From contig JAGGXZ010000182.1 in NCBI GenBank assembly GCA_021162805.1, positions 17,009 to 81,008 on the forward strand: a stretch of 64,000 nucleotides of DNA, in the 5' to 3' direction. Below are positions 1 through 64,000 of the stretch, in pieces; within the stretch, counting starts at the first letter, position 1, and each line of letters opens with the position of its first letter. Under the pieces are notes generated by a model that saw only the letters and a program-made list of their open reading frames with translations, made no database searches and was not told where the DNA came from. Source of the stretch: Candidatus Poribacteria bacterium. GTDB taxonomy: Bacteria; Poribacteria; WGA-4E; B28-G17. The translations under genes and the position numbers were made by a program.

Positions 1-1
1 T

Positions 2-523
2 TATGCCCTCACCCCGGACGGCCAGAGGGCGGAGATCGCCGAGAGGAGTATCTCGTTGGGCCCGGGCGAAAGGAGGAGGTTGAACCTCTCATACAGGCCG
101 TCCGAGTGGGGGAGATATAGGATAAGGGCGTTCCTGAACCTCAACCTCGGATCGCTTGAGACCGATTTCGGGAATAACTTCGCCTCGGGCGAGGTTGAGG
201 TGAGACGATCGCCCGCGGTATGGGGTTCAGCTACGGTCTATCCGAATCCCTACAACGGCGGCCGCCTTCGCATGGCGTATCAGCTGAGCTCTGACGCCGA
301 CGTATTCGTCAAGATCTACGATCTAACAGGCCATCTCATCGGGGAGAGGGAATTCGTCAGCGGCACGAAGGGCGGGTTGTGGGGCCCTAACGATGTGGTC
401 ATATGGGACGGGAAAAATCGGTTCGGCGAGAAGGCAGCATCGGGGATCTATCTGATCCATCTCATCGCTGTAAATCAACACGGGAGCGTCGAGATAGGGA
501 GGAGAGTATGTCTCGTAAAGTGA
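2..523 (+). CDS. 3' end of a secreted protein ending in a T9SS-type (Por/FlgD-Ig-like) C-terminal sorting domain. The 5' end lies outside the window.
   Basis: The frame starting at nt 2 stays open to the stop at 521-523. The last ~90 aa (VYPNPYNGG...IYDLTGHLIGE...WDGKNRFGEKAASGIYLIHL) carry the same YPNP / IYxLxG / WDxK...GxY pattern as the C-termini at 2245-2535 and 41757-42027. Confidence 0.5.
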   Translation, partial: YALTPDGQRAEIAERSISLGPGERRRLNLSYRPSEWGRYRIRAFLNLNLGSLETDFGNNFASGEVEVRRSPAVWGSATVYPNPYNGGRLRMAYQLSSDADVFVKIYDLTGHLIGEREFVSGTKGGLWGPNDVVIWDGKNRFGEKAASGIYLIHLIAVNQHGSVEIGRRVCLVK

Positions 524-2535
524 TCCCGATCCTCATCCTCCCTCTGATCCTGATGATGATCCCCTTCCTTTACGCCGCTCCGCCCCATCCTGATCTCGTG
601 AGACGATGGAAGAGAGAAGGTGATATGACCCTCTCCTCTCAACTGCCGTTTGCCGGCCACGATCTCAGACCCGGCCGCTACGCCATTCCGATGAAGGATG
701 GGATCGAATATGTGCTTGTGATACGGGTGGATTTTCCCGATAAACCCGCCGTCAGATCGAAGGAGGAGGTGGACGGCTTCTTCTTCGGCAGGGATCAGGT
801 CTCGCTTTATACTTATTATAAGGAGGTCTCTTACGGCAAGATGACCATCTCCCCGGGACCTATGGGCGGCAGTCTCCCTTGGGGTGAGAAGTGGTATAGG
901 ATGCCAAAGAGGATGAGCTATTATGGCGAGGGGCGAATGATGCTCGATCGATATCATGAGCTGATACGGAACGCCTGCGACGCCGCCGATCGGGACATCG
1001 ATTTCTCGAAATACGATAGGGACGGGGACGGATATGTCGATCACCTGATGTTGATACACGCCGGGGACGATGAGGCTTCCTCAGGCCGGTTTGAGGATAT
1101 CTGGTCGATGTTGATCCCATCGGTCAACCTCAGATATGACGGCGTTCGGATAAACAACGTCGCCGTCGTAGCCGAGGAGCCGAGCTACCCGAAGCCTCAT
1201 CTGGGAATCTTCTTCCATGAGTTCTTCCATGATTTCGGTGCGCCCGACCTTTACAGCGGCAGTGTGGCGGGGCCACATGACCAGCAATGGAGCTTGATGG
1301 GGATGTTCGGGCCTTATCAGGGGGCGAATAGGAACGGACTTGCGCCCGCCCACATCTGTGGATATCTCAAATGGGATTTCGACGCCAGGCCGGAAAACGG
1401 CCGGCACGGATGGATCAAGCCGGTGGAGATCACGCAAAATACGGAGGCGCTCGTCATACCCGCCTTCGAGACGGGCGATCCGGATAAGGTCCTCTACAAG
1501 ATAGATATCCCCGGCAAAAACGGTAGGGAGTTCTTCCTCATAGAGAACCGCGAGAGAAACTCGGGGGGGATGTATGACACATATCTTCCAGAATCCGGAA
1601 TTCTGATCTGGCATATAGATGAGACCGCCCCTCGAAGCGATACGAACGCGTCGGAAAGGGTATGGGTGGAGGATCCGTCCGATCCTGAGCATCTCGATCT
1701 GGAGCATATAACCGCCGGGGCCGCCTATTCTCTGGATGACGGCCAGACCGAGTTCACCCCATCGTCCGAGCCGAACAGCGATGCCAACGACGGCACGCCC
1801 TCCGGCATATCGATCGTCAACATCGGACATGAGGGGATCAAGATGCCGATCACGGTCTACTTCGGCGATACCTTCGAGCCGAACGACACGATCCAGCTCG
1901 CCTACGGGCCGCTGCTTTACGGGATCAGCTACGCGTCCTATATATTCGACGGGAACGATCCGGCCGACGTATACAGGATCGATCTCAAAAGGGGCGAGCC
2001 GGTGGAGATAAAGGTGGAGGATATCCCTGAGGGGGTGGTGATCGATGCCAAGCTGGTGGATGGGCTCGGCAACGTGTTGGCGAAAAGTGAGGAGGGGGAA
2101 AAGGGGTTTATCATCCTTTACAACCCGCCCGGCACCGGAACCGGATATCTGGTGGTAAGACGTATATCCGGATACGACCCGATCCACGCCTATCACGTCC
2201 GCATCGATCCTGTCACTCCATCATCCTCGCCGTTGAAGCTCACCAAGGTCTACGCCTATCCCAATCCGGTCCATCGAGGGGATAACGTGAGGTTCCACTT
2301 CGAGCTCGAGAACAAGGGCATGGCTGATGTGGTGGAGATATCCGTCTTCAATTTGAACCTGGATAGAGTTTACGGTGGGAAGATGGAGGATGTTATAGGG
2401 CGAAACGAATTCGGACCGTGGGATCTGAGAGATCCTAACGGCAGGAGATGCGCTCCGGGGATATATCTCTATCTTATCTCAGCCCGCCGAGGGAAAGATG
2501 TCTCCAGGGCGATCGGCAAGCTGGCGATTGAGTGA
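508..2535 (+). CDS. Secreted M6-family zinc metalloprotease (immune inhibitor A-like) with a PPC domain and a T9SS-type C-terminal sorting domain
   Basis: RBS AGGGAGGAG lies 4 nt upstream of ATG 508. N-terminus is hydrophobic (IPILILPLILMMIPFLYA). HEFFHDFGAPDLY is an HExxH zincin motif as in M6/InhA. There is an EPNDTIQLAYGP...DPADVYRI pre-peptidase C-terminal-like segment. The C-terminus reads VYAYPNPVHRGDNV...WDLRDPNGRRCAPGIYLYLI. Confidence 0.75.
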   Translation: MSRKVIPILILPLILMMIPFLYAAPPHPDLVRRWKREGDMTLSSQLPFAGHDLRPGRYAIPMKDGIEYVLVIRVDFPDKPAVRSKEEVDGFFFGRDQVSLYTYYKEVSYGKMTISPGPMGGSLPWGEKWYRMPKRMSYYGEGRMMLDRYHELIRNACDAADRDIDFSKYDRDGDGYVDHLMLIHAGDDEASSGRFEDIWSMLIPSVNLRYDGVRINNVAVVAEEPSYPKPHLGIFFHEFFHDFGAPDLYSGSVAGPHDQQWSLMGMFGPYQGANRNGLAPAHICGYLKWDFDARPENGRHGWIKPVEITQNTEALVIPAFETGDPDKVLYKIDIPGKNGREFFLIENRERNSGGMYDTYLPESGILIWHIDETAPRSDTNASERVWVEDPSDPEHLDLEHITAGAAYSLDDGQTEFTPSSEPNSDANDGTPSGISIVNIGHEGIKMPITVYFGDTFEPNDTIQLAYGPLLYGISYASYIFDGNDPADVYRIDLKRGEPVEIKVEDIPEGVVIDAKLVDGLGNVLAKSEEGEKGFIILYNPPGTGTGYLVVRRISGYDPIHAYHVRIDPVTPSSSPLKLTKVYAYPNPVHRGDNVRFHFELENKGMADVVEISVFNLNLDRVYGGKMEDVIGRNEFGPWDLRDPNGRRCAPGIYLYLISARRGKDVSRAIGKLAIE

Positions 2536-2545
2536 TGATAGGCTG

Positions 2546-2887
2546 TCAAAACCGGAAGAATATCTTTCGGCTCCTGCGTTCCTCATCTATCCTCTCGGCA
2601 TGTTCCAAGACGATCTCCCTTGGACACGCCTTCGTGAAGATATATAGCCCGGGGATGAATATGATCAGAATCGGAACAATCGGGTCATCGAGTCTTCCTA
2701 GAGGCAGGAAATCGGGCCAGAAATCCACGGGCATGATGTAGTATAGGGCGAAGAAGATCACGGAGATGGCGCCGAAAATCAGGGGTATGAACTTCAGATA
2801 GACCGGAACCCGCGGATCCCAGAACAGCCTCCAGGCGAGCTTAAGGAAATTGGGCAGGTGATATATAAACCTCAGAAGTTTTAACAA
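2546..2887 (-). CDS. DUF1232 (YkvA-like) small membrane protein
   Basis: LAWRLFWDPRVPVYLKFIPLIFGAISVIFFALYYIMPVDFWPDFLPLGRLDD matches the DUF1232 consensus (WRLxKDPRVP...IPDFIP.LG.LDD). Confidence 0.6.
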   Translation of the reverse strand: MLKLLRFIYHLPNFLKLAWRLFWDPRVPVYLKFIPLIFGAISVIFFALYYIMPVDFWPDFLPLGRLDDPIVPILIIFIPGLYIFTKACPREIVLEHAERIDEERRSRKIFFRF

Positions 2888-2967
2888 CCTTCACCCCTCC
2901 AAATTGATATCCTTTCCCAAGTTTTCACGGGGGAGGGGCGAAAAATCTTTCGCCCCCAAAATCTTCC

Positions 2968-4107
2968 TCAGACGTATCCTGGCATCTCAGATAGGTCTCT
3001 GGCGTTCGGATGCCAGAGCCTGGTCAGATATGCCTCGAGCACGCCTCTGTTTTTATGCGGACGCTCGATACACGCTAGGACGAGCTCGTGGTCCACCTCG
3101 TCTGTCATCTGTATAAGCGCTTTGAGCCTATCCATATTGTTGATCAGCGCCCGATCGACCGGCATTCTCTCGGGGTTTATATCTATGCCGAGATACCCCC
3201 TATACCCGTGCATCTTCAGCACATATAGGGCGGCAAAGGCCTGTTCGGGGGAGATCACCCCGACGTTCAGGTCTTGGTCGTAATTACCCAGCGGTTGACT
3301 GTTCCAATGCGTATGGGCCAGCCTGCCCTGCCTCAATATCCTGCTGAACGAATACGCCAGATCCTCAAATCCCATCAGAACATGCCCCACCTCAGGGTTG
3401 AGCGTCACAAGGGCATGTCCCTCCTCAAGCAGCCTTCGGTTTTCCTCCGATGAGAGCTTTTTCTCGACGTCCTGAGCCATTATGAGTCCGTCGGCGGTAT
3501 TGCGATAGATGTTGTTGCCGCGAGGCTCGTAAGGTTTGGGCTCGATGGCGATCCTCACCCCCGGAACGGCATCCATCGCCTCGGCTAACCCCTCTTCGAA
3601 TCTATCCCACATAGCGTAGAAATCGATGCCGAAAGCCATCTCGAACCCGTCGATGCCGGGCCATACGATAGCGAAGTCGGTGTCGAGCTCCTTGTTCAGC
3701 TCAAGCGTCCTTATGGTTCGTTGGATGGCCTTACGCCTCACCTCGGGTATGGGCGATGAGAGGGAGCCGAACTCGAACTCCGGATCGTAGAAGAGACCGG
3801 GGACGATCGTGATCAGCCTTAACCCCGTATCCTTCTGAAGTTGTTTGTAAAGCTCGATGTTCTCCTCGTTCACCTCGGTCGGGTAATGTGCCTCAAGCCC
3901 TTTAAGCCCGTAATCCACCAACTCAGCGGCGATATCCAATCTCTCCTTGATGCTGAGCTCTCTTCCGTATCTGGCGTGGAATCTGCTTGCCGCGGGGGAG
4001 AAGTACCACACGCCGGCGGAGAACTTCGGCTCGAGCTTGAACTCCCTAAGATGTTTTATAAGTTCATCCCCCTTTCGGACCTTTGTCTGATCTCTCAGAT
4101 CTAACAT
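2968..4107 (-). CDS. Xylose isomerase-like TIM-barrel sugar isomerase (class I XylA-like, ~379 aa)
   Basis: RBS GGAGGG precedes ATG 4107 (MLDLRDQ). AIEPKPYEPRGN matches the FEPKPxEPRGD signature. HTHWNSQPLGNYDQDLNVG parallels the metal-site block HIDLNGQHGPKFDQDLVFG of class I xylose isomerases. Length fits class I. Confidence 0.55.
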   Translation of the reverse strand: MLDLRDQTKVRKGDELIKHLREFKLEPKFSAGVWYFSPAASRFHARYGRELSIKERLDIAAELVDYGLKGLEAHYPTEVNEENIELYKQLQKDTGLRLITIVPGLFYDPEFEFGSLSSPIPEVRRKAIQRTIRTLELNKELDTDFAIVWPGIDGFEMAFGIDFYAMWDRFEEGLAEAMDAVPGVRIAIEPKPYEPRGNNIYRNTADGLIMAQDVEKKLSSEENRRLLEEGHALVTLNPEVGHVLMGFEDLAYSFSRILRQGRLAHTHWNSQPLGNYDQDLNVGVISPEQAFAALYVLKMHGYRGYLGIDINPERMPVDRALINNMDRLKALIQMTDEVDHELVLACIERPHKNRGVLEAYLTRLWHPNARDLSEMPGYV

Positions 4108-4346
4108 ATCACCCTCCGTCGATCGGCGTATTGACCCCAAGGGGATCATTGTTATTTTAACATACCCTTTTCATCCATTACAAGCTGTAAGGGCGAGGCG
4201 TAGGGGTTTTCAACGCTTTTCACCGACACTGTAGTGGCAGGCCCCCGTGCCTGCCAGAATCGAGGGCATGCACAGGGGCATGCCCCTACCTATGCTCGAT
4301 TATGCCAAATCATTGAAAAGCCCTCGGCGAGGCGATCTCCTGCAGG

Positions 4347-4375
4347 TTTGCACCTATCCGATTCCTGTGATATAA
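4347..4375 (+). promoter_or_regulatory. Sigma70-type promoter (TTGCAC-N17-TGaTATAAT, extended -10) for the yicC-gmk operon
   Basis: TTGCAC at 4347-4352, a 17-nt spacer, TG at 4367-4368 and TATAAT at 4370-4375. It sits ~25 nt upstream of the yicC start. Confidence 0.5.
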
Positions 4376-4400
4376 TCTTGTCCGGTAATCCCGAACAGGG

Positions 4401-5288
4401 GTGAACGAATTGAAAAGTATGACGGGCTACGGGCGAAGCTCCATTGAGACACCTTTCGGCAGGCTCGTCGTTGAGGTTAAAACGGTCAATCACAGATACA
4501 GCCAGATCTCCTCTCGAATTCCCTCTCAGCTCTCATCGCTCGAACCGAAAATACTGAAATCGCTGAAGCATAGGATCGCTCGTGGGCAGATCTATCTGAA
4601 CATGGAGTTGATCTCCGATGAGGGGACCACCTTCCCCAGAAAGGTCGTGGTGGATATCGATCTCGCCAGACAGTACAAGCGTTATCTCGATTCCCTTCGC
4701 GAATCCCTTGGGATAGATGAGCCGGTTTCGCTCTCTTTGATAGGATCGATGCCGGGGGTTTTCGAGTTGGTCGAGCCCGATCTGGATGAGGAGAAGACAT
4801 GGCGGTGGTTGGAGGAGGGATTGAACGAGGCTTTGGATGCCTTGGATGAGTCGAGGCTTGCTGAGGGGGAGAGGATGAAATCGGATATGTCCCAGCGGCT
4901 TTCCCTTATCGCCGGATCGATTGAGAGGATCAAGGAGATCGCCCGAAACGACGTGGAAAGATATATGAGAAAGCTCTCAGAGAGGATGAGGGAGATTCTG
5001 AAGGGTGAATACGATGAGGCGAGGCTCATGATGGAGGCAGCCATGCTGGCTGAAAAGTCGGATGTCTCCGAGGAGATCGTCCGAATGGAGAGCCATATAA
5101 AACGGTTTGAGGAGCTGGTCGAATCGGATGATCCCGTCGGCAGACAGATGGATTTCCTGTTGCAGGAGATGCTCAGAGAGGCTACAACCATGGCTTCCAA
5201 GGCCATATCGGCCGAGATCGTCTCCGAAACGGTGAAGATGCGGTCGGAGATAGATAAATTGAGAGAGATGGCCCAGAATGTCGAGTGA
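4401..5288 (+). CDS. yicC: YicC-family stress-induced protein
   Basis: N-terminal MTGYGRSSIE is the YicC hallmark, and the rest is a charged coiled-coil-rich protein of ~290 aa. A GTG at 4401 or the ATG at 4419 could be the start. The stop overlaps gmk. Confidence 0.75.
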   Translation: MNELKSMTGYGRSSIETPFGRLVVEVKTVNHRYSQISSRIPSQLSSLEPKILKSLKHRIARGQIYLNMELISDEGTTFPRKVVVDIDLARQYKRYLDSLRESLGIDEPVSLSLIGSMPGVFELVEPDLDEEKTWRWLEEGLNEALDALDESRLAEGERMKSDMSQRLSLIAGSIERIKEIARNDVERYMRKLSERMREILKGEYDEARLMMEAAMLAEKSDVSEEIVRMESHIKRFEELVESDDPVGRQMDFLLQEMLREATTMASKAISAEIVSETVKMRSEIDKLREMAQNVE

Positions 5289-5913
5289 GGGACAGCTCAT
5301 CGTCATATCCGGGCCTTCCGGCTCGGGCAAAAGCAGTCTCGTCGATCTGCTTCTGAGGAGAAATCCATCCCTGCGCCGCTCCATCTCCGCCACAACACGT
5401 CGGCCCAGACGAGAAGAACGTGATGGCGTGGATTACCACTTCATGAGCGTCGAGAGGTTCAAGGAGGGGATGGAGAGGGGGGAGTTCCTGGAGTGGGCGG
5501 TCTATAACGGGAACTACTACGGCACACCCAGAAAAGGGGTGGATGAGGCTATCTCCAGGGGAGAGGATATCCTGCTGACGATAGAGGTTCAGGGAGCAGC
5601 TCAGATAAGGAGGATCTATCCCGATGCCCTGCTCATATTCATCTTACCTCCTTCACCGGAATCGCTGAGGGAAAGGATCAAAAGGCGCGGGAGCGAATCG
5701 GAGGAGGAGATCGAACGAAGGCTCCGTATAGCGGAGGATGAGATATCCAAGATAGAGATCTACGACTTTTTCGTCATCAATCGGGAGGGCGAGCTGGAGA
5801 AGGCCGCTGAGGAGGTGGAGAGGATCATATCGATCGGAAAACACCGTTTGACCAGGGGAAGGATCGAGAAGATCAAACGCTTATATAGGGTGAGAACTTT
5901 AGCTCCAGTATGA
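5278..5913 (+). CDS. gmk: Guanylate kinase
   Basis: P-loop GPSGSGKSS, then SATTRRPRxxExDGVDYHF and YYGTP, typical of guanylate kinase. The yicC-gmk-rpoZ neighbourhood is the conserved one. Confidence 0.9.
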   Translation: MSSEGQLIVISGPSGSGKSSLVDLLLRRNPSLRRSISATTRRPRREERDGVDYHFMSVERFKEGMERGEFLEWAVYNGNYYGTPRKGVDEAISRGEDILLTIEVQGAAQIRRIYPDALLIFILPPSPESLRERIKRRGSESEEEIERRLRIAEDEISKIEIYDFFVINREGELEKAAEEVERIISIGKHRLTRGRIEKIKRLYRVRTLAPV

Positions 5914-6371
5914 CCGGACTAAGCATAGAGGATATCAAAGCAAATCTTGATAGTATGATGCGGAATCTCCATCAGGAGTTCGGAGATCGACTTATAGCCG
6001 TTGTCGTTTATGGAAGTTATGCTCGTGGATCGGCTAAACCGAAATCTGATGTTGATCTTCTGGTGGTGGTGAGGGGATTGCCGCGAGATTGGGATACCAT
6101 TCACCGTTTGGAGGATAGGTGGACGTTCAAAGGGCGACAATTTGGAAAGCGCTTCCAAGTTATGTTTGTAAGCCCGGAGGATGTAGAAGATTCCGTGGAA
6201 TATGCGGCGCCGTTGATGCTGGAGATTTATAACGCTCATAAAGTTATCTTTGATCAGAATGGATTCTTCAGAAACTGTATAATTCGTATGGAGCATCTCA
6301 TAAAGGAACGAGGAATCCGAATGAAAAGACAGGGGGTCTGGGAGGTTCCTGAGAGTGTTATCCCATCGTGA
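5910..6371 (+). CDS. Pol-beta-type nucleotidyltransferase (MNT-like toxin-antitoxin partner)
   Basis: GSYARGSAKPKSDVDLLVV is the GS...D.D minimal NTase motif. The start overlaps the gmk stop (ATGA). Composition is visibly more AT-rich than the flanks. Confidence 0.7.
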   Translation: MTGLSIEDIKANLDSMMRNLHQEFGDRLIAVVVYGSYARGSAKPKSDVDLLVVVRGLPRDWDTIHRLEDRWTFKGRQFGKRFQVMFVSPEDVEDSVEYAAPLMLEIYNAHKVIFDQNGFFRNCIIRMEHLIKERGIRMKRQGVWEVPESVIPS

Positions 6372-6810
6372 TATCAGCCGGGCTTTACTGATAGAGGCAT
6401 ATACCGATTTAAAGGCAGCGCAAGTACTAAGGCAGGCGGGCATTTACGCTCGATGTATAGCCCACTGTCAACATACCGTGGAAAAGACGCTTAAGGCGGC
6501 ATTGGCCATTAGGGATGTGCTCATCACCGATCGTCATGAAATATCAGAGGATTTCAGGCAGACTTGCTTTGACTGGGAATGCTGCAGCGAATTGGCGGAC
6601 ATCGCTGTTGAGATGGAAGCAATGAGGTCCCGCACGGAATATCCGCTATTTGGACGCCGAGATCTACCTATATGGCTTCCCTCTGAACGGTATACGGAAG
6701 CCGATGCAGATGAGGCTTTGGAGAAAACTCGATATGTGTTTAACACGGTGAAGTGCCGGTTATCGGACGAGTATGATATCCATTTCGAGATCGGAGGTGA
6801 TAAGGTATGA
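6355..6810 (+). CDS. HEPN-domain protein (partner of the preceding NTase)
   Basis: About 150 aa, all-alpha-like composition, immediately overlapping the NTase. The NTase+HEPN operon is a classic pairing. The stop overlaps the rpoZ start (ATGA). Confidence 0.6.
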   Translation: MLSHRDISRALLIEAYTDLKAAQVLRQAGIYARCIAHCQHTVEKTLKAALAIRDVLITDRHEISEDFRQTCFDWECCSELADIAVEMEAMRSRTEYPLFGRRDLPIWLPSERYTEADADEALEKTRYVFNTVKCRLSDEYDIHFEIGGDKV

Positions 6811-7145
6811 GAAACGTGATGATCGAAGATCTGGAGGAGATCGTCGGAAACAAGTATCTTGCTGCCAATATCGCGGCCAGACGAGCACGCCAGCTTAACA
6901 TAGGCGTTAGGCCTAGGATCAAGACAAACCACGTGAAGTATCCTTCCATCGCTTTGGAGGAGCTGGCCGCCGGAGAGTTGGAGTATAAACCGCTGCCGCG
7001 GGAGGCCAAACCGGATAGAGCTCTCTATCCCAGCAGAGAGGTGGACGAGGAGATCTCCGAGGAATTCCGCAAACAGATGCGATTTGTCACCGAGAAGGAG
7101 GAGATGAGAATGGATAGAGAGGCAATGGAGTTCGAGGATACCTGA
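6807..7145 (+). CDS. rpoZ: DNA-directed RNA polymerase subunit omega
   Basis: LAANIAARRARQL matches the RpoZ core (LxxxAAKRARQL). Small protein in the conserved position after gmk. Confidence 0.8.
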   Translation: MRNVMIEDLEEIVGNKYLAANIAARRARQLNIGVRPRIKTNHVKYPSIALEELAAGELEYKPLPREAKPDRALYPSREVDEEISEEFRKQMRFVTEKEEMRMDREAMEFEDT

Positions 7146-8347
7146 TGGACGCCCTCAAGGATAGGAACATACTTCTGGGAGTCACCGGAGGGATAGCGGC
7201 TTTTAAGGCCGCCTCCCTTGCCGGTCAGCTCATCAAGTTGGGAGCGAGCGTGAAGGTGGTGATGACCCATAATGCCACCCAGTTCATCTCGCCGCTCACC
7301 TTTCAAACGCTCTCGCGCAACCCCGTCTATCTCGATATGTTCTCCCCTATCAGTTGGCAGCCCGAACATATATCGCTGGCCGACTGGGCTGAGCTTTTCG
7401 TCATAGCCCCGGCGACCGCCAACGTCATAGGCAAACTCGCCCATGGGATAGCGGACGACCTTCTGACGACGATCGCTCTGGCCGTCAGGTGTCCCATTAT
7501 ATTGGCGCCCGCCATGAACTCCAACATGCTCGATAACCCCATCCTTCAGGATAACCTGGGATATCTGGAGGAACAGGGGTTCTTCATCATCGCTCCCGAA
7601 TACGGTCCCCTCGCATGTGGATATGAAGGGAAAGGGAGGCTGGCCGATTTAGACGTGATCGTCGAGACGATCAGGATGACTTTGACACCTAAGGATCTTG
7701 AAGGGATCAAGGTTCTGGTTACAGCCGGACCGACGAGGGAGAGGATTGATCCGATCAGGTTCATCACCAACAGATCCAGCGGTAAGATGGGATACGCCTT
7801 GGCGAGGGCCGCCCGCGACAGAGGCGCTCAGGTAACCCTGATAAGCGGCCCCACATCGCTCAGATCTCCTCCGTATGTGGAGTTTATCCAGGTCGAAACC
7901 GCCCTGCAGATGAAAGATGCCGTGATGGAGCGGTTCAAATGGGCGGATGTGCTCATCATGGCGGCCGCCGTGGCGGATTACAGGCCGAAAGAGAGCTTGG
8001 AGCGTAAGCTCAAAAAATCCGATTCAGAGTTGGTTCTCAGGCTCGCGCCCAACCCTGATATCCTTGCCGAGCTGGGCGGAGAAAAGGGAAATAAGATCCT
8101 GGTCGGATTCGCCGCGGAAACGGAACACGTCGTCTCCAACGCCCTGGAAAAACTGCGCGCCAAGAATCTCGATCTGATCGTCGCCAATAACATCCTGGAA
8201 CGAGGAGCCGGATTCGAATCCGACACCAATATCGTCACGATAATAGACGAAAGGGGAAAGGCCGAAAAGCTTCCGATCCTTTCCAAGGATGAGGTCGCGC
8301 ATAGAATCCTGGATAGGATATCAGAGATGATCCGCGGTGAAGGTTAG
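7145..8347 (+). CDS. coaBC: Bifunctional phosphopantothenoylcysteine decarboxylase / phosphopantothenate-cysteine ligase
   Basis: N-terminal flavoprotein fold (ILLGVTGGIAAFKA...PAMN) plus C-terminal DFP/CoaB ligase (GPT.E.IDPVR.I.N.SSGKMG...AAVADYRP). About 400 aa. Confidence 0.9.
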   Translation: MDALKDRNILLGVTGGIAAFKAASLAGQLIKLGASVKVVMTHNATQFISPLTFQTLSRNPVYLDMFSPISWQPEHISLADWAELFVIAPATANVIGKLAHGIADDLLTTIALAVRCPIILAPAMNSNMLDNPILQDNLGYLEEQGFFIIAPEYGPLACGYEGKGRLADLDVIVETIRMTLTPKDLEGIKVLVTAGPTRERIDPIRFITNRSSGKMGYALARAARDRGAQVTLISGPTSLRSPPYVEFIQVETALQMKDAVMERFKWADVLIMAAAVADYRPKESLERKLKKSDSELVLRLAPNPDILAELGGEKGNKILVGFAAETEHVVSNALEKLRAKNLDLIVANNILERGAGFESDTNIVTIIDERGKAEKLPILSKDEVAHRILDRISEMIRGEG

Positions 8348-9146
8348 GCCCAAAAAAAGGTTAGGACAGAACTTCCTCAAGGATGAAGGATACCTCGCCC
8401 GTATCATCTCATCGGCGGAGGTGTCGGAGGGCGATCTTGTCTTGGAGATCGGAGCCGGCACAGGTGAGCTGACGCAGTTCCTGATCGATCGGGCCGATCA
8501 GGTGATAGCGATCGAGGTAGATGCGGACCTGATCCCAATCTTGGAAGGGAGGTTCTCATCTTCATCCAAGCTTCATCTCCTTCACGCTGATGCCCTGAAA
8601 CTGGATTGGGTGAACCTGATCCGGGGGATCGATTCCTGTCGCAAAGCTAAGCTCGTATCGAACATACCCTATTACATAACCGCACCTCTTATCGAGAAGG
8701 CGATAGAAAGCAGGTCGGCTTTGAACCTATGTGTCCTGACCGTCCAGAAGGAGGTCGCTCTACGGATATGCGCCTCACCCGGCGGGAGGGAATATGGATC
8801 TTTGAGCATAATGGTTCAGTATCACGCCGACGTGGAGAGGCTTTTCGACATACCGCCTGGAGCCTTCCGGCCGAGCCCCGGCGTCTCATCCAGTGTCATC
8901 AGGATCAGATTTAGGGAGGAACCGAGGGTAAGGGTGAAGGATGAGAAGTTGTTTTTCAAGATCGTCAGGGCGGCCTTTCAGCAGAGACGCAAGATGATCG
9001 TAAACGCACTCAGATCACTCGGACTCGATAGGAAAAGGCTTGAGGAAACGTTAAAGCGAGCCGATATACCTCCAGAGAGCCGACCCGAAATGCTGAGTCT
9101 GGAGGAGTTCGGGAGATTAGCCGATGGGATGGCTGAACGCGTTTAA
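8337..9146 (+). CDS. rsmA: 16S rRNA (adenine1518/1519-N6)-dimethyltransferase
   Basis: PKKRLGQNFL at the N-terminus, the SAM-binding motif LEIGAGTGELT, and ~269 aa. Confidence 0.9.
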   Translation: MKVRPKKRLGQNFLKDEGYLARIISSAEVSEGDLVLEIGAGTGELTQFLIDRADQVIAIEVDADLIPILEGRFSSSSKLHLLHADALKLDWVNLIRGIDSCRKAKLVSNIPYYITAPLIEKAIESRSALNLCVLTVQKEVALRICASPGGREYGSLSIMVQYHADVERLFDIPPGAFRPSPGVSSSVIRIRFREEPRVRVKDEKLFFKIVRAAFQQRRKMIVNALRSLGLDRKRLEETLKRADIPPESRPEMLSLEEFGRLADGMAERV

Positions 9147-10194
9147 CGTTTTAACGTTCAACGTCCTAACGCTCAGTTTCATACTATCATCTATACCCCT
9201 CGCGGATGTCAAGACGATATCGACGATCAGAACGGCTATGCATTCCCTTACGATCAAATCGGAATTCGATATCGCTGAAAGGAGAGCTATCTTTCACACA
9301 GCGATGAAGTTCCCATCCCCTCCTGAAGGACTGAGATGGAGGCTTGATCTTTACTCGTCTGATGGAGAGCTCATCAAGCGATTCGAAGGTGGGAAACTTC
9401 CTCCAAGCGTGATCGTCTGGTCGGCGCCAGGTGATCTGAGCGGAGGTGTGATCTACCAACTCACTCTCTCGTTCAGGGGAGTTGATTTCCCATCAACGCC
9501 ACGAGCGATCCTCCTGCCTACCTCACGATACATCTCCGAACTCCCCAAATTTCGCCTCCAAGCTCAACCGAAAGAGCTATCGGGTGGGACCTCCACCTTG
9601 GTGATCATCACCCCTATAGGAACGACTCACCTATCTATTCGGCCTAAGCTATGTGTGATGGACGAGGAGGGGGCGGAAGTATGGGGGAGAAAGCTGAATG
9701 GTGGACCGGAGCTGGTGAGGTGGGATGGGAAGGATGCTCATGGCAAGTCGGTCAATCCAGGGGTCTATATATGTGTGGTAAGAGAGAAAGGTATGATCCT
9801 TTCGAATTTCGTTATCTTGGTCGTAAGGCCTCCCGAGGAAAAGGGTTCCTTCTTCTCATCCTCGATACTCTTTCACCCCAAATCAGCAGAACTCACCTCG
9901 GAAGGTATGAATCGGATCGGCGAAGTTCTCTCCTTTGTCAGAGCTCATCCTGGGGTGGCTGTGAATCTGAGAGTTGGTATATCTCCCGGCGATCCAATCC
10001 GGGGGTTAGAACTGGCTTACAAAAGGGTCAAAGAGGTGATAGGGCAGCTTGATCGGGCTTCTCCGGGTCTCATCCGAATAACAGGGTTCATCCTGGAGAG
10101 CGATGAGGTCAGAGTGGATCTAGTTCCCTATCAAAGCGGAAATTTCTTCCCATCTCTAACCCCTTCCTCCGATCGTAGCTCCGATTCTCCCTAG
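9124..10194 (+). CDS. Hypothetical exported protein with a FlgD-Ig-like WDGKD..G..V.PGVY segment and a possible degenerate OmpA-like C-terminus
   Basis: Hydrophobic N-terminus. WDGKDAHGKSVNPGVYICVV resembles the FlgD-Ig / CTD motif. C-terminal FHPKSAEL...RVGISPGD...ELAYKRVKEV loosely resembles the OmpA/MotB C-domain. The start codon is uncertain. Confidence 0.3.
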   Translation: MGWLNAFNVLTFNVLTLSFILSSIPLADVKTISTIRTAMHSLTIKSEFDIAERRAIFHTAMKFPSPPEGLRWRLDLYSSDGELIKRFEGGKLPPSVIVWSAPGDLSGGVIYQLTLSFRGVDFPSTPRAILLPTSRYISELPKFRLQAQPKELSGGTSTLVIITPIGTTHLSIRPKLCVMDEEGAEVWGRKLNGGPELVRWDGKDAHGKSVNPGVYICVVREKGMILSNFVILVVRPPEEKGSFFSSSILFHPKSAELTSEGMNRIGEVLSFVRAHPGVAVNLRVGISPGDPIRGLELAYKRVKEVIGQLDRASPGLIRITGFILESDEVRVDLVPYQSGNFFPSLTPSSDRSSDSP

Positions 10195-10214
10195 TCATTT
10201 AGCCTCCAAAGTCA

Positions 10215-10230
10215 TGGCATAGAAATTGCT
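10215..10230 (+). promoter_or_regulatory. Candidate sigma54 (-24/-12) promoter upstream of fliL
   Basis: TGGCAT-AGAAA-TTGCT, with GG at 10216-17 and GC at 10228-29 (12-nt offset), matches the TGGCAC-N5-TTGCW consensus. It lies ~95 nt upstream of the fliL ATG. Confidence 0.4.
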
Positions 10231-10321
10231 TTCTGACCTTAGGCGCTGGGCCTTTAAACGCCATTTCACTATAGGCGGCGGATTGCCGCCGCTGATGTTC
10301 ACGAGTGGGAGGTCTTAATAA

Positions 10322-10828
10322 ATGGCGAAGGAGAAAAGAATAGAAGGGGAAGGGGAAAAAAATGGAGGTTCAGGGATGCTTAAAAACCTCATTCCGTATC
10401 TGGGAACTTTGATCGCTTTAACCGCCATCGCGTATATAATGGTAACCAGATTCATGCCCGCACCGCCCTCCAGTGCCTCAATACAGCGGGGAGCAGTTCA
10501 AAGGAAGGAGGCCGAAACTGAAGAAAACGGGGTGCTTTATGAGTTTGGAGATGTCATCGCCAATCCGGCTCAAACTGAGGGCACCAGATTTCTGAAGGTG
10601 ACCATCTATCTGGAACTGCGCAAAGGGGAATATCAGAAGATCGTGGATAAGTATAAACCAAAACTGCAGGATGTGACCCTACAGATCCTTTCCTCAAAGA
10701 CGGTGGAAGAGCTGGAGGACGTATCCAAGAGGGGAGATCTCCGGAAGGAGATAACCGATGCAATGAACTCAGTGCTCGGAAGGAAAGTTGTGTTGAAGGT
10801 ATTCTTCACCGAATTCGTCATCCAGTGA
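10322..10828 (+). CDS. fliL: Flagellar basal-body-associated protein FliL
   Basis: Short charged N-terminus, a single TM segment (LIPYLGTLIALTAIAYIMV), then RFLKVTIYLEL...LSSKTVEEL...VFFTEFVIQ, which is the FliL consensus. Confidence 0.8.
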   Translation: MAKEKRIEGEGEKNGGSGMLKNLIPYLGTLIALTAIAYIMVTRFMPAPPSSASIQRGAVQRKEAETEENGVLYEFGDVIANPAQTEGTRFLKVTIYLELRKGEYQKIVDKYKPKLQDVTLQILSSKTVEELEDVSKRGDLRKEITDAMNSVLGRKVVLKVFFTEFVIQ

Positions 10829-10843
10829 TCAGAGGTTGAAAGG

Positions 10844-11896
10844 ATGGAGAAGCTTCTCTCTCAGGAGGAGATAGATGCTCTCTTAGATGCTATATCGAAT
10901 AAGAGGATCGATGAGGCGCGTCAACCATCCCAGGATGAGCCGAAATCCGTTAGGCTTTACGATTTCAGCAGGCCGGGCAGGGTTTCAAAGGATTACACCC
11001 GTTCCTTACATATCCTGCACCGCCACTTCGCCAGAATCTACAGCTCTTCCCTCTCATCGCTTCTGAGAACGCTTGTGGAGATAGAGTGCACTCAGGTGGA
11101 GCAATTGACGTACGGCGATTTCCTAATGTCCCTCTCGGAGATGTCCTGTCTGGTTATATTCTCCATGGAGCCGCTTAAAGGGGTAGCGGTGATGGAGATA
11201 GGACCGCAGTTGATCTTCCCCATGGTGGATAGACTGCTGGGAGGATCGGGGATGACATCAGTGGAACCTCATAGGATGACCGAGATCGAAAAATCCATAA
11301 TAGAGCGGGCCATAAAGGCCTCTTTAGAAGCCCTCGGCGAGATATGGAAATTCGTCTCCAAGGATATCAACGTTGAGCTTCAGAGAATAGAAACCGATCC
11401 GCAATACGTTCAGGTTATGGCCTCCAGCGATACGGTTATGTTGATCGTATTCGACGTTAAATTCGGTCAGACGATCGGGATGATGAGCATATGTTATCCC
11501 TTCTCTATGATAGAACCGGCCCTTATCAACGCCCGACCTGAGCAGTGGCTTTTCAACTATCATAGCGGCGGCGATGAGAAATACACGCCTGAGATACGGA
11601 GAAGGGTGGAGAAAGCGGATATAGTCGTCAGGGCCCATTTCCCACCAAGCAGGATAAAGCTTGGAGATCTCCTGAGACTGAAGGTGGGAGATATAATCAA
11701 ACTCGATGTGAGAATCAAAAACGGAAAGCTTCTCGATCCGGTCATACTGGATGTCGGCGGCCAGAAACGGTTCGTCGCCAAACCGGGGAGGGTCGGCAAA
11801 AAGAAGGCGGTCAAAATCATCGGCGTTTTAACTGACGAGGATGAGATAAACTTCCACGGGACCGGGAGTGTGAAAGATGGAGAATCTAAAGCCTGA
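10844..11896 (+). CDS. fliM: Flagellar motor switch protein FliM
   Basis: N-terminal [10 protein letters not shown] (the CheY-P-binding LSQxEIDALL motif), a middle FliM domain and a C-terminal FliN-like segment. About 350 aa. Confidence 0.9.
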
Positions 11897-12290
11897 AGAG
11901 ATAAACAATATGTCGCCGGAGGAGCTTCAGAGCTTAGCGGACTCCTCCCAAGAGGACGTTTTAGGAGAGGAATTTCAGGTGGAAGAGGGAGAGGAGAAGA
12001 TATCGATCCCATATGAGGAGGAGCTCCCGAAGGACAACATAGAGCTGCTGATGGATGTCGAGCTGGATGTCATAATCGAGCTGGGCCGGACCAAGATGCG
12101 GATAGGAGACATATTGAGGCTGGTGCCGGGCGCTATAATCGAACTGGATAAGCTCGCCGGCGAGCCGGTGGATGTTTTGGTCAACAACAAGCCTATCGCT
12201 AAGGGAGAAGTGGTGGTCCTGGACGAAAACTTCGGCGTGAGGATCACCAGCATAATCAATCAGGAGCAGAGACTTAAAAGCCTAGGGTGA
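11877..12290 (+). CDS. fliN: Flagellar motor switch protein FliN
   Basis: C-terminal SpoA/FliN domain ([58 protein letters not shown]). Overlaps the fliM end. Confidence 0.85.
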
Positions 12291-12293
12291 GGG

Positions 12294-12788
12294 ATGAAGA
12301 GGAATTTGTTGAGTTTTGGAGTTCGTTGCGTTATAGCGTTCGTTACGTTCAGCGCAATGGCACAATTCGCCTGGACAGGGCAATCGGGACCTAAGGGTGG
12401 ACTCGATTACGAGAGACCCGATCTCCCAGGCATGCCCGATCTCCTAGGAGCGACACTGCGCGTGGCATTGGGGCTTATCATCGTGGTAGCCCTTCTTATC
12501 GGAGGGTTTTACCTTCTAAAAAGGCTTTCAGGTAGGGTGAGGCTGCAAGAGGAAGACATACCGGTCAAGCTGCTCTGGCAACAGAGCATCGGGCCGAGGC
12601 GATCCATATGCCTGGTCAAAGTTCTCGATAAGGTGCTGGTATTGGGCGTGACGAACACAAACATATCCCATCTGATGACGCTAACGAATGAGGAAGCGAG
12701 CTCACTTGAGATCCGACCGGAGATGGGCGGATCCACCGATCTCATCTCAGCTTTCAAAAAGCTGAGCGGTTTGAGGTTTAAAAGATGA
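12294..12788 (+). CDS. fliO: Flagellar biosynthesis protein FliO
   Basis: Single TM segment (LGLIIVVALLIGGFYLL), then LLWQQSIGPRRSICLVKVLDKVLVLGVT, the FliO pattern (hydrophobic stretch, then rxxl-VxVgxxxLLLGVTxxxI). Positioned between fliN and fliP. Confidence 0.6.
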   Translation: MKRNLLSFGVRCVIAFVTFSAMAQFAWTGQSGPKGGLDYERPDLPGMPDLLGATLRVALGLIIVVALLIGGFYLLKRLSGRVRLQEEDIPVKLLWQQSIGPRRSICLVKVLDKVLVLGVTNTNISHLMTLTNEEASSLEIRPEMGGSTDLISAFKKLSGLRFKR

Positions 12789-13540
12789 GAAGGTGGGTTG
12801 CCATAGCTGTGATCGCCCTGTCTCTGATTCCCTGTCTTTGCCAGGGCCAGCAGATCATACCTCTACCCCGCATCACCGTCGATGTGGGAGCGGCCAATGC
12901 GGAAAACCCACGGCAGCTTTCCACGGCCATACAGATCCTTTTCCTAATAACAGCCCTCTCCCTGGCACCCGCCTTCCTGATTATGATGACATCGTTCACC
13001 AGGATCATAGTAGTGCTTTCGTTTTTAAGACATGGACTTGCGACCCAGCAGTTGCCATCCAATCAGATATTGGCAGGGTTGGCCTTATTCTTAACCGTCT
13101 TCGTGATGATGCCAATATGGAAGGATATAAACGAGAACGCCCTCAAACCCTATCTGGATGGTAAGATAGATCAATCCCAGGCGTTCCATAATGCCATCTC
13201 CCCGCTTAGAAAATTCATGTTCAAACAGACAAGGACAAAGGATCTGGCCTTAATGGTCAAGCTCTCCGGGATGCCGAAACCCAAAAACGAAAATGATGTG
13301 CCCACGTATGTCCTGATACCGGCCTTTGTGATCAGCGAGCTGAAAACGGCGTTCCAAATAGGATTTCTGCTTTTCGTGCCGTTTCTGGTGATAGATATGG
13401 TCGTGGCCTCAATATTGATGGCCATGGGGATGATGATGGTGCCGCCGGTGATAATCTCACTGCCATTTAAAGTCCTGCTTTTCGTGCTCGTGGACGGATG
13501 GAGCCTCGTCGTCGGCTCTCTTGTGGGCAGTTTCAGATAG
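12785..13540 (+). CDS. fliP: Flagellar export-gate protein FliP
   Basis: Signal peptide plus the highly conserved FliP core ([45 protein letters not shown]...[26 protein letters not shown]). Confidence 0.9.
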   Translation: [251 protein letters not shown]

Positions 13541-13549
13541 GGGGAGACT

Positions 13550-13819
13550 ATGGAGCTTGAAAGGACGGTCTATGTATTAAGTGAAGCGATAAAGCTCGTT
13601 TTTCTGCTTTCAGGGCCCGTGCTGTTGGCCTGCCTTGGCGTGGGACTTATAGTGAGTGTCCTTCAGGCGCTCACTCAGATCCAGGAGATCACTCTCAGTT
13701 TTGTGCCCAAGATATTGGCCGCCTTCGTGACGCTGGCGATATTTCTGCCGTGGATGCTGAAGTTGGCTGTCAGTTTTACTACAGCTCTGCTCAGAAACGT
13801 AGACCTGTTCATCAGATAA
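13550..13819 (+). CDS. fliQ: Flagellar export-gate protein FliQ
   Basis: 89 aa with two TM segments. GPVLLACLGVGLIVSVLQALTQIQEITLSFVPKI matches FliQ. Confidence 0.9.
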   Translation: MELERTVYVLSEAIKLVFLLSGPVLLACLGVGLIVSVLQALTQIQEITLSFVPKILAAFVTLAIFLPWMLKLAVSFTTALLRNVDLFIR

Positions 13820-13891
13820 CCTTCGTTCATATTGAGGAACAAGGAGCGAGAAAATAATGACAAGGAGACAAGGTGACAATGGGATAAAGAG

Positions 13892-14662
13892 ATGGGTATA
13901 GATTTAACGGGCATGGAAAGGTTCATATTGGTTCTCTTTAGAGCTGCTGGAGTTGTGACCTTCGTGCCTTTTTGGGGAAGTAGGTTGATACCTGTTAAGG
14001 TCAAGATAGGGCTCTGCTTCGTCCTGGCCGTCGTGTTCTACTCCATATCGGCGGGGGTAAGCTTCTCGCCGACGGAGGATATATTCAAACTGAGCTGGAT
14101 GATACTGAAAGAGACAGCCGTCGGTGCTGTGTTAGGTCTGGCCGGACATGTGGTGTTCTCCGGGGTGGAACTCGCAGGCGAGATGGCGGGGATGCAGATG
14201 GGGCTTAGGATGGCAACAGCTGTGGACCCCCAGTTCGAGACACAATCATCCCTGCTGGCCCAATTCAACGTGCTCTTCGCTCTGATGGTGCTTCTAGCGA
14301 TAAACGGACACTATTGGTTCTTGGAAGGCTTGGCCAGATCGTTCCGACTTATCCCACCTGGAGGAATGGTACTGCGTGAGGTTACCTTCGCTCGGATGAT
14401 GGCCCTCGTGGGGGATTTATTCCTGATAGGCCTGAAGATGAGCGCACCGATAGTTGTAGCTATGCTGATAACGAATGCCGCTTTGGGGTTAATGGTGAGG
14501 GTGGTACCTCAGATGAACATCTTCGTCGTAGGATTTCCCGTCCTGATCGCCGTTGGTCTGATCCTTCTTTTCTTCTCCTTGAAGGCTATCGCCTATCTCC
14601 TGATAAACCTTTTCCTGCAGATGCATAAGGACATAGACTTTCTCATCGGAGAGTTAGGATGA
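13892..14662 (+). CDS. fliR: Flagellar export-gate protein FliR
   Basis: About 256 aa polytopic membrane protein, with FLLVLFRAAGVVTFVPFWG...VLGLAGHVVFSGVELAGEMAGMQMGL typical of FliR. The stop overlaps the next ORF. Confidence 0.85.
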   Translation: MGIDLTGMERFILVLFRAAGVVTFVPFWGSRLIPVKVKIGLCFVLAVVFYSISAGVSFSPTEDIFKLSWMILKETAVGAVLGLAGHVVFSGVELAGEMAGMQMGLRMATAVDPQFETQSSLLAQFNVLFALMVLLAINGHYWFLEGLARSFRLIPPGGMVLREVTFARMMALVGDLFLIGLKMSAPIVVAMLITNAALGLMVRVVPQMNIFVVGFPVLIAVGLILLFFSLKAIAYLLINLFLQMHKDIDFLIGELG

Positions 14663-17217
14663 AGGAGAAGGGTTTAAGCTCGAAGGAGGTCGAAAGGCTA
14701 TCGGCTATCCTGAGAAATGAAGCGGCCAGCACTCGGGAGAGGCTCCTGGCAATCAGAGCCCTCTCGACGATCGACTCGCCGCACGTATTAGCCAATATAT
14801 TGTTGGTTGCCAGCTCACAGAATAAAAGGCTAGCTCAGGAAGGAGCTGAGTTGATAAGGAAGCTCGATCAAGCCTCCCTCTTCAAGCTTCTGGATCATAT
14901 GCTGCTCAATAGGGAGGAGATCGGCTACTTCGGTCAGAAGATGTTTGAGGTTCTCTACAAGCTGAGGGAACAGGATGTGCTCAAATATATAGTGATAAAC
15001 GCCATCAAAAACGGGGAGGAGTGGGGGGAGAAAAGGCGGACCTTAAGCCAGTGGATGAGAAATTTGGGGCTGATAGAAAAATACGTGGATCTTCTAGGCG
15101 AGCTTCCGGTTGAATTGGCCAAATCATTGGGAAAGATCCTCAAGAAGGTTGATGACAGGGTGGTGCTTGATATAGCCCGATCGGCGAAAGGTATAAAGGG
15201 TATAAACAAAGAGAAGAGCGTTAAACTCCTCGATGTCCTTTATGATGTGGCGGATAACGAGGGAATAGCTCCGATATTGGTCAATCTGCTCTCGAGCGAC
15301 GATCAGAGAATAAGATCCAAAACGGCGCTTATACTGGGTAAGCTTTCGGATAACCTCCATTTCTTCCATAACGCCCTTAAAGATCCAGATCCGCGCGTCA
15401 GAGCCAATGCGGTGGAAGGACTATGGGGGCTTGATAACCCAAAGGCGAGGGATATATATCTAGAGGCTCTCGGCGATGAGAACAACCGCGTTAGAGCTAA
15501 TGCGGCCAAAGGACTCTACGAGATGGGTGATCCTAGGGGACTTCAGGTGTTGAAAGAGATGATTGATGATCATGATGGGATGATGCGCGCCAGTTCCGCC
15601 TGGGTGTTGGGCGAGATGGGAGATACCAGTATGATAGGGAAGCTCGAAAGTATGGCTGCCGGAGATCCAGCTGAGATAGCCCGCCGCAATGCCATCAGGG
15701 CGATCGAGAAGATACTCACCAAAAAGGTTGTTCCCACCCTGCGGGATCTCATCCGCTTTATGAACAAGATCGATCCGGATGCGGTTTCAAACCCTCTGAG
15801 GTTTTTCAGAAGAATTGCTGCCCTGAGATCGATAAGATCTGAGATGCTTGTTGAGGTGCTCAGCGCTGCTCCGCCGGTCGATTCCCCGATCGTAAGGCGC
15901 AAGCTGATAGAATCCATAGCCGGCGGTCTTGAGGATATGGCGGATGACGGTTTGCTTCTACTCGCCTTGATGTCGGCGATCCGATTTGACAAGATGTCGT
16001 TCTGGAGCAGGATCATAGAGGGTATCCAGGCGATGATACAGAGGCCGGAGGATAGATTGACGATCCTCAGCGGAGGGGTGGAAACGATGCCGGATATGCT
16101 CCTGGCGACCCTCAAAGAGGGCATGCCCTCAACTGCCGCTCCCATAGCCGAGATCCTAAGATGGGAAGATGAGGCGATAATCGAAAGACTGAAACCTCTG
16201 CTTGATGATTCGAACCCTCTCGTTAGATCGCTGGCAGCGGAGACGATCGGCCTCCTCGGAAGATTTGAAACGCTCGATCGGCTGGAGGAGATGGCTCGAT
16301 CCGATCCTGATCCTTCTGTCAGGGAAAAAGCTCTGAAGGCAATTGAAAGGCTGAAAACAACGGCCGAAATCACCTCTACCCTTCCCGATGAACTGCATAT
16401 GAGGATCCTCCATCTTTCGTTGGAAAACCTTCCGGAGATCTCAATCTCAGTGTCTCTCATGGATGGTAACTCGAACTCTATAGATACCTTGAGGGAAGAG
16501 GAGATCCACCTCTTCGAAAACGGCAGGCCGATAGACTGCAGATTCGAGCGACTTGGAGAGGAAATGCCGGTTTATGTTGTGATACTGATGGACTACAGCT
16601 TGAGCATGTCGGACGAAGATATATACAGGATGGAAGAGGCTGTCTCAGAGTTTATTTCCTCAGTGAAAGGTGAGGATCGAATAGCGATCCTGAAGTTCGC
16701 CTCAGAGATATACGTCCCACAGCCGCTGAACAAGGTGGATCGCCTGCGTCATGACCCTATCAGAGGAGGATTTAAGGGGGACAGAGACGGAACCATGCTA
16801 TATGATGCCTTGGATAGGGCGATCTCTATCCTCAACGAGCTGGAGGGGATAAAGCTGGCCATAGTGCTGACCGACGGGGAGGACAGCGGAAGTACCAAGA
16901 CGGCCAAAGACGTCATCCATAACGCTCTTAAAAACGGGATAAGCATCCACGCCATAGCTCTGGGAGATGAGGTCGACGAGGGAACACTCAGAAACCTGGC
17001 CATATCGACCGGTGGCGCCCTATATGCCACCGGCGATCCCGGTGAGCTTGGAAAGATCTACCGGGAGATCTCATCCTCACTGCAGTCCCATTACAGATTG
17101 AGCTATAGGTCTTGGGCCTGGGATAATGAAGTCCAAAACGCATTTTTAATCATCAGAGCTGATCTCGGCCCGTTAACCCCTGAAGCTTGGACAAAGGTGA
17201 TACTGAGAAATGGCTGA
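14659..17217 (+). CDS. Cytoplasmic HEAT-repeat + von Willebrand factor A (VWA) domain protein embedded in the flagellar export operon. Function unknown.
   Basis: ATG 14659 overlaps the fliR stop (ATGA) and the 3' end overlaps flhB ATG 17210. No signal peptide or TM. HEAT/PBS-lyase-like repeats: DPDPRVRANAVEGL, DENNRVRANAAKGL, DHDGMMRASSAWVLGEMGD, DSNPLVRSLAAETIGLLG, DPDPSVREKALKAIERL. C-terminal VWA with MIDAS residues (LMDYSLSMS...GTMLYDAL...LTDGED). Confidence 0.7.
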   Translation: MKEKGLSSKEVERLSAILRNEAASTRERLLAIRALSTIDSPHVLANILLVASSQNKRLAQEGAELIRKLDQASLFKLLDHMLLNREEIGYFGQKMFEVLYKLREQDVLKYIVINAIKNGEEWGEKRRTLSQWMRNLGLIEKYVDLLGELPVELAKSLGKILKKVDDRVVLDIARSAKGIKGINKEKSVKLLDVLYDVADNEGIAPILVNLLSSDDQRIRSKTALILGKLSDNLHFFHNALKDPDPRVRANAVEGLWGLDNPKARDIYLEALGDENNRVRANAAKGLYEMGDPRGLQVLKEMIDDHDGMMRASSAWVLGEMGDTSMIGKLESMAAGDPAEIARRNAIRAIEKILTKKVVPTLRDLIRFMNKIDPDAVSNPLRFFRRIAALRSIRSEMLVEVLSAAPPVDSPIVRRKLIESIAGGLEDMADDGLLLLALMSAIRFDKMSFWSRIIEGIQAMIQRPEDRLTILSGGVETMPDMLLATLKEGMPSTAAPIAEILRWEDEAIIERLKPLLDDSNPLVRSLAAETIGLLGRFETLDRLEEMARSDPDPSVREKALKAIERLKTTAEITSTLPDELHMRILHLSLENLPEISISVSLMDGNSNSIDTLREEEIHLFENGRPIDCRFERLGEEMPVYVVILMDYSLSMSDEDIYRMEEAVSEFISSVKGEDRIAILKFASEIYVPQPLNKVDRLRHDPIRGGFKGDRDGTMLYDALDRAISILNELEGIKLAIVLTDGEDSGSTKTAKDVIHNALKNGISIHAIALGDEVDEGTLRNLAISTGGALYATGDPGELGKIYREISSSLQSHYRLSYRSWAWDNEVQNAFLIIRADLGPLTPEAWTKVILRNG

Positions 17218-18265
17218 AGATCAGGAGAAAACCGAACAGCCAAGTCAACGAAGACAGGAGAAGGCACGGGAAAAAGGGGAGGTTCCCAGAAGTCGCGAGC
17301 TGAATACGGCTATTGTGCTCCTGATAGGCCTTCTCGCTCTCAGATTCCTCGCGCCGAGAATATCGCTCGGTATCGAGGATACCTTCAGAGCCATGTGGAA
17401 CTCTGAACTCTGGAAGACAGATGGAATTTCGTATGACGTTCTCCCAATGGCGATAGTCAGAATGTTGTGGATCGTGCTGCCGATAATGTTGATCCTGGCC
17501 TGTGTTGGATTCATGGTCGGATTCGCTCAGGTTGGAGGAGTCTTCTCAATCCAGGCGATCACCCCCGATCTAAGCAGGATAAGCCCGGGCAAGGGGGTAT
17601 CGAGGATCTTCTCCAAGATGGGAGCTATGGAGATGGTCAAATCGCTGATAAAGATCAGCGCTATCGGATATATAGGATATACGACCATCAGGGGTCAGAT
17701 GGATAAGCTGCCCTTATTAACATCGGAGAATGCCGCGGGGATCGCCGCATATGCTATGAAGGCGATCTTCGATCTGGGAATGAAGGTCGTCGTGCTGATG
17801 CTGTTCGTGGCGGCGATGGACTACGGATTCCAGAGATGGCAACATATACAGAACCTCAAAATGACCCGTAGAGAGCTAAAGGAGGAGCTGAAGGAGACGG
17901 AGGGCGATCCGATAATCAGATCGATACTCAGGGAAAGAGGAATGGAGATCGCCAGAAGGAGGATGATGCAGGAGGTTCCCAAGGCGGATGTCGTCGTCAC
18001 AAACCCACAGCATATAGCCGTAGCTTTGAAATACGACAAGAAGATCGCCCCCAGCCCTCTCGTCGTGGCCAAAGGAGCGGATCTGCTGGCGCAGAGGATA
18101 AAGGAGATCGCCAGGGAACATAAAGTGCCTATCTTCGAGAATCCACCCCTGGCGAGGGCTCTGTATGAAACGGTCGATATCGGGGAGATGATACCGGAGG
18201 AGCTTTATTTCGCTGTGGCGCAGATACTGGCTCAGGTTTATAGGATGAGAGGTGTTGCGGTATGA
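17210..18265 (+). CDS. flhB: Flagellar export protein FlhB
   Basis: N-terminal EKTEQPSQRRQEKAREKGEVPRSRELN (the FlhB start), four TM segments, and a C-terminal autocleavage region VVVTNPQHIAVALKYD (NPQH in place of the canonical NPTH). Confidence 0.9.
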   Translation: MAEDQEKTEQPSQRRQEKAREKGEVPRSRELNTAIVLLIGLLALRFLAPRISLGIEDTFRAMWNSELWKTDGISYDVLPMAIVRMLWIVLPIMLILACVGFMVGFAQVGGVFSIQAITPDLSRISPGKGVSRIFSKMGAMEMVKSLIKISAIGYIGYTTIRGQMDKLPLLTSENAAGIAAYAMKAIFDLGMKVVVLMLFVAAMDYGFQRWQHIQNLKMTRRELKEELKETEGDPIIRSILRERGMEIARRRMMQEVPKADVVVTNPQHIAVALKYDKKIAPSPLVVAKGADLLAQRIKEIAREHKVPIFENPPLARALYETVDIGEMIPEELYFAVAQILAQVYRMRGVAV

Positions 18266-20370
18266 GATCCGAGGCCCTCGTCCCCACAAATTCAGGCTTC
18301 GTCTCGAGGGTGACAAGGCAAAGCGATATCGCCGTCGCATTAGGTGTGATCGGCATACTTTTCGTTATGCTTGTGCCGATGCCCGCCCTCCTGTTGGATA
18401 TGCTGTTAGCCATGAATATAACCTTCTCGCTCGTCACACTGCTTATCGTCCTTTATGTGACCAAACCCCTGGACTTTTCGGTCTTCCCATCGATGTTGCT
18501 TATAGCGACCCTCTTTAGGCTATCGCTGAACGTGGCCTCTACCAGGAGGATACTGCTCTACGGCGATCAGAGCGAGTTCGCCGCCGGTCATGTGATAAAT
18601 TCGTTCGGTAAGTTCGTCGTGGGGGGGAACTACGTCATCGGCTTCGTGGTCTTCCTGATCCTCGTGATCATACAATTTGTCGTTATAACGAAGGGTGCTG
18701 GCAGGGTAGCGGAGGTCGCCGCGAGGTTTACGCTGGATGCCATGCCGATGAAACAGATGTCCATAGACACCGATCTCAGCGCCGGTTTGATCACGGAGGA
18801 GGAGGCGAGAGCCAGGAGGGAGACGGTGGCGCGAGAGGCGGACTTCTACGGTGCTATGGACGGCGCAAGCAAATTCGTCAGAGGCGACGCCATAGCGGGA
18901 TTGATAATTACCGGGATAAACATCATCGGAGGATTGCTCATCGGCGTGCTTCAGAAGGGGATGCCCATATCGGAGGCCGCCAGGAGATATACGCTTCTCA
19001 CCATAGGCGATGGCCTTGTCAGCCAGGTGCCCGCTCTGATCATATCCACAGCGGCAGGCGTGTTGGTCACGCGGGCTGGAGCGGAGACCGATTTCGGAAA
19101 GAGCCTCACCGGTCAGATACTCTTTCAGCCCAGAGCCCTCGGCATAGCATCGGCTGTGCTTTTCGCTCTCGCACTTGTTCCTGGGCTTCCCAAGATCTCT
19201 TTCTTCATGCTCTCAGGTATCACCGGATCGCTGGCCTATCTGCTTATGCGCACTTCGCCTGCACAGGCGGAGACCGAAGAAGGTGAGGAGAAGAAACCCT
19301 CCCCCGAAAGCGAGGTTGAGGAGGTGGAGCGGATGCTGGATATGGACATCATGGAGCTGAACATAGGCTATAACCTCGTGCCGCTCGTAGATGTGAGGCA
19401 GAACGGAGTTCTGCTTGAGAGGATAAAGATGATAAGACGCAGATGCGCCAGAGAGCTGGGCATCATCGTGCCGCTCATAAGGATAAGGGATGATATGAGC
19501 CTGCCACCTAACGGATATTCGATCATGATCAAGGAGAACGTCGTGGCCAAAGGCGAGGTCATGCTCAATCACTATCTGGCGATGGAGACGGGCAGGGTGA
19601 CGGAGAAGATCGAGGGGATACCTACCACCGAGCCGACCAACAATATACCGGCACTGTGGATACGTGAGAAGGACAAAGAGAGGGCACAGATGGCAGGATA
19701 TATGGTCGTCGATCCGGTGACCGTCATAGCCACTCATCTCATGGAGACGATAAATAAACACGCCCATGAGCTTCTAACCAGACAGGATGTCCGGAGGCTT
19801 TTGGACAGATTAAGTGAGAGATACCCCGCTCTCGTGGATGAGCTGATTCCAAACCTGTTGTCCCTGGGCACGGTGCAGAAGGTGCTTCAGAATCTATTGA
19901 GGGAAGGGGTGCCGATCAGAGATCTGATCACGATCTTGGAGACGCTCTCAGATCACGCCCAGACGACCAAAGACCCTATGCTGCTTACGGAATTCGTCAG
20001 AAGAGCGCTGGGCAGAACGATCTGTAAGGAGCTCGTAGATGAGGACGGCACGCTCAAGGTTTTGACCCTGTCACCGGAGGTGGAGAGGAACATAGCTGAT
20101 GCGATACAGGATAAGGACGGGACGATGTATCTCGCACTCGATCCGGAGGTGGCTCGAAAGATCGTAAACGGGATCGCTACCGCGATAACCGAGATGGGAC
20201 AGCTTCAGGTTCAGCCCGTCATACTATGTGCCGAACCGCTTGTCAGACCTTTTCTGAGGCAACTGGTGGAAAGATTTATCCCCGGACTGGTAGTCCTTTC
20301 CTATGAGGAGATCCCTCCGGAGATGGAGGTAAAGCCGTTGGGCGTTGTAAACATTGAGGGGACGGATTAA
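18262..20370 (+). CDS. flhA: Flagellar export protein FlhA
   Basis: About 700 aa. Conserved TM core (LRLSLNVASTRRILL...FVRGDAIAGLIITGINIIGGLLIGV...DGLVSQVPALIISTAAG) and the FHIPEP domain. Confidence 0.9.
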   Translation: MRSEALVPTNSGFVSRVTRQSDIAVALGVIGILFVMLVPMPALLLDMLLAMNITFSLVTLLIVLYVTKPLDFSVFPSMLLIATLFRLSLNVASTRRILLYGDQSEFAAGHVINSFGKFVVGGNYVIGFVVFLILVIIQFVVITKGAGRVAEVAARFTLDAMPMKQMSIDTDLSAGLITEEEARARRETVAREADFYGAMDGASKFVRGDAIAGLIITGINIIGGLLIGVLQKGMPISEAARRYTLLTIGDGLVSQVPALIISTAAGVLVTRAGAETDFGKSLTGQILFQPRALGIASAVLFALALVPGLPKISFFMLSGITGSLAYLLMRTSPAQAETEEGEEKKPSPESEVEEVERMLDMDIMELNIGYNLVPLVDVRQNGVLLERIKMIRRRCARELGIIVPLIRIRDDMSLPPNGYSIMIKENVVAKGEVMLNHYLAMETGRVTEKIEGIPTTEPTNNIPALWIREKDKERAQMAGYMVVDPVTVIATHLMETINKHAHELLTRQDVRRLLDRLSERYPALVDELIPNLLSLGTVQKVLQNLLREGVPIRDLITILETLSDHAQTTKDPMLLTEFVRRALGRTICKELVDEDGTLKVLTLSPEVERNIADAIQDKDGTMYLALDPEVARKIVNGIATAITEMGQLQVQPVILCAEPLVRPFLRQLVERFIPGLVVLSYEEIPPEMEVKPLGVVNIEGTD

Positions 20371-20432
20371 GCCCGCAAAGGCATGTTTCTTGCTTAACTT
20401 TCACCTCGATACCGTCAGGGGGAGTTCGACAG

Positions 20433-21578
20433 ATGCAGATTAAGAGATATTATGGCAAAAGCGTTCATGCCGCTCTGGAAAAAGCAAAGGCGGAGCTCGG
20501 TCCCGATGCCATACTGCTTCATACCAGGACGCTCAAGTCCAGTATCCTCGGCGGCTCGACTGTTGAGGTGATCGTCGCCGTAGATAGAGAGGCACCCTCA
20601 GAGATAGATGAGGTGATCGGCGACGACGAGGAGAAGAACGAAGAGCCGGTCGAACGAGCAAAGGCTATCCTAACTGCCAATTCCTACAGACGAGCCGAAG
20701 GAGGTTACGAGCTTAAACATATAGGCGAGGAGCTGTCGGAGATAAGGGATCTACTACACATACTCCTGTCAAACGTCAAGAGGGAACAATCACTGGATCT
20801 CCCCGAGACGGTGCAAGGGATCTATGAAAAGTTCATCAAGAGCGAACTTGATCCGGCGATAGCTTATGATCTGGCCAAAGGCCTAGAACCATGTTTTTCA
20901 GATAACGGCAAATTGATAAACGAGAGGTTGGCCGAGCTGATCGGCAAGGCGACGAAGTTCAACGGTGGGATAACGCTGCAAGGTGGGATGAAAAGCGTAG
21001 CGCTTATCGGACCAACAGGTGTGGGCAAGACCACCACTATCGCTAAGCTGGGGGCTTACTTTAAGCTTAAACTCAAAAGGAAGGTGGCCTTTCTGACGAT
21101 CGATACCTATAGGATAGCCGCCGTTCAGCAGCTTCAGATATACGCCGATATAATGAGATCGCCCCTGAAGGTCGCCGATGATCCGGAGGAACTGGTCAGG
21201 GAAGTCGAGTCTCTTTCTGACCACGATCTCATCCTGATAGACACGCCTGGGAGAAGCCATTACGATGCGGCGAGGATAGGCGAGATAGAGAGGTTCATAG
21301 CCGTCTTGCCTCAGGTTGAAGTTTATCTGTTGATCAGTGCTTCCACGAGAAGCAGGGAGATATACGAGATATTAAACGGCTTCGGGAGTGTAGGGGTGGA
21401 CGGCTTGATCTTCACAAAACTGGATGAGGCCTCATGTTTCGGATCGATCGTCAATGCCGCAATACGCTCCGGCAAACCCCTGTCCTACTTTACGACAGGC
21501 CAGGATGTGGCGGGAGATATAGAGGTCGCCACGGTGGAAAGAGTGACATCCCTACTTTTAAGAGGTTTCAGGAGATGA
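20433..21578 (+). CDS. flhF: Flagellar biosynthesis GTPase FlhF (SRP-type)
   Basis: SRP-GTPase motifs VALIGPTGVGKTTTIAKL, DTPGRS and TKLDE. The N-terminus (MQIKRYYGKSVHAALEKAKAELGPDAILL) is FlhF-like. Confidence 0.85.
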   Translation: MQIKRYYGKSVHAALEKAKAELGPDAILLHTRTLKSSILGGSTVEVIVAVDREAPSEIDEVIGDDEEKNEEPVERAKAILTANSYRRAEGGYELKHIGEELSEIRDLLHILLSNVKREQSLDLPETVQGIYEKFIKSELDPAIAYDLAKGLEPCFSDNGKLINERLAELIGKATKFNGGITLQGGMKSVALIGPTGVGKTTTIAKLGAYFKLKLKRKVAFLTIDTYRIAAVQQLQIYADIMRSPLKVADDPEELVREVESLSDHDLILIDTPGRSHYDAARIGEIERFIAVLPQVEVYLLISASTRSREIYEILNGFGSVGVDGLIFTKLDEASCFGSIVNAAIRSGKPLSYFTTGQDVAGDIEVATVERVTSLLLRGFRR

Positions 21579-21580
21579 GC

Positions 21581-22501
21581 ATGAAAGATCAAGCTGCCAA
21601 TCTCAGAAAGCTTTTCTCCAATCCGACACTCGATATTGACATGGAGGAGGAGCCGTTAGTTCGACGGCATAACCCACGATTCCGCACGATAGCCATAACG
21701 AGCGGCAAAGGAGGGGTTGGTAAGACGAACTTCGCCGCTAATTTAGGAGTAGCGCTTTCACAGATAGGAAAGAAGGTGATCATCTTCGACGCCGATCTGG
21801 GGCTGGCGAACGTCGACGTCTTCTTCGACCTCCATCCGAAGTACAACCTCAAACACGTCGTGAGTGGCGAGAAGGAGATAGAGGAGATACTACTGGAAGG
21901 ACCCACCGGTATCAAGGTGGTTCCAGCAAGCTCAGGCGTTGAGATGATGGCTAATCTGCCGGAGAGGGAAAGGAGAAGATTGATCGTAAAACTGGGGGAG
22001 TTGTCGAATATGGCCGATGTGATGATCATCGACACGGCTGCCGGAATATCGCATAATGTGCTGGCCTTTGCCTCGGCGGCGGATATGATCATTATAATGA
22101 CCACCCCCGATCCTGCCGCCATAACGGATGCTTATGCCACGACTAAGGTACTATCCCGAAGGAAAAAGGGGCCGTTTATGCTCATCGTGAACATGGCCGC
22201 CGATGAGAGCCAGGCAAGGGAAGTTGCACTGAGCCTGATCCTGGTGGTGCGGAGATTTCTGGAGTTGGAGCTCAATTATATCGGCTTTATCCCTTTCGAT
22301 CCGTTCGTCTCCAAGGCCCTTAAAGGACAGGTGCCATTGGTGTTGAAATACCCGGGCGCTCCGGCCTCCAGGCACATAATGGCCATTGCCAGCAGGATCT
22401 ATAGCATACTCGGGAGCACGAAACGGACATGTCATATGGATTTCTTCGAGAAGATATCTCTTTCCCTGGAAAGGTCGCTAGGATCGGAGGAGGAAGAATG
22501 A
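21581..22501 (+). CDS. flhG: MinD-like ATPase FlhG (FleN/YlxH)
   Basis: Deviant Walker A (ITSGKGGVGKTNFAANLG), a ParA/MinD fold, and position right after flhF. RBS AGGAG lies 6 nt upstream of ATG 21581, and an alternative ATG at 21575 overlaps the flhF stop. Confidence 0.8.
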   Translation: MKDQAANLRKLFSNPTLDIDMEEEPLVRRHNPRFRTIAITSGKGGVGKTNFAANLGVALSQIGKKVIIFDADLGLANVDVFFDLHPKYNLKHVVSGEKEIEEILLEGPTGIKVVPASSGVEMMANLPERERRRLIVKLGELSNMADVMIIDTAAGISHNVLAFASAADMIIIMTTPDPAAITDAYATTKVLSRRKKGPFMLIVNMAADESQAREVALSLILVVRRFLELELNYIGFIPFDPFVSKALKGQVPLVLKYPGAPASRHIMAIASRIYSILGSTKRTCHMDFFEKISLSLERSLGSEEEE

Positions 22502-23202
22502 ATCAACCAATCCTTAAGCCCGGAATCAAGGTTCAGGTCGAAACGCTATCCGGGGCTCCCAGATGCAGGTTCCTGAGCCGTATAACTCATATCGACGACT
22601 ACTATATCTATATAGCCAAACCCTCTATCTACGATTTCGAGGATGGAGGGCAAACCGGTATACCTCCCAATACACTGCTCAGGGTCTCATTCTCGCTCAG
22701 CGAGGGAGAATTCGCTTTCGATTCGACCGTGAAGGGAAGACAGGCGGATGGATCGTATGTTCTAACCCGACCCCGAAGGTTCTACAGATGGAAAAGACAA
22801 TTTCTGAGAGTTGAAACCTCACTTTGGGTCAGATATGCCGTGATCCCAAGGGTGGAGATGGCCGGCAGGGTGGATCAAGTCAAACGAGCCTATGCCATGA
22901 CGGCCAATATAAGCGGAGGGGGAGTGCTCTTAAAACCTCAGGAAACCCTGCCGGTAGGCGCTATACTAGAGATGGAGATAGAACTCCCCGGAAGATCCGA
23001 TCCTATTCTGGCGATCGGTAGAGTAGTACATACCAAGTCAGGCAATGGTGTGGAGTTCCTCATCATAAACGAGCTCGATAGAAATGAGCTTATAAAATAT
23101 CTATTTGAAGAGGATAGAAGGAGAAGAAGAAGGCTTAGGGAGAAGGGATATGGAGGAGATCTACCCACCGGAATTTATCCCCATTCATCTGGAGATCGTT
23201 AG
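22498..23202 (+). CDS. PilZ-domain protein (putative c-di-GMP-binding flagellar regulator/brake)
   Basis: RBS GGAGGAGG. The start overlaps the flhG stop (ATGA). PilZ motifs RRFYRWKRQ (RxxxR) and NISGGG (D/NxSxGG). About 235 aa. Confidence 0.7.
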   Translation: MNQPILKPGIKVQVETLSGAPRCRFLSRITHIDDYYIYIAKPSIYDFEDGGQTGIPPNTLLRVSFSLSEGEFAFDSTVKGRQADGSYVLTRPRRFYRWKRQFLRVETSLWVRYAVIPRVEMAGRVDQVKRAYAMTANISGGGVLLKPQETLPVGAILEMEIELPGRSDPILAIGRVVHTKSGNGVEFLIINELDRNELIKYLFEEDRRRRRRLREKGYGGDLPTGIYPHSSGDR

Positions 23203-23330
23203 AACGGATGAGCTGCTACCGCTTAAAGCGTTAAACATAATGCTTAACGAGATGCGATCGAAATTAGACATGAAACTGATGAAGGAATTCATAGGATTTC
23301 TCGCCCAGAGCGAGAAGGCCACTCCAATCC

Positions 23331-24137
23331 ATGGAGGGAAAGCAGAGGAGAAAAATGCTGGAGGAACTTTGGGGGGCTTACAAGCTCAACGGCGATAAAA
23401 GGGCGAAGGATGAGATTATCAAACAATGTTTGCCTATGATAAGAGCCATAGCCCAGAGGCTTTCCATATATGCCTCTCCATCTCATGACATCGACGATCT
23501 GGTCAGCGCCGGGATAATAGGTCTCCTGGATGCCATAGAGAAGTTCAACCCTTCTAAAGGCGCTAGCTTTAAAACATACGCCACTTACAGGATCAAAGGT
23601 GCGATCTTGGATGAAGTCAGGGCGTTGGATTGGGTGCCGAGGTCCACGCGGGAGAAAGCTCAAAAGCTGGAAAAGGCCTACTCTGAACTCGAACAGCGCC
23701 TGATGAAACCTCCCTCAGAAGAGGAGGTAGCCGATTACCTGGGGATATCGGTCGAAGAGCTCAGAAAGACGCTGCTTGAGGTCAGCGGTATGGCACTGTT
23801 AACGCTGGAGGATATCGCCCTGGACAAGGAGGAAGAGGGGGCGATCAGGGATTTCATAGCCGATCCGAAAGCGGCGAACCCCGAAGACCAAATGGCCTTC
23901 GAGGAGGCGAAAAGTATATTGGCCGGGGCGATCCAATCCCTGCCTAAACAAGAGAAGATCGTCCTCAGCCTCTATTATTATGAGGAAATGACCATGAAGG
24001 AAATCGGAAAAGTTCTGGGGGTCTCCGAGTCCAGGGTGAGTCAGATACATTCAAGCGCCATCTTGAGGCTGAGGGGGAAGCTCAAGAGATTAAAGGAAGA
24101 TCTGCTTGCTTCTGTCGGGAGAAGAGCCTATGGATGA
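23331..24137 (+). CDS. fliA: Flagellar sigma factor sigma-28 (FliA)
   Basis: Sigma70 region 2 (DDLVSAGIIGLLDAIEKFNPSKGASFKTYATYRIKGAILDEVRALDWVPRS) and region 4 HTH (EEMTMKEIGKVLGVSESRVSQIHSSAILRLR). About 260 aa. Flagellar context. The true start may be the internal M at 23355. Confidence 0.85.
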   Translation: MEGKQRRKMLEELWGAYKLNGDKRAKDEIIKQCLPMIRAIAQRLSIYASPSHDIDDLVSAGIIGLLDAIEKFNPSKGASFKTYATYRIKGAILDEVRALDWVPRSTREKAQKLEKAYSELEQRLMKPPSEEEVADYLGISVEELRKTLLEVSGMALLTLEDIALDKEEEGAIRDFIADPKAANPEDQMAFEEAKSILAGAIQSLPKQEKIVLSLYYYEEMTMKEIGKVLGVSESRVSQIHSSAILRLRGKLKRLKEDLLASVGRRAYG

Positions 24138-25008
24138 AGGGAAGATCGTCAGAGAAAGACAAAGGGAAATCATAGAGGGGGATCTGAGGCTAACCGGATC
24201 GGAGAGGTTCTTCGAGGGTGACCTGATCGTTACCGGTAACGTTCGGGATGGCGTCTCCATATGCGTTAACGGGAGCGTTGAGGTCTATGGGATGGTGGAG
24301 GCAGCGGTAATAAGAGCACATGGCGACATCATCGTCCATGGCGGTTTGCCCGGCAGAGCATATCTCGATTCAGGTGGCAGCGTGATCATCCATTATGCCA
24401 ACAACTCCAGCATCGTCAGCACGGGAAACATCTTCATCAAGACGGGCGCCACACACTGCATGCTCACAGCCGATAATGAGATCTCCCTTGACCCTGAAAG
24501 GGGGTTGCTTTCAGGAGGAAGAGCAAGGGCCGGTAATGCCATCACCGCCGCTACCCTCGGTTCGCTTTACAAAACCGAAACCATTCTGGAAATCGGTATA
24601 ACCCCTATCTTCAGAGCCGAAAGCCAGAGAATCGCCGAGCGGATCGAGTTCCTCAGGGAGGAATTAGACAAGACACGGAAGGTGTTCGACCTGGTCGTCA
24701 ACTCCGATCCGCGATTCCTCTCCAAACGCCAGCTCAAACTGCTCGACCAGATCCCACTCCTCCAGATGAAGCTCTCCTACCTGTCAAAGGAACTGGGCAA
24801 ATACTCCAGGATGTATCAATCGGTCCAAAAGGCCATAGAGGAGGATCTGTCCGGGGGATTTATAAGGGTTTTCAAGAAGGTCTATCCCGGCGTCAAGATC
24901 ACGATCAACTTCACAAGCATGCAGATCACGGATATGCTTGAAGATGTCATATTCGAGGAATCGGGAGGTAGGATAAGATGTCGAAAACCGGATGGCGTTA
25001 TCTCCTGA
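24130..25008 (+). CDS. FapA-like (DUF342) flagellar assembly protein
   Basis: The start overlaps the fliA stop. Repetitive beta-helix-like segments (GDLIVTGNV.DGVSICVNGSVEVYG...GDIIVHGGL) followed by a coiled-coil, as in DUF342/FapA. Confidence 0.55.
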   Translation: MDEGKIVRERQREIIEGDLRLTGSERFFEGDLIVTGNVRDGVSICVNGSVEVYGMVEAAVIRAHGDIIVHGGLPGRAYLDSGGSVIIHYANNSSIVSTGNIFIKTGATHCMLTADNEISLDPERGLLSGGRARAGNAITAATLGSLYKTETILEIGITPIFRAESQRIAERIEFLREELDKTRKVFDLVVNSDPRFLSKRQLKLLDQIPLLQMKLSYLSKELGKYSRMYQSVQKAIEEDLSGGFIRVFKKVYPGVKITINFTSMQITDMLEDVIFEESGGRIRCRKPDGVIS

Positions 25009-25994
25009 ACTTCATCCTCTGTCTATCCCTCATATCCCTGATCTCCGTGAGAGGAGAGGGGGTAGAACTGATGGGTTTGAGATATAGATCCTCGGATAAT
25101 GGGTCCAGGATAACCCTCGATTTAAATGGGATGGCGAAATACGAGATCACTCCGGCGAAAGGGAAAATCCTGATCATCCTTAAAGGGTGTAGATCGGGAA
25201 TAGGATCTATTCCCGATCGCTTTAAGGATAAACTTGTGAGATCGATCGACGTCAAGCCAAGTGGGGAGGATCTATCAATCACGATCGATCTAAGGGAGAA
25301 GGCAAACCTCAGCGCCTTTATGACCCGATCTCCCTATAAGCTCATAGTCGATCTCTATCCGCTTCCCAGGCCTAAACCCAAACTTAAACCCAGCCTGGCT
25401 CCGGCAAAGATCACCGTCAAACGGCCTTCCCCTTCACCTTCGAAAACACCGCTTCAGGCAGCGGCGATGAGGAGGCCGACACATCGGAAATCCACCCCAT
25501 CTCAGCCAAAGCCGAAGGAGAAACCTAAGCCGAAAAAACCCTCACCGTCCGTCACATACCCTCCCCCCGAGGATAAAAGCGATGCCGGCTCCTCCTCGCC
25601 TGATCTCGCGTCGATGTTGAGCAGGGCTGAGAGGGAGAGGACGGGTGATGTCGAAATGCCAAAGGTTGGAATCGGCATCCCACCTCTCCTCGTGGCTCAG
25701 CTTTTCTTCAATCTTATCCTCCTCGCAGCGCTATATCTGCTCTGGAGAAAGATCGATAGATTAGCCTCTGGGATGAAGGATAAAGGCAAACCCTCCGGAG
25801 TTGGGAGCTTCTCTGAGGTTTTAGATGAGATAGTTGATCTGCAGGCCCTGGAGATCACGGAGGATAGGGATGACCCCAAGGTTCGGAAGGTGAAGAGGAT
25901 GTTAAAGGAGGGCCTTTCAGTGGATGAGATCGCCAAAAAGACCGGAATTCCAAAAGGCGAGGTAGAGCTCATATCCAGCCTATCGGGGATCTGA
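24978..25994 (+). CDS. Membrane protein with a periplasmic AMIN domain, Pro/Lys-rich linker, one TM helix, and a C-terminal sigma-region-4-like HTH
   Basis: Signal peptide. AMIN-like beta segment (RITLDLNGMAKYEI...KLIVDLYPL). PKPKxKP low-complexity linker. TM helix LLVAQLFFNLILLAALYLLW. C-terminal KEGLSVDEIAKKTGIPKGEVELI resembles a region-4 / LuxR-type HTH. Confidence 0.45.
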   Translation: MSKTGWRYLLNFILCLSLISLISVRGEGVELMGLRYRSSDNGSRITLDLNGMAKYEITPAKGKILIILKGCRSGIGSIPDRFKDKLVRSIDVKPSGEDLSITIDLREKANLSAFMTRSPYKLIVDLYPLPRPKPKLKPSLAPAKITVKRPSPSPSKTPLQAAAMRRPTHRKSTPSQPKPKEKPKPKKPSPSVTYPPPEDKSDAGSSSPDLASMLSRAERERTGDVEMPKVGIGIPPLLVAQLFFNLILLAALYLLWRKIDRLASGMKDKGKPSGVGSFSEVLDEIVDLQALEITEDRDDPKVRKVKRMLKEGLSVDEIAKKTGIPKGEVELISSLSGI

Positions 25995-26022
25995 TTCCGC
26001 TACGCCTTAGATCAAGCTGTAG

Positions 26023-26055
26023 GGGCCAGGCACTCCTCCTGGATGCCTGGCCCCT
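26023..26055 (+). terminator. Hairpin terminator candidate ending the flagellar transcription unit
   Basis: Perfect 11-bp stem GGGGCCAGGCA / TGCCTGGCCCC with an 11-nt loop, followed by the A/T-rich TATAATATAAAGTCT. It lies 29 nt after the stop of the last gene. Confidence 0.45.
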
Positions 26056-26216
26056 ATAATATAAAGTCTACGGTTTGTATTTTCCGCGGGAGTATGGATA
26101 TAATAAATATGCTAAACGTTCGTATATCCCGTTGAGTGTAGTTCTCATCTACTCCCGCTACACTCAGCGATAATATGAACGGATACCAAAACTCCATTCA
26201 GAGGTAACGGTTCGAG

Positions 26217-27962
26217 ATGAAAGTCCTACTTTCCGGAAATGAGGCGATCGCCCGCGGCGCCTATGAGGCCGGAGTAACGGTCGCCGCCGGGTATCCGGGA
26301 ACACCCAGCACCGAAATCCTCGAAACCCTGGTCAAATACAAGGATTCAGGAATCTACTGCGAGTGGGCGCCGAACGAGAAGGTGGCGCTTGAGATGACCG
26401 CCGGAGCGGCGATGGCCGGTGCCAGAGCCATGGCCACGATGAAACACGTCGGCCTGAACGTAGCCGCCGATCCCCTTATGACCCTGGCATACACGGGGAT
26501 TAAAGGCGGTTTATTGGTCGTCGTGGCCGATGACCCCGGCATGTATTCATCACAAAACGAACAAGATTCCCGAAACTACGCCCGTTTCGCCAAGGTCCCT
26601 CTCTTGGAACCCTCGGATAGTCAGGAAGCCAAGGAGTTCGTCAAACTGGGATTGGAGATCTCGGAGAGATTTGATATACCCGTTATCCTCCGCAGTTCCA
26701 CCCGTATCTCCCACTCGAAGAGCGCTGTTACGTTGGGGAGACGAATTGAAAGGGATGTGGAGATCGCCTTCGAGAAGAACCCCCAGAAATACGTGACAGT
26801 ACCCATCTATGCTCGAAAAATGAGGCTCAAGCTGGACGAGAAGTTCAAAAGGCTCTCCCAGTTCGTCAACACCCTCGAGTGTAACAGGATTATCGAGAGG
26901 AGCGATAAGCTGGGCATAATCACCAGCGGCATCGCTTATCAATATGTGGCCGAGATATTCCCCGATGCATCGATACTCAAGCTCGGTATGAGCTTCCCCT
27001 TCCCCGATAAGCTCATCCTAGATTTCGCCTCCAGGGTTGAAAAAGTGCTTGTCGTCGAGGAGCTGGATGATTTCCTCGAGGAGCATGTCAAAGCTCTGGG
27101 GATAAAGGCGATAGGGAAAGAGCTAGTTCCGCGGATCGGCGAGTTAAATCCCGATATACTTGAATCGGTCAGAGCGAAGCTCGAAGGACGTAAGGTCGAA
27201 GTTCAAGGCGGATCGGAAAAGTTCGATCTTCCCCCCCGACCGCCGGTCATGTGTCCGGGATGTCCTCACAGGGGGGTTTTCTACGCCTTAAGGCGATTTA
27301 AGCCTGTGGTGGTGGGTGATATCGGTTGCTACAGCTTGGCTGTTTTCCCTCCGTTGGAGATGCTGGATACCATAATCTGTATGGGTGCAGGTATATCGGC
27401 GGCACACGGTATGGATAAAGCGGGAGCTAAAGGGAATATCGTCGGGGTGGTGGGCGATTCAACCTTCTTCCACTCGGGGATCACCGGCCTCCTGGATATC
27501 GCCTATAACAGGGGAAAATCCACGATAATCGTGCTTGATAACAGAACAACGGCCATGACCGGCCATCAGGTGCATCCCGGTACAGGTCAGACGCTCATGG
27601 GCGATAAAACCCGTGAGGTGTCGATCGAGGATATAGCCCGTGCGCTCGGCATAAGAAGAATCAGGACGATCGATCCGTATGACCTTAAGGAGACGGAAAG
27701 GATCTTGGGGGAGGAGATCAACTCGGACGAGGCATCCGTGGTGGTCTCGCGAAGGACGTGTGCCTTGCTTTGTCGCGATCAGTGGGAGAAGCCGTATCGG
27801 ATCGATCCGGAATTATGTCGGATGTGCCGCAGATGCCTTAACCTGGGATGTCCTGCGATAGAGCTGACGCCTGATGGTAACTCCATCAGGATAAACGAAC
27901 TCCTATGCATCGGCTGCGGTATGTGTGAACAGGTATGTCCCTTTAAGGCGATTATGAGGTAG
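26217..27962 (+). CDS. iorA: Indolepyruvate:ferredoxin oxidoreductase alpha subunit
   Basis: About 580 aa. N-terminal pyruvate-flavodoxin/ferredoxin oxidoreductase and TPP-binding domains. C-terminal 2x[4Fe-4S] cysteine clusters (CRMCRRCLNLGCP...CIGCGMCEQVCP), the IorA architecture. Confidence 0.8.
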   Translation: MKVLLSGNEAIARGAYEAGVTVAAGYPGTPSTEILETLVKYKDSGIYCEWAPNEKVALEMTAGAAMAGARAMATMKHVGLNVAADPLMTLAYTGIKGGLLVVVADDPGMYSSQNEQDSRNYARFAKVPLLEPSDSQEAKEFVKLGLEISERFDIPVILRSSTRISHSKSAVTLGRRIERDVEIAFEKNPQKYVTVPIYARKMRLKLDEKFKRLSQFVNTLECNRIIERSDKLGIITSGIAYQYVAEIFPDASILKLGMSFPFPDKLILDFASRVEKVLVVEELDDFLEEHVKALGIKAIGKELVPRIGELNPDILESVRAKLEGRKVEVQGGSEKFDLPPRPPVMCPGCPHRGVFYALRRFKPVVVGDIGCYSLAVFPPLEMLDTIICMGAGISAAHGMDKAGAKGNIVGVVGDSTFFHSGITGLLDIAYNRGKSTIIVLDNRTTAMTGHQVHPGTGQTLMGDKTREVSIEDIARALGIRRIRTIDPYDLKETERILGEEINSDEASVVVSRRTCALLCRDQWEKPYRIDPELCRMCRRCLNLGCPAIELTPDGNSIRINELLCIGCGMCEQVCPFKAIMR

Positions 27963-28935
27963 TTCCGAATTCCCTTTTGTATCTGCAGATCACGGGATCG
28001 GGGAGATCGATCCTTCCGGCGAATATCATAGAGGAGGCCCTACAGCCGCCGAAGCATCCCTTTTCATATATCTGACACTCAGCACACCGCGATGGCAAGC
28101 TGAAGATCCTCTTACCGCGCCTGAAAATCGCCTCTACCGGCTCATACTTTATATTGCCGAGATAAAATTCCGGGTTATATCTGAAGTATCCACATGGCAC
28201 CACAGTCCCATCGCATAAAATGGAGAAATGCTCCTCTCCCGCCGTACAGGGGTCGCCGTTTAAAGCCTCGCCGACGTAGAAGATAAAGTCTGAGGAGTTT
28301 CCCTCCACCACGTCGCTGATAAATTTAAGAGCTTTGACCCATTCGTCGATGGACATGTTTAGGATCTCCTCATTGATCCTGCCTCTTCCCACAGGCATGA
28401 ATCTATCCACATAGATAGCCTTAACCCCAATCTTACGGGCGAAATCCACGTATCTTCCGAAATCCCTCCAGTTCACCTTGGCAACGACAAAGAGCAACGT
28501 CACGTTGAAACCTGCTTTCATGAGGTTTTCCACGCCTTTCACCGCTCTTGTGAAATTTCCCTCACCTCTGATTAAATCGTTGATCTGAGGACATGATCCG
28601 TCGAGCGATACCCCTATAAGCGTGTACGGGTTGGTATCCTTGAGCTTCAAGGCGATCTCCCTCGTGATGAGGGTCCCGTTGGTGTTGAGTATAACCCTCA
28701 GGCCTATCCGCCCGGCGAAATCGATCAGCTCGAACAGATGGGGATAGGTAAACGGCTCGCCGCCGATCATATCGAAATATCTAAGCCCGATTCCCTTAAG
28801 CTGAAGCATCAAGTCCTTAATCACTTCAGGATGAAGTTCCTTTCTCGGCTCATCACCTGATCTGGCGTAGCAATGTCGGCACCTCAGATTACAACCGTTG
28901 GTTATCTCGCACTCCACTATGTACGGCCTCGTCAT
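27952..28935 (-). CDS. Radical SAM / SPASM-domain protein (maturase-like, orphan)
   Basis: CNLRCRHC (CxxxCxxC) sits 10 aa from the start. The C-terminal Cys-rich segment (CAECQIYEKGCFGGCRAS) is SPASM-like. The 3' end overlaps the iorA 3' end (convergent). Start ATG 28935 is preferred, TTG 28944 is possible. Confidence 0.75.
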   Translation of the reverse strand: MTRPYIVECEITNGCNLRCRHCYARSGDEPRKELHPEVIKDLMLQLKGIGLRYFDMIGGEPFTYPHLFELIDFAGRIGLRVILNTNGTLITREIALKLKDTNPYTLIGVSLDGSCPQINDLIRGEGNFTRAVKGVENLMKAGFNVTLLFVVAKVNWRDFGRYVDFARKIGVKAIYVDRFMPVGRGRINEEILNMSIDEWVKALKFISDVVEGNSSDFIFYVGEALNGDPCTAGEEHFSILCDGTVVPCGYFRYNPEFYLGNIKYEPVEAIFRRGKRIFSLPSRCAECQIYEKGCFGGCRASSMIFAGRIDLPDPVICRYKREFGTTS

Positions 28936-29184
28936 GGTCCTCAACCTATATCCCCGATGAGTTTCACGCCCTTTAAATTATACCATATCATCCAAAATGG
29001 GAGGTCTTCGAGATCACCTTACTACGCGCCTCGAGCCCTGTGACATCACCAAGGTGAAATGGAAAAAGCGGAGCGCGATGGTTCATCCTTCCAGCAGAGA
29101 CGCAAGGCTTTGTTCCAATAAGGGATAGGAGCAGCCCCGTGCCCACCCAAAAATATGGGCATAGGACAATCACAGGGATTTTCC

Positions 29185-29499
29185 CTACTCTATCCGGGGC
29201 ATCGGCTCGTAGAGCGTGATATCTTCCATGGGATAATGATCCCTGTTGTAGGTGACGAGCACCAGGTTTAACACGTAAGCGGTTGCGGCAATTATAGCGT
29301 CCGCCTGTCCTAAAGTTAAACCCCGACGTCTGAACTCCCGCCAGTATTCCGCCGCCTTAAAAGCTATAGCTCCGTCCACGGGAATTTTATACAGCACGCT
29401 GAGGAATTGGCGGGTAACCTCCTCCTCTTCAGGACGTACCCCGATCCAGACTTCAAACACGGACAGCGTAGAGCAACCCAAAGGCTGTTCGACCTCCAT
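29185..29499 (-). pseudogene. PIN-domain (VapC-like) fragment, apparently N-terminally truncated
   Basis: GLTLGQADAIIAATAYVLNLVLVTYNRDHY matches the VapC C-terminal core (D.LIAATA...LvT.N..dF). The N-terminal ~40 aa with the first catalytic Asp are absent: an in-frame stop lies 6 codons upstream of the first Met. Confidence 0.4.
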
Positions 29500-29643
29500 C
29501 TTCTCGAGGAGTTCCTCGGAGCTACCAGGTCATTCCCCTATCTGAGTTTGATCTTGAGCGGTTTAAAACCCCGTGCTATAATCGTAACGGATCTGCCTGA
29601 TGGTTTGATTGAGAAGCGTTAGACTCTGGATGCTAAACGAAGA

Positions 29644-30887
29644 GTGAGGAGGATAAAGATGATCAGTATTCCACCAGCGTTGCCGGTCTGGTTGACAGTG
29701 ATGGCACTGCTAACGGCATCCGAAACTGTACCCAAGTGGGAGGTCTTTGAGGTCACCTTACACGCCACGAGCTCTCCGGAGAATCCGTTTACGGATATCA
29801 CGTTGACGGCGACCGTCACCAAGCCGGATGGGGAGAAGGTGACGATCGATGGCTTCTATGACGGCGATGGAAAGGGCGGTCAGAGCGGGGATATCTGGAA
29901 GCTGCGCTTCTGCCACTTCTTCCGCTATGCCGACGGCGGATATGTATATCTGATGGGCAACTTCCTGGATGATACCGCCCCGCCTAAGGAGCGCTACAGC
30001 CACACGCTCCTGAGCGAGGAGATCACCGAGGATAACCGCCAGCATATGATCGATCGAGCGCGCAAGCTATATAAGGCCAATAAGATCAACATCTACATAG
30101 CGAACAAGGGCGACTACGGCGGCATCTCCACAACTCCTTGGCTCGGCACGGCGGAGAGAAACGATAAAACGCGGTTCGACCTCGCCCGCTGGAGGATGTA
30201 CGAACGGATTATCAGGCAGTTGAAGGAGGAGGGGATTATCGCCGAGCTGTGGTTTTTCGCCGATGACAGCGGCTTCGGAAAACTATCCAGGGCCGATCGT
30301 GAGCGGCTCATCCGATACGGCATGGCCCGCCTGAGTGCCTACCCGAACACGATGTTCGTGTTATGCCTTGAGTGGCAGGAGGGTTGGAGCAAGGAACAGG
30401 TCGCCTCGGATATCACCTTCGCGCAAAAACACAACCCCTGGCATCGGCTGTGGAGCGTCCACGGCGTCACGGGAAACTTCGCCTTTCCGAATCAGCCGTG
30501 GATCGACTTCATGGCGACGCAGCCCGGCAACGATGCCGAGCCGAAGACCGTCCCGCCGACGTGGATATCATACTGCCGTCGTACGATTTCATTCGTAAAC
30601 ACCTCGCGAGCGAGATCCCTCATATGCATCCGACCGATATAGTCCTGAACAATCCTGAAACCACGTGGTGTCTCGCCGACCCCAGCAGAAGCTATCTGGT
30701 TTATACGCTGAACGGCGGAGAGATCAAGCTTGACCTCTCCGATGCCCAGGGAAGCTTCCTCGCCCGCTGGTTCGATCCTCGAACGGGGAGGATCATACCG
30801 GCAGCGGCCATCACAGGTGGGAAGAGCATCCTCCTGAAAACTCCAGATGAGGAGGACTGGGTTCTGTGGATCAGGGCGAAACGTTGA
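29644..30887 (+). pseudogene. Frameshifted DUF5060 / DUF4038 (GH140-like) / collagen-binding-like domain protein (putative glycoside hydrolase)
   Basis: Frame 1 (29644-30642) encodes a signal peptide, the DUF5060-like N-terminus (WEVFEVTL...NPF.D..L.A.F) and the DUF4038-like body. Sensible protein sequence continues in frame 3 (about 30550-30887, ...VDIILPSYDFIRKHL...FDPRTGRI...). A single indel near 30535-30555 is implied. Confidence 0.5.
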
Positions 30888-31050
30888 CTTACCCGGCAAG
30901 CAGATGAGGATCGTGGGGCTCGCTGACGAGGAAGGGTTGAAGGGATAGATGATGATGTGATACACTTATCTAGCAATTGGCGGGAAGTTTTTGAAGTCCG
31001 GTGAGCGCGGGGCTGGCAAGCGATCTCAGCTCTGAAGGAGGTTATTCCTG

Positions 31051-34000
31051 ATGGAGAGAGGAAACAGGAGGCGTGGGACAGGAAAGAGGAAACAGAAAAG
31101 ATATCTCGGTCTTCTGCCTCCTGACTCCAGTCTCCGGTCTATCTGTAGAGCGATAACGCTCGTGACGTTTCTCCTCATAACCGGCTTCACGGCTTTCGGG
31201 GATAGCCCCGACACCTACATACTGCCCCTGTCACCGCCCAACGTCATCGGCCATTCGGATGTGACGATCTGGTGGAGCGGTAGACCCTCCGATGAAGCCG
31301 GATTGATCGGATTTTATTACAGCCTGGACGGCTCTCCCTTCACCTTCACCGATTCAAACCACGTCACCCTTTGGAATCTGACCAAGGGAGAGCATCGTCT
31401 GCTCGTCAAATCGATAGACAGCACGTTGAGACAGGACGATCAGCCGGCCGAGCTGAGCTTCAGGATCTCGCCGGTGGTGCGAGGTGAGCCGGAGGTGAAC
31501 GATACGCCCGATCTGGCGGTGGATCTGCCTCTGGGGGTGGAGATGAGAGGAGTGAGCCTGCTCGGCGGGGGAGACGTGGACTGGTATAAGGTCGCATTCC
31601 CTCAGGACGCTACCGCAGCGACGGTGACCTTCCGGAGGGATGGCGGAAACTCCTCCACTGAGATCTCGCTCTACCTGAACACGCCCTCCGAGGGGAATAA
31701 GGCTGCCTCCTTCAGCGTGAACGTCTCGAACGGCGAACGCGGATCGGCGACCGTCGGCATCTCTCCCGATTCGACCCTTTTCATCAAGGTCGCCCCGTCG
31801 CCCGACGAGAAACATCCCCTCTATATCCTCTCAGCCGATTACATCCCGGCCTCTCCCCATGGGATATGGGAGGTTGAGGATAATTCATCGCCCGCTTCCG
31901 CCACTCGATTGAGCCTCGTGGAGGATCGGGTCACGGCCATCGGCATGAAAAACGGGGATCAGGATTCATCCGATTGGTATAAACTGCATTTCGACCTCAC
32001 CTCTCCAAAGCTACTCAGGCTGAATCTGTCGAGGCTTCAAGCCGCCGGTGAGACATCGGTTCAGATCTTCAAGGGAGCGATCATCTCCGACATCTCCCAG
32101 GTCTCCGCCCTCTCCGTCTCGCCGCTGAGCAATGGATGGGGTTCGATCTCGTTCCTGGTCTCGTTCGGCGACTATTACGTCAGGGTGTCCAACGATCAGG
32201 AGGGGGTGGGAAACACCTACCAGATCACCCTCACGCTTGGCGATCTCCCGCCCGGATCAGAGTATGAACTTGAGCCTAACACGGTCTCCCCCCAGGAAAA
32301 CCCCGATTACGTCACTCCGCTCGGCGTGGAGATGGGGATCTACGGATATAGCTGGGGCGATGGGGATGATGACTGGTTCAAATTCAACCTCGGCAGGAAG
32401 GGTCTGCTCTGTCTGACGCTTCAGAGACCTGAGGGGATCGGTCAGACGGAGCTCCAGCTTTTCAACTCCAATCTGATACCGATCTCCTCCTTTCAGATCT
32501 CCCCATCAACCTCTCAGCGTGGAAGCCTCCCCGTTCCCGACGCCGATCCAGGAACATACTACGTCAAGATCGTCCCGTCGGGTGAAAGGGAGACGACGAG
32601 ATATAGGCTGAACGCCCTCTTGATAGGCTCGATAGAGCATAACGCTCAGGAGCCGCTCGGTCTGGGGGATGAACTCAGGGTAGCCGTAAATTGGACCGCC
32701 GGCAGGGAGGTGTATCTCACGCTGGAGGGGGATTTCCAGGACGAGGAGGCGAGGAAGCGATTTGAGAGGATGCCTTTGAGCGAGGTCTCGCCCGGCCGGT
32801 ATGAGCTGTCATATGTGTTGAGGGAAGGCGATTCGGTTGAAAACGCCAGGATGCTCTTCACCTTCAAGACCCCTCAAGGGGATGAGGCGCTTTACGAATA
32901 TTCCGAGAGGATCACCCTCCAGGCGGGAAAGGCCATTATAGATGCCAAACACGATGCCGATCACATCCTCAAGTCGGGCGAGAGGTTGACCGTAACCCTA
33001 ACCTCCTCGATAACCGACGGCACCGCCTCCTTCGACATAGTTGGAGGGACGAAGGATCCTTCGCCCTTACTCAGAGGGGGGATACCGCTCTACGGAGACG
33101 GCAGGGGGAACTATTCCGGCTCATACGTCGTCCAGGAGGGCGATCTGGTGAGAGAAGGAATCGTAAGGGTTAAACTCGTCGATAGATTCGGCACGAAGTA
33201 TGAGTTTGAGATAAAGGAGCCGGTTAGCATCGATGCCGTCAAACCCTCTCCACCCTCAGAGTTGAGGGGCGAGGACGTGCCGGAGGATAACGGCTTCCAG
33301 ATACAGTTGAGCTGGAGCCTTTCGCCCGATCCGGACGTATCGGAATACAACGTATATATCTCGCCTATCCCCATCACATCGCTTCAGGCGCTTTCGCCGA
33401 TAGCTCGCGTTAAGGGGAGGTCATGCCAGGTGCAGGTCGAGCGGAACGGCGTGGGCTATTATTTCGCCGTCACGGCGGTTGACATGGCCGGAAACGAATC
33501 GGATCTAAGCGATGGGGCCATAACGGGACCGGTTCAGGCGTTGGATAACCTCCCGCCAGCGGCTAAATCGGCATCACACGACGTAACCGGCATAGTTTCA
33601 ACCCTGAACCCCGTCATAAACGTCAAGCTCCAATCCGAGCCCGGAATCACTCCCCTTCTGACGATCCCCGGTCTGGTTCGGGATCTTCCACTTGAGGAGA
33701 AGAAAGACGGGGTCTACACCATAAGCTATTCGGTCCCCAAAGGGGTGGAGCTGAGGGACGTCCTGCTCTCCCTTAAGCTCAAGGACAAAGCTGGAAACGA
33801 AAGCTCGATCGATGTTCCCCCACCCATCACGATCGATACGAAACCGCCTCAGATCAAATCGGTCAAACATGACGGAACGAGGCTGCTGGTGGAGGGGGAT
33901 GAACTGAAGATCACGCTTGAAGGCGAGGTGGGATGTCAGGGATGGTTCGATATCGAAGGGCTGGTGAAGGGGATCCCGCTCTATGACGACGGCGAACACG

Positions 34001-37000
34001 GGGATGGCGCCGGCGGAGACGGGGTCTACGTCGGGACGTATCGGGTGAAGACGGGAGATAAGGCGATGGAGGCAGCGGTGGTGGCTCATCTGAAGGATAA
34101 GGCGGGCAATGAGTCGAGCATGGAAGCAGTCAGAAAGGTGAATCTGGACACAACCCCTCCCTCCATATCAAAGGCGAAGGTCGAGGGTGAAAGCTTCAAG
34201 CTGGGGGATGTGGTGAAGGTTGAGCTTTGGGGCGAGGCGGGATGTCAGGGTAAATTCCGGATAGAGGGGCTGGGCGTTGAGGGGAAGCTGTACGATGACG
34301 GCGAACACGGGGACGGAGAGGCGAATGACGGCATGTATGTGGGAAGCTGGAAGGTCGGGAGAGGCATCGGGGGAGAAGATCTGTCGGTGATAGCTATCCT
34401 TGAGAAGTCCAACGGCAAGTCGGTTCAGATCGAGGCGGGCAGTGTCAAGGTGGACGGCGTTCCCCCGCCTGAGGTGGAAGGGGTGAAGGTCGAGGATGTC
34501 CCGGACGATGAGGGATACAGGGTCAGGGTCAGTTGGCAGGGAGTGAAAGTTGAGGACCTGAAGGGATATCTCGTCTACCTCAGCTCCGACAGCATAGGGG
34601 ATCTCTCGACGATGAGCCCTATTGCCGAGACGGAGAAGGAGAGCGTTCTGCTGGATGTGGAGGAGAACGGGCGGCAGTATCATTTCGCCGTGGTGGCCGA
34701 GGACGAGGCGGGCAATATCTCCGCCTTAGGCGCCGGCAGTGTCACTGTGGGAGACGCGCTGGATAATCTCGCTCCTCCGAAGCCCATCGATCTGAAAGCC
34801 GAGATGGTGGAGGGGGGAAGGATCTACATCGGATGGGAATACCCGAGCCTACCGGCCGACTGGGCTGCCTTCAAAGTTTATATATCACAGAATCCAAATC
34901 TCTCCGGAGGAGAACTCGTCCGGATCACCCATAACCAGGTCAGATCGGCCGATCTGCCGGCAGATAAGGATGGGGATTACTACATAGGGCTCAGCGCCGA
35001 GGATATCAGCGGGAACGAGTCGGAGATAATCCGGATCGGGCCGATCAGGGCGGGCGCAATCTCAGCCATGGATGAGAGGCTTATCTCCCTTCCAAAAGGG
35101 ATCATAAGGGGGGATGGCGTGCTCGTCTGGTGGAGAGGATGGAAGAATGGAGGGACGAAAGATTTCAGATATCGCCTGGATGGAGTTGAGGGGGAAGCTG
35201 AGGGACCATATCTTCTCATCCGATCGCTCACCCCAGGCGATCACGAACTGGAGATAGAGCTTAACGGAGAGGTTATATCCCGCGAGTTTCGAATCGAGCC
35301 GATGGAGCTGAAACTGGACGGGAAAAAGGAGACCATCCTCCCCAACGCCAAGCTCATCGGCCCCGGCACATGCAGCCTCGTCCTGATGAGAGACGCCACG
35401 CTCAATCTGGTCGGCGAAAACGGCGGCGTCGAGGTAAAGCTCTATCGAGACGATGACCTTCTTATGGAGGGCCAGGGGGCGATATCGCTTAAGGCGGGGA
35501 TATATAGGGTGGAGACGAAGGGAAGCGTGACCATCTATCAGAGTCCCCTCGCAGCAGATGCGGATATGGAACCCAACGATGAGGATGGCTTTCCCCTTCA
35601 TGGCGATTCGATCATCTCAGGCATGATCCAGAGAAAGGGCGATGTTGATCTCTACCGCCTCCGCGTTGAAGGAGGAGAGAGGCTGGCCGTGACCTTGATC
35701 TCCTGGGGCAACCTCCAGCTCGGTATCAGGGACGAGAGGGGAACTGAAGTGGAAACCGATGAGGACCAGGATGGGGGATATCGGTTCTATCTGAGCCATC
35801 CCCTGAGCGCGGGGGAGTACGTTATCGAGGTTAAGGGTGATGCCGGGGCGATCTATCAGATAGGCCTGATCATCCTGAAGGGCATAGGGGTCGATCGAAG
35901 GGCGATGATGAAAGCCGGGGATCTGCTGAGGGTGACCGTCGATTGGGCGACGGCCGGCGAGATATGGGGCGAGGTGAAGGGATTGATCGAGCCCGTGAGG
36001 CTCTCCGGAAGCGGAGGGTTGATGGGAATGGAATATAGGATAAAGGACGGCGATGATCTCTCAGACGGCAGGGTGAGGCTGGAATTCAACGTCTCAGGCG
36101 AGGTGATCCCCTTCGAGATCCCCGGCGTGAGGATAAACGTGGACACCGTCCCTCCCAGGATAACCCGGGCTCAGCATGACGCCGTCAAACCGCTTAAGGC
36201 CGGGGATAAGATCGGGATCGAGGTGGGCGGCGAAAGCGGATGCGAGGGGTGGTTCGAGATAACGGGAATCGCCGAGGAGATACCGCTTCAGGAGAAGGAG
36301 GCCGGAAGGTACGAGGGGGAATATCAGGTGAGGGAAGGGGATAACACGTCGGGCTCTGACGTGATATGCTATCTCCGAGACGGGGCCGGTAACGAGACCA
36401 AGGCGGTCGTGAAGGGCAGATCGGGCGAGTTCGACAAGGTCGTGATCGATACGCTCCCGCCCCGTATAGATGAGGTGAGCTATGAGGGAGAGGGGGTGCT
36501 AATTGAAGGACAGATCCTCAAGGTGATCGTGAAGGGTGAGGCGGGCTGTCAGGCTTGGTTCGATATCGGCGAACTCAGACATGATCTCCCGCTTGAGGAG
36601 AAAAGGGAGGGGGAATACGAGGGAAGCTATCAGGTGAAGATGGGCGATCAGGCCCTGGGCGTCAGGATAATCGCCCATCTGAAGGACGCCGCCGGAAACG
36701 AGAGCGTCGTCGAGTCGCGGGACGCCCTGGACATAGATACCATCCCGCCGCAGATAGAGTCGGTCGAGCACGATGCGACGAGGACCCTTAGGCTCGGCTC
36801 AGTTCTCACCGTGCGCGTTAAGGGGACGCCGGGCTGCGATGCCAGATTCTCGATAGAGGGGGTCGTCGAAGACCTTCCACTCGGTGAGACGGGAGATGGG
36901 AATTACATCGGAACCTATACGGTCAAGGAGGGCGATAGCGCCGATAGGGCGAAGGTGATCGTTCGCCTGGTCAAACCAAACGGGAAGTCCGCCTCAAAAT

Positions 37001-40000
37001 CGGCCTCCCTCAGGATCTCAATCGACACCGATCCGCCCGAGCCGGTCCAGGGGGTCACTGCTGCCGATAAGCCTCTCGATGAAGGATTCACCCTGATTCT
37101 ATCCTGGGATCGATCGGATGAGCCTGACTTCTACGCATACAGGATCTATCGTTCGCCCACGCCCATCCTCTCGACGGAGGAACTTAAGCCGATCCTCGAG
37201 CTCAGATCGGCGGATATCACCCGAACCGAGGTGAATGTGCCGGAGAACGATTCGGACTACTACTTCGCCGTGACGGCGGTGGATGAGGCCGGCAACGAAT
37301 CGAAGCTGTCGCTTAAGTCGGGGGGCTCCATCTTCGGCCCCATCAGAGCCCTGGATAACCTCCCCCCGCCTCCCGTCACGGGCGTTCGGGCCGAGGATCG
37401 GCCGAGCGATCTGGGAGGTGTGATCGTCCTCAGATGGGATGGGCCCTCCCCGGCGGAGGACTTCAGCCGGTATAACCTCTACGTCTCAAGAGAGCCGATC
37501 GCCTCTACGGAAGGGCTCAACCCGATAAAAGTCCCCGATCGGAACGTCACGGCCTATGAGGTGCAGACGGCGGACGGGGTGGATTACTATTTCGCCGTGA
37601 CGGCGGTGGACAGATCGGGCAATGAGTCCCCCTTAGCTACGACGTCCGTCTTCGGACCGGTTCAATCCATCCCGAACATACCTCAGGGTGAGCCCGTGCC
37701 CGGCCGGATCGTCGCCGCTCCGCTGGGATTATCGCTCTCCGACGCTGTGATATTTCATCTTTCCCGGTGGGTTCCCTCGCCCGAGCCGAAACCCATCCCC
37801 GGATACCTGTATCGATTGGATGACGGATCATATGAGCTTTCCGCGAGCAGCCATATCGCCTTTTTCGGGCTCGCCGACGGGGGACATGTCTTTTGGGCGA
37901 AACCGGCGGATCGCCCCGACACGCAGCCGATCAAATGGGAGTTCAACGTGTTGAGAAGTCCCGTGAGGGAATCCGAGCCGAACGACACACCTGAAACGGC
38001 GTTCCGCCTGAGCTCCGGCCAGCCGGTTGTGGGAACCAACTCCGATGACGGCGATGTGGACTGGTTCTCGATACAGATCGACTCACCGGGGATGCTCGAT
38101 ATTACCTTCGGAAGGGAGAAGGGGATCGGGCGGAGCACGATCTCGATTTTCCATGGGTTGGAGACGGCCAAGGCGATCGATGAGTTCACCGTGGACCCCT
38201 CCACAGGCGGCAGAGGCCACTCGAGCGTAGGGGTCTCGCCCGGGCGGTATCTGGTAAGGGTTATCTCTAAGTCGGAAAACCCCGCGGCGGAGTATCGCAT
38301 CTGCGCTGTCTATCGCGAGCTCAAGCCGATCTACGCCTGGGAGGTCGAGCCCAACGACGAGTGGATGGCCGCGAACGCGGTTCGGATCGATAACGCCCTG
38401 GAGTTGATCGGCGAGGGAGGAGGAGGTGATAAGGACTGGTTCACCTTCACGGAGACCGTTGAAGGCGAGATGCTGGAGCTGAAGCTCATACGATCGGGCG
38501 GAAAAAGCACGATCAGGCTGATCACATTTTACGGATCGCCCTCCGAAGGCGGGGTTCAGGTGGACGAGCTGAGTCTGGATTCCGATCATGCGGAGGCCGA
38601 AAGCTGGGTGGGATTAAAAGCGGGAAAGTATTACATGCTTATAGAGAGTCCCGATAAACCTCCCCGATTTGAATACTCGCTTCTCCTGATCAAGAGGAAA
38701 CCCGAGGGATCGATGGAGTTCGAGCCGAACGATAAGCCCGATATGGCTTCCGGTATATCGGTTGACGACGTAATATCCTGCAGAACCTTCTCGAACGGGG
38801 ACGTCGATCTATACGCCCTTCAGGTCAAATCGCACGGATCGCTCGCCATCGGAATCGAGAGGGCGAACGCAGTGGGGAAAACGATAGCGGAGCTGAAACG
38901 GCTCGACGGCACGATGATCGCCTCGGCGAAGGCCGATCCCTCAAATGAGGGCCGGGCCTCCTTGAACGCGGAGGTCAACCCCGGAGGATATCTCCTGGCA
39001 GTCAGGACGGAGAACGAGAGGCCGGGCGATTATACGATCACGACCGCTCTGGTGAAATCCGCCTTGCATGATGCCCGAAAGCCGCTCGGCATCGGCGATA
39101 AACTGAACGTCCGGATCGAGTGGCTCCCCGAAAAAAGGGTCACGCTCACCCTGCCCAAGGTGATCAGGGACATCGAGATGAATGAGGAGGAGCCCGGGGT
39201 TTATACGGCGAGCTATACGGTGAAGGAGGGGGATACACTTTCCGATCAACCCTATGTGAGCCTCTTCCCTGACGTCTCGACCTCTGAAGCGGCGAGGCTT
39301 TTCCTCCAGCCTCAGATTCTGATAGACACGATGCCGCCCGGGATAGAGGAGATCTCCCATGACGGTCACGATCCGATTCCGCTCGGCGGAACGTTGCACG
39401 TTAAGCTCAAAGGCGAGCCCGGCTGCAAGCTCGCATATTTCGAGATCCGGAAAGGCGATTTCCTGAGAAGGGTCGAGATGGAGGAAAAGGAGAAGGGGGT
39501 TTATGAGGGCGAATACACCGTTGTCTCCGGGGATGACGTCCGGGGTGCCTCCGTGGTGGGGTATCTGGAGGATGAGGTCGGGAACGTCAGCAGCAGAGAG
39601 GCCTTCACGCCTGTGACCTTCGACACCTTACCTCCGGAGATCACCGATCTCTCAGTCCTTATCTCCAGGGGAGGAGGGGATTTCGTCCCTGTCGACGTGA
39701 CGTCCGACAGGGTTTTAGGAGAGAGCGATTCCCTCAAGGTCGTCATCAGATCTGAGCTCAACGCTAAAGCCGAATTCGAGATCGAAGGGTTCAAATCGGG
39801 GTTGAAGCTGAGAGATGACGGCGCTCAGGGGGATGAGGTGGCCGGTGACGGGATATACGCCGGAATCTACGTCGTCCATAGGGGCGACTCGATCGAAAAC
39901 ACCCCCATCAAGGTCATCGTCACCGATAAGGCCGGCAACTCACAGGAGTTATACGCGCCGGTTACGATCACCATAGATGCTGTCCCGCCTAAGATCCAGG

Positions 40001-42027
40001 AGGTGACCCATAACGGCGACAAACCCCTCAGGAGGGGCGATCTGCTTGTGGTGAAGCTGAAGGGCGAGCCCGGAAACAGGGCTTCGTTCAACATAAACAA
40101 CCGAAAGGATAAAAAGGGAAAGCTCGTGAAGATCCCGATGGCCGATGACGGCACGGGATATGACGAGACGGCGGGCGACGGCATATACACGGGCGTCTAT
40201 GAGGTCAGACCGGATGATAGCATATTGAACGGGTCTCTGATCGGCTTCCTGGCGGATGAGAACGGCAATGAGAGCTTCAAGTTCTCGCCCAAACCGCTGA
40301 CACTGGATTCCACCCTGCCTGAGCCGATCGAGGGGCTGACCGCTCAGGATAAGCCGGACGATGAGGGTTATGTGATAATCCTCTCGTGGCAGCCGAGCAA
40401 AGAGACCGATTTCGATCACTACAACGTCTATCGCGAGACGAAACGGATAAGCATAACAAGAGGGTTGATCCCCGTCCTGAGCAACCTCACCCTGCCGCAG
40501 ATGACCACGGCAGAGGTGCCGGTTCCGGCGAATAACACCGACTATTACTTCGCCGTCACCGTGGTGGATAAGGCCGGAAACGAGTCACTGATCCGGGACG
40601 GCTCCTGGGTCGGGCCCGTTCAGGCCTGGGATAACATCAAACCCGATCCGGTTACCAAGGTGACGGCGGAGGATTATCCGGATGATCAGGGGAAAGCACT
40701 GCTGGTGAAATGGGATACCCCTTCGGCCGCGGAGGATTTCGATCACTATAACATCTACGTATCGACGACGGAGATAAGGACGTTGAATGAGTTGAAACCC
40801 GCTGCGTCTGAACCCAATAGGGAGGCCTATTCCGTCAAGGTCGAGGTCGATGAGGATAACGTCCCGTATTATGTCGCTGTCACGGCGGTTGACAGGAACG
40901 GGAACGAGTCGGACCTCGACGCTCTTGGGAACTCAACCTGGGGGCCTGTTCAGTCCCTGGATAACATCCCACCTCAGCCTGTAACCGGAGTCTACGCCTA
41001 TGACACCCCCGGGGATGAGGGCGGAAGGATAACCGTGGTTTGGAGTCCGGAAAAGGACCTGAGCGTGATCGAGCACAGGATCTACATCTCCTCCGGACAG
41101 ATCACACCGGATGAGGATCTCTCGAAGCTGGAGTTCATCACCGTTCCCGTCCCAGCATTTGAACGGCAGGTTGACGTTCAGAGCGACACGGCGATCTACG
41201 TCGCCGTAACGGCCGTCGATTCGGGCGAAAATGAGTCGAAGCTCACCTCCGACTCAGTATGGGGGCCCGTATATGCCGTGTCGAACAGGGTGAAGGCGGA
41301 TAGGGAGACGGTTATCTATGCCGGATTCGATCCGAGAATACGGATCAAACTGCCCATCGGATCGGGCGAGGAGGGGAAACTGCTGGACATCCTGATACCG
41401 GAAGATCCCGAGATACTCAAGCGTATAGATGAGGCCAACAGGCTTTCGGCCCTGGATATCTCGCTCATAAACCCGGATTACGAGGAGGAACTTCAAAGTA
41501 CGGTCATCCAGGTCTCCTATACCGGCAGGAGGCTCTCCAAGCCGGCCGAGCTTACGCTATCGTATCCGGAGTTCACCGATAACGCCGGGGTGGAGAGGAG
41601 GGTGAGGATATTCAGGCTGAATCCGTCTTCGACGACGGGCGTCTGGGAGCTTCTTCCGGGCAGGCAGGTCGTCGATACGATCCGAAACACCGTGACCGCC
41701 TCCACGGATACCCTCTCGGCCTTCAGGGTGGCGGTTTTAAATCTGCCTCAGACTCTGGACAAGGTCAAGGTCTATCCCAACCCCTATATCTACGGTCGAT
41801 CTTCGAGCGGCAGGATCACCTTCGTGAATCTGCCTGAGAAGGCGACGATACAGATCTACACGCTGACGGGCGAGCTTGTAAGAACTATCCAGGTCGAGCC
41901 GATGGCCGGGAGGGCATCGTGGGATCTGAAAAACGAGGCGGGCAGACCGGTCGGAGGTGGGATATACGTCTATCTGGTTAAAGGTGAAACAGGTAAAGCC
42001 CGAGGGAGGATAGTCATATTGAAATAG
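31051..42027 (+). CDS. Giant (3658 aa) multi-domain cell-surface protein with PPC-like, fibronectin-III-like and Ig-like repeats and a T9SS-type C-terminal sorting domain
   Basis: A single uninterrupted ORF. The N-terminus is basic with a hydrophobic segment. About 7 PPC-like modules (E.EPND...GDVDWYK/F). About 8 FN3-like modules (...LSW.....YNVY.S...YYFAVTAVD.AGNES). About 10 Ig-like modules (D..PP.I......GD.L.V.L.GE.GC...F.IEG...L.D.G..GD..AGDG.Y.G.Y.V). The final 90 aa (KVYPNPYIYG...IQIYTLTGELV...WDLKNEAGRPVGGGIYVYLV) is the CTD. Confidence 0.85.
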   Translation: MERGNRRRGTGKRKQKRYLGLLPPDSSLRSICRAITLVTFLLITGFTAFGDSPDTYILPLSPPNVIGHSDVTIWWSGRPSDEAGLIGFYYSLDGSPFTFTDSNHVTLWNLTKGEHRLLVKSIDSTLRQDDQPAELSFRISPVVRGEPEVNDTPDLAVDLPLGVEMRGVSLLGGGDVDWYKVAFPQDATAATVTFRRDGGNSSTEISLYLNTPSEGNKAASFSVNVSNGERGSATVGISPDSTLFIKVAPSPDEKHPLYILSADYIPASPHGIWEVEDNSSPASATRLSLVEDRVTAIGMKNGDQDSSDWYKLHFDLTSPKLLRLNLSRLQAAGETSVQIFKGAIISDISQVSALSVSPLSNGWGSISFLVSFGDYYVRVSNDQEGVGNTYQITLTLGDLPPGSEYELEPNTVSPQENPDYVTPLGVEMGIYGYSWGDGDDDWFKFNLGRKGLLCLTLQRPEGIGQTELQLFNSNLIPISSFQISPSTSQRGSLPVPDADPGTYYVKIVPSGERETTRYRLNALLIGSIEHNAQEPLGLGDELRVAVNWTAGREVYLTLEGDFQDEEARKRFERMPLSEVSPGRYELSYVLREGDSVENARMLFTFKTPQGDEALYEYSERITLQAGKAIIDAKHDADHILKSGERLTVTLTSSITDGTASFDIVGGTKDPSPLLRGGIPLYGDGRGNYSGSYVVQEGDLVREGIVRVKLVDRFGTKYEFEIKEPVSIDAVKPSPPSELRGEDVPEDNGFQIQLSWSLSPDPDVSEYNVYISPIPITSLQALSPIARVKGRSCQVQVERNGVGYYFAVTAVDMAGNESDLSDGAITGPVQALDNLPPAAKSASHDVTGIVSTLNPVINVKLQSEPGITPLLTIPGLVRDLPLEEKKDGVYTISYSVPKGVELRDVLLSLKLKDKAGNESSIDVPPPITIDTKPPQIKSVKHDGTRLLVEGDELKITLEGEVGCQGWFDIEGLVKGIPLYDDGEHGDGAGGDGVYVGTYRVKTGDKAMEAAVVAHLKDKAGNESSMEAVRKVNLDTTPPSISKAKVEGESFKLGDVVKVELWGEAGCQGKFRIEGLGVEGKLYDDGEHGDGEANDGMYVGSWKVGRGIGGEDLSVIAILEKSNGKSVQIEAGSVKVDGVPPPEVEGVKVEDVPDDEGYRVRVSWQGVKVEDLKGYLVYLSSDSIGDLSTMSPIAETEKESVLLDVEENGRQYHFAVVAEDEAGNISALGAGSVTVGDALDNLAPPKPIDLKAEMVEGGRIYIGWEYPSLPADWAAFKVYISQNPNLSGGELVRITHNQVRSADLPADKDGDYYIGLSAEDISGNESEIIRIGPIRAGAISAMDERLISLPKGIIRGDGVLVWWRGWKNGGTKDFRYRLDGVEGEAEGPYLLIRSLTPGDHELEIELNGEVISREFRIEPMELKLDGKKETILPNAKLIGPGTCSLVLMRDATLNLVGENGGVEVKLYRDDDLLMEGQGAISLKAGIYRVETKGSVTIYQSPLAADADMEPNDEDGFPLHGDSIISGMIQRKGDVDLYRLRVEGGERLAVTLISWGNLQLGIRDERGTEVETDEDQDGGYRFYLSHPLSAGEYVIEVKGDAGAIYQIGLIILKGIGVDRRAMMKAGDLLRVTVDWATAGEIWGEVKGLIEPVRLSGSGGLMGMEYRIKDGDDLSDGRVRLEFNVSGEVIPFEIPGVRINVDTVPPRITRAQHDAVKPLKAGDKIGIEVGGESGCEGWFEITGIAEEIPLQEKEAGRYEGEYQVREGDNTSGSDVICYLRDGAGNETKAVVKGRSGEFDKVVIDTLPPRIDEVSYEGEGVLIEGQILKVIVKGEAGCQAWFDIGELRHDLPLEEKREGEYEGSYQVKMGDQALGVRIIAHLKDAAGNESVVESRDALDIDTIPPQIESVEHDATRTLRLGSVLTVRVKGTPGCDARFSIEGVVEDLPLGETGDGNYIGTYTVKEGDSADRAKVIVRLVKPNGKSASKSASLRISIDTDPPEPVQGVTAADKPLDEGFTLILSWDRSDEPDFYAYRIYRSPTPILSTEELKPILELRSADITRTEVNVPENDSDYYFAVTAVDEAGNESKLSLKSGGSIFGPIRALDNLPPPPVTGVRAEDRPSDLGGVIVLRWDGPSPAEDFSRYNLYVSREPIASTEGLNPIKVPDRNVTAYEVQTADGVDYYFAVTAVDRSGNESPLATTSVFGPVQSIPNIPQGEPVPGRIVAAPLGLSLSDAVIFHLSRWVPSPEPKPIPGYLYRLDDGSYELSASSHIAFFGLADGGHVFWAKPADRPDTQPIKWEFNVLRSPVRESEPNDTPETAFRLSSGQPVVGTNSDDGDVDWFSIQIDSPGMLDITFGREKGIGRSTISIFHGLETAKAIDEFTVDPSTGGRGHSSVGVSPGRYLVRVISKSENPAAEYRICAVYRELKPIYAWEVEPNDEWMAANAVRIDNALELIGEGGGGDKDWFTFTETVEGEMLELKLIRSGGKSTIRLITFYGSPSEGGVQVDELSLDSDHAEAESWVGLKAGKYYMLIESPDKPPRFEYSLLLIKRKPEGSMEFEPNDKPDMASGISVDDVISCRTFSNGDVDLYALQVKSHGSLAIGIERANAVGKTIAELKRLDGTMIASAKADPSNEGRASLNAEVNPGGYLLAVRTENERPGDYTITTALVKSALHDARKPLGIGDKLNVRIEWLPEKRVTLTLPKVIRDIEMNEEEPGVYTASYTVKEGDTLSDQPYVSLFPDVSTSEAARLFLQPQILIDTMPPGIEEISHDGHDPIPLGGTLHVKLKGEPGCKLAYFEIRKGDFLRRVEMEEKEKGVYEGEYTVVSGDDVRGASVVGYLEDEVGNVSSREAFTPVTFDTLPPEITDLSVLISRGGGDFVPVDVTSDRVLGESDSLKVVIRSELNAKAEFEIEGFKSGLKLRDDGAQGDEVAGDGIYAGIYVVHRGDSIENTPIKVIVTDKAGNSQELYAPVTITIDAVPPKIQEVTHNGDKPLRRGDLLVVKLKGEPGNRASFNINNRKDKKGKLVKIPMADDGTGYDETAGDGIYTGVYEVRPDDSILNGSLIGFLADENGNESFKFSPKPLTLDSTLPEPIEGLTAQDKPDDEGYVIILSWQPSKETDFDHYNVYRETKRISITRGLIPVLSNLTLPQMTTAEVPVPANNTDYYFAVTVVDKAGNESLIRDGSWVGPVQAWDNIKPDPVTKVTAEDYPDDQGKALLVKWDTPSAAEDFDHYNIYVSTTEIRTLNELKPAASEPNREAYSVKVEVDEDNVPYYVAVTAVDRNGNESDLDALGNSTWGPVQSLDNIPPQPVTGVYAYDTPGDEGGRITVVWSPEKDLSVIEHRIYISSGQITPDEDLSKLEFITVPVPAFERQVDVQSDTAIYVAVTAVDSGENESKLTSDSVWGPVYAVSNRVKADRETVIYAGFDPRIRIKLPIGSGEEGKLLDILIPEDPEILKRIDEANRLSALDISLINPDYEEELQSTVIQVSYTGRRLSKPAELTLSYPEFTDNAGVERRVRIFRLNPSSTTGVWELLPGRQVVDTIRNTVTASTDTLSAFRVAVLNLPQTLDKVKVYPNPYIYGRSSSGRITFVNLPEKATIQIYTLTGELVRTIQVEPMAGRASWDLKNEAGRPVGGGIYVYLVKGETGKARGRIVILK
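33530..34440 (+). repeat. Block 1 of tandem ~100-aa Ig-like repeats inside the giant gene (3 copies)
   Basis: Repeats begin DNLPPAAKS / DTKPPQIKS / DTTPPSISK. Two copies share near-identical DNA, e.g. tacgatgacggcgaacacgggga at ~33978 and ~34290. Confidence 0.6.
36130..37040 (+). repeat. Block 2 of tandem Ig-like repeats inside the giant gene (3 copies)
   Basis: Repeats begin DTVPPRITR / DTLPPRIDE / DTIPPQIES. Each has G.PGC(E/Q/D)..F.I.G and GDG.Y.G.Y.VK.GD. Confidence 0.6.
39325..40310 (+). repeat. Block 3 of tandem Ig-like repeats inside the giant gene (3 copies)
   Basis: Repeats begin DTMPPGIEE / DTLPPEITD / DAVPPKIQE. Same motif set. Confidence 0.55.
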
Positions 42028-42035
42028 GGTGAAGG

Positions 42036-42788
42036 ATGAGATACCTGATAATGGGCGATATCCATGCCAATATGGAGGCCTTCGAAGCCGTCTTGAAAGA
42101 GGCTATGGGGTTTTCGCCCGATGTATGCCTTTTTCTAGGCGATGCCGTCGGATACGGTGCTGATCCGGATGAGGTCGTGATGAGGTTGCGGAGGTTGATC
42201 CCTCAATTTTCTAAATTCTTCGCCGTCAGGGGGAACCACGATAAGGTTGCATCCGGGGTGGAGGAGGGGTGGAGTTTCACCGAGCATGCCCGTAAGGCGG
42301 CGCTGTGGACGAGGGAACACCTCTCACCGACGAACAGGAGCTACCTGAGGAGGCTGCCTCAAGGCCCAGTGGGCGTCAATCCCTCCATACAGATCTGTCA
42401 CGGATCGCCGATGGACGAGGACCTTTACATACTCAATAACTTCAGAGCATTGAACATTCTGAGCTATGACGAACACAGGATCACCTTCTTCGGCCATACG
42501 CATGTGCCCGTCGTATACGAGCTTCTCGGCGACCACTTTCACGTCAACCTGCCCTCAGGCGATGAGAGCATATTCAAACTCCATCCCGAAGGCAGGTATC
42601 TGATCAATCCCGGATCGGTGGGCCAGCCGAGGGACTTCAATCCCAAGGCCAGCTTCGCGGTTTATGATGACGATGAGGAAACGATCACGATAAAGAGGGT
42701 GAGCTACGATATCGAAAGGGCGGCCGATAAGATCGTAAAGAGCAACCTGCCGGGCGTGAACGCCGAAAGGCTTTTCATCGGGAGGTGA
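42036..42788 (+). CDS. Metallophosphoesterase (calcineurin-like phosphoesterase family)
   Basis: GDIHAN, GDAVGYG, GNHD and GHTH motifs. Starts 9 nt after the giant gene's stop. Confidence 0.8.
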   Translation: MRYLIMGDIHANMEAFEAVLKEAMGFSPDVCLFLGDAVGYGADPDEVVMRLRRLIPQFSKFFAVRGNHDKVASGVEEGWSFTEHARKAALWTREHLSPTNRSYLRRLPQGPVGVNPSIQICHGSPMDEDLYILNNFRALNILSYDEHRITFFGHTHVPVVYELLGDHFHVNLPSGDESIFKLHPEGRYLINPGSVGQPRDFNPKASFAVYDDDEETITIKRVSYDIERAADKIVKSNLPGVNAERLFIGR

Positions 42789-42791
42789 AGG

Positions 42792-43805
42792 ATGAGGGCG
42801 ATAATCTTTCCCAGGCCGGGCGAGATCGAGCTTAAAGATGTGCCCGATCCCGTCCCCGCCCCGGATGAAGCGGTGATCAAGGTCAAGGCGTCCGGAATCT
42901 GTGCAACCGACATACATATCTGGTTCGGTGAGTTTATAGCCACCTACCCCGTTATTCCGGGCCATGAGTTTTCAGGCGAGGTGGTCGAGGTCGGCGATAA
43001 GGTGACGGCTTTCAAGGTGGGCGATAGGGTGGCCGTGGATCCTTGCATCTACTGCCATAGCTGCCCCGCATGCAGATCACATGCCGAAAACTTCTGCCAT
43101 AACTTCAAAGCCTATGGGCTTCAACTCAATGGCGGATTTGCCGAATATGTGGCCGTTAAGGAAAGCAACCTATACCGGATAGATGACCTCTCCTGGGAGG
43201 AGGGGGCGATGGTGGAGCCGCTGGGATGCGTGGTCCATGGGTTGAACCAGGTGGCGCCGATCAGGCCGGGCGGACACGGGTTGATCTTCGGAGCCGGACC
43301 CATCGGGCTTTTGAACATGCAGCTCTACATGCATAGCGGCCTGAGCACCGTTACGGTGGTGGATGTGATGAAACATAAGCTTAAAATAGCCTCTGATTTG
43401 GGAGCAACGCACGCCATCTTAGCCGATAATTCCCTCAACGAGAAGCTCAGAGAGATCCGCCCGGAGGGATTCGATCTGGTGATAGACGCTACGGGAAATC
43501 CGAAGGTCGTTCAATCGGCCTTCGATTACGTAGCCGATAGGGGCAAGATATTGATCTTCGGCGTCTGCCCACCTGACTCGAGAATCACCATCTCGCCGTA
43601 TGAGATCTATAAGAGAGAGCTTAAGATCTACGGGAGCTTCTCCCTGCTTTACACGGCCGCTCAATCGGTGGATCTTCTCAGATCGGGAAGGATCAAGGTT
43701 GAGCCTCTCATCTCCCACCGTTTCACGCTGGAGAGGTTCGTCGAGGCGTTCGAGTTAAAGAGAAATAATCCCAAACCGATGAAGGTTATGATAGTTGAAG
43801 CTTGA
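42792..43805 (+). CDS. Zinc-dependent alcohol dehydrogenase (MDR family, threonine/sorbitol dehydrogenase-like)
   Basis: GICATDIH, GHEFSGEVVEVG, the structural Zn site CxxCxxC....C (CIYCHSCPACRSHAENFC), and the Rossmann motif GAGPIGL. Confidence 0.85.
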   Translation: MRAIIFPRPGEIELKDVPDPVPAPDEAVIKVKASGICATDIHIWFGEFIATYPVIPGHEFSGEVVEVGDKVTAFKVGDRVAVDPCIYCHSCPACRSHAENFCHNFKAYGLQLNGGFAEYVAVKESNLYRIDDLSWEEGAMVEPLGCVVHGLNQVAPIRPGGHGLIFGAGPIGLLNMQLYMHSGLSTVTVVDVMKHKLKIASDLGATHAILADNSLNEKLREIRPEGFDLVIDATGNPKVVQSAFDYVADRGKILIFGVCPPDSRITISPYEIYKRELKIYGSFSLLYTAAQSVDLLRSGRIKVEPLISHRFTLERFVEAFELKRNNPKPMKVMIVEA

Positions 43806-43859
43806 CGTGAGCTGTATGATATTCTATATTAAAGGCAGATAAACGCTGGAGGTGATCAG

Positions 43860-44096
43860 ATGAAGGGCGTTTACGCCGCTGCGGTGGTTCTGGCGATGTT
43901 GTTCGTCTCCCAGGTCTTTGCCGCTAACCTCTGGTATGACAACTTCAACGACAACAAGCTCGATCCCAAATACATCGTCAAGTATGATCCACAGGAGGCG
44001 GGTAACGGCGCCAAGCTTCCTCGGCAAACTTACCACCACCTGGGGCGCCATCAAATTCAAGCGCTCATATTATCGCTAAGTGTAGCAAAGATCTGA
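43860..44096 (+). CDS. Small exported hypothetical protein (possibly an N-terminal fragment of a larger secreted protein)
   Basis: RBS GGAGGTGA. Signal peptide (AVVLAMLFVSQVFAANLW). The ORF stops just before the structured repeat at 44122. Confidence 0.3.
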   Translation: MKGVYAAAVVLAMLFVSQVFAANLWYDNFNDNKLDPKYIVKYDPQEAGNGAKLPRQTYHHLGRHQIQALILSLSVAKI

Positions 44097-44121
44097 GAGG
44101 TTAGAAGTGCTTATTTCTCAG

Positions 44122-44255
44122 GATGAAAAGGAACGAGGAACTAGGAGCGAGGAACGAGGAAGCACCTTGATTTCGAATTGCGAATTTCGGATTTCGAAAT
44201 TCGAAATTTGCATACTTTCGTTCCTGGTTCCTTTCTCCTCGTTCCTCCTCATGGC
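44122..44255. repeat. Composite inverted-repeat element: GGAACGAGGA-unit arms flanking a TTCGAA-palindrome-rich spacer
   Basis: Left arm GAAAAGGAACGAGGAACTAGGAGCGAGGAACGAGGAAG (44126-44163). Right arm TTTCGTTCCTGGTTCCTTTCTCCTCGTTCCTCCTC (44216-44250) is its imperfect reverse complement. The central ~45 nt contains ATTTCGAATTGCGAATTTCGGATTTCGAAATTCGAAATTT. Confidence 0.5.
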
Positions 44256-44270
44256 CCTTAGGGAATCACT

Positions 44271-46598
44271 ATGATCTCAATTCAAATTCTGGTTCTTCCC
44301 CTATTCCTTTTCTCAGCGGATCTCATCCCGAATGGAGGTTTTGAATCCGGCCTTTCGGGATGGAATAAAGTATGGACTCGTGAGCCTGGAACAGGTCAAG
44401 TTTTCCTAGATGAGAGGATCCGTCATAGCGGGAAACGATCTGCCAGGATAGAACATAAAGGCGAAAAGGACTGGAGCTTTGACCCCGACCTGCGTCTCCG
44501 GGCCTGTCCGGGCGACCTTTTCAAACTCAGGGCGTGGGTGAAGATCAAAGGAAAGGGATCAGTAACGCTCTGCGTTGTGACATACAATGGGAAAGGTGAT
44601 GTCATCAAGTGGGTCTTCGCCCCAAAATCAGTTCGGGGGACGTGCGATTGGCATCCGCTATATACGAGATTTGTTATACCGCGGGGAGTCTCTAGAATCC
44701 ATCCTCGCTTGATCGGAAGCGGTCCAGCTATAATATGGCTGGATGATTTCTCGATGGAAAGGGAGGGCAACGTGATGGAGATGCGGGATGAAGGGATGCC
44801 GTCGACGTTGAGTTTGAGCAATAAAACCATCTCGGTCACGCTCCACACCGACGATGCAGCCCTCTCCGTGCTCGATAAACGCACCGGGGAGATCTGGACT
44901 CAACGTCCTAAAGGTCAGGACGTGATCCTCAGGAGCGCAAGGATGGTGGATGATAACATAGAGATGGAGCTGTTCCACGTCCCCTCGGCCCTAGAGGTGA
45001 AGGCGACTCTCAAGCTCGACGGCGATCTGCCGGAGTTCACCCTTTCGCTGTCGGCCAAAGGGGATCTGCTGAGCCCCCTCAGGTTTCCACATCCCTTTGT
45101 GACCGATCCCGGCACCTACCTTGTCATTCCGATGAACGAGGGGATCTCCTATCCCGTCGATGATGAGAGCATCCCGCCCATGAGGCTCATCGCATACGGC
45201 GGACATGGGATCTGCATGGCGTTTTGGGGGACGACGGACGGTGGGAGAGGTTATATGGCCATAATTGAAAGCCCTGATGATGCCGCCATACGGATAGATC
45301 GGGTGGAGAGCAGGCTATGCGTTGCGCCGGAGTGGGACGCACAGAAGGGGAAATTCGGCTATAAACGCTGGCTCAGATATGTCTTCTTCGATAAGGGCGG
45401 ACATGTCGCCATCTGCAAGCGATATCGCTCCTATGCCAGGGAGATCGGGCTTTTCAAGACGCTTGAGGAGAAACGCAGGGAAAACCCAAATGTGGATCTT
45501 CTCATCGGAGCTGTGAACGTATGGTGTTGGGAGAGAGATGCTCTTGCGATCGTTCGGGAGATGAAATCGCTGGGGATCGACCGGATCCTGTGGAGTCATA
45601 GGGAAAAGCCGGATGTGATCGAAAAGATGAACGAGATGGGGATCCTCACCAGCCGATACGATATCTATCAAGACGTGATGAATCCTGAAAACTTCAAGCA
45701 TCTCCGAGGCGTACATCCCGATTGGCCCACGGAGGCCTGGCCGAAGGACATCATAATCGGTCCGGACGGCGATTGGGTGAAGGGATGGCGGGTCAGGGGA
45801 AAGGACGGCAGATGGTATCCGTGTGGTGTGCTCTGTGACAGACAGGCCCTTAAATACGCCCGAAAACGCATACCCGAGGAGCTTAAAACCCATCCCTACC
45901 GATGCCGATTTATCGACACCACCACTGCATCCCCCTGGAGGGAGTGTTATAGTCCGGATCATCCCATGACCAGAAGTGAGAGCAGACATTGGAAGATGGA
46001 GCTTTTGAGGTTCGTCTCCCAGGAGATGGGATTGGTATGTGGAAGCGAGACGGGACATGATGCCGCCGTGCCCTATGTGCACTATTTCGAGGGAATGCTG
46101 AGCCTCGGCCCCTATAGGGTGCCGGATGCGGGACGCAATATGCTTAAGATCTGGGAGGAGGTGCCCGAAAGGGTGGCCAAGTTCCAGCTTGGACATCGAT
46201 ACCGACTCCCGCTTTGGGAACTCGTCTATCATGACTGCGTTGTGGCACAGTGGTATTGGGGAGACTACAACAACAAACTGCCGGCGCTCTGGGACAAGCG
46301 AGATCTCTTTAACATCCTCTACGGCACGCCGCCCATGTTCATGTTCAACAGGGAGATATGGAATCGCTACAGGGATCGTTTCGTCCAGAGCTACAAAAAC
46401 GTCTGTCCCGTGGCCCGTGCTGTAGGATATGCCGAGATGACCGACCACCGCTTCCTGACCCCTGATCGGGATGTTCAGCAGACGCTATTTTCAAACGGGG
46501 TTATCATCACGGTCAACTTCGGCGATAAACCCTATCATCTGCCCGACGGGACCGAGGTGCCGCCCATGGGATTTCACGTAGCAGGTGTAAACAGATGA
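44271..46598 (+). CDS. Secreted carbohydrate-active enzyme candidate: N-terminal CBM4/9-like beta-sandwich plus a large putative glycoside-hydrolase domain
   Basis: Signal peptide. ADLIPNGGFESGLSGWNK...WLDDF is typical of CBM_4_9-type sugar-binding modules. The remaining ~600 aa are enzyme-like (many conserved W/D/E/H blocks) but I cannot assign a GH family by eye. Confidence 0.4.
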   Translation: MISIQILVLPLFLFSADLIPNGGFESGLSGWNKVWTREPGTGQVFLDERIRHSGKRSARIEHKGEKDWSFDPDLRLRACPGDLFKLRAWVKIKGKGSVTLCVVTYNGKGDVIKWVFAPKSVRGTCDWHPLYTRFVIPRGVSRIHPRLIGSGPAIIWLDDFSMEREGNVMEMRDEGMPSTLSLSNKTISVTLHTDDAALSVLDKRTGEIWTQRPKGQDVILRSARMVDDNIEMELFHVPSALEVKATLKLDGDLPEFTLSLSAKGDLLSPLRFPHPFVTDPGTYLVIPMNEGISYPVDDESIPPMRLIAYGGHGICMAFWGTTDGGRGYMAIIESPDDAAIRIDRVESRLCVAPEWDAQKGKFGYKRWLRYVFFDKGGHVAICKRYRSYAREIGLFKTLEEKRRENPNVDLLIGAVNVWCWERDALAIVREMKSLGIDRILWSHREKPDVIEKMNEMGILTSRYDIYQDVMNPENFKHLRGVHPDWPTEAWPKDIIIGPDGDWVKGWRVRGKDGRWYPCGVLCDRQALKYARKRIPEELKTHPYRCRFIDTTTASPWRECYSPDHPMTRSESRHWKMELLRFVSQEMGLVCGSETGHDAAVPYVHYFEGMLSLGPYRVPDAGRNMLKIWEEVPERVAKFQLGHRYRLPLWELVYHDCVVAQWYWGDYNNKLPALWDKRDLFNILYGTPPMFMFNREIWNRYRDRFVQSYKNVCPVARAVGYAEMTDHRFLTPDRDVQQTLFSNGVIITVNFGDKPYHLPDGTEVPPMGFHVAGVNR

Positions 46599-46612
46599 AG
46601 GGGGCAGGGAAA

Positions 46613-46843
46613 ATGGCTGTGCGCGATATAACTATCGCTAAGATTCGGCAATTACCCGAATCCTTAGTTCAAGAGGTAAGCGATTTCATCGATTTTCTGC
46701 TGATGAAACATGATAAAACACGCTGGCTGTTATGGATACATTTCGCTGAAGCCTTAGAGCTAGCCGAATCCGATTTTGATGAATATCTGGCTAACCTGGA
46801 GAACTATGAAGATCGCCTTGCGCGTGGGGAAATCCAATGGTGA
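46613..46843 (+). CDS. Type II antitoxin (DUF2281-like) paired with a MazF/PemK toxin
   Basis: About 76 aa. AKIRQLPESLVQEVSDFIDFLLMKH resembles DUF2281 antitoxins. The stop overlaps the toxin start. AT-richer than the flanks. The alternative upstream start at 46595 overlaps the previous gene. Confidence 0.5.
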   Translation: MAVRDITIAKIRQLPESLVQEVSDFIDFLLMKHDKTRWLLWIHFAEALELAESDFDEYLANLENYEDRLARGEIQW

Positions 46844-47181
46844 CTATACATCGTGGTGACGTGGTACTATGTGACTTAAACCCGATAGTCGGTACAGAAC
46901 AATCGGGTATACGGCCCGCCGTTGTTGTTCAGATTGATCGTGCGAACGCTGTAAGCCCTCATACGATCATCGTGCCTTTTACAACAAAAATCCGACGAGC
47001 TCTTTTGCCTTCTCACGCCTTTGTTCCCGCAGGGATCGGAGGTCTGAGCAGAGATTCGGTAGCACTTTGTGAACAGATCCGTGTGATAGATAAGCGAAGA
47101 ATCATTAAAGTCCTTGGTCACTTGGATAATCCATATCTCGAAGAAATAGCGAAGGCCTTGCGTACGATCCTTGGATTATAA
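46837..47181 (+). CDS. mazF: MazF/PemK-family endoribonuclease toxin
   Basis: GDVVLCDLNPIVGTEQSGIRPAVVVQ matches the PemK/MazF N-terminal motif (GDIv.vdf.P..G.E..g.RPalVls). About 114 aa. Confidence 0.75.
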   Translation: MVTIHRGDVVLCDLNPIVGTEQSGIRPAVVVQIDRANAVSPHTIIVPFTTKIRRALLPSHAFVPAGIGGLSRDSVALCEQIRVIDKRRIIKVLGHLDNPYLEEIAKALRTILGL

Positions 47182-47193
47182 AGGTGGGATGAG

Positions 47194-48348
47194 ATGAGAA
47201 GGATATTTCTGAAGGACATGGCGTATCACAAGGGCAGGGTAGCGCTTACCACCCTCACCATCATGGCACTTGTTATGCTGATTCTTCTGATCGGCGGCAT
47301 AATGAACGGGTTGCGTTGGGAGGCGAGGAGATATCCCGAATACACGGGCGCCGATATCTGGGTCTCAAGCGAGCGTTCTGGCGGCGTGTTCGTGGGGTTT
47401 TCCATACTTAACCCCGAATATGTGGAGCCGGCTTTGAGGGATGAAGGGCTGGATAAAGATTCGATCTCGCCCCTTATCTTCGCGCAGGTGCAACCCCTTA
47501 TCCACGGAAAGGAGACCAAGGCGGTTGTGGTGGGGTGCAGGATCGACAAGCTGGGCGGTCCCAAGAAGAGAGATATCATCACGGGAAGGCTCTTCACGCC
47601 AGGGCCTAAGGGATATGCGCCGGAGGCCAAGCTCCCACCGCCTGAGGTCGTGGTGGACGAAAGCGCCGGATTGGAGGTTGGGGAGACAGTAGAGCTATGG
47701 GGTAGGCAGTTCAGGGTTATCGGCAAGGTAAGACACCTTTTCTTCGTCTTCGATGTCCCCATAATCTTCATGGATCTCTCCCAGGCGAGGATGGGGATAT
47801 TAAAGAACGCCATCTACGTCAACAGCTACATCGCAAAGGTCAAGCCCGGATATTCGCCCGATGAGGTGGCTGCCCGCCTGGATAAAAACGCCGATGTTCT
47901 CGAGGCCGTTGAGGTGAAAAGCACAGATCAGATCATAAGGACGATCTTGCGTAACTACGTTGATGAACCGATGAAAGGGGTTCAGTTCCTCAGGATCGTC
48001 CTCTGGATCGCCTCCGGATTGATCGTGTTGATGATCACATATGTTACCACGCTCGAAAAAACACGTGAGATAGGGATACTCAAAGCGATTGGAGCTACGA
48101 ACCGATACATCATCTCGATGACGATGAAACAGGTGTTGCTCATGACGGGCGCGGGTCTCACGTTGGGGATACTGTTGGCGAGGTTGGCGGTCTACGGTTT
48201 CCCGATCTTCGTCCTGATAAACTGGAAGGAGGCGGGACTGGCTGCCGGAGTAACATTGGCCGTCTGTTATGCAGGTGGATACTGGGCTGCCAGACGAGTT
48301 TTGTTCGTCGATCCGATGATAGCCTTCAGGGGAGAACTGGAGACATAA
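47194..48348 (+). CDS. ABC transporter permease, FtsX/MacB-like
   Basis: N-terminal TM helix, a large periplasmic MacB_PCD-like domain, and a C-terminal FtsX domain with 3 TM helices (ILKAIGATNRYIISM...). No ATPase gene is adjacent. Confidence 0.75.
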   Translation: MRRIFLKDMAYHKGRVALTTLTIMALVMLILLIGGIMNGLRWEARRYPEYTGADIWVSSERSGGVFVGFSILNPEYVEPALRDEGLDKDSISPLIFAQVQPLIHGKETKAVVVGCRIDKLGGPKKRDIITGRLFTPGPKGYAPEAKLPPPEVVVDESAGLEVGETVELWGRQFRVIGKVRHLFFVFDVPIIFMDLSQARMGILKNAIYVNSYIAKVKPGYSPDEVAARLDKNADVLEAVEVKSTDQIIRTILRNYVDEPMKGVQFLRIVLWIASGLIVLMITYVTTLEKTREIGILKAIGATNRYIISMTMKQVLLMTGAGLTLGILLARLAVYGFPIFVLINWKEAGLAAGVTLAVCYAGGYWAARRVLFVDPMIAFRGELET

Positions 48349-49666
48349 CCTCCTCGATCCGATCCGGAAGGATGCCGACGAGATAGGCCATATCCAGAAT
48401 CGTCCATCTGTTCCTTATCTCCCTGGCGTGTAAGACGGCTTCCCTGAACTCCTCCTCGCTCACTCCTATCTCATCAATCCTCGTCGGAGCGCCTGCGGTT
48501 TTCAAATTCTCCAAAATCTTATGAGGTGGGACCCAACTTTCGAGTATCAATCCTCTGATATGATCCCATTTCTTTTGTATCTTGCCTAAAACACGTTTCA
48601 TCTCATCAGGAGGGAGCCATTTCCCCTTGAACTCTTCCAGCACCTCCTCCGCCATACCGCCGTATCTTTCCTTGAACTCCCCGATCCTTTCCCCGGGTGG
48701 CCGAAACGCCGAGGGGTTGGGCTGCCATTCCTCAGGTGACATCTCCAGCCAGATGCCGTAAATCTTCGAGGTCACTATGGTCCCGATCCCGACCTGTTCC
48801 CCGTGCATGGCGGGAGTTCTTTCGGATCGATGTGCCTGCATATCGAGCCAATGGGAGATGAGATGTTCCCCGCCTGAAGCCGGGCTTGAGCTTCCGGCTA
48901 CGGTCATGCTGATTCCGGATTCGATCAGGGCGTCCAAGAGGAACGCAACCGCGTCGGGATCGCCTCGCTTTATACCTTCCAATCTTCCTTCCAGTTTTCT
49001 CTCAGCCGAAGATACGCCCATCCGCGGCAGGGGGCAGTAGTATCCGCCGAACAGAAGGCTTGAAAGATGCCAATCTAAGTCGGCGACCGTCTTGGACTGC
49101 AGATCCGCGTATCCGGACGAGTTCATCCTGGAGGGCGCCGAGGCAACTATATCCGGTTCGGTTGCAACACCCAAGGGCGGACGCGCCGGCAACGTTCGTT
49201 TTACGCCATGCACCGATAATGCGGCTATCGAGGAGGTATACCCGTTCATGCTCGCCGCCGTCGGTATGACGATATAGGGTTTCCGCGCCTTGTATGCCCC
49301 CCATTTGGCCAGATCGTTGACCGTTCCACTTCCCACCGCCACCACACCTGATACATCTCTGCCCGCGGAGAACACCTCTATACCCAGCTCCTCGGTAGCC
49401 CGGGAGGATGAAGGGAAGATCATCTCCATAACATCAAATCCCGCCCCGATGAGTCTCCTCTTTGCTCTTTCGCCCGCGACGCGGTATGTCGTCTCATCGG
49501 CGACGAGCAACACCTTCCCGGACCATTCTTCCTCTTTTAACCTCTCCGGAAGTCTCCCCAAGGCCTCAGGTTTCAGGTCAACCCATTTTGTCGGGATGAC
49601 ATGTTCGCGCCCGCAAAGCTCACATCTCCATCGTCGTCCGAGCATATCACGGAATCTAAAGCTCAT
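48326..49666 (-). CDS. Glycerol-1-phosphate dehydrogenase-like protein (DHQS/iron-ADH/GlyDH superfamily) with an N-terminal CxxC...H extension
   Basis: GSGTVNDLAKWGAYKARKPYIVIPTAASMNGYTS and SGYADLQSKTVADLDWHL resemble the G1PDH (EgsA/AraM) blocks GGGK.IDVAK......P.ISIPT.ASHDGIAS and G.GD.ISN.TA..DW.L. The N-terminus has CELCGREH. Confidence 0.5.
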   Translation of the reverse strand: MSFRFRDMLGRRWRCELCGREHVIPTKWVDLKPEALGRLPERLKEEEWSGKVLLVADETTYRVAGERAKRRLIGAGFDVMEMIFPSSSRATEELGIEVFSAGRDVSGVVAVGSGTVNDLAKWGAYKARKPYIVIPTAASMNGYTSSIAALSVHGVKRTLPARPPLGVATEPDIVASAPSRMNSSGYADLQSKTVADLDWHLSSLLFGGYYCPLPRMGVSSAERKLEGRLEGIKRGDPDAVAFLLDALIESGISMTVAGSSSPASGGEHLISHWLDMQAHRSERTPAMHGEQVGIGTIVTSKIYGIWLEMSPEEWQPNPSAFRPPGERIGEFKERYGGMAEEVLEEFKGKWLPPDEMKRVLGKIQKKWDHIRGLILESWVPPHKILENLKTAGAPTRIDEIGVSEEEFREAVLHAREIRNRWTILDMAYLVGILPDRIEEVMSPVLP

Positions 49667-49689
49667 GGTTTCCCTCCTGGCTAAGGTGG

Positions 49690-50685
49690 CTAGAAGCTTA
49701 AGGTGAGCGATGCCCTGTGTGCGTCGCCCAGATCACCGTATGAGATGAAAGCGTAATCTATCCTATAGTTTCCGGATCTATATCCTATTCCGCCGCTGAG
49801 CCTTGAAAGACCGGATCGATCGGGATCCGTCCGATATCCCACCCTAAGTGAGAATCCATTGGCCATTTGATATTCCGCTCCCAATCTGAACAGATTTGCT
49901 CCGCTGGAAGGCAGATCAGCCTCACAGGCCAGTATAAGTCTGTTTTCGGGGGGAGGTCCGCCTTCGGCGACAGCTCTTCTACGTCCTTTGAACTTCAACT
50001 GGTAGCTAGCTCCGAAGGCGATTTCGGTGGGGATGACGGCGGTTTTCGATGAGAATCCCTCCGCGCTGAACTTCACGTCCCTATAGCAGACTCCTACCCT
50101 CAGATCGGGAAGCGGCGTTTCGTAGATAAGGCCAAAAGAAAAGGATGAGCCCTGTCTTTGGTATTGGGGCATAGAGGAAGACGTCCCTTCGAAGGAGAGG
50201 CCGCTGCGAGCCAGCTTGAAGGTCGTTCCCAGCCTTACATTCATCATCGGAGCTGTTCCGAGGCCTACCTGAAAGAGGGTATCGGAATAACTGAAGGTTC
50301 CATCCTCCGCGTATCCCCACGCTCCGGCGCTTGACTCGACCGTTCTGACATCGGGGGGAGCATGGAGGTATGAGATGGAGGCGGCGACGGTGAAGAGATC
50401 GGCTATGGGCTGGGCGAAGCTGATCCATTCGTATCGTATGCCTCCGAACCACTCGTAATGCGATGCCATCAGTTGTGGAGAGTTCAACCCACTTAGACCG
50501 GCGGGATTGAGGGATAAGGAGGAGATATCGTCGGCCATACCGACACATGCCTCTCCCATACCGGACGATCGGACTCCCATGGATATCCCCATCACCTGGA
50601 AATCCACCGTTCCTCTCGTTCCCTCCTCCGCGGCGGCTGGGAAGATAAGGATGATGGACAGTATCAACGCCAGCAGAACACGCAT
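49690..50685 (-). CDS. Outer-membrane beta-barrel protein of the FadL/PorV/PorQ-like family
   Basis: Signal peptide. N-terminal GVRSSGMGEACVGMADDISSLSLNPAGL resembles the FadL/PorV N-terminal motif (G.Ra.GmGGA..A.aDDasA...NPAGla). Alternating beta-strand pattern with C-terminal ...LTLSF (aromatic terminus). About 331 aa. Confidence 0.5.
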   Translation of the reverse strand: MRVLLALILSIILIFPAAAEEGTRGTVDFQVMGISMGVRSSGMGEACVGMADDISSLSLNPAGLSGLNSPQLMASHYEWFGGIRYEWISFAQPIADLFTVAASISYLHAPPDVRTVESSAGAWGYAEDGTFSYSDTLFQVGLGTAPMMNVRLGTTFKLARSGLSFEGTSSSMPQYQRQGSSFSFGLIYETPLPDLRVGVCYRDVKFSAEGFSSKTAVIPTEIAFGASYQLKFKGRRRAVAEGGPPPENRLILACEADLPSSGANLFRLGAEYQMANGFSLRVGYRTDPDRSGLSRLSGGIGYRSGNYRIDYAFISYGDLGDAHRASLTLSF

Positions 50686-50957
50686 TATCTGACGCCCCCT
50701 CCTTCAACCGATTTTAACCTCAATTTGAGCTCATCGAGGGCCTTGTTGAGTATCTCCACCTCGTTCTCCTTGGCCTTCAGTTTCTCTCTTGCGTTCCTCA
50801 GCTCCTCGGCCAGCCTCTTGCGTTCGGCCATCTCCTGTCGATACATCCTCTCCATCCGCTTGAGCTTGACGCCGTAGAAGGTGGAGAGAGCAGCCAGAAA
50901 TATGAAGATAGCGGCCACCGTCGCCGAGATTATGTAGAAGGTTCGGTTGGTGAACAT
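50685..50957 (-). CDS. Small membrane-anchored coiled-coil protein (FtsB/DivIC-like?)
   Basis: One N-terminal TM segment (FYIISATVAAIFIFLAAL), then a heptad-rich charged segment (ERKRLAEELRNAREKLKAKENEVEILNKALDELKLRLK). Confidence 0.3.
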   Translation of the reverse strand: MFTNRTFYIISATVAAIFIFLAALSTFYGVKLKRMERMYRQEMAERKRLAEELRNAREKLKAKENEVEILNKALDELKLRLKSVEGGGVR

Positions 50958-50971
50958 TCCGATGTCTGGTG

Positions 50972-52234
50972 TTATCTCCTGCTTTTTCTTATGAGCTTAT
51001 CCCTTTCCTCTTTCGTCATCTCATAGAGGAATCTGAACAGCTCCACATCTTCCTCTGTTAGCTCCACCTTACGCCTGGCCATGGCAGCTCTAGCGGTCTC
51101 TATGCCGTGTTTCAGTCCCATACCCCTGCTGAACCTATTCCTGAAGAACCAGGTGAACGAGGGGATGAACTTGGGCAGCAGTTCTCCGGCTGCCGGCAGG
51201 ATGTTACACATCATCCCCACGACGCTTCCGGTGGTGAACAGGGAACCGAGACCTGTTTTCGTGTGATCTCCGACGAACATCCCCACCTTCATCTCGTTCG
51301 AGTCGACCAATTTCCCTCTGATATAGACCTGAACCTGGGTGTAGTCGTTTTTGAGGTCGCTGTTGGTGGTGAGCGCCCCTAAGTTCACCCACTCACCTAT
51401 GTAGGCATGTCCTACGAATCCGTCGTGATATTTGTTCGAGTATCCGTGGAAGATCGATTCCTCGACCTCACCTCCTACCCTGCAGACGGGACCGATGGAG
51501 GTGCCCTCTCTGACCTTAGCGCCGACTATCATCGTGTCTCTTCCTATGTATGCCGGACCTTCAACGCGCGTGTGAGGATAGATCTTGGCGCCCTCATCCA
51601 CGTAGACCGGGCCCTCAGTTGTATCGAGCACGACGAACGGCTGAACCTCAGCCGTCTCGGCGACGAAGACCTTATCCTTATCGCCGTATACGACGGCATA
51701 TTCGGCAAATTTGCCGTAGATCCCGCTCCGGCCGAACGACTCGAAATCCCATCTCATCGCATCAGGGTTGTAATTGATAAGCTCCCACGGATATGAAAGC
51801 AGCGCCGTGTCCATCTCCTCCTTCGGCAGGGAGGATCTCAGATTCTCCAGAAGCTGTGGAAGGGTATCGGCCCTGTTTTCCTCTACAGTCTGCCGCTTTG
51901 CCCTGATATAGACCACCTCATCCCCCTTGATGCCGACCACCTCGTCTCCCTCAAGGGAGATCTCGCCATATCTCATCAGCCATCGGCCGTTTAAAAACAG
52001 GGTATCATCCTTCTCGAGGTAGCTCAGATCGTTTATGGCGTTGACGCTGACCCTTTTTTTGAACGTCGGGACGAGGTAATCCCTGAGGAAAACGCAGACC
52101 TCCGTTTCCGGGAAGTTCCTTCTGATCCTCTCAAGTAGGCTTATATAGCCACATCTGAGCTCAAACGTCGCCCTCGTGAGGGTAAGAGGGAAGAAACAAT
52201 CAAATTTTTCATCTTCAAACACGCAGATTCTCAT
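50972..52234 (-). CDS. Putative sugar nucleotidyltransferase (NTP_transf_4-like) with a C-terminal left-handed beta-helix (hexapeptide-repeat) domain
   Basis: The N-terminus (MRICVFEDEKFDCFFPLTLTRATFELRCG) is as in 'putative sugar nucleotidyl transferase' proteins. The C-terminal half has [LIV]G..... hexapeptide periodicity (VGAKVREGTSIGPVCRVGGEVEESIFHG...). Confidence 0.5.
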   Translation of the reverse strand: MRICVFEDEKFDCFFPLTLTRATFELRCGYISLLERIRRNFPETEVCVFLRDYLVPTFKKRVSVNAINDLSYLEKDDTLFLNGRWLMRYGEISLEGDEVVGIKGDEVVYIRAKRQTVEENRADTLPQLLENLRSSLPKEEMDTALLSYPWELINYNPDAMRWDFESFGRSGIYGKFAEYAVVYGDKDKVFVAETAEVQPFVVLDTTEGPVYVDEGAKIYPHTRVEGPAYIGRDTMIVGAKVREGTSIGPVCRVGGEVEESIFHGYSNKYHDGFVGHAYIGEWVNLGALTTNSDLKNDYTQVQVYIRGKLVDSNEMKVGMFVGDHTKTGLGSLFTTGSVVGMMCNILPAAGELLPKFIPSFTWFFRNRFSRGMGLKHGIETARAAMARRKVELTEEDVELFRFLYEMTKEERDKLIRKSRR

Positions 52235-52262
52235 TGTTATCCTCCATGGTTAAGATTATCCT

Positions 52263-53273
52263 TTATCCGATTTCCCTCTGGCTTTTCTGCCCCTGAACGA
52301 CAGTCACGGCGACGACGCCGACTATATCCTGAACGCTCGCTCCCCTTGAAAGGTCGTTCACCGGTTTTGAGAAACCCTGAAATAGCGGACCGTATGCCTC
52401 CGCGCCGGCCAGATACTGTGTGAGCTTATAGGCGATATTGCCGGCGTTAAGATCGGGGAATATCAGAACGTTCGCCCTACCCGCCACCGGACTTTCATCT
52501 TTCACCTTCCTGGCCGCCACCTCAGGGACTATGGCCGTATCAGCCTGAAACTCACCGTCTATCAGCAGATCCGGAGCCTTCTCTCTGGCGATCTTAAGCG
52601 CCTCGATGACCTTATCGGCGAGCGGGTGAGCGGCACTGCCCCTGGTCGAGAAGGAGAGCATGGCAACCTTTGGCTCCCATCCCAGCAGCTCTCTGGCGCT
52701 CTGGGCTGAGGCCACCGCTATCTCAGCCAGCTCCTGGGGGGAGGGATCGACGTTTACCCCGGCATCGGCGTAGATGAAGGCGCCATCCTCACCATATGGG
52801 CAGCCGTCAACATACATGATGAAGAAGCTGGACGGGATGGTGAACCCCTCCCTGAGGCCTATCACCAGGTGTGCGGCCCTTATCACGGCGGCCGTTATAC
52901 TTGCGACTCCGCCGATCATCCCATCGCAATCCCCAACCCTCACCATCATAGCGGCGAAGTAAAGCGCCCTTCTCATCAACCTCTTCGCCACCGCCTCGGA
53001 GGCATCGGGCCTTACCCTGAGATATTCGGAGATGTATCCCTTCATATCGGGAAATCTGCGGGGATTGACGATCTCAACCCCTTCTAGGGAGCACCCGATC
53101 TCCTGGGCGAGCTTACCGAGCTTCTCCTCATCTCCAATAAGCACCGGATATGCGATCCCCTCCCTGACAAGGATCTCCGATGCCCTTAGCACCCTTTCGT
53201 CCTCGCCTTCCGGTAGGGCAATCCTCTTGGGGTCTCTCTTAGCCTGCTCTATGATCTTCCGGATCGGGTTCAA
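52263..53273 (-). CDS. pta: Phosphate acetyltransferase (or phosphate butyryltransferase)
   Basis: About 336 aa. Pta/Ptb family blocks (RIALPEGEDERVLRA...; SFFIMYVDG...; ADAGVN; GRANVLIFPDLNAGNIAYK; GPLFQG). Confidence 0.85.
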   Translation of the reverse strand: MNPIRKIIEQAKRDPKRIALPEGEDERVLRASEILVREGIAYPVLIGDEEKLGKLAQEIGCSLEGVEIVNPRRFPDMKGYISEYLRVRPDASEAVAKRLMRRALYFAAMMVRVGDCDGMIGGVASITAAVIRAAHLVIGLREGFTIPSSFFIMYVDGCPYGEDGAFIYADAGVNVDPSPQELAEIAVASAQSARELLGWEPKVAMLSFSTRGSAAHPLADKVIEALKIAREKAPDLLIDGEFQADTAIVPEVAARKVKDESPVAGRANVLIFPDLNAGNIAYKLTQYLAGAEAYGPLFQGFSKPVNDLSRGASVQDIVGVVAVTVVQGQKSQREIG

Positions 53274-53294
53274 GATGCACCTCCGCTCTGTGCT

Positions 53295-54089
53295 TTAAAC
53301 GATAGAGCTTCCCAGCTCCTTCCACATCCTCTCGGCATAGAGGTAGTAATCCTTTCTCGCCAGTTTGCTCGCTGCTCCCTCATCTAGAACGACTATGGTG
53401 TTAGGGTGGAGCTGGAGTGCTGAAGCGGTGATCTGATTTGTGATGGGACCTTCAATCGCCTTGGCCACCACTTCGGCCTTTCTCTCACCGTTTGCAAGCA
53501 ACAGGCAAGTCCTCGCCTCCAATATCGTCCCAACCCCCATGGTGATGGCCGCCCGCGGCACCTCATCGAGGGAGTCGAAAAACCTGGAGTTGTCTATCCT
53601 GGTCTGCTCATCCAGTGCGATAAGTCTGGTTCTCGATGCTAAAGATGAGCCGGGTTCGTTGAAAGCTATATGTCCATCTCCGCCTATTCCCAAAACCTGA
53701 AGGTCTATGCCGCCCGCATCCTTGATCATCTTCTCATAGTTACGGCAGTACTCTTCGATATCCTCCATCGGGACGGTTCCGTCGGGGACGTGGGTGTTTT
53801 CAGGTTTGATATTTATGTGGTTGAACAGGTTTTCGTTCATGAAGTATCGGTAGCTTTCGGGGTGGGTCGGCGGAAGACCATAGTACTCATCCAGGTTAAA
53901 GGTGATAACGCTGGAGAAGTCCAGATGTTCCTCCCTATGCATCCTGATCAACTCCTTGTACATACCGACCGGTGTGCTGCCGGTAGCCAACCCTAAAACG
54001 CAGTTCGGCTTCCTCCTCACCAGGGATGCTACGATCTGAGCGGCGGTCTTCGACATCTCCTCATAATCCTTTCTGATCAGAACCTTCAC
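53295..54089 (-). CDS. nagB: Glucosamine-6-phosphate deaminase
   Basis: NagB signatures: VLGLATGSTP, FNLDEY, LGIGGDGHIAFNEPGSS and HPN. About 264 aa. Confidence 0.9.
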   Translation of the reverse strand: MKVLIRKDYEEMSKTAAQIVASLVRRKPNCVLGLATGSTPVGMYKELIRMHREEHLDFSSVITFNLDEYYGLPPTHPESYRYFMNENLFNHINIKPENTHVPDGTVPMEDIEEYCRNYEKMIKDAGGIDLQVLGIGGDGHIAFNEPGSSLASRTRLIALDEQTRIDNSRFFDSLDEVPRAAITMGVGTILEARTCLLLANGERKAEVVAKAIEGPITNQITASALQLHPNTIVVLDEGAASKLARKDYYLYAERMWKELGSSIV

Positions 54090-54284
54090 CTCAACCCTCC
54101 TTCAGGTTTTTTCGCCTTAAAGGCGGGACAAGTATATCATAAAGGAGGTAGCGGAGTCAACGGACCGCCGTAAAGTGGGTGCATAAGAAATTTATCGGTA
54201 ACAGGAGGACAAGAGAGGGATGACAAGATAGATGGGATTATGTCAAAATAAACTCCGAAACCAAAATGGTTCCGGAGGGAAAAA

Positions 54285-54704
54285 ATGACCATAGAAACAA
54301 TAACACGATACCTTCAAGAGAGTCAAGCCCTTGAGGAGAGAGTCCGTGGAGAAAGCTTCCAACAGATAGAGAGAGAAGTCTTTCTATACGTGAAGAGGAT
54401 AGGAGTAGCTCTTATGACAAGCATTCTCAACAGGCTATCACATGAAGATCATGAAGAGAGGAAAGGAGAATATGAAGGGGAATTTCAAGGGTATAGGAGG
54501 AGGAAGATAAGAACGATAATGGGAGAAGTTGAGTATAAGAGAGCCTATTACTGGAGCAAAGAGAGAGGAGGATATGCGCCATTTGATCAGAAACTGGGCC
54601 TGGATGGAGGGAACTTATCACCCTGGCTGAAAGAGGGGGTAACACTGCTTGCTCCAGCGCTTTTAGTTTCATGGCCTGGTCTTGTGAAAACCCCTGGTAT
54701 TTAG
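54285..54704 (+). mobile_element. N-terminal fragment of an ISLre2/UPF0236-family transposase (pseudogene)
   Basis: RRRKIRTIMGEVEYKRAYYWSKE...YAPFDQKLGL resembles the UPF0236/ISLre2 transposase block (R.R.i.T.fGei.f.R..Y.......Y.LDE.LGl). The ORF degenerates into junk after ~115 aa. Confidence 0.4.
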
Positions 54705-54834
54705 ATTTCCACTTAAAGAAGGTTGATTGTGACACCCCATATTTCCTGCATACGGCGGCAATGGTGGTGTCAGGTAGCTGTGATTCAGCCAGTATCTTTA
54801 TGATCTGGTCTATACTGAACTTCGATTTGCCCAT
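54570..54834 (-). mobile_element. IS3-family transposase OrfA-like fragment (HTH)
   Basis: MGKSKFSIDQIIKILAESQL...TIAAVCRKYGVSQSTFFKWKSKYQG is the classic IS3/IS911 OrfA HTH N-terminus. Downstream sequence is degenerate, and no OrfB follows on this strand. Confidence 0.5.
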
Positions 54835-54975
54835 TCTCCTGTCCCCCTTTATCTGCGTTATATTCTTCCATACTCCACTCAATTTGTTCCAGTTTTTGGG
54901 GGGCAGGTCAATCCAAAGGGTAGGAAGCAATACAACGGTAGGGTTGAAAGGAGCTTCAGAACTGATGATGAGGAG

Positions 54976-55314
54976 TTGTATAGACCCTTTCTGATGGAGA
55001 TAGAGGATGTGGATCAGTTCCTCTCATTTGCTCAGAGTTGGCAGAATTTCTACAATAATGAGAGAGCTCATTTCGGAAGGGGGATGGATGGTTTATCTCC
55101 CATGGAGTTTCTGAGGAAGGAGGGGTATGATTTCCCTGACACTATAGGTTCATTCCCTGTTATGGTGTTGGATGAGGTGGCGTTGGAGGTGCAGGTGAAG
55201 TTCTATCAGATGGGTGGTAACGATCTATTGGCACAATACATTTGTCCCGATCTGATTTGCCACCAGTTTGAGATAGAGACGTGGAAATCAGATATGAAGC
55301 GTGATACGGACTAG
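54976..55314 (+). mobile_element. C-terminal fragment of a DDE/rve-integrase-type transposase (pseudogene)
   Basis: FLSFAQSWQNFYNNERAHFGRGMDGLSPMEF matches the rve C-terminal tail (W...YN.eRPH..Lg..tP.ef). There is no upstream catalytic domain. Confidence 0.5.
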
Positions 55315-55339
55315 TGAGAGGAGATACTTTCAGCCGCTG

Positions 55340-55368
55340 ATCTACTATTTTGACTGATACGGTCTACC
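55340..55368 (+). promoter_or_regulatory. Sigma70-type promoter candidate (TTGACT-N17-TATAAT)
   Basis: TTGACT at 55340-55345, a 17-nt spacer, and TATAAT at 55363-55368. It sits immediately after the IS remnant and ~200 nt upstream of the TolB-like gene. Confidence 0.4.
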
Positions 55369-55564
55369 GGTGTATAATTTAAACAGGTGGAAGGAGAAAT
55401 TCTGGAAACCCAAGTAAGCTCGGAAGGCGGAAGATGCGGATTACAAGATCACTTTCGCCACGGGAGATGGCAGCATCAGTGTCGCCTGACGGAGGGAGGA
55501 TGGCTTCTAAGGGCTTGGGGAATGCTTTAAATCCGATGATTAGGAACTCAGGGGGGAGATAGCG

Positions 55565-56566
55565 GTGAATACGGCGAGGGAAATAATCTGTAGAGCAATT
55601 GTGCTTTCTATCCTTACCTTCCTCTGCCTCACCCCATCGATGGCGAAGATAAAGCCTCCGAGGGACATCAAACTCGTCTTCACGACGAAGCTCACGACGC
55701 AGACCAGCGACATATTTCTGCTTGAGAGTCTCGACGGTAAGCCTATCAACCTGACCCAAAACCCCGCTCCCGACTCCTATCCCAGATGGTCTCCAGATGG
55801 GAGGAGGATCGCCTTCGTCTCCGAAAGGGACGGTGATGAGGAGATCTACATCATGGATATCAAGACCCGTAAGGTCGAAAGGCTGACCCACCATCCAGGG
55901 GGAGATAGGTATCCGACGTGGTCCCCGGATGGCAGAAAGATAGCGTTCCTCTCAAGCGGTGAGAACGGGAAGTGGGATTTACGGCTCATAGATCTGATCA
56001 CCCGTAGGGTTAAGATCCTCTCAAAGGTGGTGACGGGATCTTTCGACTGGCATCCGGATGGGAGGAGATTGATCCTGGGTCATCGGGATTCGAGGAGCTT
56101 TTACTTTCTGGATGTGAATCGGGATCAACCCGTCCGGGATTTCCAGGAGATGGAGAGGGTGTCCATACCTCATATCCTCTCGCAGCTTTACAGCCTCTCC
56201 TGTTGCCGGGATGGGGTGAGGATAGCATATGGGGCGAGCGAGACGTCGGCGATATCCGACATACACGTCCTAGATCTGAGAAACGGCAGGTATAAGAACC
56301 TATCAAAGTTGGCATTGAAACCTCCCGGCAGATACGATAACGATCCGAGATGGACGCCCGACGGGAAATTCATCCTCTTCTCGTCGAACAGGGACGGGAA
56401 CGGAAGCGAGGTGGATATATACCTAATGACGGATGAGGGTGAGATCGCTGAGAGGATAGAGCTTGAGGGGACAAATTACTTTCCGGACGCTTTCGATCCC
56501 AAATATGCCTATCCCGTCCCCGATCTCACGCTGAGGCTAAGCCTGTGGGGCTTGATAAAAAGATGA
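55565..56566 (+). CDS. TolB-like periplasmic beta-propeller (PD40 / WD40-like repeats) protein
   Basis: GTG start. Signal peptide. Repeated PD40 units (YPRWSPDGRRIAFVSERDGDEEIY, YPTWSPDGRKIAFLS, DWHPDGRRL, DPRWTPDGKFILFSSNRDGNGS..DIY). Confidence 0.75.
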   Translation: MNTAREIICRAIVLSILTFLCLTPSMAKIKPPRDIKLVFTTKLTTQTSDIFLLESLDGKPINLTQNPAPDSYPRWSPDGRRIAFVSERDGDEEIYIMDIKTRKVERLTHHPGGDRYPTWSPDGRKIAFLSSGENGKWDLRLIDLITRRVKILSKVVTGSFDWHPDGRRLILGHRDSRSFYFLDVNRDQPVRDFQEMERVSIPHILSQLYSLSCCRDGVRIAYGASETSAISDIHVLDLRNGRYKNLSKLALKPPGRYDNDPRWTPDGKFILFSSNRDGNGSEVDIYLMTDEGEIAERIELEGTNYFPDAFDPKYAYPVPDLTLRLSLWGLIKR

Positions 56567-56657
56567 GGATTATCCTCTCTCACAATCTGAACGTCGCGCT
56601 GTCTCTCCTTACGTCAGCGATAGCTGGCGTATCTCATGGAACAAAAAGGGCCTTGCT

Positions 56658-57050
56658 TTATGATTTCTTTGGGCCGAGCAGCCTGATCCTCCTCTCAACG
56701 TCGGGATAGCGGGTCATCCTCAGCTCGTTGAACTTCAAGATGACAAGTTCCGCTAAATAGAGCACCTCGCTTCCCTCCTCCAGATGACCGGAATAGACCT
56801 CCTCATCCCTGTATGAGATGACGACATGAAGATGCGGTTCTCCGTCAGCGATCACCCCGCTGACGGAGACCAGCTCCAACGGCTTTTCGATCGTGAAGAA
56901 TCTGTTCTGGGGCGGGAAATCGGTGTGCTCTATGTGATGCAGATGACAGGATTTCAATGTCCCAATTCCCGAAACCACCACGCCGTTTTGGATGTCGTGC
57001 TTGCGGATAGCCTCCTTAACGGACTCCAGCAACATCTCGCCGGGCTCCAA
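56658..57050 (-). CDS. DUF296 / PPC-domain protein
   Basis: About 130 aa. VSGIGTL...LEL.S.SG.I.DG.PHLHVV matches the DUF296 core. Confidence 0.55.
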   Translation of the reverse strand: MEPGEMLLESVKEAIRKHDIQNGVVVSGIGTLKSCHLHHIEHTDFPPQNRFFTIEKPLELVSVSGVIADGEPHLHVVISYRDEEVYSGHLEEGSEVLYLAELVILKFNELRMTRYPDVERRIRLLGPKKS

Positions 57051-59346
57051 CCCTATCCTCGGCGGAAAGCAAAGCGCCGTCCTTATATCTGGGAGTCCCC
57101 TCTCGATGGATCAGCTCAGCTCGATCGGCCATCTCCTCAGGCGATCCCTCGAAGAGAAAGGGTACCCCATTCGAGGGCCGCATGCGGGCAGCTCGATCCG
57201 CCTCCTCCCGTTCCCTCCACGTATAGAGCCTTCCCACCATCAGCGAGCTGGTACGGCCGATCATGCCGATCTCCTTACCGCCCCCCGGCTCGAACAGCGT
57301 CCACAAAGCCGCGTGAAAGGCACGGGTGGCCACCTCTTTGAACACCTTCTCACCCGTCAACTCGTAGGCGTAGGCCAGACCGGGCGCCACCATCATGTTG
57401 ATATAGTGCGGGTATACGTCCTCGCGGTGTTTCCGATTGAAAGCGTTCCACTCGTAGATGAAGGCCTCGATGTTCTTAACCCACATAACCTCGACCAGGA
57501 AACGGCTGATATTCACGATCGCCTCCTCAGCCGCCGGGTCGCCCGTGAGACGATGGTAACGCTCCAGCCCCTCCAACACCACCCCTAACATGAAGGGCTT
57601 GCTGCCATCCTCCTGGCAGATGCGCCACCATCGTATGGGATTTCCGCCGATATGGGAGATCTCCTCCAGCTCGCGATCCGGGTCAGAGGTGAAGCGCGCT
57701 AAGAACGCCACCATCTGCCGCATCTTGTCCAGCAGTTTCGGATCACCCGTGACCTCAGCTACGCCGGCCAGCGCCACCAGAGGCCAGCCTACAGCCCGTT
57801 CACACCCCAAAAAGTGTCTACGGACGGCATCGTCGCCTTCTCCGGCGAATATGCCCACGAGGAAATCGGCGAGGGAGCGAGCCGCCTCCCAGCTCCACAC
57901 ATCCCCGTAGAGCAGGTAATTCAGGAGGAGGCCATCGGTCCAGTAATGTCCGAGTTCGCCGCCGGAGGGACGATGGCCGGCGTGATCCTCAGCTTGGTCG
58001 TAGTAACCGTGGAAGCGCATATCCCCATTCGTGGCCTTGCAGTCCACATCGGCCATGTGTACGGCTGAGTGGTAACCCACCTCGCCGTAAAGCGGATTGC
58101 CGGTACGGATGAACTGTAAAAAATAAGCATAGGGGGTATCGTATTCGTTATCCGCGTACATCCGATACTTGCTTCCATATGCCCCCAAAGCCATAGGCCA
58201 GTCGCCGTAGTGCTGTAGGCCGAAGTAATCCGCATCCTGATGCTCCTCGTCGTCCAAAGCGACCGGTGCACCTCGCTCGCCGCCCTTCTCCCTCTCGAGG
58301 GAGGAGAGCCGACCGCCCTCCAAACAGGCGGTGATGGCCCGTTCATATCCGGGGAAGAGCTTCCGGGTCCGTTCAGAGGAGGCCATCAGCGGTCCGAAGA
58401 CCTGCGTGGCACAGGCCCGTTCGGGGTCCAAAGACCAGGAGATAGGCCGAACATCCTGTGACCTCAGTGCGATGCGCACCGAGTGGCGGAAGCTCGTCCC
58501 GCCCTGCACCGCGAGCGGCTCCGCCTCCGCGGGAAAGAAGCTCAGATGCACCTTTTCCCCTTCGACGGAGATCGAAAACGGGGCTCGCTGCCAGCCTTTC
58601 TCCAGGATCACGAAGGCATTTTGGCCCCTAAGCGCCGCCCGCGGATGTCCGGCCACTTCAGGGGCATCGTCGAGGATATAGAAGCCGGGACGCAGAACCG
58701 TCAGTTTCCCGTGCACGCCATCCAGACCCGGCCATGCCCAGCCCCCCGTGCTGAACCGCAGAGTGGCGCCCAGCTCACGCAACCGACATCGTCCCTCCGT
58801 CAGAAAGCTGATACGTTGTTGCCAGTGCAGAAGGGCATTGACCGGATCCACCCGTAGCAGATGATCGAAGCGCAAACCCTCCCTTCGCCGCTGACGCAGG
58901 CGCAGAAGCGGCGCTATCGGACTGGATTCCACCAGTTCCAAATCGTATTCCCCATGACACTCCAGCTCAGGATCGGTCCGAACCAATCCCGGATGAATCT
59001 CCACCCTCTCATCCCCCACCTCGAACGTCCAGAGGGCATCGGAACAGATGAGGCGCGCGTTCCCCAGCTCTATCGAGCTATCATCCTTTAGCTCGATGGA
59101 ATCGGAACGTATCTTATCGGGTATAAGTTTCAGCTCAGAGCTCTCCCCGTCCAGCCGGGCATGGATGAAGATCCATTTGACGCTGCCGTCGGGCCAGCGA
59201 GCCCGCTCCTCCCACCACAGCGGTAAGGGTTTCCCCCGTTGATCCATCAGCATGAAGCCGCCGCCGGATTCCACCTCGCCCATGGCAAAGGGAATCCCGC
59301 ACAGCAGCAAACCGTTTTCCGTTGGATTGTGAACCGTTATTCTCAT
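57016..59346 (-). CDS. Large (776 aa) hypothetical enzyme-like protein, possibly a glycoside hydrolase / polysaccharide lyase-type alpha/alpha-toroid protein
   Basis: Long uninterrupted ORF with codon-biased GC-rich composition. The central region is rich in conserved aromatic/acidic blocks (YFGLQHYGDWP, YADNEYD, GYHSAVHMADVD, GHYWTDGLLLNYLLYGD). No family assignable by eye. Confidence 0.5.
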   Translation of the reverse strand: MRITVHNPTENGLLLCGIPFAMGEVESGGGFMLMDQRGKPLPLWWEERARWPDGSVKWIFIHARLDGESSELKLIPDKIRSDSIELKDDSSIELGNARLICSDALWTFEVGDERVEIHPGLVRTDPELECHGEYDLELVESSPIAPLLRLRQRRREGLRFDHLLRVDPVNALLHWQQRISFLTEGRCRLRELGATLRFSTGGWAWPGLDGVHGKLTVLRPGFYILDDAPEVAGHPRAALRGQNAFVILEKGWQRAPFSISVEGEKVHLSFFPAEAEPLAVQGGTSFRHSVRIALRSQDVRPISWSLDPERACATQVFGPLMASSERTRKLFPGYERAITACLEGGRLSSLEREKGGERGAPVALDDEEHQDADYFGLQHYGDWPMALGAYGSKYRMYADNEYDTPYAYFLQFIRTGNPLYGEVGYHSAVHMADVDCKATNGDMRFHGYYDQAEDHAGHRPSGGELGHYWTDGLLLNYLLYGDVWSWEAARSLADFLVGIFAGEGDDAVRRHFLGCERAVGWPLVALAGVAEVTGDPKLLDKMRQMVAFLARFTSDPDRELEEISHIGGNPIRWWRICQEDGSKPFMLGVVLEGLERYHRLTGDPAAEEAIVNISRFLVEVMWVKNIEAFIYEWNAFNRKHREDVYPHYINMMVAPGLAYAYELTGEKVFKEVATRAFHAALWTLFEPGGGKEIGMIGRTSSLMVGRLYTWREREEADRAARMRPSNGVPFLFEGSPEEMADRAELIHREGTPRYKDGALLSAEDRVGARRDVAGVR

Positions 59347-59483
59347 TCGTCATCTCCCCTTTTACCCTTCCTCCCCGGTCGCTCAGCTCCGAGGAAACCA
59401 CCCCCGTCCATCCATGAGGTTAAATTTCACATGTGATCGCCTTGAATTATACAACGAATGACGGAGGGAGAGGAAGATTTTAT

Positions 59484-59512
59484 TTGACATGTGATGGGAA
59501 ATCCGTTAGATT
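59484..59512 (+). promoter_or_regulatory. Sigma70-type promoter candidate (TTGACA-N17-TAGATT)
   Basis: TTGACA at 59484-59489, a 17-nt spacer, and TAGATT at 59507-59512. About 45 nt upstream of ATG 59556, which has RBS AAGGAGG. Confidence 0.35.
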
Positions 59513-59555
59513 TAGATCGATTGAGAGATAGGATTGAGCAAGGAGGTATTGAGGG

Positions 59556-61406
59556 ATGTCAAAGGCGAAGAAGCTCGTCGTAATCGGTTTCGACTCGGTT
59601 TCACTGAAGACCCTCGAGCAGTTTGTGAAACGAGGCGTTATGCCAACCGTGGGACGGTTGATGCGTGAAGGTTGCGTCACTCAGACGTGGCCTTGCTTCC
59701 CTATGGAGACGGGGACGAACTGGGCGTGTCTGGCTACCGGTGCATCGCCGTGGGTCTCAGGCTGCAACATGTCAGTTCATTTCCCGGGCACGCCGCTAAA
59801 TCAAAGAAGCAGCGGATTTCCCTCGTCGGTCTGCAAAGCTGAACAGCTTTGGACAACGGCTCACAAGGCAGGCAAACGCTCCATCGTGTTCGATTGGCCG
59901 CAGTCATATCCCCTGAAATTCGAGGATGGCATCATTCACGTCGGGGAGGACGGCCGCCCCGATAACGCCATACGCGCTCTGCAGGAGGTTCGAGCTTATA
60001 TGACGCACCCGAAGAGGCCCGGTCCCCATGTAACGCAGATTCAACCGCGTCCCGCTGAAGGTTGGAGGTACGCGCCGGAGGATGCCCTCGAGTTTGAGGT
60101 CAAGATTGAGCCGGGACCGATGAGCCGATACAGGAAAGTTGATCCGCTATACGCTCTGATCCTGAAGGGGGAGAGAGGCTATGAGAGCGTGTCCCTTTAT
60201 CCCTCACGTTCATCCGCTGAACCTATACTTTCCCTCCAGACGGGTCGGTGGACTCAATGGGTGAAACATACCTTTATAGCGGATGGCACGCCCGTCGTCG
60301 CAGGGCTGAGAGGCAAATTGCTGAAATTATCGCCTGATGCCAGCGAAGTTCACCTGTATCTCAGCGAGATCTACCCGATAGACGATTTCGTCCACCCCGC
60401 CGCTCTGGCGCCCGAACTCGTGGAACGGTGCGGACCTTTCATCATCCAGTGCTCACGCCAACAGGTCGTCCTAGGGGGAGCGTCGGACATCGCCACATAT
60501 TTCGATGAGCAGGAGTATCTCGCCCGATGGTGGCGCAATGCCGCTGAATATATCCTCAGCAATTACGATTGGGATCTCTTCATGCTCAAATGGCATGGGC
60601 CTGACTGGACGAACCATCTCGCCATGTATATGATCGATCCCCGCCACCCGATGTATAGGGAGGACCGAGCGGAGGAGGGGTGGGCGCTGTGGGACAGGCT
60701 CATGAGCTGGGGCGATGAGATCGTAGATAAGGTGATCCAGGCGGCCGGCCCGGATACGCTTGTGGCGCTCGTGTCCGACCACGGCGGCGATACCATGCTG
60801 CCCGGTATCGGCGTCCACAGCAATCCCAACAGGGTCCTGCGGGAAAACGGCTGGCTGGTCTACAAGGAGAAGGGTGGAATCGACTGGACCAAAACCAAGG
60901 CGTTCGGCGTCGAGCATTATGTATACCTCAACGTGAAAGGACGCGATCCCCAGGGGATCGTCGAGCCGGGGGATGAATATCTCTCCCTGAGGGATGAGAT
61001 CATCGAGGCGCTGCTCGAGGCGAAGGATAGCTCGGGACGACATCTTTACAGGGTGGTGCTTCCGATGGAAGAGGCCGGGCGATTGGGAGTTGGCGGCGAC
61101 CGGGTGGGTGATATCTTCATGATCCCCTCCAAGCCTCATCCGCTGGCCAGGATCTCCAAAGAGGAGTTCTGGAAGACGCACTCAGAGGAGGAGACGGGGA
61201 CGTGGGACTGGCCGCGGCTCAATTCGGGGACTCATTCGGACGATTCCTACTTCATCCTTCAAGGTCCGGGCGTGAGGAAGGGGTATCGCCGCGAGCGACC
61301 GACGCTCATCACCAGCGTTGCTCCCACCCTTGCCGTGGCCTGGGGCATTCCGGTGCCGGCGGATGCCGATGGGAGCGTGCTATGGGAATTCCTTGAGAGG
61401 GGGTGA
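59556..61406 (+). CDS. Alkaline-phosphatase-superfamily protein (type I phosphodiesterase / nucleotide pyrophosphatase-like)
   Basis: N-terminal KLVVIGFDSVS...TGTNWACLATGASP resembles the AlkP-family metal/nucleophile region. C-terminal ALVSDHGGD and GTHSDDS resemble the second metal-site motifs (DHG / H..D). Confidence 0.65.
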   Translation: MSKAKKLVVIGFDSVSLKTLEQFVKRGVMPTVGRLMREGCVTQTWPCFPMETGTNWACLATGASPWVSGCNMSVHFPGTPLNQRSSGFPSSVCKAEQLWTTAHKAGKRSIVFDWPQSYPLKFEDGIIHVGEDGRPDNAIRALQEVRAYMTHPKRPGPHVTQIQPRPAEGWRYAPEDALEFEVKIEPGPMSRYRKVDPLYALILKGERGYESVSLYPSRSSAEPILSLQTGRWTQWVKHTFIADGTPVVAGLRGKLLKLSPDASEVHLYLSEIYPIDDFVHPAALAPELVERCGPFIIQCSRQQVVLGGASDIATYFDEQEYLARWWRNAAEYILSNYDWDLFMLKWHGPDWTNHLAMYMIDPRHPMYREDRAEEGWALWDRLMSWGDEIVDKVIQAAGPDTLVALVSDHGGDTMLPGIGVHSNPNRVLRENGWLVYKEKGGIDWTKTKAFGVEHYVYLNVKGRDPQGIVEPGDEYLSLRDEIIEALLEAKDSSGRHLYRVVLPMEEAGRLGVGGDRVGDIFMIPSKPHPLARISKEEFWKTHSEEETGTWDWPRLNSGTHSDDSYFILQGPGVRKGYRRERPTLITSVAPTLAVAWGIPVPADADGSVLWEFLERG

Positions 61407-61410
61407 ACCG

Positions 61411-61974
61411 ATGTTTAAGGCAGGCGCTTCGCAGGTGGTCATCACCCTGCCCGTCGGAACGGCGCTCAGAGGATATTTCAGAAAGCGGATCTCCGACGGC
61501 ATACTCGATGATCTCCACGCCAAAACGCTGGTCTTGGACGACGGCGAACGTCAGGCGGCCCTGATCATATGCGATCTGATAGGGGTGACTAAGAATGCCA
61601 TTAAAGCCGCCCGGAAGTTCATCTCCGAACGATGTGGGATTCCCGAGGACTCGGTGATGATAGCGGCAACTCATACCCATACAGGGCCGAGCCTTGAGGA
61701 CTCCGGGTTTTCGCCAGTTGATCCGGATTGGTACGCTCTATTCCCCAGGCTGATCGCCGGAGGGGTGACGGCGGCTCTGGGCCGGTTGAGGCCCGCCGAG
61801 GTTGCCGTATACGTGGGACGTGAGGATTCCATCGCCTTCAATCGCCGATATCGGATGAGGGACGGCACGGTCAGGACGAACCCAGGCATGGGAAATCCGG
61901 AGGTGGTCGAGCCTCAGAAGTCCATCGCTGAAAGTATCTCGGAGGATAGACCGGGACACTGGACGGAGAGATGA
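61411..61974 (+). CDS. Neutral/alkaline ceramidase N-terminal-domain-like protein, apparently truncated (188 aa)
   Basis: AGASQVVITLPVGTALRGY...LHAKTLVLDDGERQAALIICDLIGV...AATHTHTGP resembles the start of Ceramidase_alk. The ORF ends after ~190 aa and overlaps the 3' end of the convergent gene. Confidence 0.4.
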   Translation: MFKAGASQVVITLPVGTALRGYFRKRISDGILDDLHAKTLVLDDGERQAALIICDLIGVTKNAIKAARKFISERCGIPEDSVMIAATHTHTGPSLEDSGFSPVDPDWYALFPRLIAGGVTAALGRLRPAEVAVYVGREDSIAFNRRYRMRDGTVRTNPGMGNPEVVEPQKSIAESISEDRPGHWTER

Positions 61975-63686
61975 TATTTGCTCATCTCTATCTGAGCCCG
62001 AAGGGCTTTTTTCATCTCATCTATGGATCTGTAGGTAAACGGGTTCAGCTCGGCGAGCCTCTCCTTAGAGAGCCCCGGCACCTCCACCGGCACCAGTACC
62101 TTATCCCCCCAGATGGGATGAGGTTCGTATTTGACGGCTCCTCTGGCGGCCTGGAACAGGAACAGCTCGGTCTCCTCTATTGAGGGTCCTGTTCCTCCTA
62201 CCGGTCGCATTTTACCCCTCTGCATGGAGAAGATCGCCCTCGGTACCTCCAGCTTTTCGCCGTTGATCTCGGTCTGGACCCATCTATAGACAGCTCCGAC
62301 CCTGCCGGTCGTGTTCAGTTGATAGACTTCGACGGGATTATCCGTTCCCTCTCGTTCCTTCATAAACTCATAGAACCTGTTAACATGTTTGGCGCTACCC
62401 ACACCCATGGTGAAGGGCAGGCAATATCGGCTGACGAATTTCTCCTCGCCTACGCCTTCCAGACTTTGAGCGGGATGGCCCACCGTTCTACCGTCGGCCA
62501 GGACCTTAGCGGCAAAGGCAGGATCGTTTATCTTCAGCCACGCGTAATCCGTCACATAACCCGGACTTATGAACACGGCCATGTTAAGCGGACCGCTGGA
62601 GTAGGGAACACCGTCGTAATATCCCGTATCCTCTAACATCAGAACGGATCTGGCATTTTGGTTCGGTATACCCTTAAACTGAAGTATCTTCCCCTCAAAG
62701 CTCACGTTCCCCTTATCATCCCATTCGGTATTCTCGTGCAATGCTTTGGGGGAAGTGGCCGCCTTGTATATAACGACCTGATTCTCATCCACATCTTCAG
62801 TTTTCGTCCATGCCCCTTTTTCCGAGCAGTAGACCCTATCCCTGAATACGGCCACGATATCGTCGTTCTTGATCACCTGGTCGGAGATGAAATCCAGCGG
62901 ATTAACACCGAAAAGCGTCTGAAACCTCTGGGCAATCCTCTCGTCCACCACGTAAAGGCCATGTGTTGATTTCCCGCTTCCAGTCAACCCCCAAACGCAC
63001 ATCACCATCCGCCTGTTGGTCCCATCTATCCGTTTGACCGTGAACTCCTTGAGCGAAGCATGCTCGCCTGTGCCTCCCTTTTTGTAGGCGTGAAGGATCC
63101 AGTGTGAAAGAAAAGCCTTTTTCGTTTCCCCTTGATATGAGCTGACGGTCACTATCGTGTAGTTGTGGTTGGGGAAACGCATAACCATCAACATCCTATC
63201 CGTGCCTGGGATGCTCGGGTTGTTCAGATAATGAGGTATATGAAAGAGCTCTACCTCAGGTTCCTCACTCGGATCGGCGGGGAAGTTAAGGTTTTTCCAC
63301 CTATAGGCTATGTCCGGAAACTGGGGATCACAGTAAAGGCGACATCGCATCGCCGCCACCGTGCCGGGAGGGCCAAGCGTGGCGTCAACGGCTATGATGG
63401 GTCTGGCCAGTATATGTTCTAGAACGCGGAGCATGAGAAATTTATGTTCCTCCCGTAGCTCATCCTCGCTCTCGATCACGACCGTGTTTTGTGCCGACCG
63501 ATGCCATATGTTGGAGCTCCACCCGTAGCTGCCGTTTTTGAACCTCGTCCCATAGGTCTTGGCCCTCTCAAGCAGGTCATCGGGGTTATACTGAACCGCT
63601 TGGATACCACAGCTCTCCTTCATGCGAACTATCTCGCGGAAGATCTCCTTAAACCTGGATATACCTATATCATCCGTGGTAAACAT
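61914..63686 (-). CDS. P-loop protein with PEP carboxykinase (ATP)-like kinase motif
   Basis: CVWGLTGSGKSTHGL resembles the PckA kinase-1a motif FFGLSGTGKTTLS. About 590 aa. Start ATG 63686 (MFTTDD) is preferred over 63740. G-rich RBS. Confidence 0.4.
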   Translation of the reverse strand: MFTTDDIGISRFKEIFREIVRMKESCGIQAVQYNPDDLLERAKTYGTRFKNGSYGWSSNIWHRSAQNTVVIESEDELREEHKFLMLRVLEHILARPIIAVDATLGPPGTVAAMRCRLYCDPQFPDIAYRWKNLNFPADPSEEPEVELFHIPHYLNNPSIPGTDRMLMVMRFPNHNYTIVTVSSYQGETKKAFLSHWILHAYKKGGTGEHASLKEFTVKRIDGTNRRMVMCVWGLTGSGKSTHGLYVVDERIAQRFQTLFGVNPLDFISDQVIKNDDIVAVFRDRVYCSEKGAWTKTEDVDENQVVIYKAATSPKALHENTEWDDKGNVSFEGKILQFKGIPNQNARSVLMLEDTGYYDGVPYSSGPLNMAVFISPGYVTDYAWLKINDPAFAAKVLADGRTVGHPAQSLEGVGEEKFVSRYCLPFTMGVGSAKHVNRFYEFMKEREGTDNPVEVYQLNTTGRVGAVYRWVQTEINGEKLEVPRAIFSMQRGKMRPVGGTGPSIEETELFLFQAARGAVKYEPHPIWGDKVLVPVEVPGLSKERLAELNPFTYRSIDEMKKALRAQIEMSKYHLSVQCPGLSSEILSAMDF

Positions 63687-63781
63687 TCCCCACCCCCATG
63701 CTTTTCGATTAATTATATTTCGTCCATTTCGGGATGTCAAGCTATTGCGCTTCCGATGAAGAAGGAGCGATATCCCAGAGG

Positions 63782-64000
63782 CTAGGAGAGTATATCGGGG
63801 CTGATGGCAAGTATAACATCGAATTCACCGCCGTTGAATTTGAAAGGAACCCATAGGCTACATAGATCCCCGCTTCCCATATCTATCTCATAATCCCTTC
63901 CCGATATTATGGTGGGTATCGACAGATTGAACTCAAGTCCCATATCCGAAAGGAAGGAGTTAACGCTTCCGGATATCATATTGGCGATCTCACCTAGAGC
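63782..64000 (-). CDS. Partial hypothetical CDS running off the window edge
   Basis: The reverse-strand frame is open from 63782 to the end of the window. No recognizable motif. Confidence 0.2.
   Translation of the reverse strand, partial: ALGEIANMISGSVNSFLSDMGLEFNLSIPTIISGRDYEIDMGSGDLCSLWVPFKFNGGEFDVILAISPDILS

Follow-up and report, generated by a model that had tools for sequence, protein, structure and literature searches.

Tagged proteins, barrel and flagellar genes of the window

The window (the whole stretch of DNA that was analysed, 64,000 nucleotides) contained three genes whose products end in one common C-terminal domain (CTD, hereafter the tag), a gene for an outer-membrane barrel and a block of flagellar genes. 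A further tagged gene was located upstream of the window, in locus L001. The relevant features were the following.

2-523, + strand: 3' end of an M28 peptidase gene, read from the translation; CTD at roughly nt 221-520
508-2535, + strand: M6 family metalloprotease, 675 aa (TIGR03296, 152.7 bits against a cut-off of 110.8)
10322-24137, + strand: flagellar genes fliL, fliM, fliN, fliO, fliP, a fliQ-sized ORF, fliR, flhB, flhA, flhF, flhG and fliA (Pfam and NCBIfam matches, except for the fliQ-sized ORF)
13550-13819: the fliQ-sized hydrophobic ORF, 89 aa, fliQ by size only
31051-42027, + strand: giant repeat protein, 3,658 aa, with FN3 and bacterial Ig-like domains (Pfam fn3, Big_13, Big_3_2)
49690-50685, - strand: PorV/PorQ-family (UPF0164/FadL-like) outer-membrane beta-barrel, 331 aa, with a signal-peptide-like N-terminus
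50685-50957, - strand: conserved 90-aa ORF directly upstream of the barrel, also found in the relatives L087, L088 and L089
L001 2190-3527, - strand, approximately 7 kb upstream of the window: fourth tagged protein, a lamin-tail-domain protein of 445 aa

The four ORFs on which the original prediction was built (2-523, 508-2535, 31051-42027 and 49690-50685) were all recovered at these positions. The first of them had been described as a partial protein; its tail was present, and the ORF itself was identified as the end of an M28 peptidase gene that is complete in L001 (8322-10016, 564 aa; Peptidase_M28, 127.7 bits). In the M6 protease (NCBI name: M6 family metalloprotease domain-containing protein), the M6 domain occupied residues 72-369 and the CTD approximately residues 579-674 (nt 2242-2532), and the HEFFH zinc motif was intact in the sequence. 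The giant Ig/FN3 protein, by its domain content an adhesin-like, putative surface protein, carried a conserved module at approximately residues 3495-3569 followed by the CTD at residues 3570-3655 (nt 41758-42015). A fragment of a 90%-identical relative of this protein bears the PGAP label 'T9SS type A sorting domain-containing protein'. In all four local tagged proteins, the domain ended 0-3 residues ahead of the stop codon. The N-termini of the full M28 protein, the M6 protease and the giant protein were hydrophobic and signal-peptide-like when read by eye. A PEPCK ORF of 608 aa was also noted, for which the called gene starts at a different position and encodes 590 aa.

The coexistence of flagellar genes with the tag and the barrel, which had been proposed earlier, was borne out by the Pfam and NCBIfam matches at 10322-24137 and by a che operon and motB located just past the right end of the window. 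A HEAT/VWA gene was inserted between fliR and flhB. The flagellar block is genomic context and lies outside the tag-barrel system. The combination of flagella with type IX secretion (T9SS) is not unusual in itself: Rhodothermus and Salinibacter have T9SS genes and are flagellated. The suggestion that this coexistence pointed to an FCB-type lineage did not hold: the MAG in which NCBI lists identical proteins is labelled Candidatus Poribacteria, as are the nearest genomes (in each case the submitters' label). In the NCBI taxonomy, Candidatus Poribacteria is placed under 'Bacteria candidate phyla' and is absent from the 17 children of the FCB group.

Sequence and fold of the C-terminal tag

BLASTP comparison of the M28, M6 and giant proteins revealed the C-terminal domain of approximately 90 aa as their sole common region. 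The M6 and giant proteins were 30.5% identical over 95 aa (E 4e-8), and the M28 protein matched the giant and M6 proteins with E values of 2e-5 and 7e-4, respectively. The matches were significant only from C-terminus to C-terminus, in agreement with the earlier description of one tail on three otherwise unrelated proteins, and the motifs named there (YPNP; I/V-Y-x-L-x-G-x-L; WD..N..G....G-I/V-Y-L-Y) were all visible in the alignments. When the six-frame ORFs of the window of at least 60 aa were searched with the tail HMM, C-terminal matches were obtained in these three ORFs only.

The tails were then compared with models of known sorting domains. The T9SS type A model TIGR04183 (cut-off 23 bits) was passed by the M28 tail (24.9 bits) and the giant tail (32.7-33.3 bits), whereas the M6 protein, scanned at full length, gave no match; the cut-off was reached in two of the three proteins for which a type A tail had been proposed. 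The M6 tail matched the C-terminal domains of PorU and PorZ (26.1 and 21.7 bits), the giant tail scored 49.6-51.5 bits with the PorZ C-terminal domain model, and the PorU and PorZ CTD regions were matched by all three window tails. For Pfam Por_Secre_tail (PF18962, cut-off 27), scores of 22.4 and 15.7 were obtained with the M28 and giant tails, respectively, and no match with the M6 protein. FlgD_ig was the top Pfam match of the tails, below its gathering score in the tail scan; the giant protein scanned at full length reached 28.5 bits with this model against a cut-off of 27. Full-length FlgD models gave 12.6-20 bits with the tails (cut-offs 230-383), and the Ig-like part alone was aligned. 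The labels presently given to such tails vary between FlgD, T9SS sorting domain and none.

A wider set of 63 tails was assembled from the three in the window, the one in L001 and 59 from other genomes. TIGR04183 was matched at E ≤ 0.01 by 53 of the 63, the PorU C-terminus by 50 and the PorZ C-terminus by 49; the type B model TIGR04131 matched only seven. The tag-family profile, when compared with PDB sequences, found PorZ (1e-11), PorU (2e-10), FlgD (7e-8) and T9SS substrate CTDs (5e-6). The aligned tails finish in a conserved G-K-x-[IV]-x-[IV]-[IL]-[KR] motif, and the tag was located at the C-terminus in 73 of 78 matching ORFs, while a small number of large proteins from other genomes carried internal copies. 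A search of 5.8 billion proteins with the CTD profile returned 15 short fragments and nothing else.

The AF2 model of the giant CTD (pLDDT 89.4) was an Ig-like beta-sandwich of seven strands. Its best PDB match in Foldseek was PorZ (5m11; E 1e-6, TM 0.79, rmsd 2.0 Å), followed by PorU (6za2), the NucA CTD (8glk_D, a CTD bound in a T9SS complex), the RgpB CTD and the mirolase CTD, with FlgD structures also among the matches. The NCBIfam, PDB profile and Foldseek matches agree with the earlier proposal that the tail is homologous to the C-terminal sorting domains of T9SS and has a fold related to the Ig domain of FlgD. By profile and predicted fold, this sandwich of approximately 90 aa is a homologue of the T9SS CTD, with the PorZ and PorU CTDs as its nearest relatives.

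The barrel and its gene pairs in other genomes

The barrel passed the PorV/PorQ family model NF033709 (100.3 bits, cut-off 90) and remained under the equivalog cut-offs for PorV (NF033710, 30.8 against 250), PorQ (NF033711, 64.7 against 220) and PorV2 (46.3 against 325). It also passed Pfam UPF0164 (27.5, cut-off 21.4), in line with its NCBI name 'UPF0164 family protein'. With Pfam Toluene_X (PF03349) it scored 17.9 bits against a cut-off of 29.7, residues 40-74 alone being matched. The N-terminal motif G.R..GMGEA...ADD......NPAGL was present, and its NPA-type element is common to the barrel and FadL-like proteins. The AF2 model (pLDDT 89.6) contained approximately 15 DSSP strand segments, and its best PDB matches in Foldseek were PorV chains (8gl6_F, TM 0.71; 6h3i_F, TM 0.69), with FadL, TbuX and TodX as the next-best folds. 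A profile built from 34 barrel homologues identified PorV 6h3i_F among PDB sequences with an E value of 9e-37 (130 bits), compared with 9e-6 for TodX (28 bits for FadL/TodX). The family pass, the proximity to PorV by fold and profile, and the motif confirmed the initial identification of a FadL-like barrel of the PorV/PorQ family. N-terminal to the strands, the model has a segment of short helices, FadL-like in sequence. Should this segment occupy the lumen, the barrel would probably not form the pore.

The barrel of the window does not adjoin a tagged gene. The giant gene is 7.6 kb away and on the other strand, and the barrel gene forms part of a nagB-pta-glmU(alt)-x-barrel block that is conserved in this sublineage. 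The 90-aa ORF directly upstream was 73% identical to a 100-aa gene at the same position in the relative L087 and is also annotated as a gene in L088 and L089; its sole Pfam match was a weak one to DUF4446. In relatives, the barrel gene is followed by a metallophosphoesterase gene and then by a lipid A acyltransferase gene, and in Eisenbacteria an LpxH-like gene adjoins the barrel. The metallophosphoesterase gene after the giant gene was considered as the mark of an old giant-barrel-phosphoesterase operon and discarded, as the 410-aa gene of the relatives has no homologue in the window.

The neighbourhood of related barrels was analysed in 80 loci of other genomes picked by barrel homology alone; the query was a narrow alignment of eight sequences, the broad alignment of 34 sequences being too diverse. 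A tagged gene was present directly upstream on the same strand in 43 of the 84 barrels with a readable upstream neighbour, against a background of 59 tagged genes among 863 (binomial P 8e-28). The median gap between the tagged gene and the barrel was 16 nt, with a 4-nt overlap in eight pairs, and eight loci contained at least two such pairs. The passenger domains of the paired proteins were varied and included PQQ, Kelch and BNR propellers, PKD and CarboxypepD_reg. Propeller-plus-CTD proteins of approximately 730 aa from Firestonebacteria were examined as PorZ candidates and rejected, being PQQ/BamB-like propellers by sequence with PorZ unmatched. When all barrel neighbours were clustered, no third gene recurred from phylum to phylum.

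Homologues of the giant protein (32-34% identical over 1,400-2,260 aa) were identified in three other Poribacteria loci. In two of them (L013 and L014), the giant homologue ends 3 nt before the barrel start or overlaps the barrel by 4 nt, and in the third (L015) the barrel match starts approximately 105 nt past its stop codon. The barrels of these three loci were 34-37% identical to that of the window. Among the Poribacteria-labelled barrels counted, a tagged gene was upstream in only one of 23, with two further loci (one of them unlabelled) outside this count. The nearest barrels beyond the sublineage of the window were mostly coupled to tagged genes, including the giant-protein homologues. 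The gene pair is spread over non-FCB phyla, namely Elusimicrobiota, Firestonebacteria, Desantisbacteria, FCPU426, some Poribacteria and Spirochaetia. Tagged genes and such barrels are adjacent in many phyla without described type IX secretion.

Models of tag and barrel function and comparison with known systems

We consider it probable that the tag is recognised by the barrel, which would serve the tagged protein as a carrier or as an anchor at the cell surface. The host would be a free-living, flagellated member of Candidatus Poribacteria, represented by a MAG. The M28 peptidase, the M6 protease, the giant protein and the lamin-tail-domain protein have signal-peptide-like N-termini and end in one common tag of the sorting-domain type. 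The barrel at 49690-50685 would be the outer-membrane partner that recognises the CTD, and it may transport the tagged protein and keep it attached to the cell exterior, much as PorQ holds PorZ, PorV holds PorU and PorP/SprF hold type B CTD proteins. PorZ and PorU retain their CTDs, and PorQ anchors PorZ (PMC10947112); PorP-like barrels are the binding partners of type B CTD proteins (PMC9143113). Both tag binding and surface display are inferred here. Crossing of the outer membrane may depend on a translocon of the SprA/PorKLMN type, with its genes in another part of the genome, or on another route, and we regard the two as about equally probable. With four or more tagged proteins and a single barrel in the sequence read, a one-to-one anchor model cannot be applied here unchanged. 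Against the carrier reading are the distance of the window barrel from the tagged genes, the upstream tagged gene in only one of the 23 Poribacteria-labelled barrels counted, the scores of the window barrel under the equivalog cut-offs and the lack of a translocon in the sequence scanned. More tentatively, and in our view rather unlikely, the pair of tagged gene and barrel might be a self-contained surface-display module that works without SprA/PorKLMN, is widespread outside FCB, and formed the stock from which PorV, PorQ and the PorU/PorZ CTDs were recruited.

The foremost alternative is a complete, ordinary T9SS, with core genes (sprA/sov, porK/L/M/N, porU, porZ, porT, porW) elsewhere in the genome, the tagged proteins as standard type A cargo from which PorU removes the CTD, and the barrel as the PorV or PorQ of this organism. 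We regard it as a serious possibility, though not the likelier one. The homology of the two parts detected to T9SS components is clear, more than one cargo protein for each barrel would suit a general shuttle, a barrel that looks plugged in the model would need a separate translocon, and a relative of the giant protein carries the PGAP type A label. However, a profile scan of the larger window ORFs revealed no T9SS core gene (sprA, porK/L/M/N, porU and porZ among them), none was indicated by the Pfam labels of the flanking sequence, 10 kb on the left side of the window and 7.4 kb on the right (approximately 82 kb of sequence read in all), and the core families were unmatched among the scanned barrel neighbours in related loci. 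A 273-aa gene beside a second barrel paralogue in sponge Poribacteria was evaluated as PorK and rejected (GldK/PorK, 179 bits against a cut-off of 350), as it encodes a generic FGE-sulfatase domain. Moreover, the barrel does not reach the PorV and PorQ equivalog cut-offs, and the tag is nearer to the uncleaved PorZ/PorU CTDs than to the cleaved cargo CTDs. T9SS genes are stated to be absent outside FCB phyla (PMC11285876; PMC12421860), and we found no literature linking T9SS to Poribacteria, Elusimicrobia or candidate phyla, or on the FlgD_ig tail.

It is less probable still that the barrel has no tie to the tagged proteins here and is a channel of the FadL/LptO kind, through which lipid or LPS-related molecules would pass. 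The nagB-pta-glmU(alt)-x-barrel block, the metallophosphoesterase and lipid A acyltransferase genes next to it in relatives, and the LpxH-like gene in Eisenbacteria are consistent with such a channel, as are the FadL, TodX and TbuX folds, the shared NPA-type motif and, as the reference list of PMC10947112 indicates, the first description of PorV as LptO, needed for LPS O-deacylation. These points are set against the far higher profile score with PorV than with FadL/TodX, the Toluene_X score under its cut-off, and the coupling of most of the nearest barrels outside the sublineage to tagged genes, giant homologues among them. That the tail is a structural or adhesive Ig-like (FlgD-type) domain spread by shuffling without a sorting role is very improbable: FlgD_ig is the top Pfam match (below its cut-off in the tail scan), FlgD appears among the fold and sequence matches and a few large proteins have internal copies, but the domain forms the very C-terminal end of each of the four local proteins and of 73 of 78 matching ORFs, ends in the conserved terminal motif, shows tight genomic coupling to a PorV-like barrel encoded downstream and is matched better by PorZ, PorU and T9SS substrate CTDs than by FlgD, whose full-length models reach 13-20 bits against cut-offs of at least 230.

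Both parts of the system are homologous to T9SS parts, the tag is modular on unrelated proteins, and its genomic coupling to the barrel is very strong in other genomes. Reviews confine T9SS and its parts to the FCB superphylum; here, two hallmark parts, a cargo tag and its carrier-type barrel, occur in a Poribacteria genome, and the coupled pair in several non-FCB phyla. If T9SS is present, its reach extends well beyond FCB; should the ordinary form of the system be the true one, the sole news would be that Poribacteria possess it. If T9SS is absent, the tag-barrel pair would represent an older, independent means of displaying large proteins on the outer membrane, which would bear directly on the origin of T9SS. 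For annotation, the reading given to the tag affects which proteins of many candidate phyla are predicted to be secreted or exposed at the surface, and the barrel is now labelled UPF0164.

Among known systems, the FlgD hook-cap Ig-like domain shares a related fold and weak profile matches with the tag; unlike FlgD, the tagged proteins have no FlgD N-terminal region, and the tag is strictly C-terminal on putatively exported enzymes. The FadL/TodX/TbuX channels and the Treponema UPF0164 proteins resemble the barrel in the FadL-like fold, the N-terminal NPA-type motif and the UPF0164 pass, and differ in that Toluene_X stays under its cut-off and PorV is much closer. Genetic coupling to CTD proteins, as seen for the barrel family here, is to our knowledge not a property of FadL. 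In Flavobacterium johnsoniae, and for PG1035-PorP in P. gingivalis, type B CTD proteins likewise have their own anchoring barrels of the PorP/SprF kind (PMC9143113; PMC11205867). There, however, the CTD is of another class (TIGR04131, matched by only 7 of the 63 tails compared here), and the barrel here belongs to PorV/PorQ/UPF0164 rather than to PorP/SprF.

The type A cargo that travels via PorV in Bacteroidota is similarly built, with a signal-like N-terminus and a C-terminal beta-sandwich of approximately 80-90 aa on unrelated hydrolases and adhesins; two window tails pass TIGR04183, and M6-like, M36 and other peptidases are NCBIfam T9SS cargo classes. In contrast, the M6 protein (full-length scan) lacked a TIGR04183 match, none of the tails passed Por_Secre_tail, and the WD(G/L)KN..G...SGIYLY motif of the window tag is FlgD_ig-like. 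The PorZ-PorQ/PorU-PorV attachment complex of Porphyromonas gingivalis differs in its lineage, the one described here being non-FCB with no SprA, PorKLMN or A-LPS machinery in the sequence scanned, in the equivalog cut-offs that the window barrel failed, and in its passengers, which are peptidases, an Ig/FN3 giant and propellers here rather than a PorU C25-type sortase or a PorZ fold. It is like the present system in that the best matches of the tag are the PorZ and PorU CTDs and that the window barrel is a PorV/PorQ-family member whose nearest solved relative is PorV. The genes porU and porV are adjacent, and the order of tagged gene and barrel recalls theirs. In that complex, the proteins keep their CTD and stay attached to the cell surface through the barrel (PMC10947112).

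The shared C-terminal tail

Open reading frames were present at all four coordinates of the original prediction, in which one C-terminal domain (CTD) was assigned to three otherwise unrelated proteins and a PorV/PorQ(FadL)-like barrel was proposed nearby.

Features of the window and of L001, a locus covering the same region and 10 kb leftward
2-523 (+): M28 peptidase fragment, the C-terminal 173 aa of a 564-aa Peptidase_M28 protein
508-2535 (+): M6 family metalloprotease, 675 aa
31051-42027 (+): giant protein, 3,658 aa, FN3 and bacterial Ig-like repeats
49690-50685 (-): barrel protein, 331 aa, signal-peptide-like N-terminus
50685-50957 (-): conserved 90-aa ORF just upstream of the barrel gene
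L001 2190-3527 (-): lamin-tail-domain protein, 445 aa, fourth CTD copy, ~7 kb upstream of the window

The full gene of the M28 fragment (564-aa Peptidase_M28) was recovered from public metagenome contigs containing the same region. The M6 assignment was confirmed by TIGR03296 (152.7 bits, cut-off 110.8) and an intact HEFFH motif, and the N-terminus of this protein reads as signal-peptide-like. Significant mutual BLASTP similarity of the M28, M6 and giant proteins was confined to their C-termini (M6 versus giant, E 4e-8, 30.5% over 95 aa; M28 versus giant, E 2e-5; M28 versus M6, E 7e-4), and the predicted CTD motifs were visible in the tail alignments, in agreement with a shared domain. The tail HMM revealed no further C-terminal copy among the six-frame ORFs of the window; the copy in the lamin-tail-domain protein was detected with the same HMM. 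The interval between the latter gene and the two tagged peptidase genes encodes two membrane proteins of the DUF6785 family and a DUF4625-like protein of 117 aa (L001 3597-4208 (-), 5781-7652 (+)), which cluster with the cargo genes.

The NCBIfam model of the T9SS type A sorting domain (TIGR04183, cut-off 23) was passed by the M28 (24.9 bits) and giant (32.7-33.3 bits) tails, whereas a full-length scan of the M6 protein gave no match. All three matched the C-terminal domains of the NCBIfam PorU and PorZ models, and matches of the tails to Pfam Por_Secre_tail and FlgD_ig stayed under the gathering scores. A profile built from 63 tails, 53 of which matched TIGR04183 at E<=0.01, retrieved PorZ (1e-11), PorU (2e-10) and FlgD (7e-8) from the PDB sequences, followed by CTDs of T9SS substrates. 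The AlphaFold model of the giant's tail (pLDDT 89.4, seven strands) was nearest in fold to the PorZ CTD (TM 0.79, rmsd 2.0 A); PorU ranked second and the NucA CTD, as bound in the T9SS complex, third. On the basis of these model, profile and fold matches, the tail is best read as a T9SS-type CTD, and its closest counterparts in both sequence profile and predicted fold are the CTDs of PorZ and PorU. These are described as uncleaved and as holding PorZ on the PorQ barrel and PorU on the PorV barrel (PMC10947112).

Annotation of the domain is inconsistent, since JGI names a CTD-only metagenome fragment (P0095) 'flagellar hook assembly protein FlgD' and NCBI names a fragment of a 90%-identical giant relative (P0070) 'T9SS type A sorting domain-containing protein'. 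In the giant protein, ~75 residues ahead of the CTD (aa 3495-3569, window 41533-41757) are also conserved elsewhere. This region is common to tagged proteins of Desantisbacteria, Elusimicrobia, Firestonebacteria and Endomicrobiales (alignments of ~160 aa, <=42% identity), and its conservation in sequence suggests a two-part C-terminal module.

The barrel and its coupling to tagged genes

The barrel prediction was well founded: the protein passed the PorV/PorQ family model (100.3, cut-off 90) and belongs to Pfam UPF0164, with Toluene_X under its cut-off. The solved structures best matching its model (pLDDT 89.6) were the PorV chains of SprA-PorV complexes, and the related folds of FadL, TbuX and TodX ranked lower, in line with the family profile (PorV 130 bits, TodX 28 bits). 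PorV is closest by fold and profile, and the barrel scored below the cut-offs of the PorV, PorQ and PorV2 equivalog models. In the model, a short-helix N-terminal segment, FadL-like in sequence, precedes the barrel strands.

Gene neighbourhoods were compared in 80 loci chosen by barrel homology alone, the best 80 of 281 matches and hence biased towards query-like barrels; CTD genes were identified with the tail HMM on called ORFs. Among the 84 barrels of these loci with a readable upstream neighbour, 43 had a same-strand CTD-ending gene immediately upstream, against a background of 59 CTD genes among 863 genes encoding 100 aa or more (binomial P 8e-28). The median gap was 16 nt and eight pairs overlapped by 4 nt, values that are approximate because ORFs were called mechanically from the first possible start codon. 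Only 10 barrels had a CTD gene downstream, several in loci with more than one pair; eight loci, e.g., L040, carried two or more pairs. According to the submitters' labels, pairs occurred in Elusimicrobia (7/8), Firestonebacteria (6/8), FCPU426 (6/7) and Desantisbacteria, with single cases in WOR-3, Spirochaetia and others; the labels 'Clostridia', 'Dehalococcoidales' and 'Nitrospirota' are probably wrong for a diderm outer-membrane protein. The passenger parts varied (PQQ/BamB-like, Kelch and BNR propellers, PKD, CarboxypepD_reg), and no third gene was conserved with the pair among the barrels' neighbours. In the literature searched, no earlier description of this coupling across several phyla was found.

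Gene arrangement in Poribacteria

The barrels outside Poribacteria most similar to that of the window were mostly of the coupled kind. Within Poribacteria this arrangement was exceptional (1/23 counted, with two more loci, one unlabelled, outside the count). The window giant is 32-34% identical over 1,400-2,260 aa to giants of three loci (L013, L014 and L015; two labelled Poribacteria, one unlabelled), whose barrels are 34-37% identical to the window barrel. In L013 and L014 the giant gene is followed by the barrel gene after 3 nt or with a 4-nt overlap, and in L015 the barrel match starts ~105 nt past the giant's stop. In the window, 7.6 kb separate the barrel gene from the giant gene; the barrel gene is on the opposite strand, in a nagB-pta-glmU-x-barrel block shared with closer relatives.

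The 90-aa ORF upstream of the barrel is 73% identical to a gene of a relative (L087 9479-9781; gene size 90-100 aa). The same slot in L086, from the 51%-identity relative, holds a 258-aa OmpA-domain protein (9228-10004) with a 4-nt overlap with the barrel start; this locus also encodes a ribonucleotide reductase large subunit with two intein insertions (12294-16220; Intein_splicing, LAGLIDADG_3). Directly downstream of the window barrel is a 446-aa iron-type alcohol dehydrogenase (48326-49666, -), whose best NCBIfam match was glycerol-1-phosphate dehydrogenase, an archaeal-lipid enzyme (204 bits, cut-off 413).

Standing alone among envelope-biosynthesis genes, the window barrel could also have a function related to lipids or LPS. 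Stand-alone family barrels lie beside an LpxH-like diphosphatase in Eisenbacteria (L082 9661-11445); in close relatives of the window's organism (L087 10897-13074, L086 10997-12229) their neighbours are a metallophosphoesterase and a lipid A acyltransferase. By analogy with PorV, earlier named LptO, such neighbourhoods hint at an LPS link.

Lineage, T9SS genes and a proposed mechanism

An NCBI MAG with the label Candidatus Poribacteria contains identical proteins, as do JGI and ENA metagenome contigs. When one genome for each GTDB species was scanned with the barrel, its closest relatives (93%, 51%, then 30-38% identity) came from MAGs that carry either a Poribacteria label or none. In NCBI taxonomy, Poribacteria lie outside the FCB group, so the predicted FCB-type lineage was not upheld; of the T9SS-like interpretation, the parts (tag and barrel) stand, the lineage does not, and the cargo system itself is a proposal. 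A T9SS-type tag and its putative carrier are found outside FCB.

The genome was correctly described as flagellated, and its gene content is also chemotactic. The fliL-to-flhG order is standard except for an unusual insertion between fliR and flhB in the flagellar export operon, encoding an 852-aa HEAT-repeat and VWA-domain protein (14659-17217, +). Other features of the window (all +) were a nucleotidyltransferase/HEPN pair inserted between gmk and rpoZ (5910-6810), a MazF/PemK toxin gene downstream of a GH129-like gene (46837-47181), and short ORFs matching the UPF0236 N-terminus between the nagB block and a TolB-like propeller gene (54285-55314), resembling the remains of a transposase-like gene.

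No T9SS core genes were detected among the scanned window proteins (the larger ORFs and not all small ones), in the Pfam labels assigned to the flanks (10 kb left and 7.4 kb right of the window), or among scanned neighbours in related loci. Reviews describe T9SS genes as absent outside FCB phyla (PMC11285876), and our literature search returned no paper that connects either Poribacteria or Elusimicrobia with T9SS. In sponge-type Poribacteria, the gene of a 273-aa FGE-sulfatase-domain protein directly precedes a second, more distant barrel paralogue (4717-5538 and 5699-6805 of L052, closed chromosome OZ241980.1), an adjacency conserved in five genomes. Its best NCBIfam match, GldK/PorK, was under the cut-off (179 bits, 350 required), and the domain is probably a generic sulfatase-maturase.

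Judging from their N-termini, the tagged proteins would be exported by Sec. The PorV/PorQ-like barrel would then probably recognise the CTD and carry or anchor the protein at the surface, as homology, gene coupling and the precedents of PorZ-PorQ, PorU-PorV and type B CTD-PorP suggest. If the N-terminal helical segment of the modelled barrel lies in its lumen, outer-membrane passage would need another machine. The odds of a SprA/PorKLMN-type machine being encoded elsewhere in the genome are roughly even, and we consider it unlikely that the tag-barrel pair works independently of T9SS in the majority of these phyla. The proposed CTD-barrel partnership is likened to PorZ on PorQ, PorU on PorV, and the type B CTD proteins with their PorP barrels (PMC9143113).

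Follow-up and report, generated by a model that had tools for sequence, protein, structure and literature searches.

The gmk-rpoZ junction of Candidatus Poribacteria contig JAGGXZ010000182.1 carries a foreign cassette of ~0.9 kb (~5894-6795, + strand) that encodes a minimal nucleotidyltransferase (MNT, here NTase) and a HEPN protein. With a probability of roughly 60%, we read it as a Class II HEPN/MNT cassette that was acquired horizontally and is selfish, dispensable, mobile and operon-dependent, with HEPN as the presumed toxin and NTase as the presumed antitoxin. Within the window (the whole 64,000-nt stretch that was analysed) the cassette lies in an operon on the + strand consisting of yicC (4401-5288; Pfam YicC-like_N and YicC-like_C), gmk (guanylate kinase, 5278-5913; Guanylate_kin, 2.7e-45), the NTase gene (5910-6371, 153 aa), the HEPN gene (6355-6810, 151 aa, GTG start), rpoZ (RNA polymerase omega, 6807-7145; RNA_pol_Rpb6, 2.6e-12), coaBC (7145-8347; Pfam) and the final overlapping gene, rsmA/ksgA (8337-9146; RrnaAD). 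As the earlier note had described, the two inserted genes are joined to their neighbors by ATGA overlaps at both ends: the NTase ATG overlaps the gmk TGA at 5910-5913, and the rpoZ ATG overlaps the HEPN TGA at 6807-6810. HEPN and NTase overlap by 17 nt, and the HEPN Shine-Dalgarno sequence GGGAGG (6340-6345) is located in the 3' end of the NTase gene, 9 nt upstream of the GTG at 6355. Stop/start overlaps are the rule throughout the yicC-gmk-rpoZ-coaBC-rsmA operon (yicC/gmk 11 nt, rpoZ/coaBC 1 nt, coaBC/rsmA 11 nt). No second copy of either NTase or HEPN was found in the rest of the window. Two antisense ORFs on the minus strand (5919-6443 and 6534-6932) have no Pfam match and were rejected as chance occurrences.

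Pfam, motif and structure matches verified the two genes as a nucleotidyltransferase and a HEPN protein. The NTase matches NTP_transf_2 (PF01909; 2.2e-9, 38 bits against a cut-off of 21) and Polbeta (8e-9), and it contains an exact GSX10DXD motif (G35-S36-X10-D47-V-D49) in which G35, S36, D47 and D49 are invariant across 27 homologues. Foldseek searches with its AF2 model (pLDDT 94) returned HalB, MntA and ANT(4'), the ANT(4')/KNTase structures at TM 0.58; the best NCBIfam match is ANT(4')-I (2.2e-8, over 112 residues), and HI0073 is also among the matches. The HEPN protein is a classical HEPN (PF05168; 53.5 bits against a cut-off of 22, E 3.3e-14, profile positions 3-115 of 117) with an invariant E43-x3-K47, a conserved H61 and an invariant R93-T-E95-Y96-P-L-F-G loop. 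Its AF2 model is a helical bundle (pLDDT 84) in which residues 92-101, the Tyr96 loop, fall below pLDDT 50. The top Foldseek structures are 1wol, 3o10, 1ufb, 1o3u and 2hsb (TM 0.62-0.77), and the proteins nearest to the model are the classical HEPNs ST0689, sacsin, TT1696, TM0613 and AF0298. Searches of HEPN against NCBIfam and PADLOC gave no match. The Rx4-6H RNase motif was sought in an alignment and is absent from HEPN, no conserved column holding an Arg with a His at +5 to +7.

Thousands of Class II HEPN/MNT pairs exist, with archaea and thermophiles particularly well represented, and modules of this type were predicted to be toxin-antitoxin (TA) systems by Anantharaman et al. in 2013 and, reportedly, by Makarova et al. 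in 2009. The group is defined by a PF05168 HEPN and a PF01909 MNT, as in HI0073/HI0074, TM0613, TT1696 and ST0689; it has received no biochemical study, and its TA status needs validation (Yao et al. 2020, PMC7641770). MNT-HEPN dyads in general are predicted to be TA systems in which the 5' gene, the MNT, encodes the antitoxin, and a conserved Tyr has been proposed as the nucleotidylation site (PMC3710099, PMC7641770). Judged by its domains and motifs, the window pair belongs to this known Class II type. Both proteins score above the Pfam gathering thresholds, the MNT is 5' of HEPN, the ORFs overlap and GSX10DXD is present; the HEPN, like others of the class, lacks RX4HXY and has a Tyr beside a Pro, an Ex3K, a conserved His and the classical-HEPN fold, and its R-T-E-Y-P aligns to T-R-Y-P of TM0613, TT1696 and ST0689. 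The pair differs from other members in the length of the NTase (153 aa versus ~100 aa in typical MNTs), in the Arg of the Y-P motif being shifted two positions, in the extension of this loop to an invariant EYPLFG...P-W-PS, and in its position within an essential housekeeping operon rather than at a stand-alone locus. With HepT/MntA (type VII, Class I) it shares gene order, the MNT fold and GSX10DXD, the MntA structures 7bxo and 6m6w matching at E ~1e-6, as well as a conserved Tyr near a conserved Arg in HEPN, a possible AMP acceptor. In contrast to HepT, however, the window HEPN is not DUF86, has no PF01934 match and no RX4H, and matches HepT structures only at E ~0.7-1, while the NTase reaches 31.2 bits against a cut-off of 60 on the NCBIfam MntA model NF047752.

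The same features fit a different arrangement, a split two-subunit nucleotidyltransferase in which HEPN, as the second subunit, binds the substrate and completes the active site of the NTase, with a small molecule or a third macromolecule as target. This model was put forward for HI0073/HI0074 on the strength of a parallel with the two domains of kanamycin nucleotidyltransferase, and it accommodates the HI0073 match, the resemblance of the NTase to the ANT(4') N-domain and a HEPN that keeps E43-x3-K47 without Rx4-6H. HEPNs without catalytic residues have been described as exapted substrate-binding domains (Anantharaman et al., PMC3710099); in a genome-scale screen, some motif-less HEPNs nevertheless proved toxic (PMC3710099, PMC7641770). 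Purifying selection, which acts on both genes (in pairs with dS <1, dN/dS is 0.05-0.10 in HEPN and 0.15-0.19 in NTase), would also fit such an enzyme. We nevertheless consider a split enzyme rather unlikely. Subunits of an obligate heteromer should decay jointly, yet HEPN is lost or broken beside an intact NTase in half of the cassette lineages (below); homologous cassettes occur in arrays of bona fide TA-type modules; and frequent transfer, decay and re-supply are more in keeping with a selfish module than with a metabolic enzyme.

The composition of the insert sets it apart from the host. The earlier note had called it AT-richer than its flanks, and both GC3 and codon usage place it as an outlier: GC3 is 0.448 for NTase and 0.500 for HEPN, versus 0.656±0.039 in 32 long genes of the window, and among 175 length-matched host chunks none had a GC3 as low as NTase and one had a GC3 as low as HEPN. 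The codon-usage scores of both genes lie at or below the 0.6th percentile. Homologous cassettes (59-73% aa identity) are found in unrelated contexts, amid PIN, TumE and DUF4160/DUF2442 modules; the only flanking DNA common to them is an SD-like AGGTGA leader and some wzt-derived similarity.

In relatives the junction is conserved, as had been claimed for bacteria at large, and otherwise uninterrupted. The insert is missing altogether from four closer Poribacteria lineages that retain the same yicC-gmk-rpoZ-coaBC-rsmA-fliL synteny (L110/111, L112/113, L114 and L116) and whose gmk is 65-87% identical to that of the window; in 33 more distant loci, the distance between the gmk stop and the rpoZ start ranges from -12 to +130 nt. 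The relatives at 65-87% gmk identity were found by a word-indexed protein search, a pattern-based gmk scan of metagenomes having missed all of them. The pair is thus neither universal at this site nor of native composition. Composition and homologues in unrelated contexts show a foreign origin, the empty sister sites mark the insert as the derived state, and native, vertically inherited genes were rejected on composition, empty sister sites and a dS of 0 (below).

Alignment against the empty sites also defines the boundaries of the insert. Native gmk extends to ~5893, and the last six gmk codons (RTLAPV) and the stop come from the cassette leader. At the right end, the final five HEPN codons and stop are native gmk-end/rpoZ-leader sequence. 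This leader, GGAGGTGATAAGGTATGA (6793-6810, + strand), is conserved in the empty sites L110, L112, L114 and L116 and in L115, and it contains the rpoZ Shine-Dalgarno sequence, a GGTGA (6796-6800), the HEPN stop and the rpoZ ATG. In all relatives rpoZ starts ATG-AGA, which contains TGA; the right ATGA is the start region that rpoZ has natively, into which the HEPN ORF reads through. The insertion described in the earlier note at 5910-6810 therefore stands with its limits corrected to about 5894-6795. Its "exact" splicing holds for the overlaps themselves, but the exactness is partly inherited, since the HEPN end, its stop and the right ATGA are native. A search for target-site duplications, inverted repeats and att-like sites at the insert edges found only a 5-nt direct repeat, the left GGTGA (5889-5893, + strand, at the insert edge within a native SD-like GGGTGA) and its right copy in the leader, which is weak evidence and too short to indicate a mechanism. 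Integration would have been into the last gmk codons, just 5' of the rpoZ ribosome-binding site.

Among the relatives, several stages of decay are preserved. Locus L115 retains a scar of 37 nt matching window positions 6331-6367 (33 of 37 identical; Smith-Waterman score 54 versus 16.3±2.2 in shuffles), a segment that includes the HEPN GGGAGG. The 19 extra nt in L112 have no significant match (p = 0.82), and this locus was counted as empty or erased rather than as a scar. In L021, two deletions located at short direct repeats (~59 and ~240 nt) have eliminated HEPN, and the NTase is intact. Over the cassette lineages, HEPN is disrupted in 4/8 and NTase in 0/8, a sample of only eight that is not significant alone. 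HEPN is inactivated more readily than NTase, a supporting pattern of the kind expected of a toxin versus its antitoxin.

Intact copies are retained in two species, one represented by the window and L020 and the other by L004 and L022. Between them, a tract spanning 5962-6826 (+ strand) differs by 3 mismatches in 865 nt, whereas the flanks differ by ~13% (~87% identity; dS 0.34-0.55). Elsewhere over 9.7 kb, 300-nt windows have a mean identity of 86.7±4.3% and a maximum of 93.3%. Perfect-match runs reach 448 and 261 nt in the cassette and do not exceed 65 nt elsewhere, and HEPN dS is 0 between the two species. The first ~68 nt of the insert diverge at the same rate as the flanks. A near-identical tract between diverged flanks indicates that a recent exchange was superimposed on an insertion of greater age. 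Every sequence comes from a metagenome assembly, and the left junction of L004 contains a duplicated stretch and a gap of Ns; an assembly chimera behind the near-identity was rejected because each species is represented by two independent assemblies that agree with each other (L004 and L022 for one, the window and L020 for the other). Where the genes are intact, the purifying selection noted above points to retained function. The earlier view of the cassette as a settled part of an essential operon is not borne out: it has been deleted to a scar in L115, is decaying in L021 and was recently re-homogenised between species. We conclude that the cassette is mobile and dispensable, and that it does not represent a new kind of system.

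Selection on a defence gene would likewise give rise to a cassette-limited sweep across a species boundary. Under this alternative the NTase would either synthesise a nucleotide or oligonucleotide signal or detect infection, HEPN would act as the effector in an anti-phage or abortive-infection response, and the pair would have spread by phage selection instead of addiction. The NTase does match the PADLOC candidate system PDC-S09 (PDLC04903, 1.3e-15) and, weakly, CBASS-type cyclase models, and Hailong HalB is among its best structural matches (E 7e-7). PDC-S09, however, is a candidate family whose function has not been validated, the HalB match is limited to the ~100-residue NTase core (TM 0.46-0.48) and HEPN found no counterpart in PADLOC. 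No phage or defence-island genes lie beside the cassette in the window, and its repeated loss (L115, L021) marks it as often dispensable. A defence role is accordingly judged decidedly unlikely.

The states seen at this site recall the cyclical invasion, degeneration and loss that Goddard and Burt are said to have described for homing endonuclease genes and inteins. At one fixed site the related lineages show four states (naive, intact, degenerate and scar), and where the cassette is intact it is much younger than the DNA on either side; unlike homing elements, the cassette has no endonuclease, and it would spread via ordinary homologous recombination across the gmk/rpoZ flanks. Tentatively, and as something we hold possible rather than probable, the locus may pass through a homing-like cycle of invasion, fixation, HEPN degeneration, scar and re-invasion at a fixed site, with no nuclease of its own and with gmk and rpoZ, both essential and strongly conserved, as homology arms for recombination across species. 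The near-identity would then reflect a module-driven, cassette-limited sweep, and the frequent loss of HEPN with NTase kept would be the first comparative evidence that a Class II HEPN without Rx4-6H is a true toxin.

No promoter-like site (sigma-70 consensus scan of 5894-6795), terminator-like site or Rfam RNA was found in the insert, and Pfam identified no DNA-binding domain in NTase or HEPN. A cassette with neither promoter nor terminator of its own would depend on the operon. The same scan, whose sigma-70 consensus may not fit Poribacteria promoters, identified a TTTGCA-18-TATAAT candidate with a TG at 4347-4376 (+ strand), 5' of yicC, as the sole plausible operon promoter, an assignment that carries no functional weight. 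The gene overlaps suggest that the cassette is co-transcribed with yicC-gmk-rpoZ-coaBC-rsmA; it would be expressed with the host operon, its translation coupled to gmk and rpoZ. In E. coli relA-mazEF, a TA pair lies downstream of a stringent-response gene and is co-transcribed with it, at the operon end and with its own autoregulated promoter. Both are TA-type pairs that form part of a housekeeping or stress operon and share its transcription; the window cassette differs in being internal, in having no detectable promoter and in being translationally coupled on both sides. Classical addiction logic is not obviously applicable within an essential operon, because neither an autoregulated promoter nor a DNA-binding antitoxin was found.

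Its site between gmk and rpoZ, this tight coupling and the retention of intact copies in two species might instead point to a domesticated regulator that tunes rpoZ/coaBC expression or gmk/omega-linked nucleotide and stringent-response physiology. Such a role is highly improbable: sister lineages have the same operon without the cassette, one lineage has deleted it and another has lost HEPN, its composition has not been ameliorated, and homologous cassettes occur in unrelated operons.

For the favored Class II HEPN/MNT cassette, the following history may be proposed. The cassette would have entered the ancestor of a small species group, after which one lineage deleted it to a scar and another lost HEPN; the intact copies in two lineages would stem from recent replacement or re-homogenisation by recombination across the conserved housekeeping flanks. 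HEPN would be the harmful partner and NTase would neutralise it, most likely, by analogy with MntA/HepT, through nucleotidylylation (AMPylation) of the invariant Tyr96. Since Rx4-6H is absent, any HEPN toxicity would act through another site (E43/K47/H61/R93) or through non-catalytic RNA binding. The earlier note's "addiction module" is kept here as a hypothesis, given a HEPN without Rx4-6H and a Class II group without biochemical study.

The locus presents a natural series at a single site, from naive through intact and HEPN-deleted to scar, that bears on which partner is harmful and on how such modules persist, and the contrast of a young cassette within old flanks is sharp here. A borrowed stop codon and ribosome-binding site let a two-gene mobile module live in a highly conserved junction, apparently without expression signals of its own. 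This calls for caution in operon-based annotation, and in taking "exact" junctions as proof of a precise mechanism.

The forward strand at 4401-9146 carries a series of overlapping genes from yicC to rsmA: yicC (4401-5288), gmk (5278-5913; TIGR03263, 1.2e-66), a minimal nucleotidyltransferase (NTase) gene (5910-6371; PF01909, 2.2e-9, and PF18765, 8e-9), a HEPN gene with a GTG start (6355-6810; PF05168, 3.3e-14), rpoZ (6807-7145; TIGR00690, 1.4e-13), coaBC (7145-8347) and rsmA (8337-9146). The NTase ATG lies within the overlap with the gmk TGA (5910-5913), and the rpoZ ATG within the overlap with the HEPN TGA (6807-6810). ORF, junction and domain calls thus agree with the genes and ATGA overlaps described in the earlier note. 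Exact NCBI matches (MCD6507756-58) are from Candidatus Poribacteria bacterium. The two-gene insert contains no promoter-like site, terminator-like site or Rfam match, and a promoter-like site precedes yicC (4347-4376); we infer that the cassette is co-transcribed with the operon. Long antisense ORFs of 174 and 132 aa span the cassette at 5919-6443 (-) and 6534-6932 (-). Neither matches Pfam; most likely, the composition of the coding strand gives rise to both.

With gmk as query, a pattern-based scan recovered only relatives with at least 92% or below 50% identity, and a word-indexed search recovered intermediate relatives, whose contigs decided the presence or absence of the insert, the comparison for which the earlier note had called. 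At 33 distant loci with a recognisable rpoZ after gmk, the rpoZ start lies between -12 and +130 nt relative to the gmk stop, and a gmk-rpoZ spacing of 0.6-1.0 kb was found at Poribacteria loci only. Among the database contigs compared (L-numbers), the insert occurs in a subclade formed by the window and L020 (one species), L021 (flank identity to the window 95-98%), and L004 with L022 (a second species; 86-90%). It is absent, despite the same yicC-gmk-rpoZ(-coaBC-rsmA-hypothetical-fliL) synteny, from L110/L111, L112/L113, L114 and L116, in which Gmk shares 83%, 87%, 67% and 65% amino acid identity with the window, respectively. The insert is therefore the derived state of a small subclade.

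The insert is also AT-richer than its host, as had been remarked from the sequence. GC3 is 0.448 for NTase and 0.500 for HEPN versus 0.656±0.039 for 32 long window genes; none of 175 length-matched host chunks was as low as NTase, and one was as low as HEPN. The codon-usage score of each is at or below the 0.6th percentile, and those of gmk, rpoZ, coaBC and yicC are mid-distribution. The remaining compositional outliers of the window, a DUF2281/MazF pair (46595-47181) and an IS-type transposase ORF (54427-54930), are likewise mobile. With foreign composition and empty sites in relatives, the horizontal origin that the earlier note proposed for the cassette is well supported.

The DUF2281/MazF pair is a second toxin-antitoxin (TA)-type pair, comprising a DUF2281 antitoxin gene (46595-46843, or from an ATG at 46613) and a MazF/PemK gene (46837-47181; PF02452, 5.5e-29; GC3 0.39). 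It sits in the same orientation, with gaps of 0-14 nt, between GH129-like glycosidase and MacB/FtsX-type permease genes, and its first ATG also overlaps the upstream stop as ATGA. Two low-GC ORFs (0.45) lie at 54427-54930 (-) and 54976-55314 (+); one, with transposase HTH domains (HTH_Tnp_1, 2.2e-13), is probably the remnant of an IS, and the other has no Pfam match. Elsewhere in the window, a single ORF of 3658 aa occupies 31051-42027 on the forward strand.

The junctions were read from an alignment of the empty sites with the window. Relatives carry a native pre-rpoZ motif, G[GA]GGTGAT-N6-7-ATGA (GAGGTGATAGAGCATGA in L110, GGGGTGATAAAAGATGA in L112, GGGGTGATCGGTTATGA in L114 and GGGGTGATGAGGTATGA in L116), and window 6793-6810, GGAGGTGATAAGGTATGA, matches it. 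Native sequence therefore supplies the last five HEPN codons (GGDKV) and stop, the rpoZ Shine-Dalgarno sequence and the right-hand ATGA overlap; the HEPN ORF simply continues through it. The TGA is inherent in the rpoZ start, which is ATG-AGA in all the relatives; native gmk ends on this same ATGA in L114 and L116. On the left, native gmk extends to ~5893 (LYRV; compare SYEV in L110 and LYGV in L115), and its last six codons and stop come from the cassette leader. The insert had been described as spliced exactly into the gmk-rpoZ junction. The ATGA overlaps on both sides stand; the exact splice is an overstatement, since every neighbouring gene pair of the operon overlaps too, the right ATGA is native and the gmk tail is read from the leader. 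The event is better put as a gmk-tail insertion, in which both interrupted frames continued as far as the next stop and the genes stayed compactly coupled.

Each boundary has a copy of the pentamer GGTGA (5889-5893 and 6796-6800, spaced 907 nt), and no direct or inverted repeats longer than this flank the insert. A circular cassette integrating by short-homology crossover at the Shine-Dalgarno-like motif would fit, because homologous cassettes have AGGTGA in their leaders; at 5 nt, the repeat proves nothing about integration mode. The native gmk/rpoZ junction is variable among Poribacteria (L110 4001-4666 compared with L114 1148-1783): in L112 the gmk stop is 10 nt short of the rpoZ ATG, and in L110 gmk extends across the first 31 nt of rpoZ, out of frame with it. 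The gmk tail is thus soft in evolution, which may be the reason an insertion there was tolerated.

L115 (Gmk 87% identical) seems empty at first sight, yet 37 nt between gmk and rpoZ match window 6331-6367 at 33/37 positions, the segment holding the NTase 3' end and the HEPN ribosome-binding site and start (Smith-Waterman score 54 versus 16.3±2.2 for 2000 shuffles). This lineage formerly carried the cassette and has since deleted almost all of it. Divergence of the scar (11%) is flank-like, so these lineages split after the insertion. A flank-like rate of difference between the window and L004 is also seen in the first ~68 nt of the insert (sites 5895, 5907, 5915, 5928, 5948 and 5961), and L021 is a mosaic at these sites. 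L021 retains an intact NTase (98% aa); its HEPN gene has undergone two deletions, of ~59 and 240 nt, at short direct repeats (GGGCTTTAC/GGGCATTTAC, and two GAAAAGAC/GAGAAAAC "EKT" codon runs), leaving a frameshifted stub of 29 codons.

Across 5962-6826, by comparison, only three differences (6078, 6118 and 6566) separate the window from L004/L022. Identity over their 9.7 kb of common synteny is 87.1%, and 300-nt windows outside the cassette average 86.7±4.3% with a maximum of 93.3%. Unbroken identity extends for 448 and 261 nt in the cassette and for at most 65 nt outside it; dS is 0 for HEPN versus 0.34-0.55 for gmk, coaBC, rpoZ and yicC. An assembly chimera was ruled out as the source of this near-identity, since two independent assemblies per species are concordant. 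The host species are far older than their intact copies; read most simply, the insertion is old and recombination between lineages has lately replaced its body. L004 represents the second species in GTDB; at 1682-1837, precisely where the left junction falls, it has ~55 nt of the NTase 5' end duplicated and then 100 N. L022, assembled independently, shows neither, and the duplication and gap are probably a scaffolding artefact from strain heterogeneity at this junction.

The NTase has an exact GSX10DXD motif (G35-S36...D47-V-D49), with G35, S36, D47 and D49 invariant among 27 homologues. Its model is confident (pLDDT 94), and its nearest structures, namely Hailong HalB, MntA antitoxins, ANT(4')/KNTase, AadA and HI0073, match with similar scores (E 1e-6 to 1e-3, TM 0.45-0.6), so the structural matches do not tell an antitoxin from an enzyme. 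The HEPN model is a helical bundle (pLDDT 84) nearest to the classical HEPNs ST0689, sacsin, TT1696, TM0613 and AF0298; for HepT toxins the match is no better than E ~1. Among 24 HEPN homologues (47-73% identity), invariant positions include R33, H37, E43, K44, K47, H61, S64 and D66 and the block E95-Y96-P97-L98-F99-G100...P105-W107-S110, and R93 is nearly invariant. E43-x3-K47 forms an Ex3K motif, and the block from E95 aligns with the T-R-Y-P motif of classical HEPNs. The Rx4-6H RNase motif, for which the earlier note had suggested an alignment, is absent from the HEPN in this set. The pair belongs to Class II HEPN/MNT (PF05168/PF01909), which lacks RX4HXY, has a conserved Tyr and keeps GSX10DXD; for this class there are "no biochemical studies" and TA status is yet to be validated (Yao et al., 2020, PMC7641770). 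Some MNT-linked HEPNs without the motif possibly use alternative histidines or act non-catalytically, some are still toxic in a genome-scale screen, and nucleotidylation of a conserved C-terminal Tyr has been proposed (Anantharaman et al., 2013, PMC3710099). Our literature search found no later experimental work and no account of a TA between gmk and rpoZ.

That the NTase and HEPN form a TA pair, as antitoxin and toxin, is plausible by analogy and from a small decay asymmetry. Homologous cassettes (59-73% aa) in other genomes keep company with further NTase/HEPN modules and with PIN, TumE and DUF4160/DUF2442 modules, and often sit inside wzm/wzt polysaccharide-export operons; these neighbours favor the TA reading. 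Purifying selection acts on both genes where they are intact (dN/dS 0.05-0.10 for HEPN, 0.15-0.19 for NTase), which also favors it. The NTase is intact in all eight cassette lineages with context and HEPN is broken in four (L021 deletions, L001 frameshift, L106 C-terminal truncation, L108 in-frame stop), as expected if HEPN is the harmful partner. The main rival, a split nucleotidyltransferase of the HI0073/HI0074 type, is unlikely, such asymmetric decay being unexpected for an obligate two-subunit enzyme. A defence role is compatible with the NTase match to PADLOC PDC-S09 and overlaps the TA reading.

Contigs with a 68%-identical NTase/HEPN cassette (L101-L105, ~3100-8450, and L001-L003) carry an array after wzm: [NTase-HEPN], a wzt 5' fragment (aa 1-181), [DUF4160-DUF2442], a wzt 5' fragment (1-161), [unknown-TumE], a wzt 5' fragment (1-63), [PDDEXK_3] and wzt. 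Every small cassette is followed, within a few nt, by a new copy of the wzt start, and the array looks like serial single-crossover integration of circles bearing a cassette and a piece of the target gene.

The cassette belongs to a known, abundant kind; its site is unusual. We conclude that an unusually complete history is preserved at one site: naive sites, a young cross-species intact copy, a HEPN-less copy and a scar. The locus is a tractable natural system for Class II modules, and it clearly illustrates how a mobile module can use the expression signals of an essential operon.

Follow-up and report, generated by a model that had tools for sequence, protein, structure and literature searches.

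Bacterial flagellar operons carry lineage-restricted genes whose products act on assembly or motor function, among them FliO, FlgV, FlhF/FlhG and the YcgR-type PilZ proteins. None of these proteins has a HEAT or VWA domain. To our knowledge, the accessory flagellar proteins known so far are mostly periplasmic or membrane-bound. The VWA protein ArnB (vWA2) of Sulfolobus acidocaldarius (8S05, 5A8J), which has an FHA/ZnF partner (ArnA), works on the archaellum, a machine unrelated to the bacterial flagellum. Other VWA proteins come with an adjacent AAA+ ATPase of the MoxR family, as in the MoxR-VWA pairs (ViaA, CbbO, NorD, BchD), or with a membrane anchor, as in BatA/BatB. HEAT repeats of the PBS-lyase type occur in CpcE/CpcF and NblB, whose context is the phycobilisome.

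Here we describe X, a HEAT-VWA protein encoded in a flagellar operon of a Candidatus Poribacteria bacterium; the window analysed is a stretch of 64,000 nucleotides from contig JAGGXZ010000182.1. Like FliO, FlgV, FlhF/FlhG and the YcgR-type proteins, X is the product of a lineage-restricted flagellar-operon gene. Probably it is an accessory component of the Poribacteria-type flagellum, or a regulator of it, that has not been described before.

Gene X and its junctions

X is the sole long open reading frame between fliR and flhB (Table 1), and its flanks are assigned to FliR and FlhB by both Pfam and NCBIfam. An earlier note, made from the sequence letters alone, had placed an extra reading frame exactly in this junction and had described overlapping codons at both of its ends, and the two overlaps are indeed seen. 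The sequence ATGA at 14659 gives a 4-nt overlap of the X start codon with the fliR stop codon, and the 3' end of X runs over the flhB ATG with an overlap of 8 nt (ATGGCTGA). Both overlaps are kept among X homologues down to 42% identity, while short gaps take their place in the most divergent members. Judging by the overlapping codons, X would be co-translated with fliR and flhB. Sites resembling promoters or terminators occur around X no more often than expected from shuffled sequence, so an internal promoter is neither supported nor opposed.

Table 1 Positions of X, its parts and its flanking genes in the window.
Feature	Position	Strand	Description and evidence
operon fliL-fliM-fliN-fliO-fliP-fliQ-fliR-X-flhB-flhA-flhF-flhG-PilZ(YcgR-like)-fliA-fapA-DUF2802/AMIN	10322..25994	+	Pfam scans
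fliR	13892..14662	+	256 aa; stop codon overlaps X start codon; PF01311 1.9e-64, TIGR01400 193 bits above cut-off
X, HEAT-solenoid + β-sandwich/VWA(MIDAS) protein	14659..17217	+	852 aa; ATG start; stop 17215-17217
X residues 1-235, helical N-terminal domain running on into the solenoid	14659..15363	+	AF2 pLDDT 80-90; alignments
X residues 236-370, HEAT core	15364..15768	+	Pfam HEAT_2 best stretch 237-317; per-domain conservation; hhalign consensus
X residues 371-500, variable helical region	15769..16158	+	24% identity; low model confidence
X residues 501-575, second HEAT block (DSNPLVRSLAAETIG, DPDPSVREKALKAIERL)	16159..16383	+	Pfam HEAT/HEAT_EZ 501-565; pLDDT 85-90
X residues 576-637, N-terminal β-sandwich strands around VWA domain	16384..16569	+	C-terminal model pLDDT 85, pTM 0.83
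X residues 638-810, VWA domain with MIDAS	16570..17088	+	
X residues 811-852, C-terminal strands completing β-sandwich	17089..17214	+	
flhB	17210..18265	+	351 aa; ATG 8 nt inside X end; PF01312 6e-125, TIGR00328 above cut-off

The usual arrangement is fliR followed directly by flhB. Our control set of related fliR loci contained 78 from outside the Poribacteria, of which 63 had a detectable flhB; fliR and flhB are adjacent in all 63, and an X-like match was found in none of the 78. Fused FliR/FlhB proteins, also mentioned in the earlier note, have a family of their own in NCBIfam (NF009411).

X is a native gene under purifying selection, with a dN/dS of 0.11-0.14. Its codon usage correlates with that of the operon at r = 0.89 (controls 0.85-0.89). 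Since GC, GC3 and codon usage all match the operon, a recent horizontal insertion was ruled out. The concern that the reading frame might be a fusion or an assembly artefact was likewise dismissed, since independent assemblies from NCBI, JGI, ENA and Logan show the same gene order. An identical X protein is present on four contigs.

Domain organization and predicted structure

The protein has a mass of about 95 kDa. In agreement with the earlier note, no transmembrane or signal-peptide-grade segment was found: the maximal 19-residue Kyte-Doolittle mean is 1.22, compared with 2.7-2.95 for FliR, FlhB and FliO. The cytoplasmic location of X is well supported.

Both domain types read from the letters were recovered by HMM searches with Pfam. 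HEAT_2 (PF13646) matches X with an E-value of 2.4e-39 and 133.9 bits against a cut-off of 27.7, HEAT (PF02985) matches with 2.1e-26 and 89.9 bits, also above cut-off, and VWA (PF00092) matches residues 640-801 with 1.3e-15, which passes the domain cut-off. All five HEAT motifs quoted beforehand lie in the translation, as do DYSLS, DGT and TDGED of the C-terminal domain. The N-terminal domain has no Pfam match before about residue 200, and alignment column counts show three family-specific invariant residues in it (Y110, W132 and D165). The HEAT core is the best-conserved part of X, with a mean pairwise identity of 49%. In the AF2 model, an α-solenoid spans residues 5-370 and 505-573; with this full-length model as query, Foldseek gave nothing more informative than HEAT solenoids of a generic kind, namely PP2A PR65, karyopherins and the designed alphaRep proteins, which share the repeat type of X.

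In the predicted model of the C-terminal module of X, a β-sandwich is made of strands at model residues 8-61 and 240-279, and the VWA domain is inserted between them at 67-238. The MIDAS is formed by D645-x-S647-x-S649 (16591-16605), T712 (16792-16794) and D742 (16882-16884). It is intact in its residues, as the earlier note held, and is predicted to bind metal. Among the 14 complete Poribacteria-type members, 13 keep the pattern DSSTD. The exception is P0008, in which the site is degenerate (DSFVD), yet its gene still lies at the fliR/flhB junction.

Comparison with known families

The nearest solved folds to the C-terminal module are 4fx5, a bacterial structure from Catenulispora acidiphila, and the archaellum regulator ArnB, with 8s05, 5a8j and 4fx5 matching over the full span. 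ArnB likewise has its VWA domain inserted into a β-sandwich of N- and C-terminal strands. The likeness to ArnB is one of fold class; ITIH1 and 4fx5 score equally well, and the sequence identity of X to ArnB and 4FX5 is 14-20%. ArnB ends in a four-helix bundle with phospho-threonine sites, whereas X ends after the β-strands without such a bundle. X in turn has a HEAT solenoid of about 570 residues that ArnB lacks, and neither the window operon nor the homologous loci contain an FHA or ZnF gene.

The other families are also distinct. Genes for MoxR-family ATPases are absent from the window operon and from those homologous loci that were examined; the only P-loop proteins near X are FlhF (SRP54-type) and FlhG (ParA/MinD-type), and all neighbours are flagellar. 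Unlike BatA/BatB, X has no hydrophobic segment, and its scores fall below the cut-offs for TIGR03436 (58.7 bits vs 81.25) and BatA (19.7 vs 380). CpcE/CpcF and NblB share HEAT_PBS/HEAT_2 repeats with X, a likeness at the repeat level only. X is without phycobilisome context and does not belong to the PBS lyase/NblB families of NCBIfam (NblB 53.1 vs 300, CpcF 39.6 vs 220, CpcE 27.5 vs 330). A role in anti-phage defence was considered and rejected, the PADLOC match being only local (HEAT residues 189-365 against a 1972-position HEAT-ARM profile) with no partner genes.

None of the flagellar models of Pfam and NCBIfam matches X, which is hit only by HEAT/Arm/VWA-type models; these scans did recognise all of its neighbours by their flagellar models. 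The papers searched contain no link between a HEAT or VWA domain and a cytoplasmic flagellar component. The statement that no described flagellar protein combines HEAT repeats with a VWA domain thus holds for these models and for the literature searched.

Distribution in Poribacteria-type flagellar loci

A search of a database of 5.8 billion proteins indicated that the full architecture of X is rare and Poribacteria-type. In the MIDAS-bearing clade, all named members are Poribacteria-type, and 12 of the 13 gene contexts seen are flagellar. Eight sequence groups, in which X identity drops to about 30%, carry X at the fliR/flhB junction; the order fliR-X-flhB is seen in the window and in L006/L095, L001/L002, L003, L007/L096, L005/L008, L086, L088/L089, L090/L091 and L092/L093. 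Altogether, X is embedded in the flagellar loci of about ten diverged lineages. Old tandem paralogues of X occupy the junction in two of the eight groups, X1 and X2 of L092 being one such pair, and a paralogous branch lies directly 3' of motB in two lineages (two independent contigs). One divergent branch, P0139 (L175), is located outside a flagellar cluster. The earlier note had allowed that homologues might not be flagellum-linked in any related genome; the neighbourhoods show that they are, and the flagellar linkage of X is well supported.

A few loci have further features of their own. REC and HD genes stand beside X in two loci only. L092 has a FlgV-like ORF with two transmembrane segments, and FlgV has been reported in Poribacteria-type loci (PMC11607428). 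The contig of P0130 is only 3.4 kb long, and its gene context is uninformative.

We propose a Poribacteria-type flagellar-locus HEAT-VWA family of about 840-930 aa, with the N-terminal domain bearing the three invariant residues, the HEAT core, the second HEAT block and a β-sandwich with a MIDAS-VWA domain. X of the window belongs to this family in all respects, including its position inside the flagellar cluster. Profile scores separate the members (680-1410 bits) from the non-members (513 bits or less), which are VWA proteins of a generic type and giant arrays of HEAT repeats. The family is small, with about 10-14 clusters; all carriers are uncultured and most contigs are short.

Homologues in Bryobacterales

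Proteins of about 590 aa from Bryobacterales (Acidobacteriota), called "HEAT repeat" proteins (for example L031:9767-11521 and L010:9698-11512), are true homologues of X (hhalign E 7.5e-51 over 512 columns). This homology is newly recognised here from profile-profile alignment, which extends over the full architecture and overturned our reading of these matches as mere HEAT-repeat similarity. The Bryobacterales proteins share with X the HEAT-core motifs RSK, RVRANAVE.LW, NNRV..NA..GLY and RA.AAWV.GE, of which RVRANAVEGLW, NNRVRANAAKGLY and RASSAWVLGE are the forms in X, and a C-terminal module of a β-sandwich plus a VWA-like domain. HEAT-core residues are near-invariant over 17 X-clade and 55 Bryobacterales sequences. 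Unlike X, the Bryobacterales proteins are without a counterpart of X residues ~356-575, including the variable region 371-500. All 55 sequences have lost the MIDAS completely, and Pfam no longer recognises their VWA domain.

We examined 74 Bryobacterales loci, a part of the genome-scan matches (about 300 further). About 70 of them lie among housekeeping genes, including those of aconitase, TonB, PepA, RecX and RelA, so the HEAT-VWA architecture is not intrinsically flagellar; clustering of the neighbours of the 74 loci gave no functional theme. In L031 and L070, the homologues directly follow motA-motB, as the post-motB branch of X does.

Proposed function of X

MIDAS sites grip a glutamate or aspartate of the partner via a metal ion (PMC6509490). 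We consider X, with a probability of roughly one half, to be a clade-specific soluble flagellar accessory protein, most likely a two-handed scaffold at the cytoplasmic face of the basal body. It would be made alongside early basal-body and export gene products. The HEAT core (about residues 215-330) would hold a first partner, and the VWA domain, embedded in its β-sandwich, would use the Mg2+-loaded MIDAS to clamp an acidic residue of a second one. We infer both the docking on the flagellar machine and the binding at two sites; candidate partners are FlhB-C or FlhA-C at the gate, the C-ring and a cytoplasmic loop of MotA. The post-motB paralogues and the post-motB subclade of Bryobacterales point to the stator/motor face or a regulatory role at least as much as to the export gate.

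A regulatory role could take the form of an ArnB-like switch: a signal (phosphorylation or second messengers) would control partner binding and so gate assembly, export or stator engagement, and X would not be a fixed component of the motor. We regard this as an unlikely reading, since X is without the C-terminal helix bundle that bears the phosphorylation sites of ArnB, no gene for an FHA/ZnF partner or a kinase is present at any locus seen, and REC and HD neighbours are confined to two loci; the resemblance to ArnB is moreover one that ITIH1 and 4fx5 share with equal scores. A bolder extension of the scaffold reading, on which we would place comparably little confidence, is that an unseen cytoplasmic element of the motor is built from X and its paralogues as structural subunits. 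It could consist of HEAT-solenoid spokes or a cage that links export gate, C-ring and stator via MIDAS-metal contacts, with the HEAT core as an undescribed motor-binding module common to Poribacteria and flagellated Acidobacteriota.

Inheritance of the gene order may be all that lies behind the conservation of the X junction. Flagellar operons in general hold strongly to their order, as the 63 adjacent fliR-flhB pairs illustrate, and positional conservation alone is therefore weak evidence. X could then be a passenger, a non-flagellar cytoplasmic HEAT-VWA protein inserted once in a permissive junction of a very stable operon and inherited since, in keeping with the mostly housekeeping surroundings of the Bryobacterales family and with P0139 outside flagellar clusters. 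This origin is rather improbable in view of a second, independent flagellar position after motB (two Poribacteria-type contigs and the Bryobacterales subclade), the tandem paralogues kept inside the operon, the tight start/stop overlaps that are maintained, and the Poribacteria-type membership and prevailing flagellar context of the MIDAS-bearing clade.

The exact position between fliR and flhB, with overlapping codons on both sides and retained in eight sequence groups, would also suit a transient chaperone of export-gate assembly that acts as FlhB joins FliPQR and then leaves, comparable to FliO for FliP. We hold such a role to be quite improbable: the steps of gate assembly take place in the membrane, in which X has no segment, other phyla do without such a factor in the fliR-locus control, and neither the paralogues after motB nor the Bryobacterales homologues in that position suit a gate-specific role. 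That X leaves the cell through the flagellar type III system and serves outside as a VWA adhesin is very improbable, even though described motility-associated bacterial VWA proteins are mostly extracellular adhesins (PilY1, CglB, Bd0875) and X adjoins export-gate genes, because scaffolds of the HEAT-solenoid type are cytoplasmic, the model has a folded helix from about residue 8 (pLDDT ~88) at the N-terminus rather than a disordered export signal, and Pfam finds no rod/hook/filament-type terminal domains in X.

The fliPQR-flhBA export-gate block is among the most conserved bacterial gene arrangements, and X is wedged into it under purifying selection; a whole candidate phylum keeps a 95-kDa soluble protein there, at times with two or three copies of its gene. 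Should X dock on the basal body, it would be a new kind of cytoplasmic flagellar component, in which a HEAT solenoid is combined with a MIDAS-VWA domain. The homology to the large Bryobacterales family, with its two members after motAB, gives a testable conserved HEAT-core motif and may open a route to a culturable model.

An additional gene between fliR and flhB

The flagellar operon of the window follows the housekeeping genes yicC, gmk, coaBC and ksgA and reads fliL-fliM-fliN-fliO-fliP-fliQ-fliR-X-flhB-flhA-flhF-flhG-PilZ(YcgR-like)-fliA-fapA-DUF2802, where X encodes a HEAT-VWA protein. Its 5′ neighbor is FliR (PF01311, 1.9e-64; TIGR01400) and its 3′ neighbor is FlhB (PF01312, 6e-125; TIGR00328). 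The junction sequence confirmed the overlaps described in the earlier note: the fliR stop is the TGA of an ATGA quartet whose first three bases are the X start codon, and the last 8 nt of X also form the start of flhB, ATG included. Both overlaps, of 4 and 8 nt, persist in the window and in the related loci L001 and L003; gaps of 7–86 nt replace them in L005, L086 and L004. Promoter- and terminator-like matches across the operon showed no excess over shuffled expectation.

The GC content of X (0.509; GC3 0.599) is in line with the neighboring genes, and its codon usage correlates with the rest of the operon at r = 0.89 (control genes, 0.85–0.89). The dN/dS ratio is 0.11 against an 88%-identical ortholog and 0.14 against a 68%-identical one. 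Four public contigs, up to 140 kb long, encode an identical protein under the sole annotation 'HEAT repeat domain-containing protein [Candidatus Poribacteria bacterium]'. Pfam assigned HEAT_2 (2.4e-39), HEAT, HEAT_EZ and VWA (1.3e-15, residues 640–801), with the metal-binding site (MIDAS) intact at D645, S647, S649, T712 and D742, which is the architecture read from the sequence at the outset. The predicted lack of a TM segment also held, as the maximum 19-residue Kyte-Doolittle mean was only 1.22, compared with 2.7–2.95 in FliR, FlhB and FliO; the N-terminus is charged. There is good support for X being a genuine cytoplasmic protein that is maintained by purifying selection.

Features in the window and in related loci
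Feature	Coordinates (strand)	Details
X	14659-17217 (+)	single long ORF, ATG start, 852 codons
flhB start	17210	ATG
flhG (ParA/MinD-type), as listed	21434-22501 (+)	145-nt overlap with flhF
Operon tail	22429-25994 (+)	YcgR-like PilZN+PilZ protein, FliA, FapA, DUF2802/AMIN protein with one TM segment
356-aa ORF	9124-10194 (+)	between ksgA and fliL; overlaps ksgA end
Nucleotidyltransferase/HEPN pair	5910-6810 (+)	153 and 151 aa; between gmk and coaBC
3658-aa ORF	31051-42027 (+)	fn3, bacterial Ig-like, macroglobulin-like, C-terminal FlgD_ig domains
fliR-X-flhB, L006/L095		X identity 88%
fliR-X-flhB, L001/L002		X identity 68%
fliR-X-flhB, L007/L096		X identity 44%; contig ends inside or after X
fliR-X-flhB, L003		X identity 42%
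fliR-X-flhB, L005/L008 (P0008)	L005/L008:8001-10550	X identity 30%; Poribacteria MAG Dive96_bin1.70
fliR-X-flhB, L086		X cut by contig end
fliR-X-flhB, L090/L091		Tara Oceans
fliR-X-flhB, L092/L093	L092:5540-8341	two tandem full-length copies in L092 (876, 933 aa)
fliR-X-flhB, L088/L089	L088:1-2430, 2455-3504	three copies; downstream flhB seen, upstream side cut
X paralog, L004	L004:5708-8230	flgD-flgE-motA-motB-X'-REC; CheY-like receiver-domain gene at 8308-8634
X paralog, L176	L176:1144-3672	motB-X'
P0139	L175:7511-12172	most divergent branch
89-aa ORF	L092:14811-15080	between PilZ gene and fliA
Bryobacterales homolog, L031	L031:9767-11521
Bryobacterales homolog, L070	L070:~9800-11569
Bryobacterales homolog, L010	L010:9698-11512

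Other genes of the window

Because alignments with flhG homologs begin at about residue 52, its true start is probably near 21587. The 356-aa ORF has no match in Pfam or PADLOC and has a 346-aa counterpart at the same position in L001/L002; perhaps it is another flagellar-operon gene that has escaped recognition. The nucleotidyltransferase/HEPN pair is toxin-antitoxin-like, and L001 has rpoZ at its position. L001 also carries an extra HD_5 (HD-GYP-like) gene between PilZ and fliA. The 89-aa ORF of L092, with two TM helices, an intramembrane arginine and an acidic tail, matches the published description of FlgV (PMC11607428); the 128-nt PilZ-fliA gap of the window has no equivalent. The giant 3658-aa ORF has the look of a surface-type protein and has no connection with the flagellar operon.

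Distribution of the family

A word-indexed search of 5.8 billion proteins returned eight full-length X clusters and one truncated cluster. Every named one is from Poribacteria, and below them the profile score falls steeply toward generic HEAT proteins (1159, 484, then 249 bits). When 1.84 billion representatives (50% identity) were scanned exhaustively with HMMER, the family gained P0118, P0119, P0120, P0121, P0130, P0139 and some fragments; all further matches were giant HEAT arrays or generic VWA proteins, and the full architecture is therefore rare. As the earlier note had supposed, X is unlike described flagellar proteins: no flagellar model in Pfam or NCBIfam matched, and in the literature searched no cytoplasmic component of the flagellum has been linked to HEAT or VWA domains. 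A study of FlgV refers to the flagellar loci of Poribacteria solely on account of that protein (PMC11607428). X has no MoxR pairing, falls short of the BatA, TIGR03436 and PBS-lyase cut-offs, and matched no defence-system model. Its membership in an undescribed family is well supported.

As a control, we scanned a metagenome collection with a FliR profile and took the 80 closest fliR loci. Only two contain X, both Poribacteria-type (FliR 91% and 51% identical); the other 78, with FliR at most 38% identical, contain no X-like match. The canonical order was borne out, flhB directly following fliR in all 63 non-Poribacteria loci with detectable flhB. The insertion is thus specific to the Poribacteria-type clade. 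The outgroup HEAT protein P0010 (Blastocatellia) has a non-flagellar neighborhood.

Genomic contexts of the Poribacteria-type clade

The Poribacteria-type family is embedded in flagellar gene clusters, which is well supported: 12 of the 13 contexts seen are flagellar, at two different positions, and the linkage in relatives on which the earlier proposal depended is present. At the first position, between fliR and flhB, P0008 has persisted although its MIDAS is degenerate (DYSDF, with V in place of T712) and short gaps, in place of the overlaps, separate its gene from the neighbors. One L088/L089 copy is truncated to 349 aa, the half that holds the N-terminal region and the HEAT core. In a rough NJ tree P0121 falls with L088-Xa, and P0119 with L092-X2 and L088-Xb, which indicates a duplication older than the split of those two lineages.

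The second position, directly after motB, is occupied by a separate branch (P0007, P0118) in two independent contigs. L004 and L093 come from the same sample at similar coverage, so the two types may coexist in a single genome. Upstream of P0139, a protein of 723 aa that is probably cut short in its long-read contig, lie genes for a response regulator and an HD/HD_5-domain protein; the region is otherwise non-flagellar. The P0130 contig is too short to judge.

Homologs in Bryobacterales

A genome scan gave, among the matches listed, about 75 Bryobacterales (Acidobacteriota) loci (L009–L085) with ~590-aa 'HEAT' proteins. A reading of this resemblance as mere repeat-level similarity was overturned by profile-profile alignment (hhalign, E 7.5e-51, 512 columns), and the homology is new. 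The first aligned part is the HEAT core (X ~87–355), where the motifs RSK..I.G, RVRANAVE.LW, NNRV..NA..GLY..GD and RA.AAWV.GE exceed a generic repeat. The second, a β-sandwich with a VWA-like domain, matches X 590–852; X 356–575 is missing. None of the 55 sequences examined has kept the MIDAS, and Pfam no longer recognizes a VWA domain. Residues R219, K221, R248, N250, W256, R277, N281, Y287, R310 and A314 are near-invariant in both clades, which makes the HEAT core the superfamily's oldest surface and its most constrained.

Most copies have housekeeping neighbors, including aconitase (22 of 74), TonB, PepA, RecX and RelA, and L020 has two copies in tandem. L031 and L070, which pair in the tree, lie immediately after motA-motB within a flagellar cluster (fliA-flgK-flgL-fliM-...-motA-motB-HEAT-flagellin), and the L061 copy is near a flagellin gene. 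The post-motB position thus recurs in a second phylum, which together with the Poribacteria contexts makes strong guilt-by-association evidence for a flagellar role.

Structure and possible function

The full-length AF2 model of X (mean pLDDT 70) has a confident α-solenoid (5–370), a poorly defined helical stretch (376–476) and a second HEAT block (505–573); its PDB matches are generic HEAT proteins. The C-terminal 281 residues modeled alone (pLDDT 85, pTM 0.83) form a VWA fold inserted in a β-sandwich whose strands come from both flanks. We believe, with a probability of about 0.5, that X acts as a scaffold with two binding sites at the cytoplasmic face of the basal body. One partner would be held by the conserved HEAT core. 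The MIDAS, which the Poribacteria-type clade keeps apart from P0008 and which Bryobacterales have lost, would engage an acidic residue on the other. The lasting place of X between fliR and flhB could simply reflect descent within a highly stable operon, and the post-motB paralogs and the REC, HD and PilZ neighbors agree with a role at the motor face or in regulation no less than with one at the gate.

The C-terminal topology is exactly that of ArnB and vWA2, which are among the solved structures that match both the VWA fold and the β-sandwich. Both are archaeal cytoplasmic proteins with intact MIDAS, and ArnB controls the expression of the archaellum (PMC6509490, PMC12852372). X has neither the C-terminal helix bundle of these proteins nor an FHA/ZnF partner, and an ArnB-like regulator is a doubtful reading. 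That X is a passenger gene is unlikely, a chaperone of gate assembly seems slightly less probable still, and an exported adhesin is hardly credible.

The carriers of X are uncultured organisms. Both the conservation and the architecture of X stand out as genuinely unusual, and X represents an undescribed accessory gene family within the flagellar export-gate operon.
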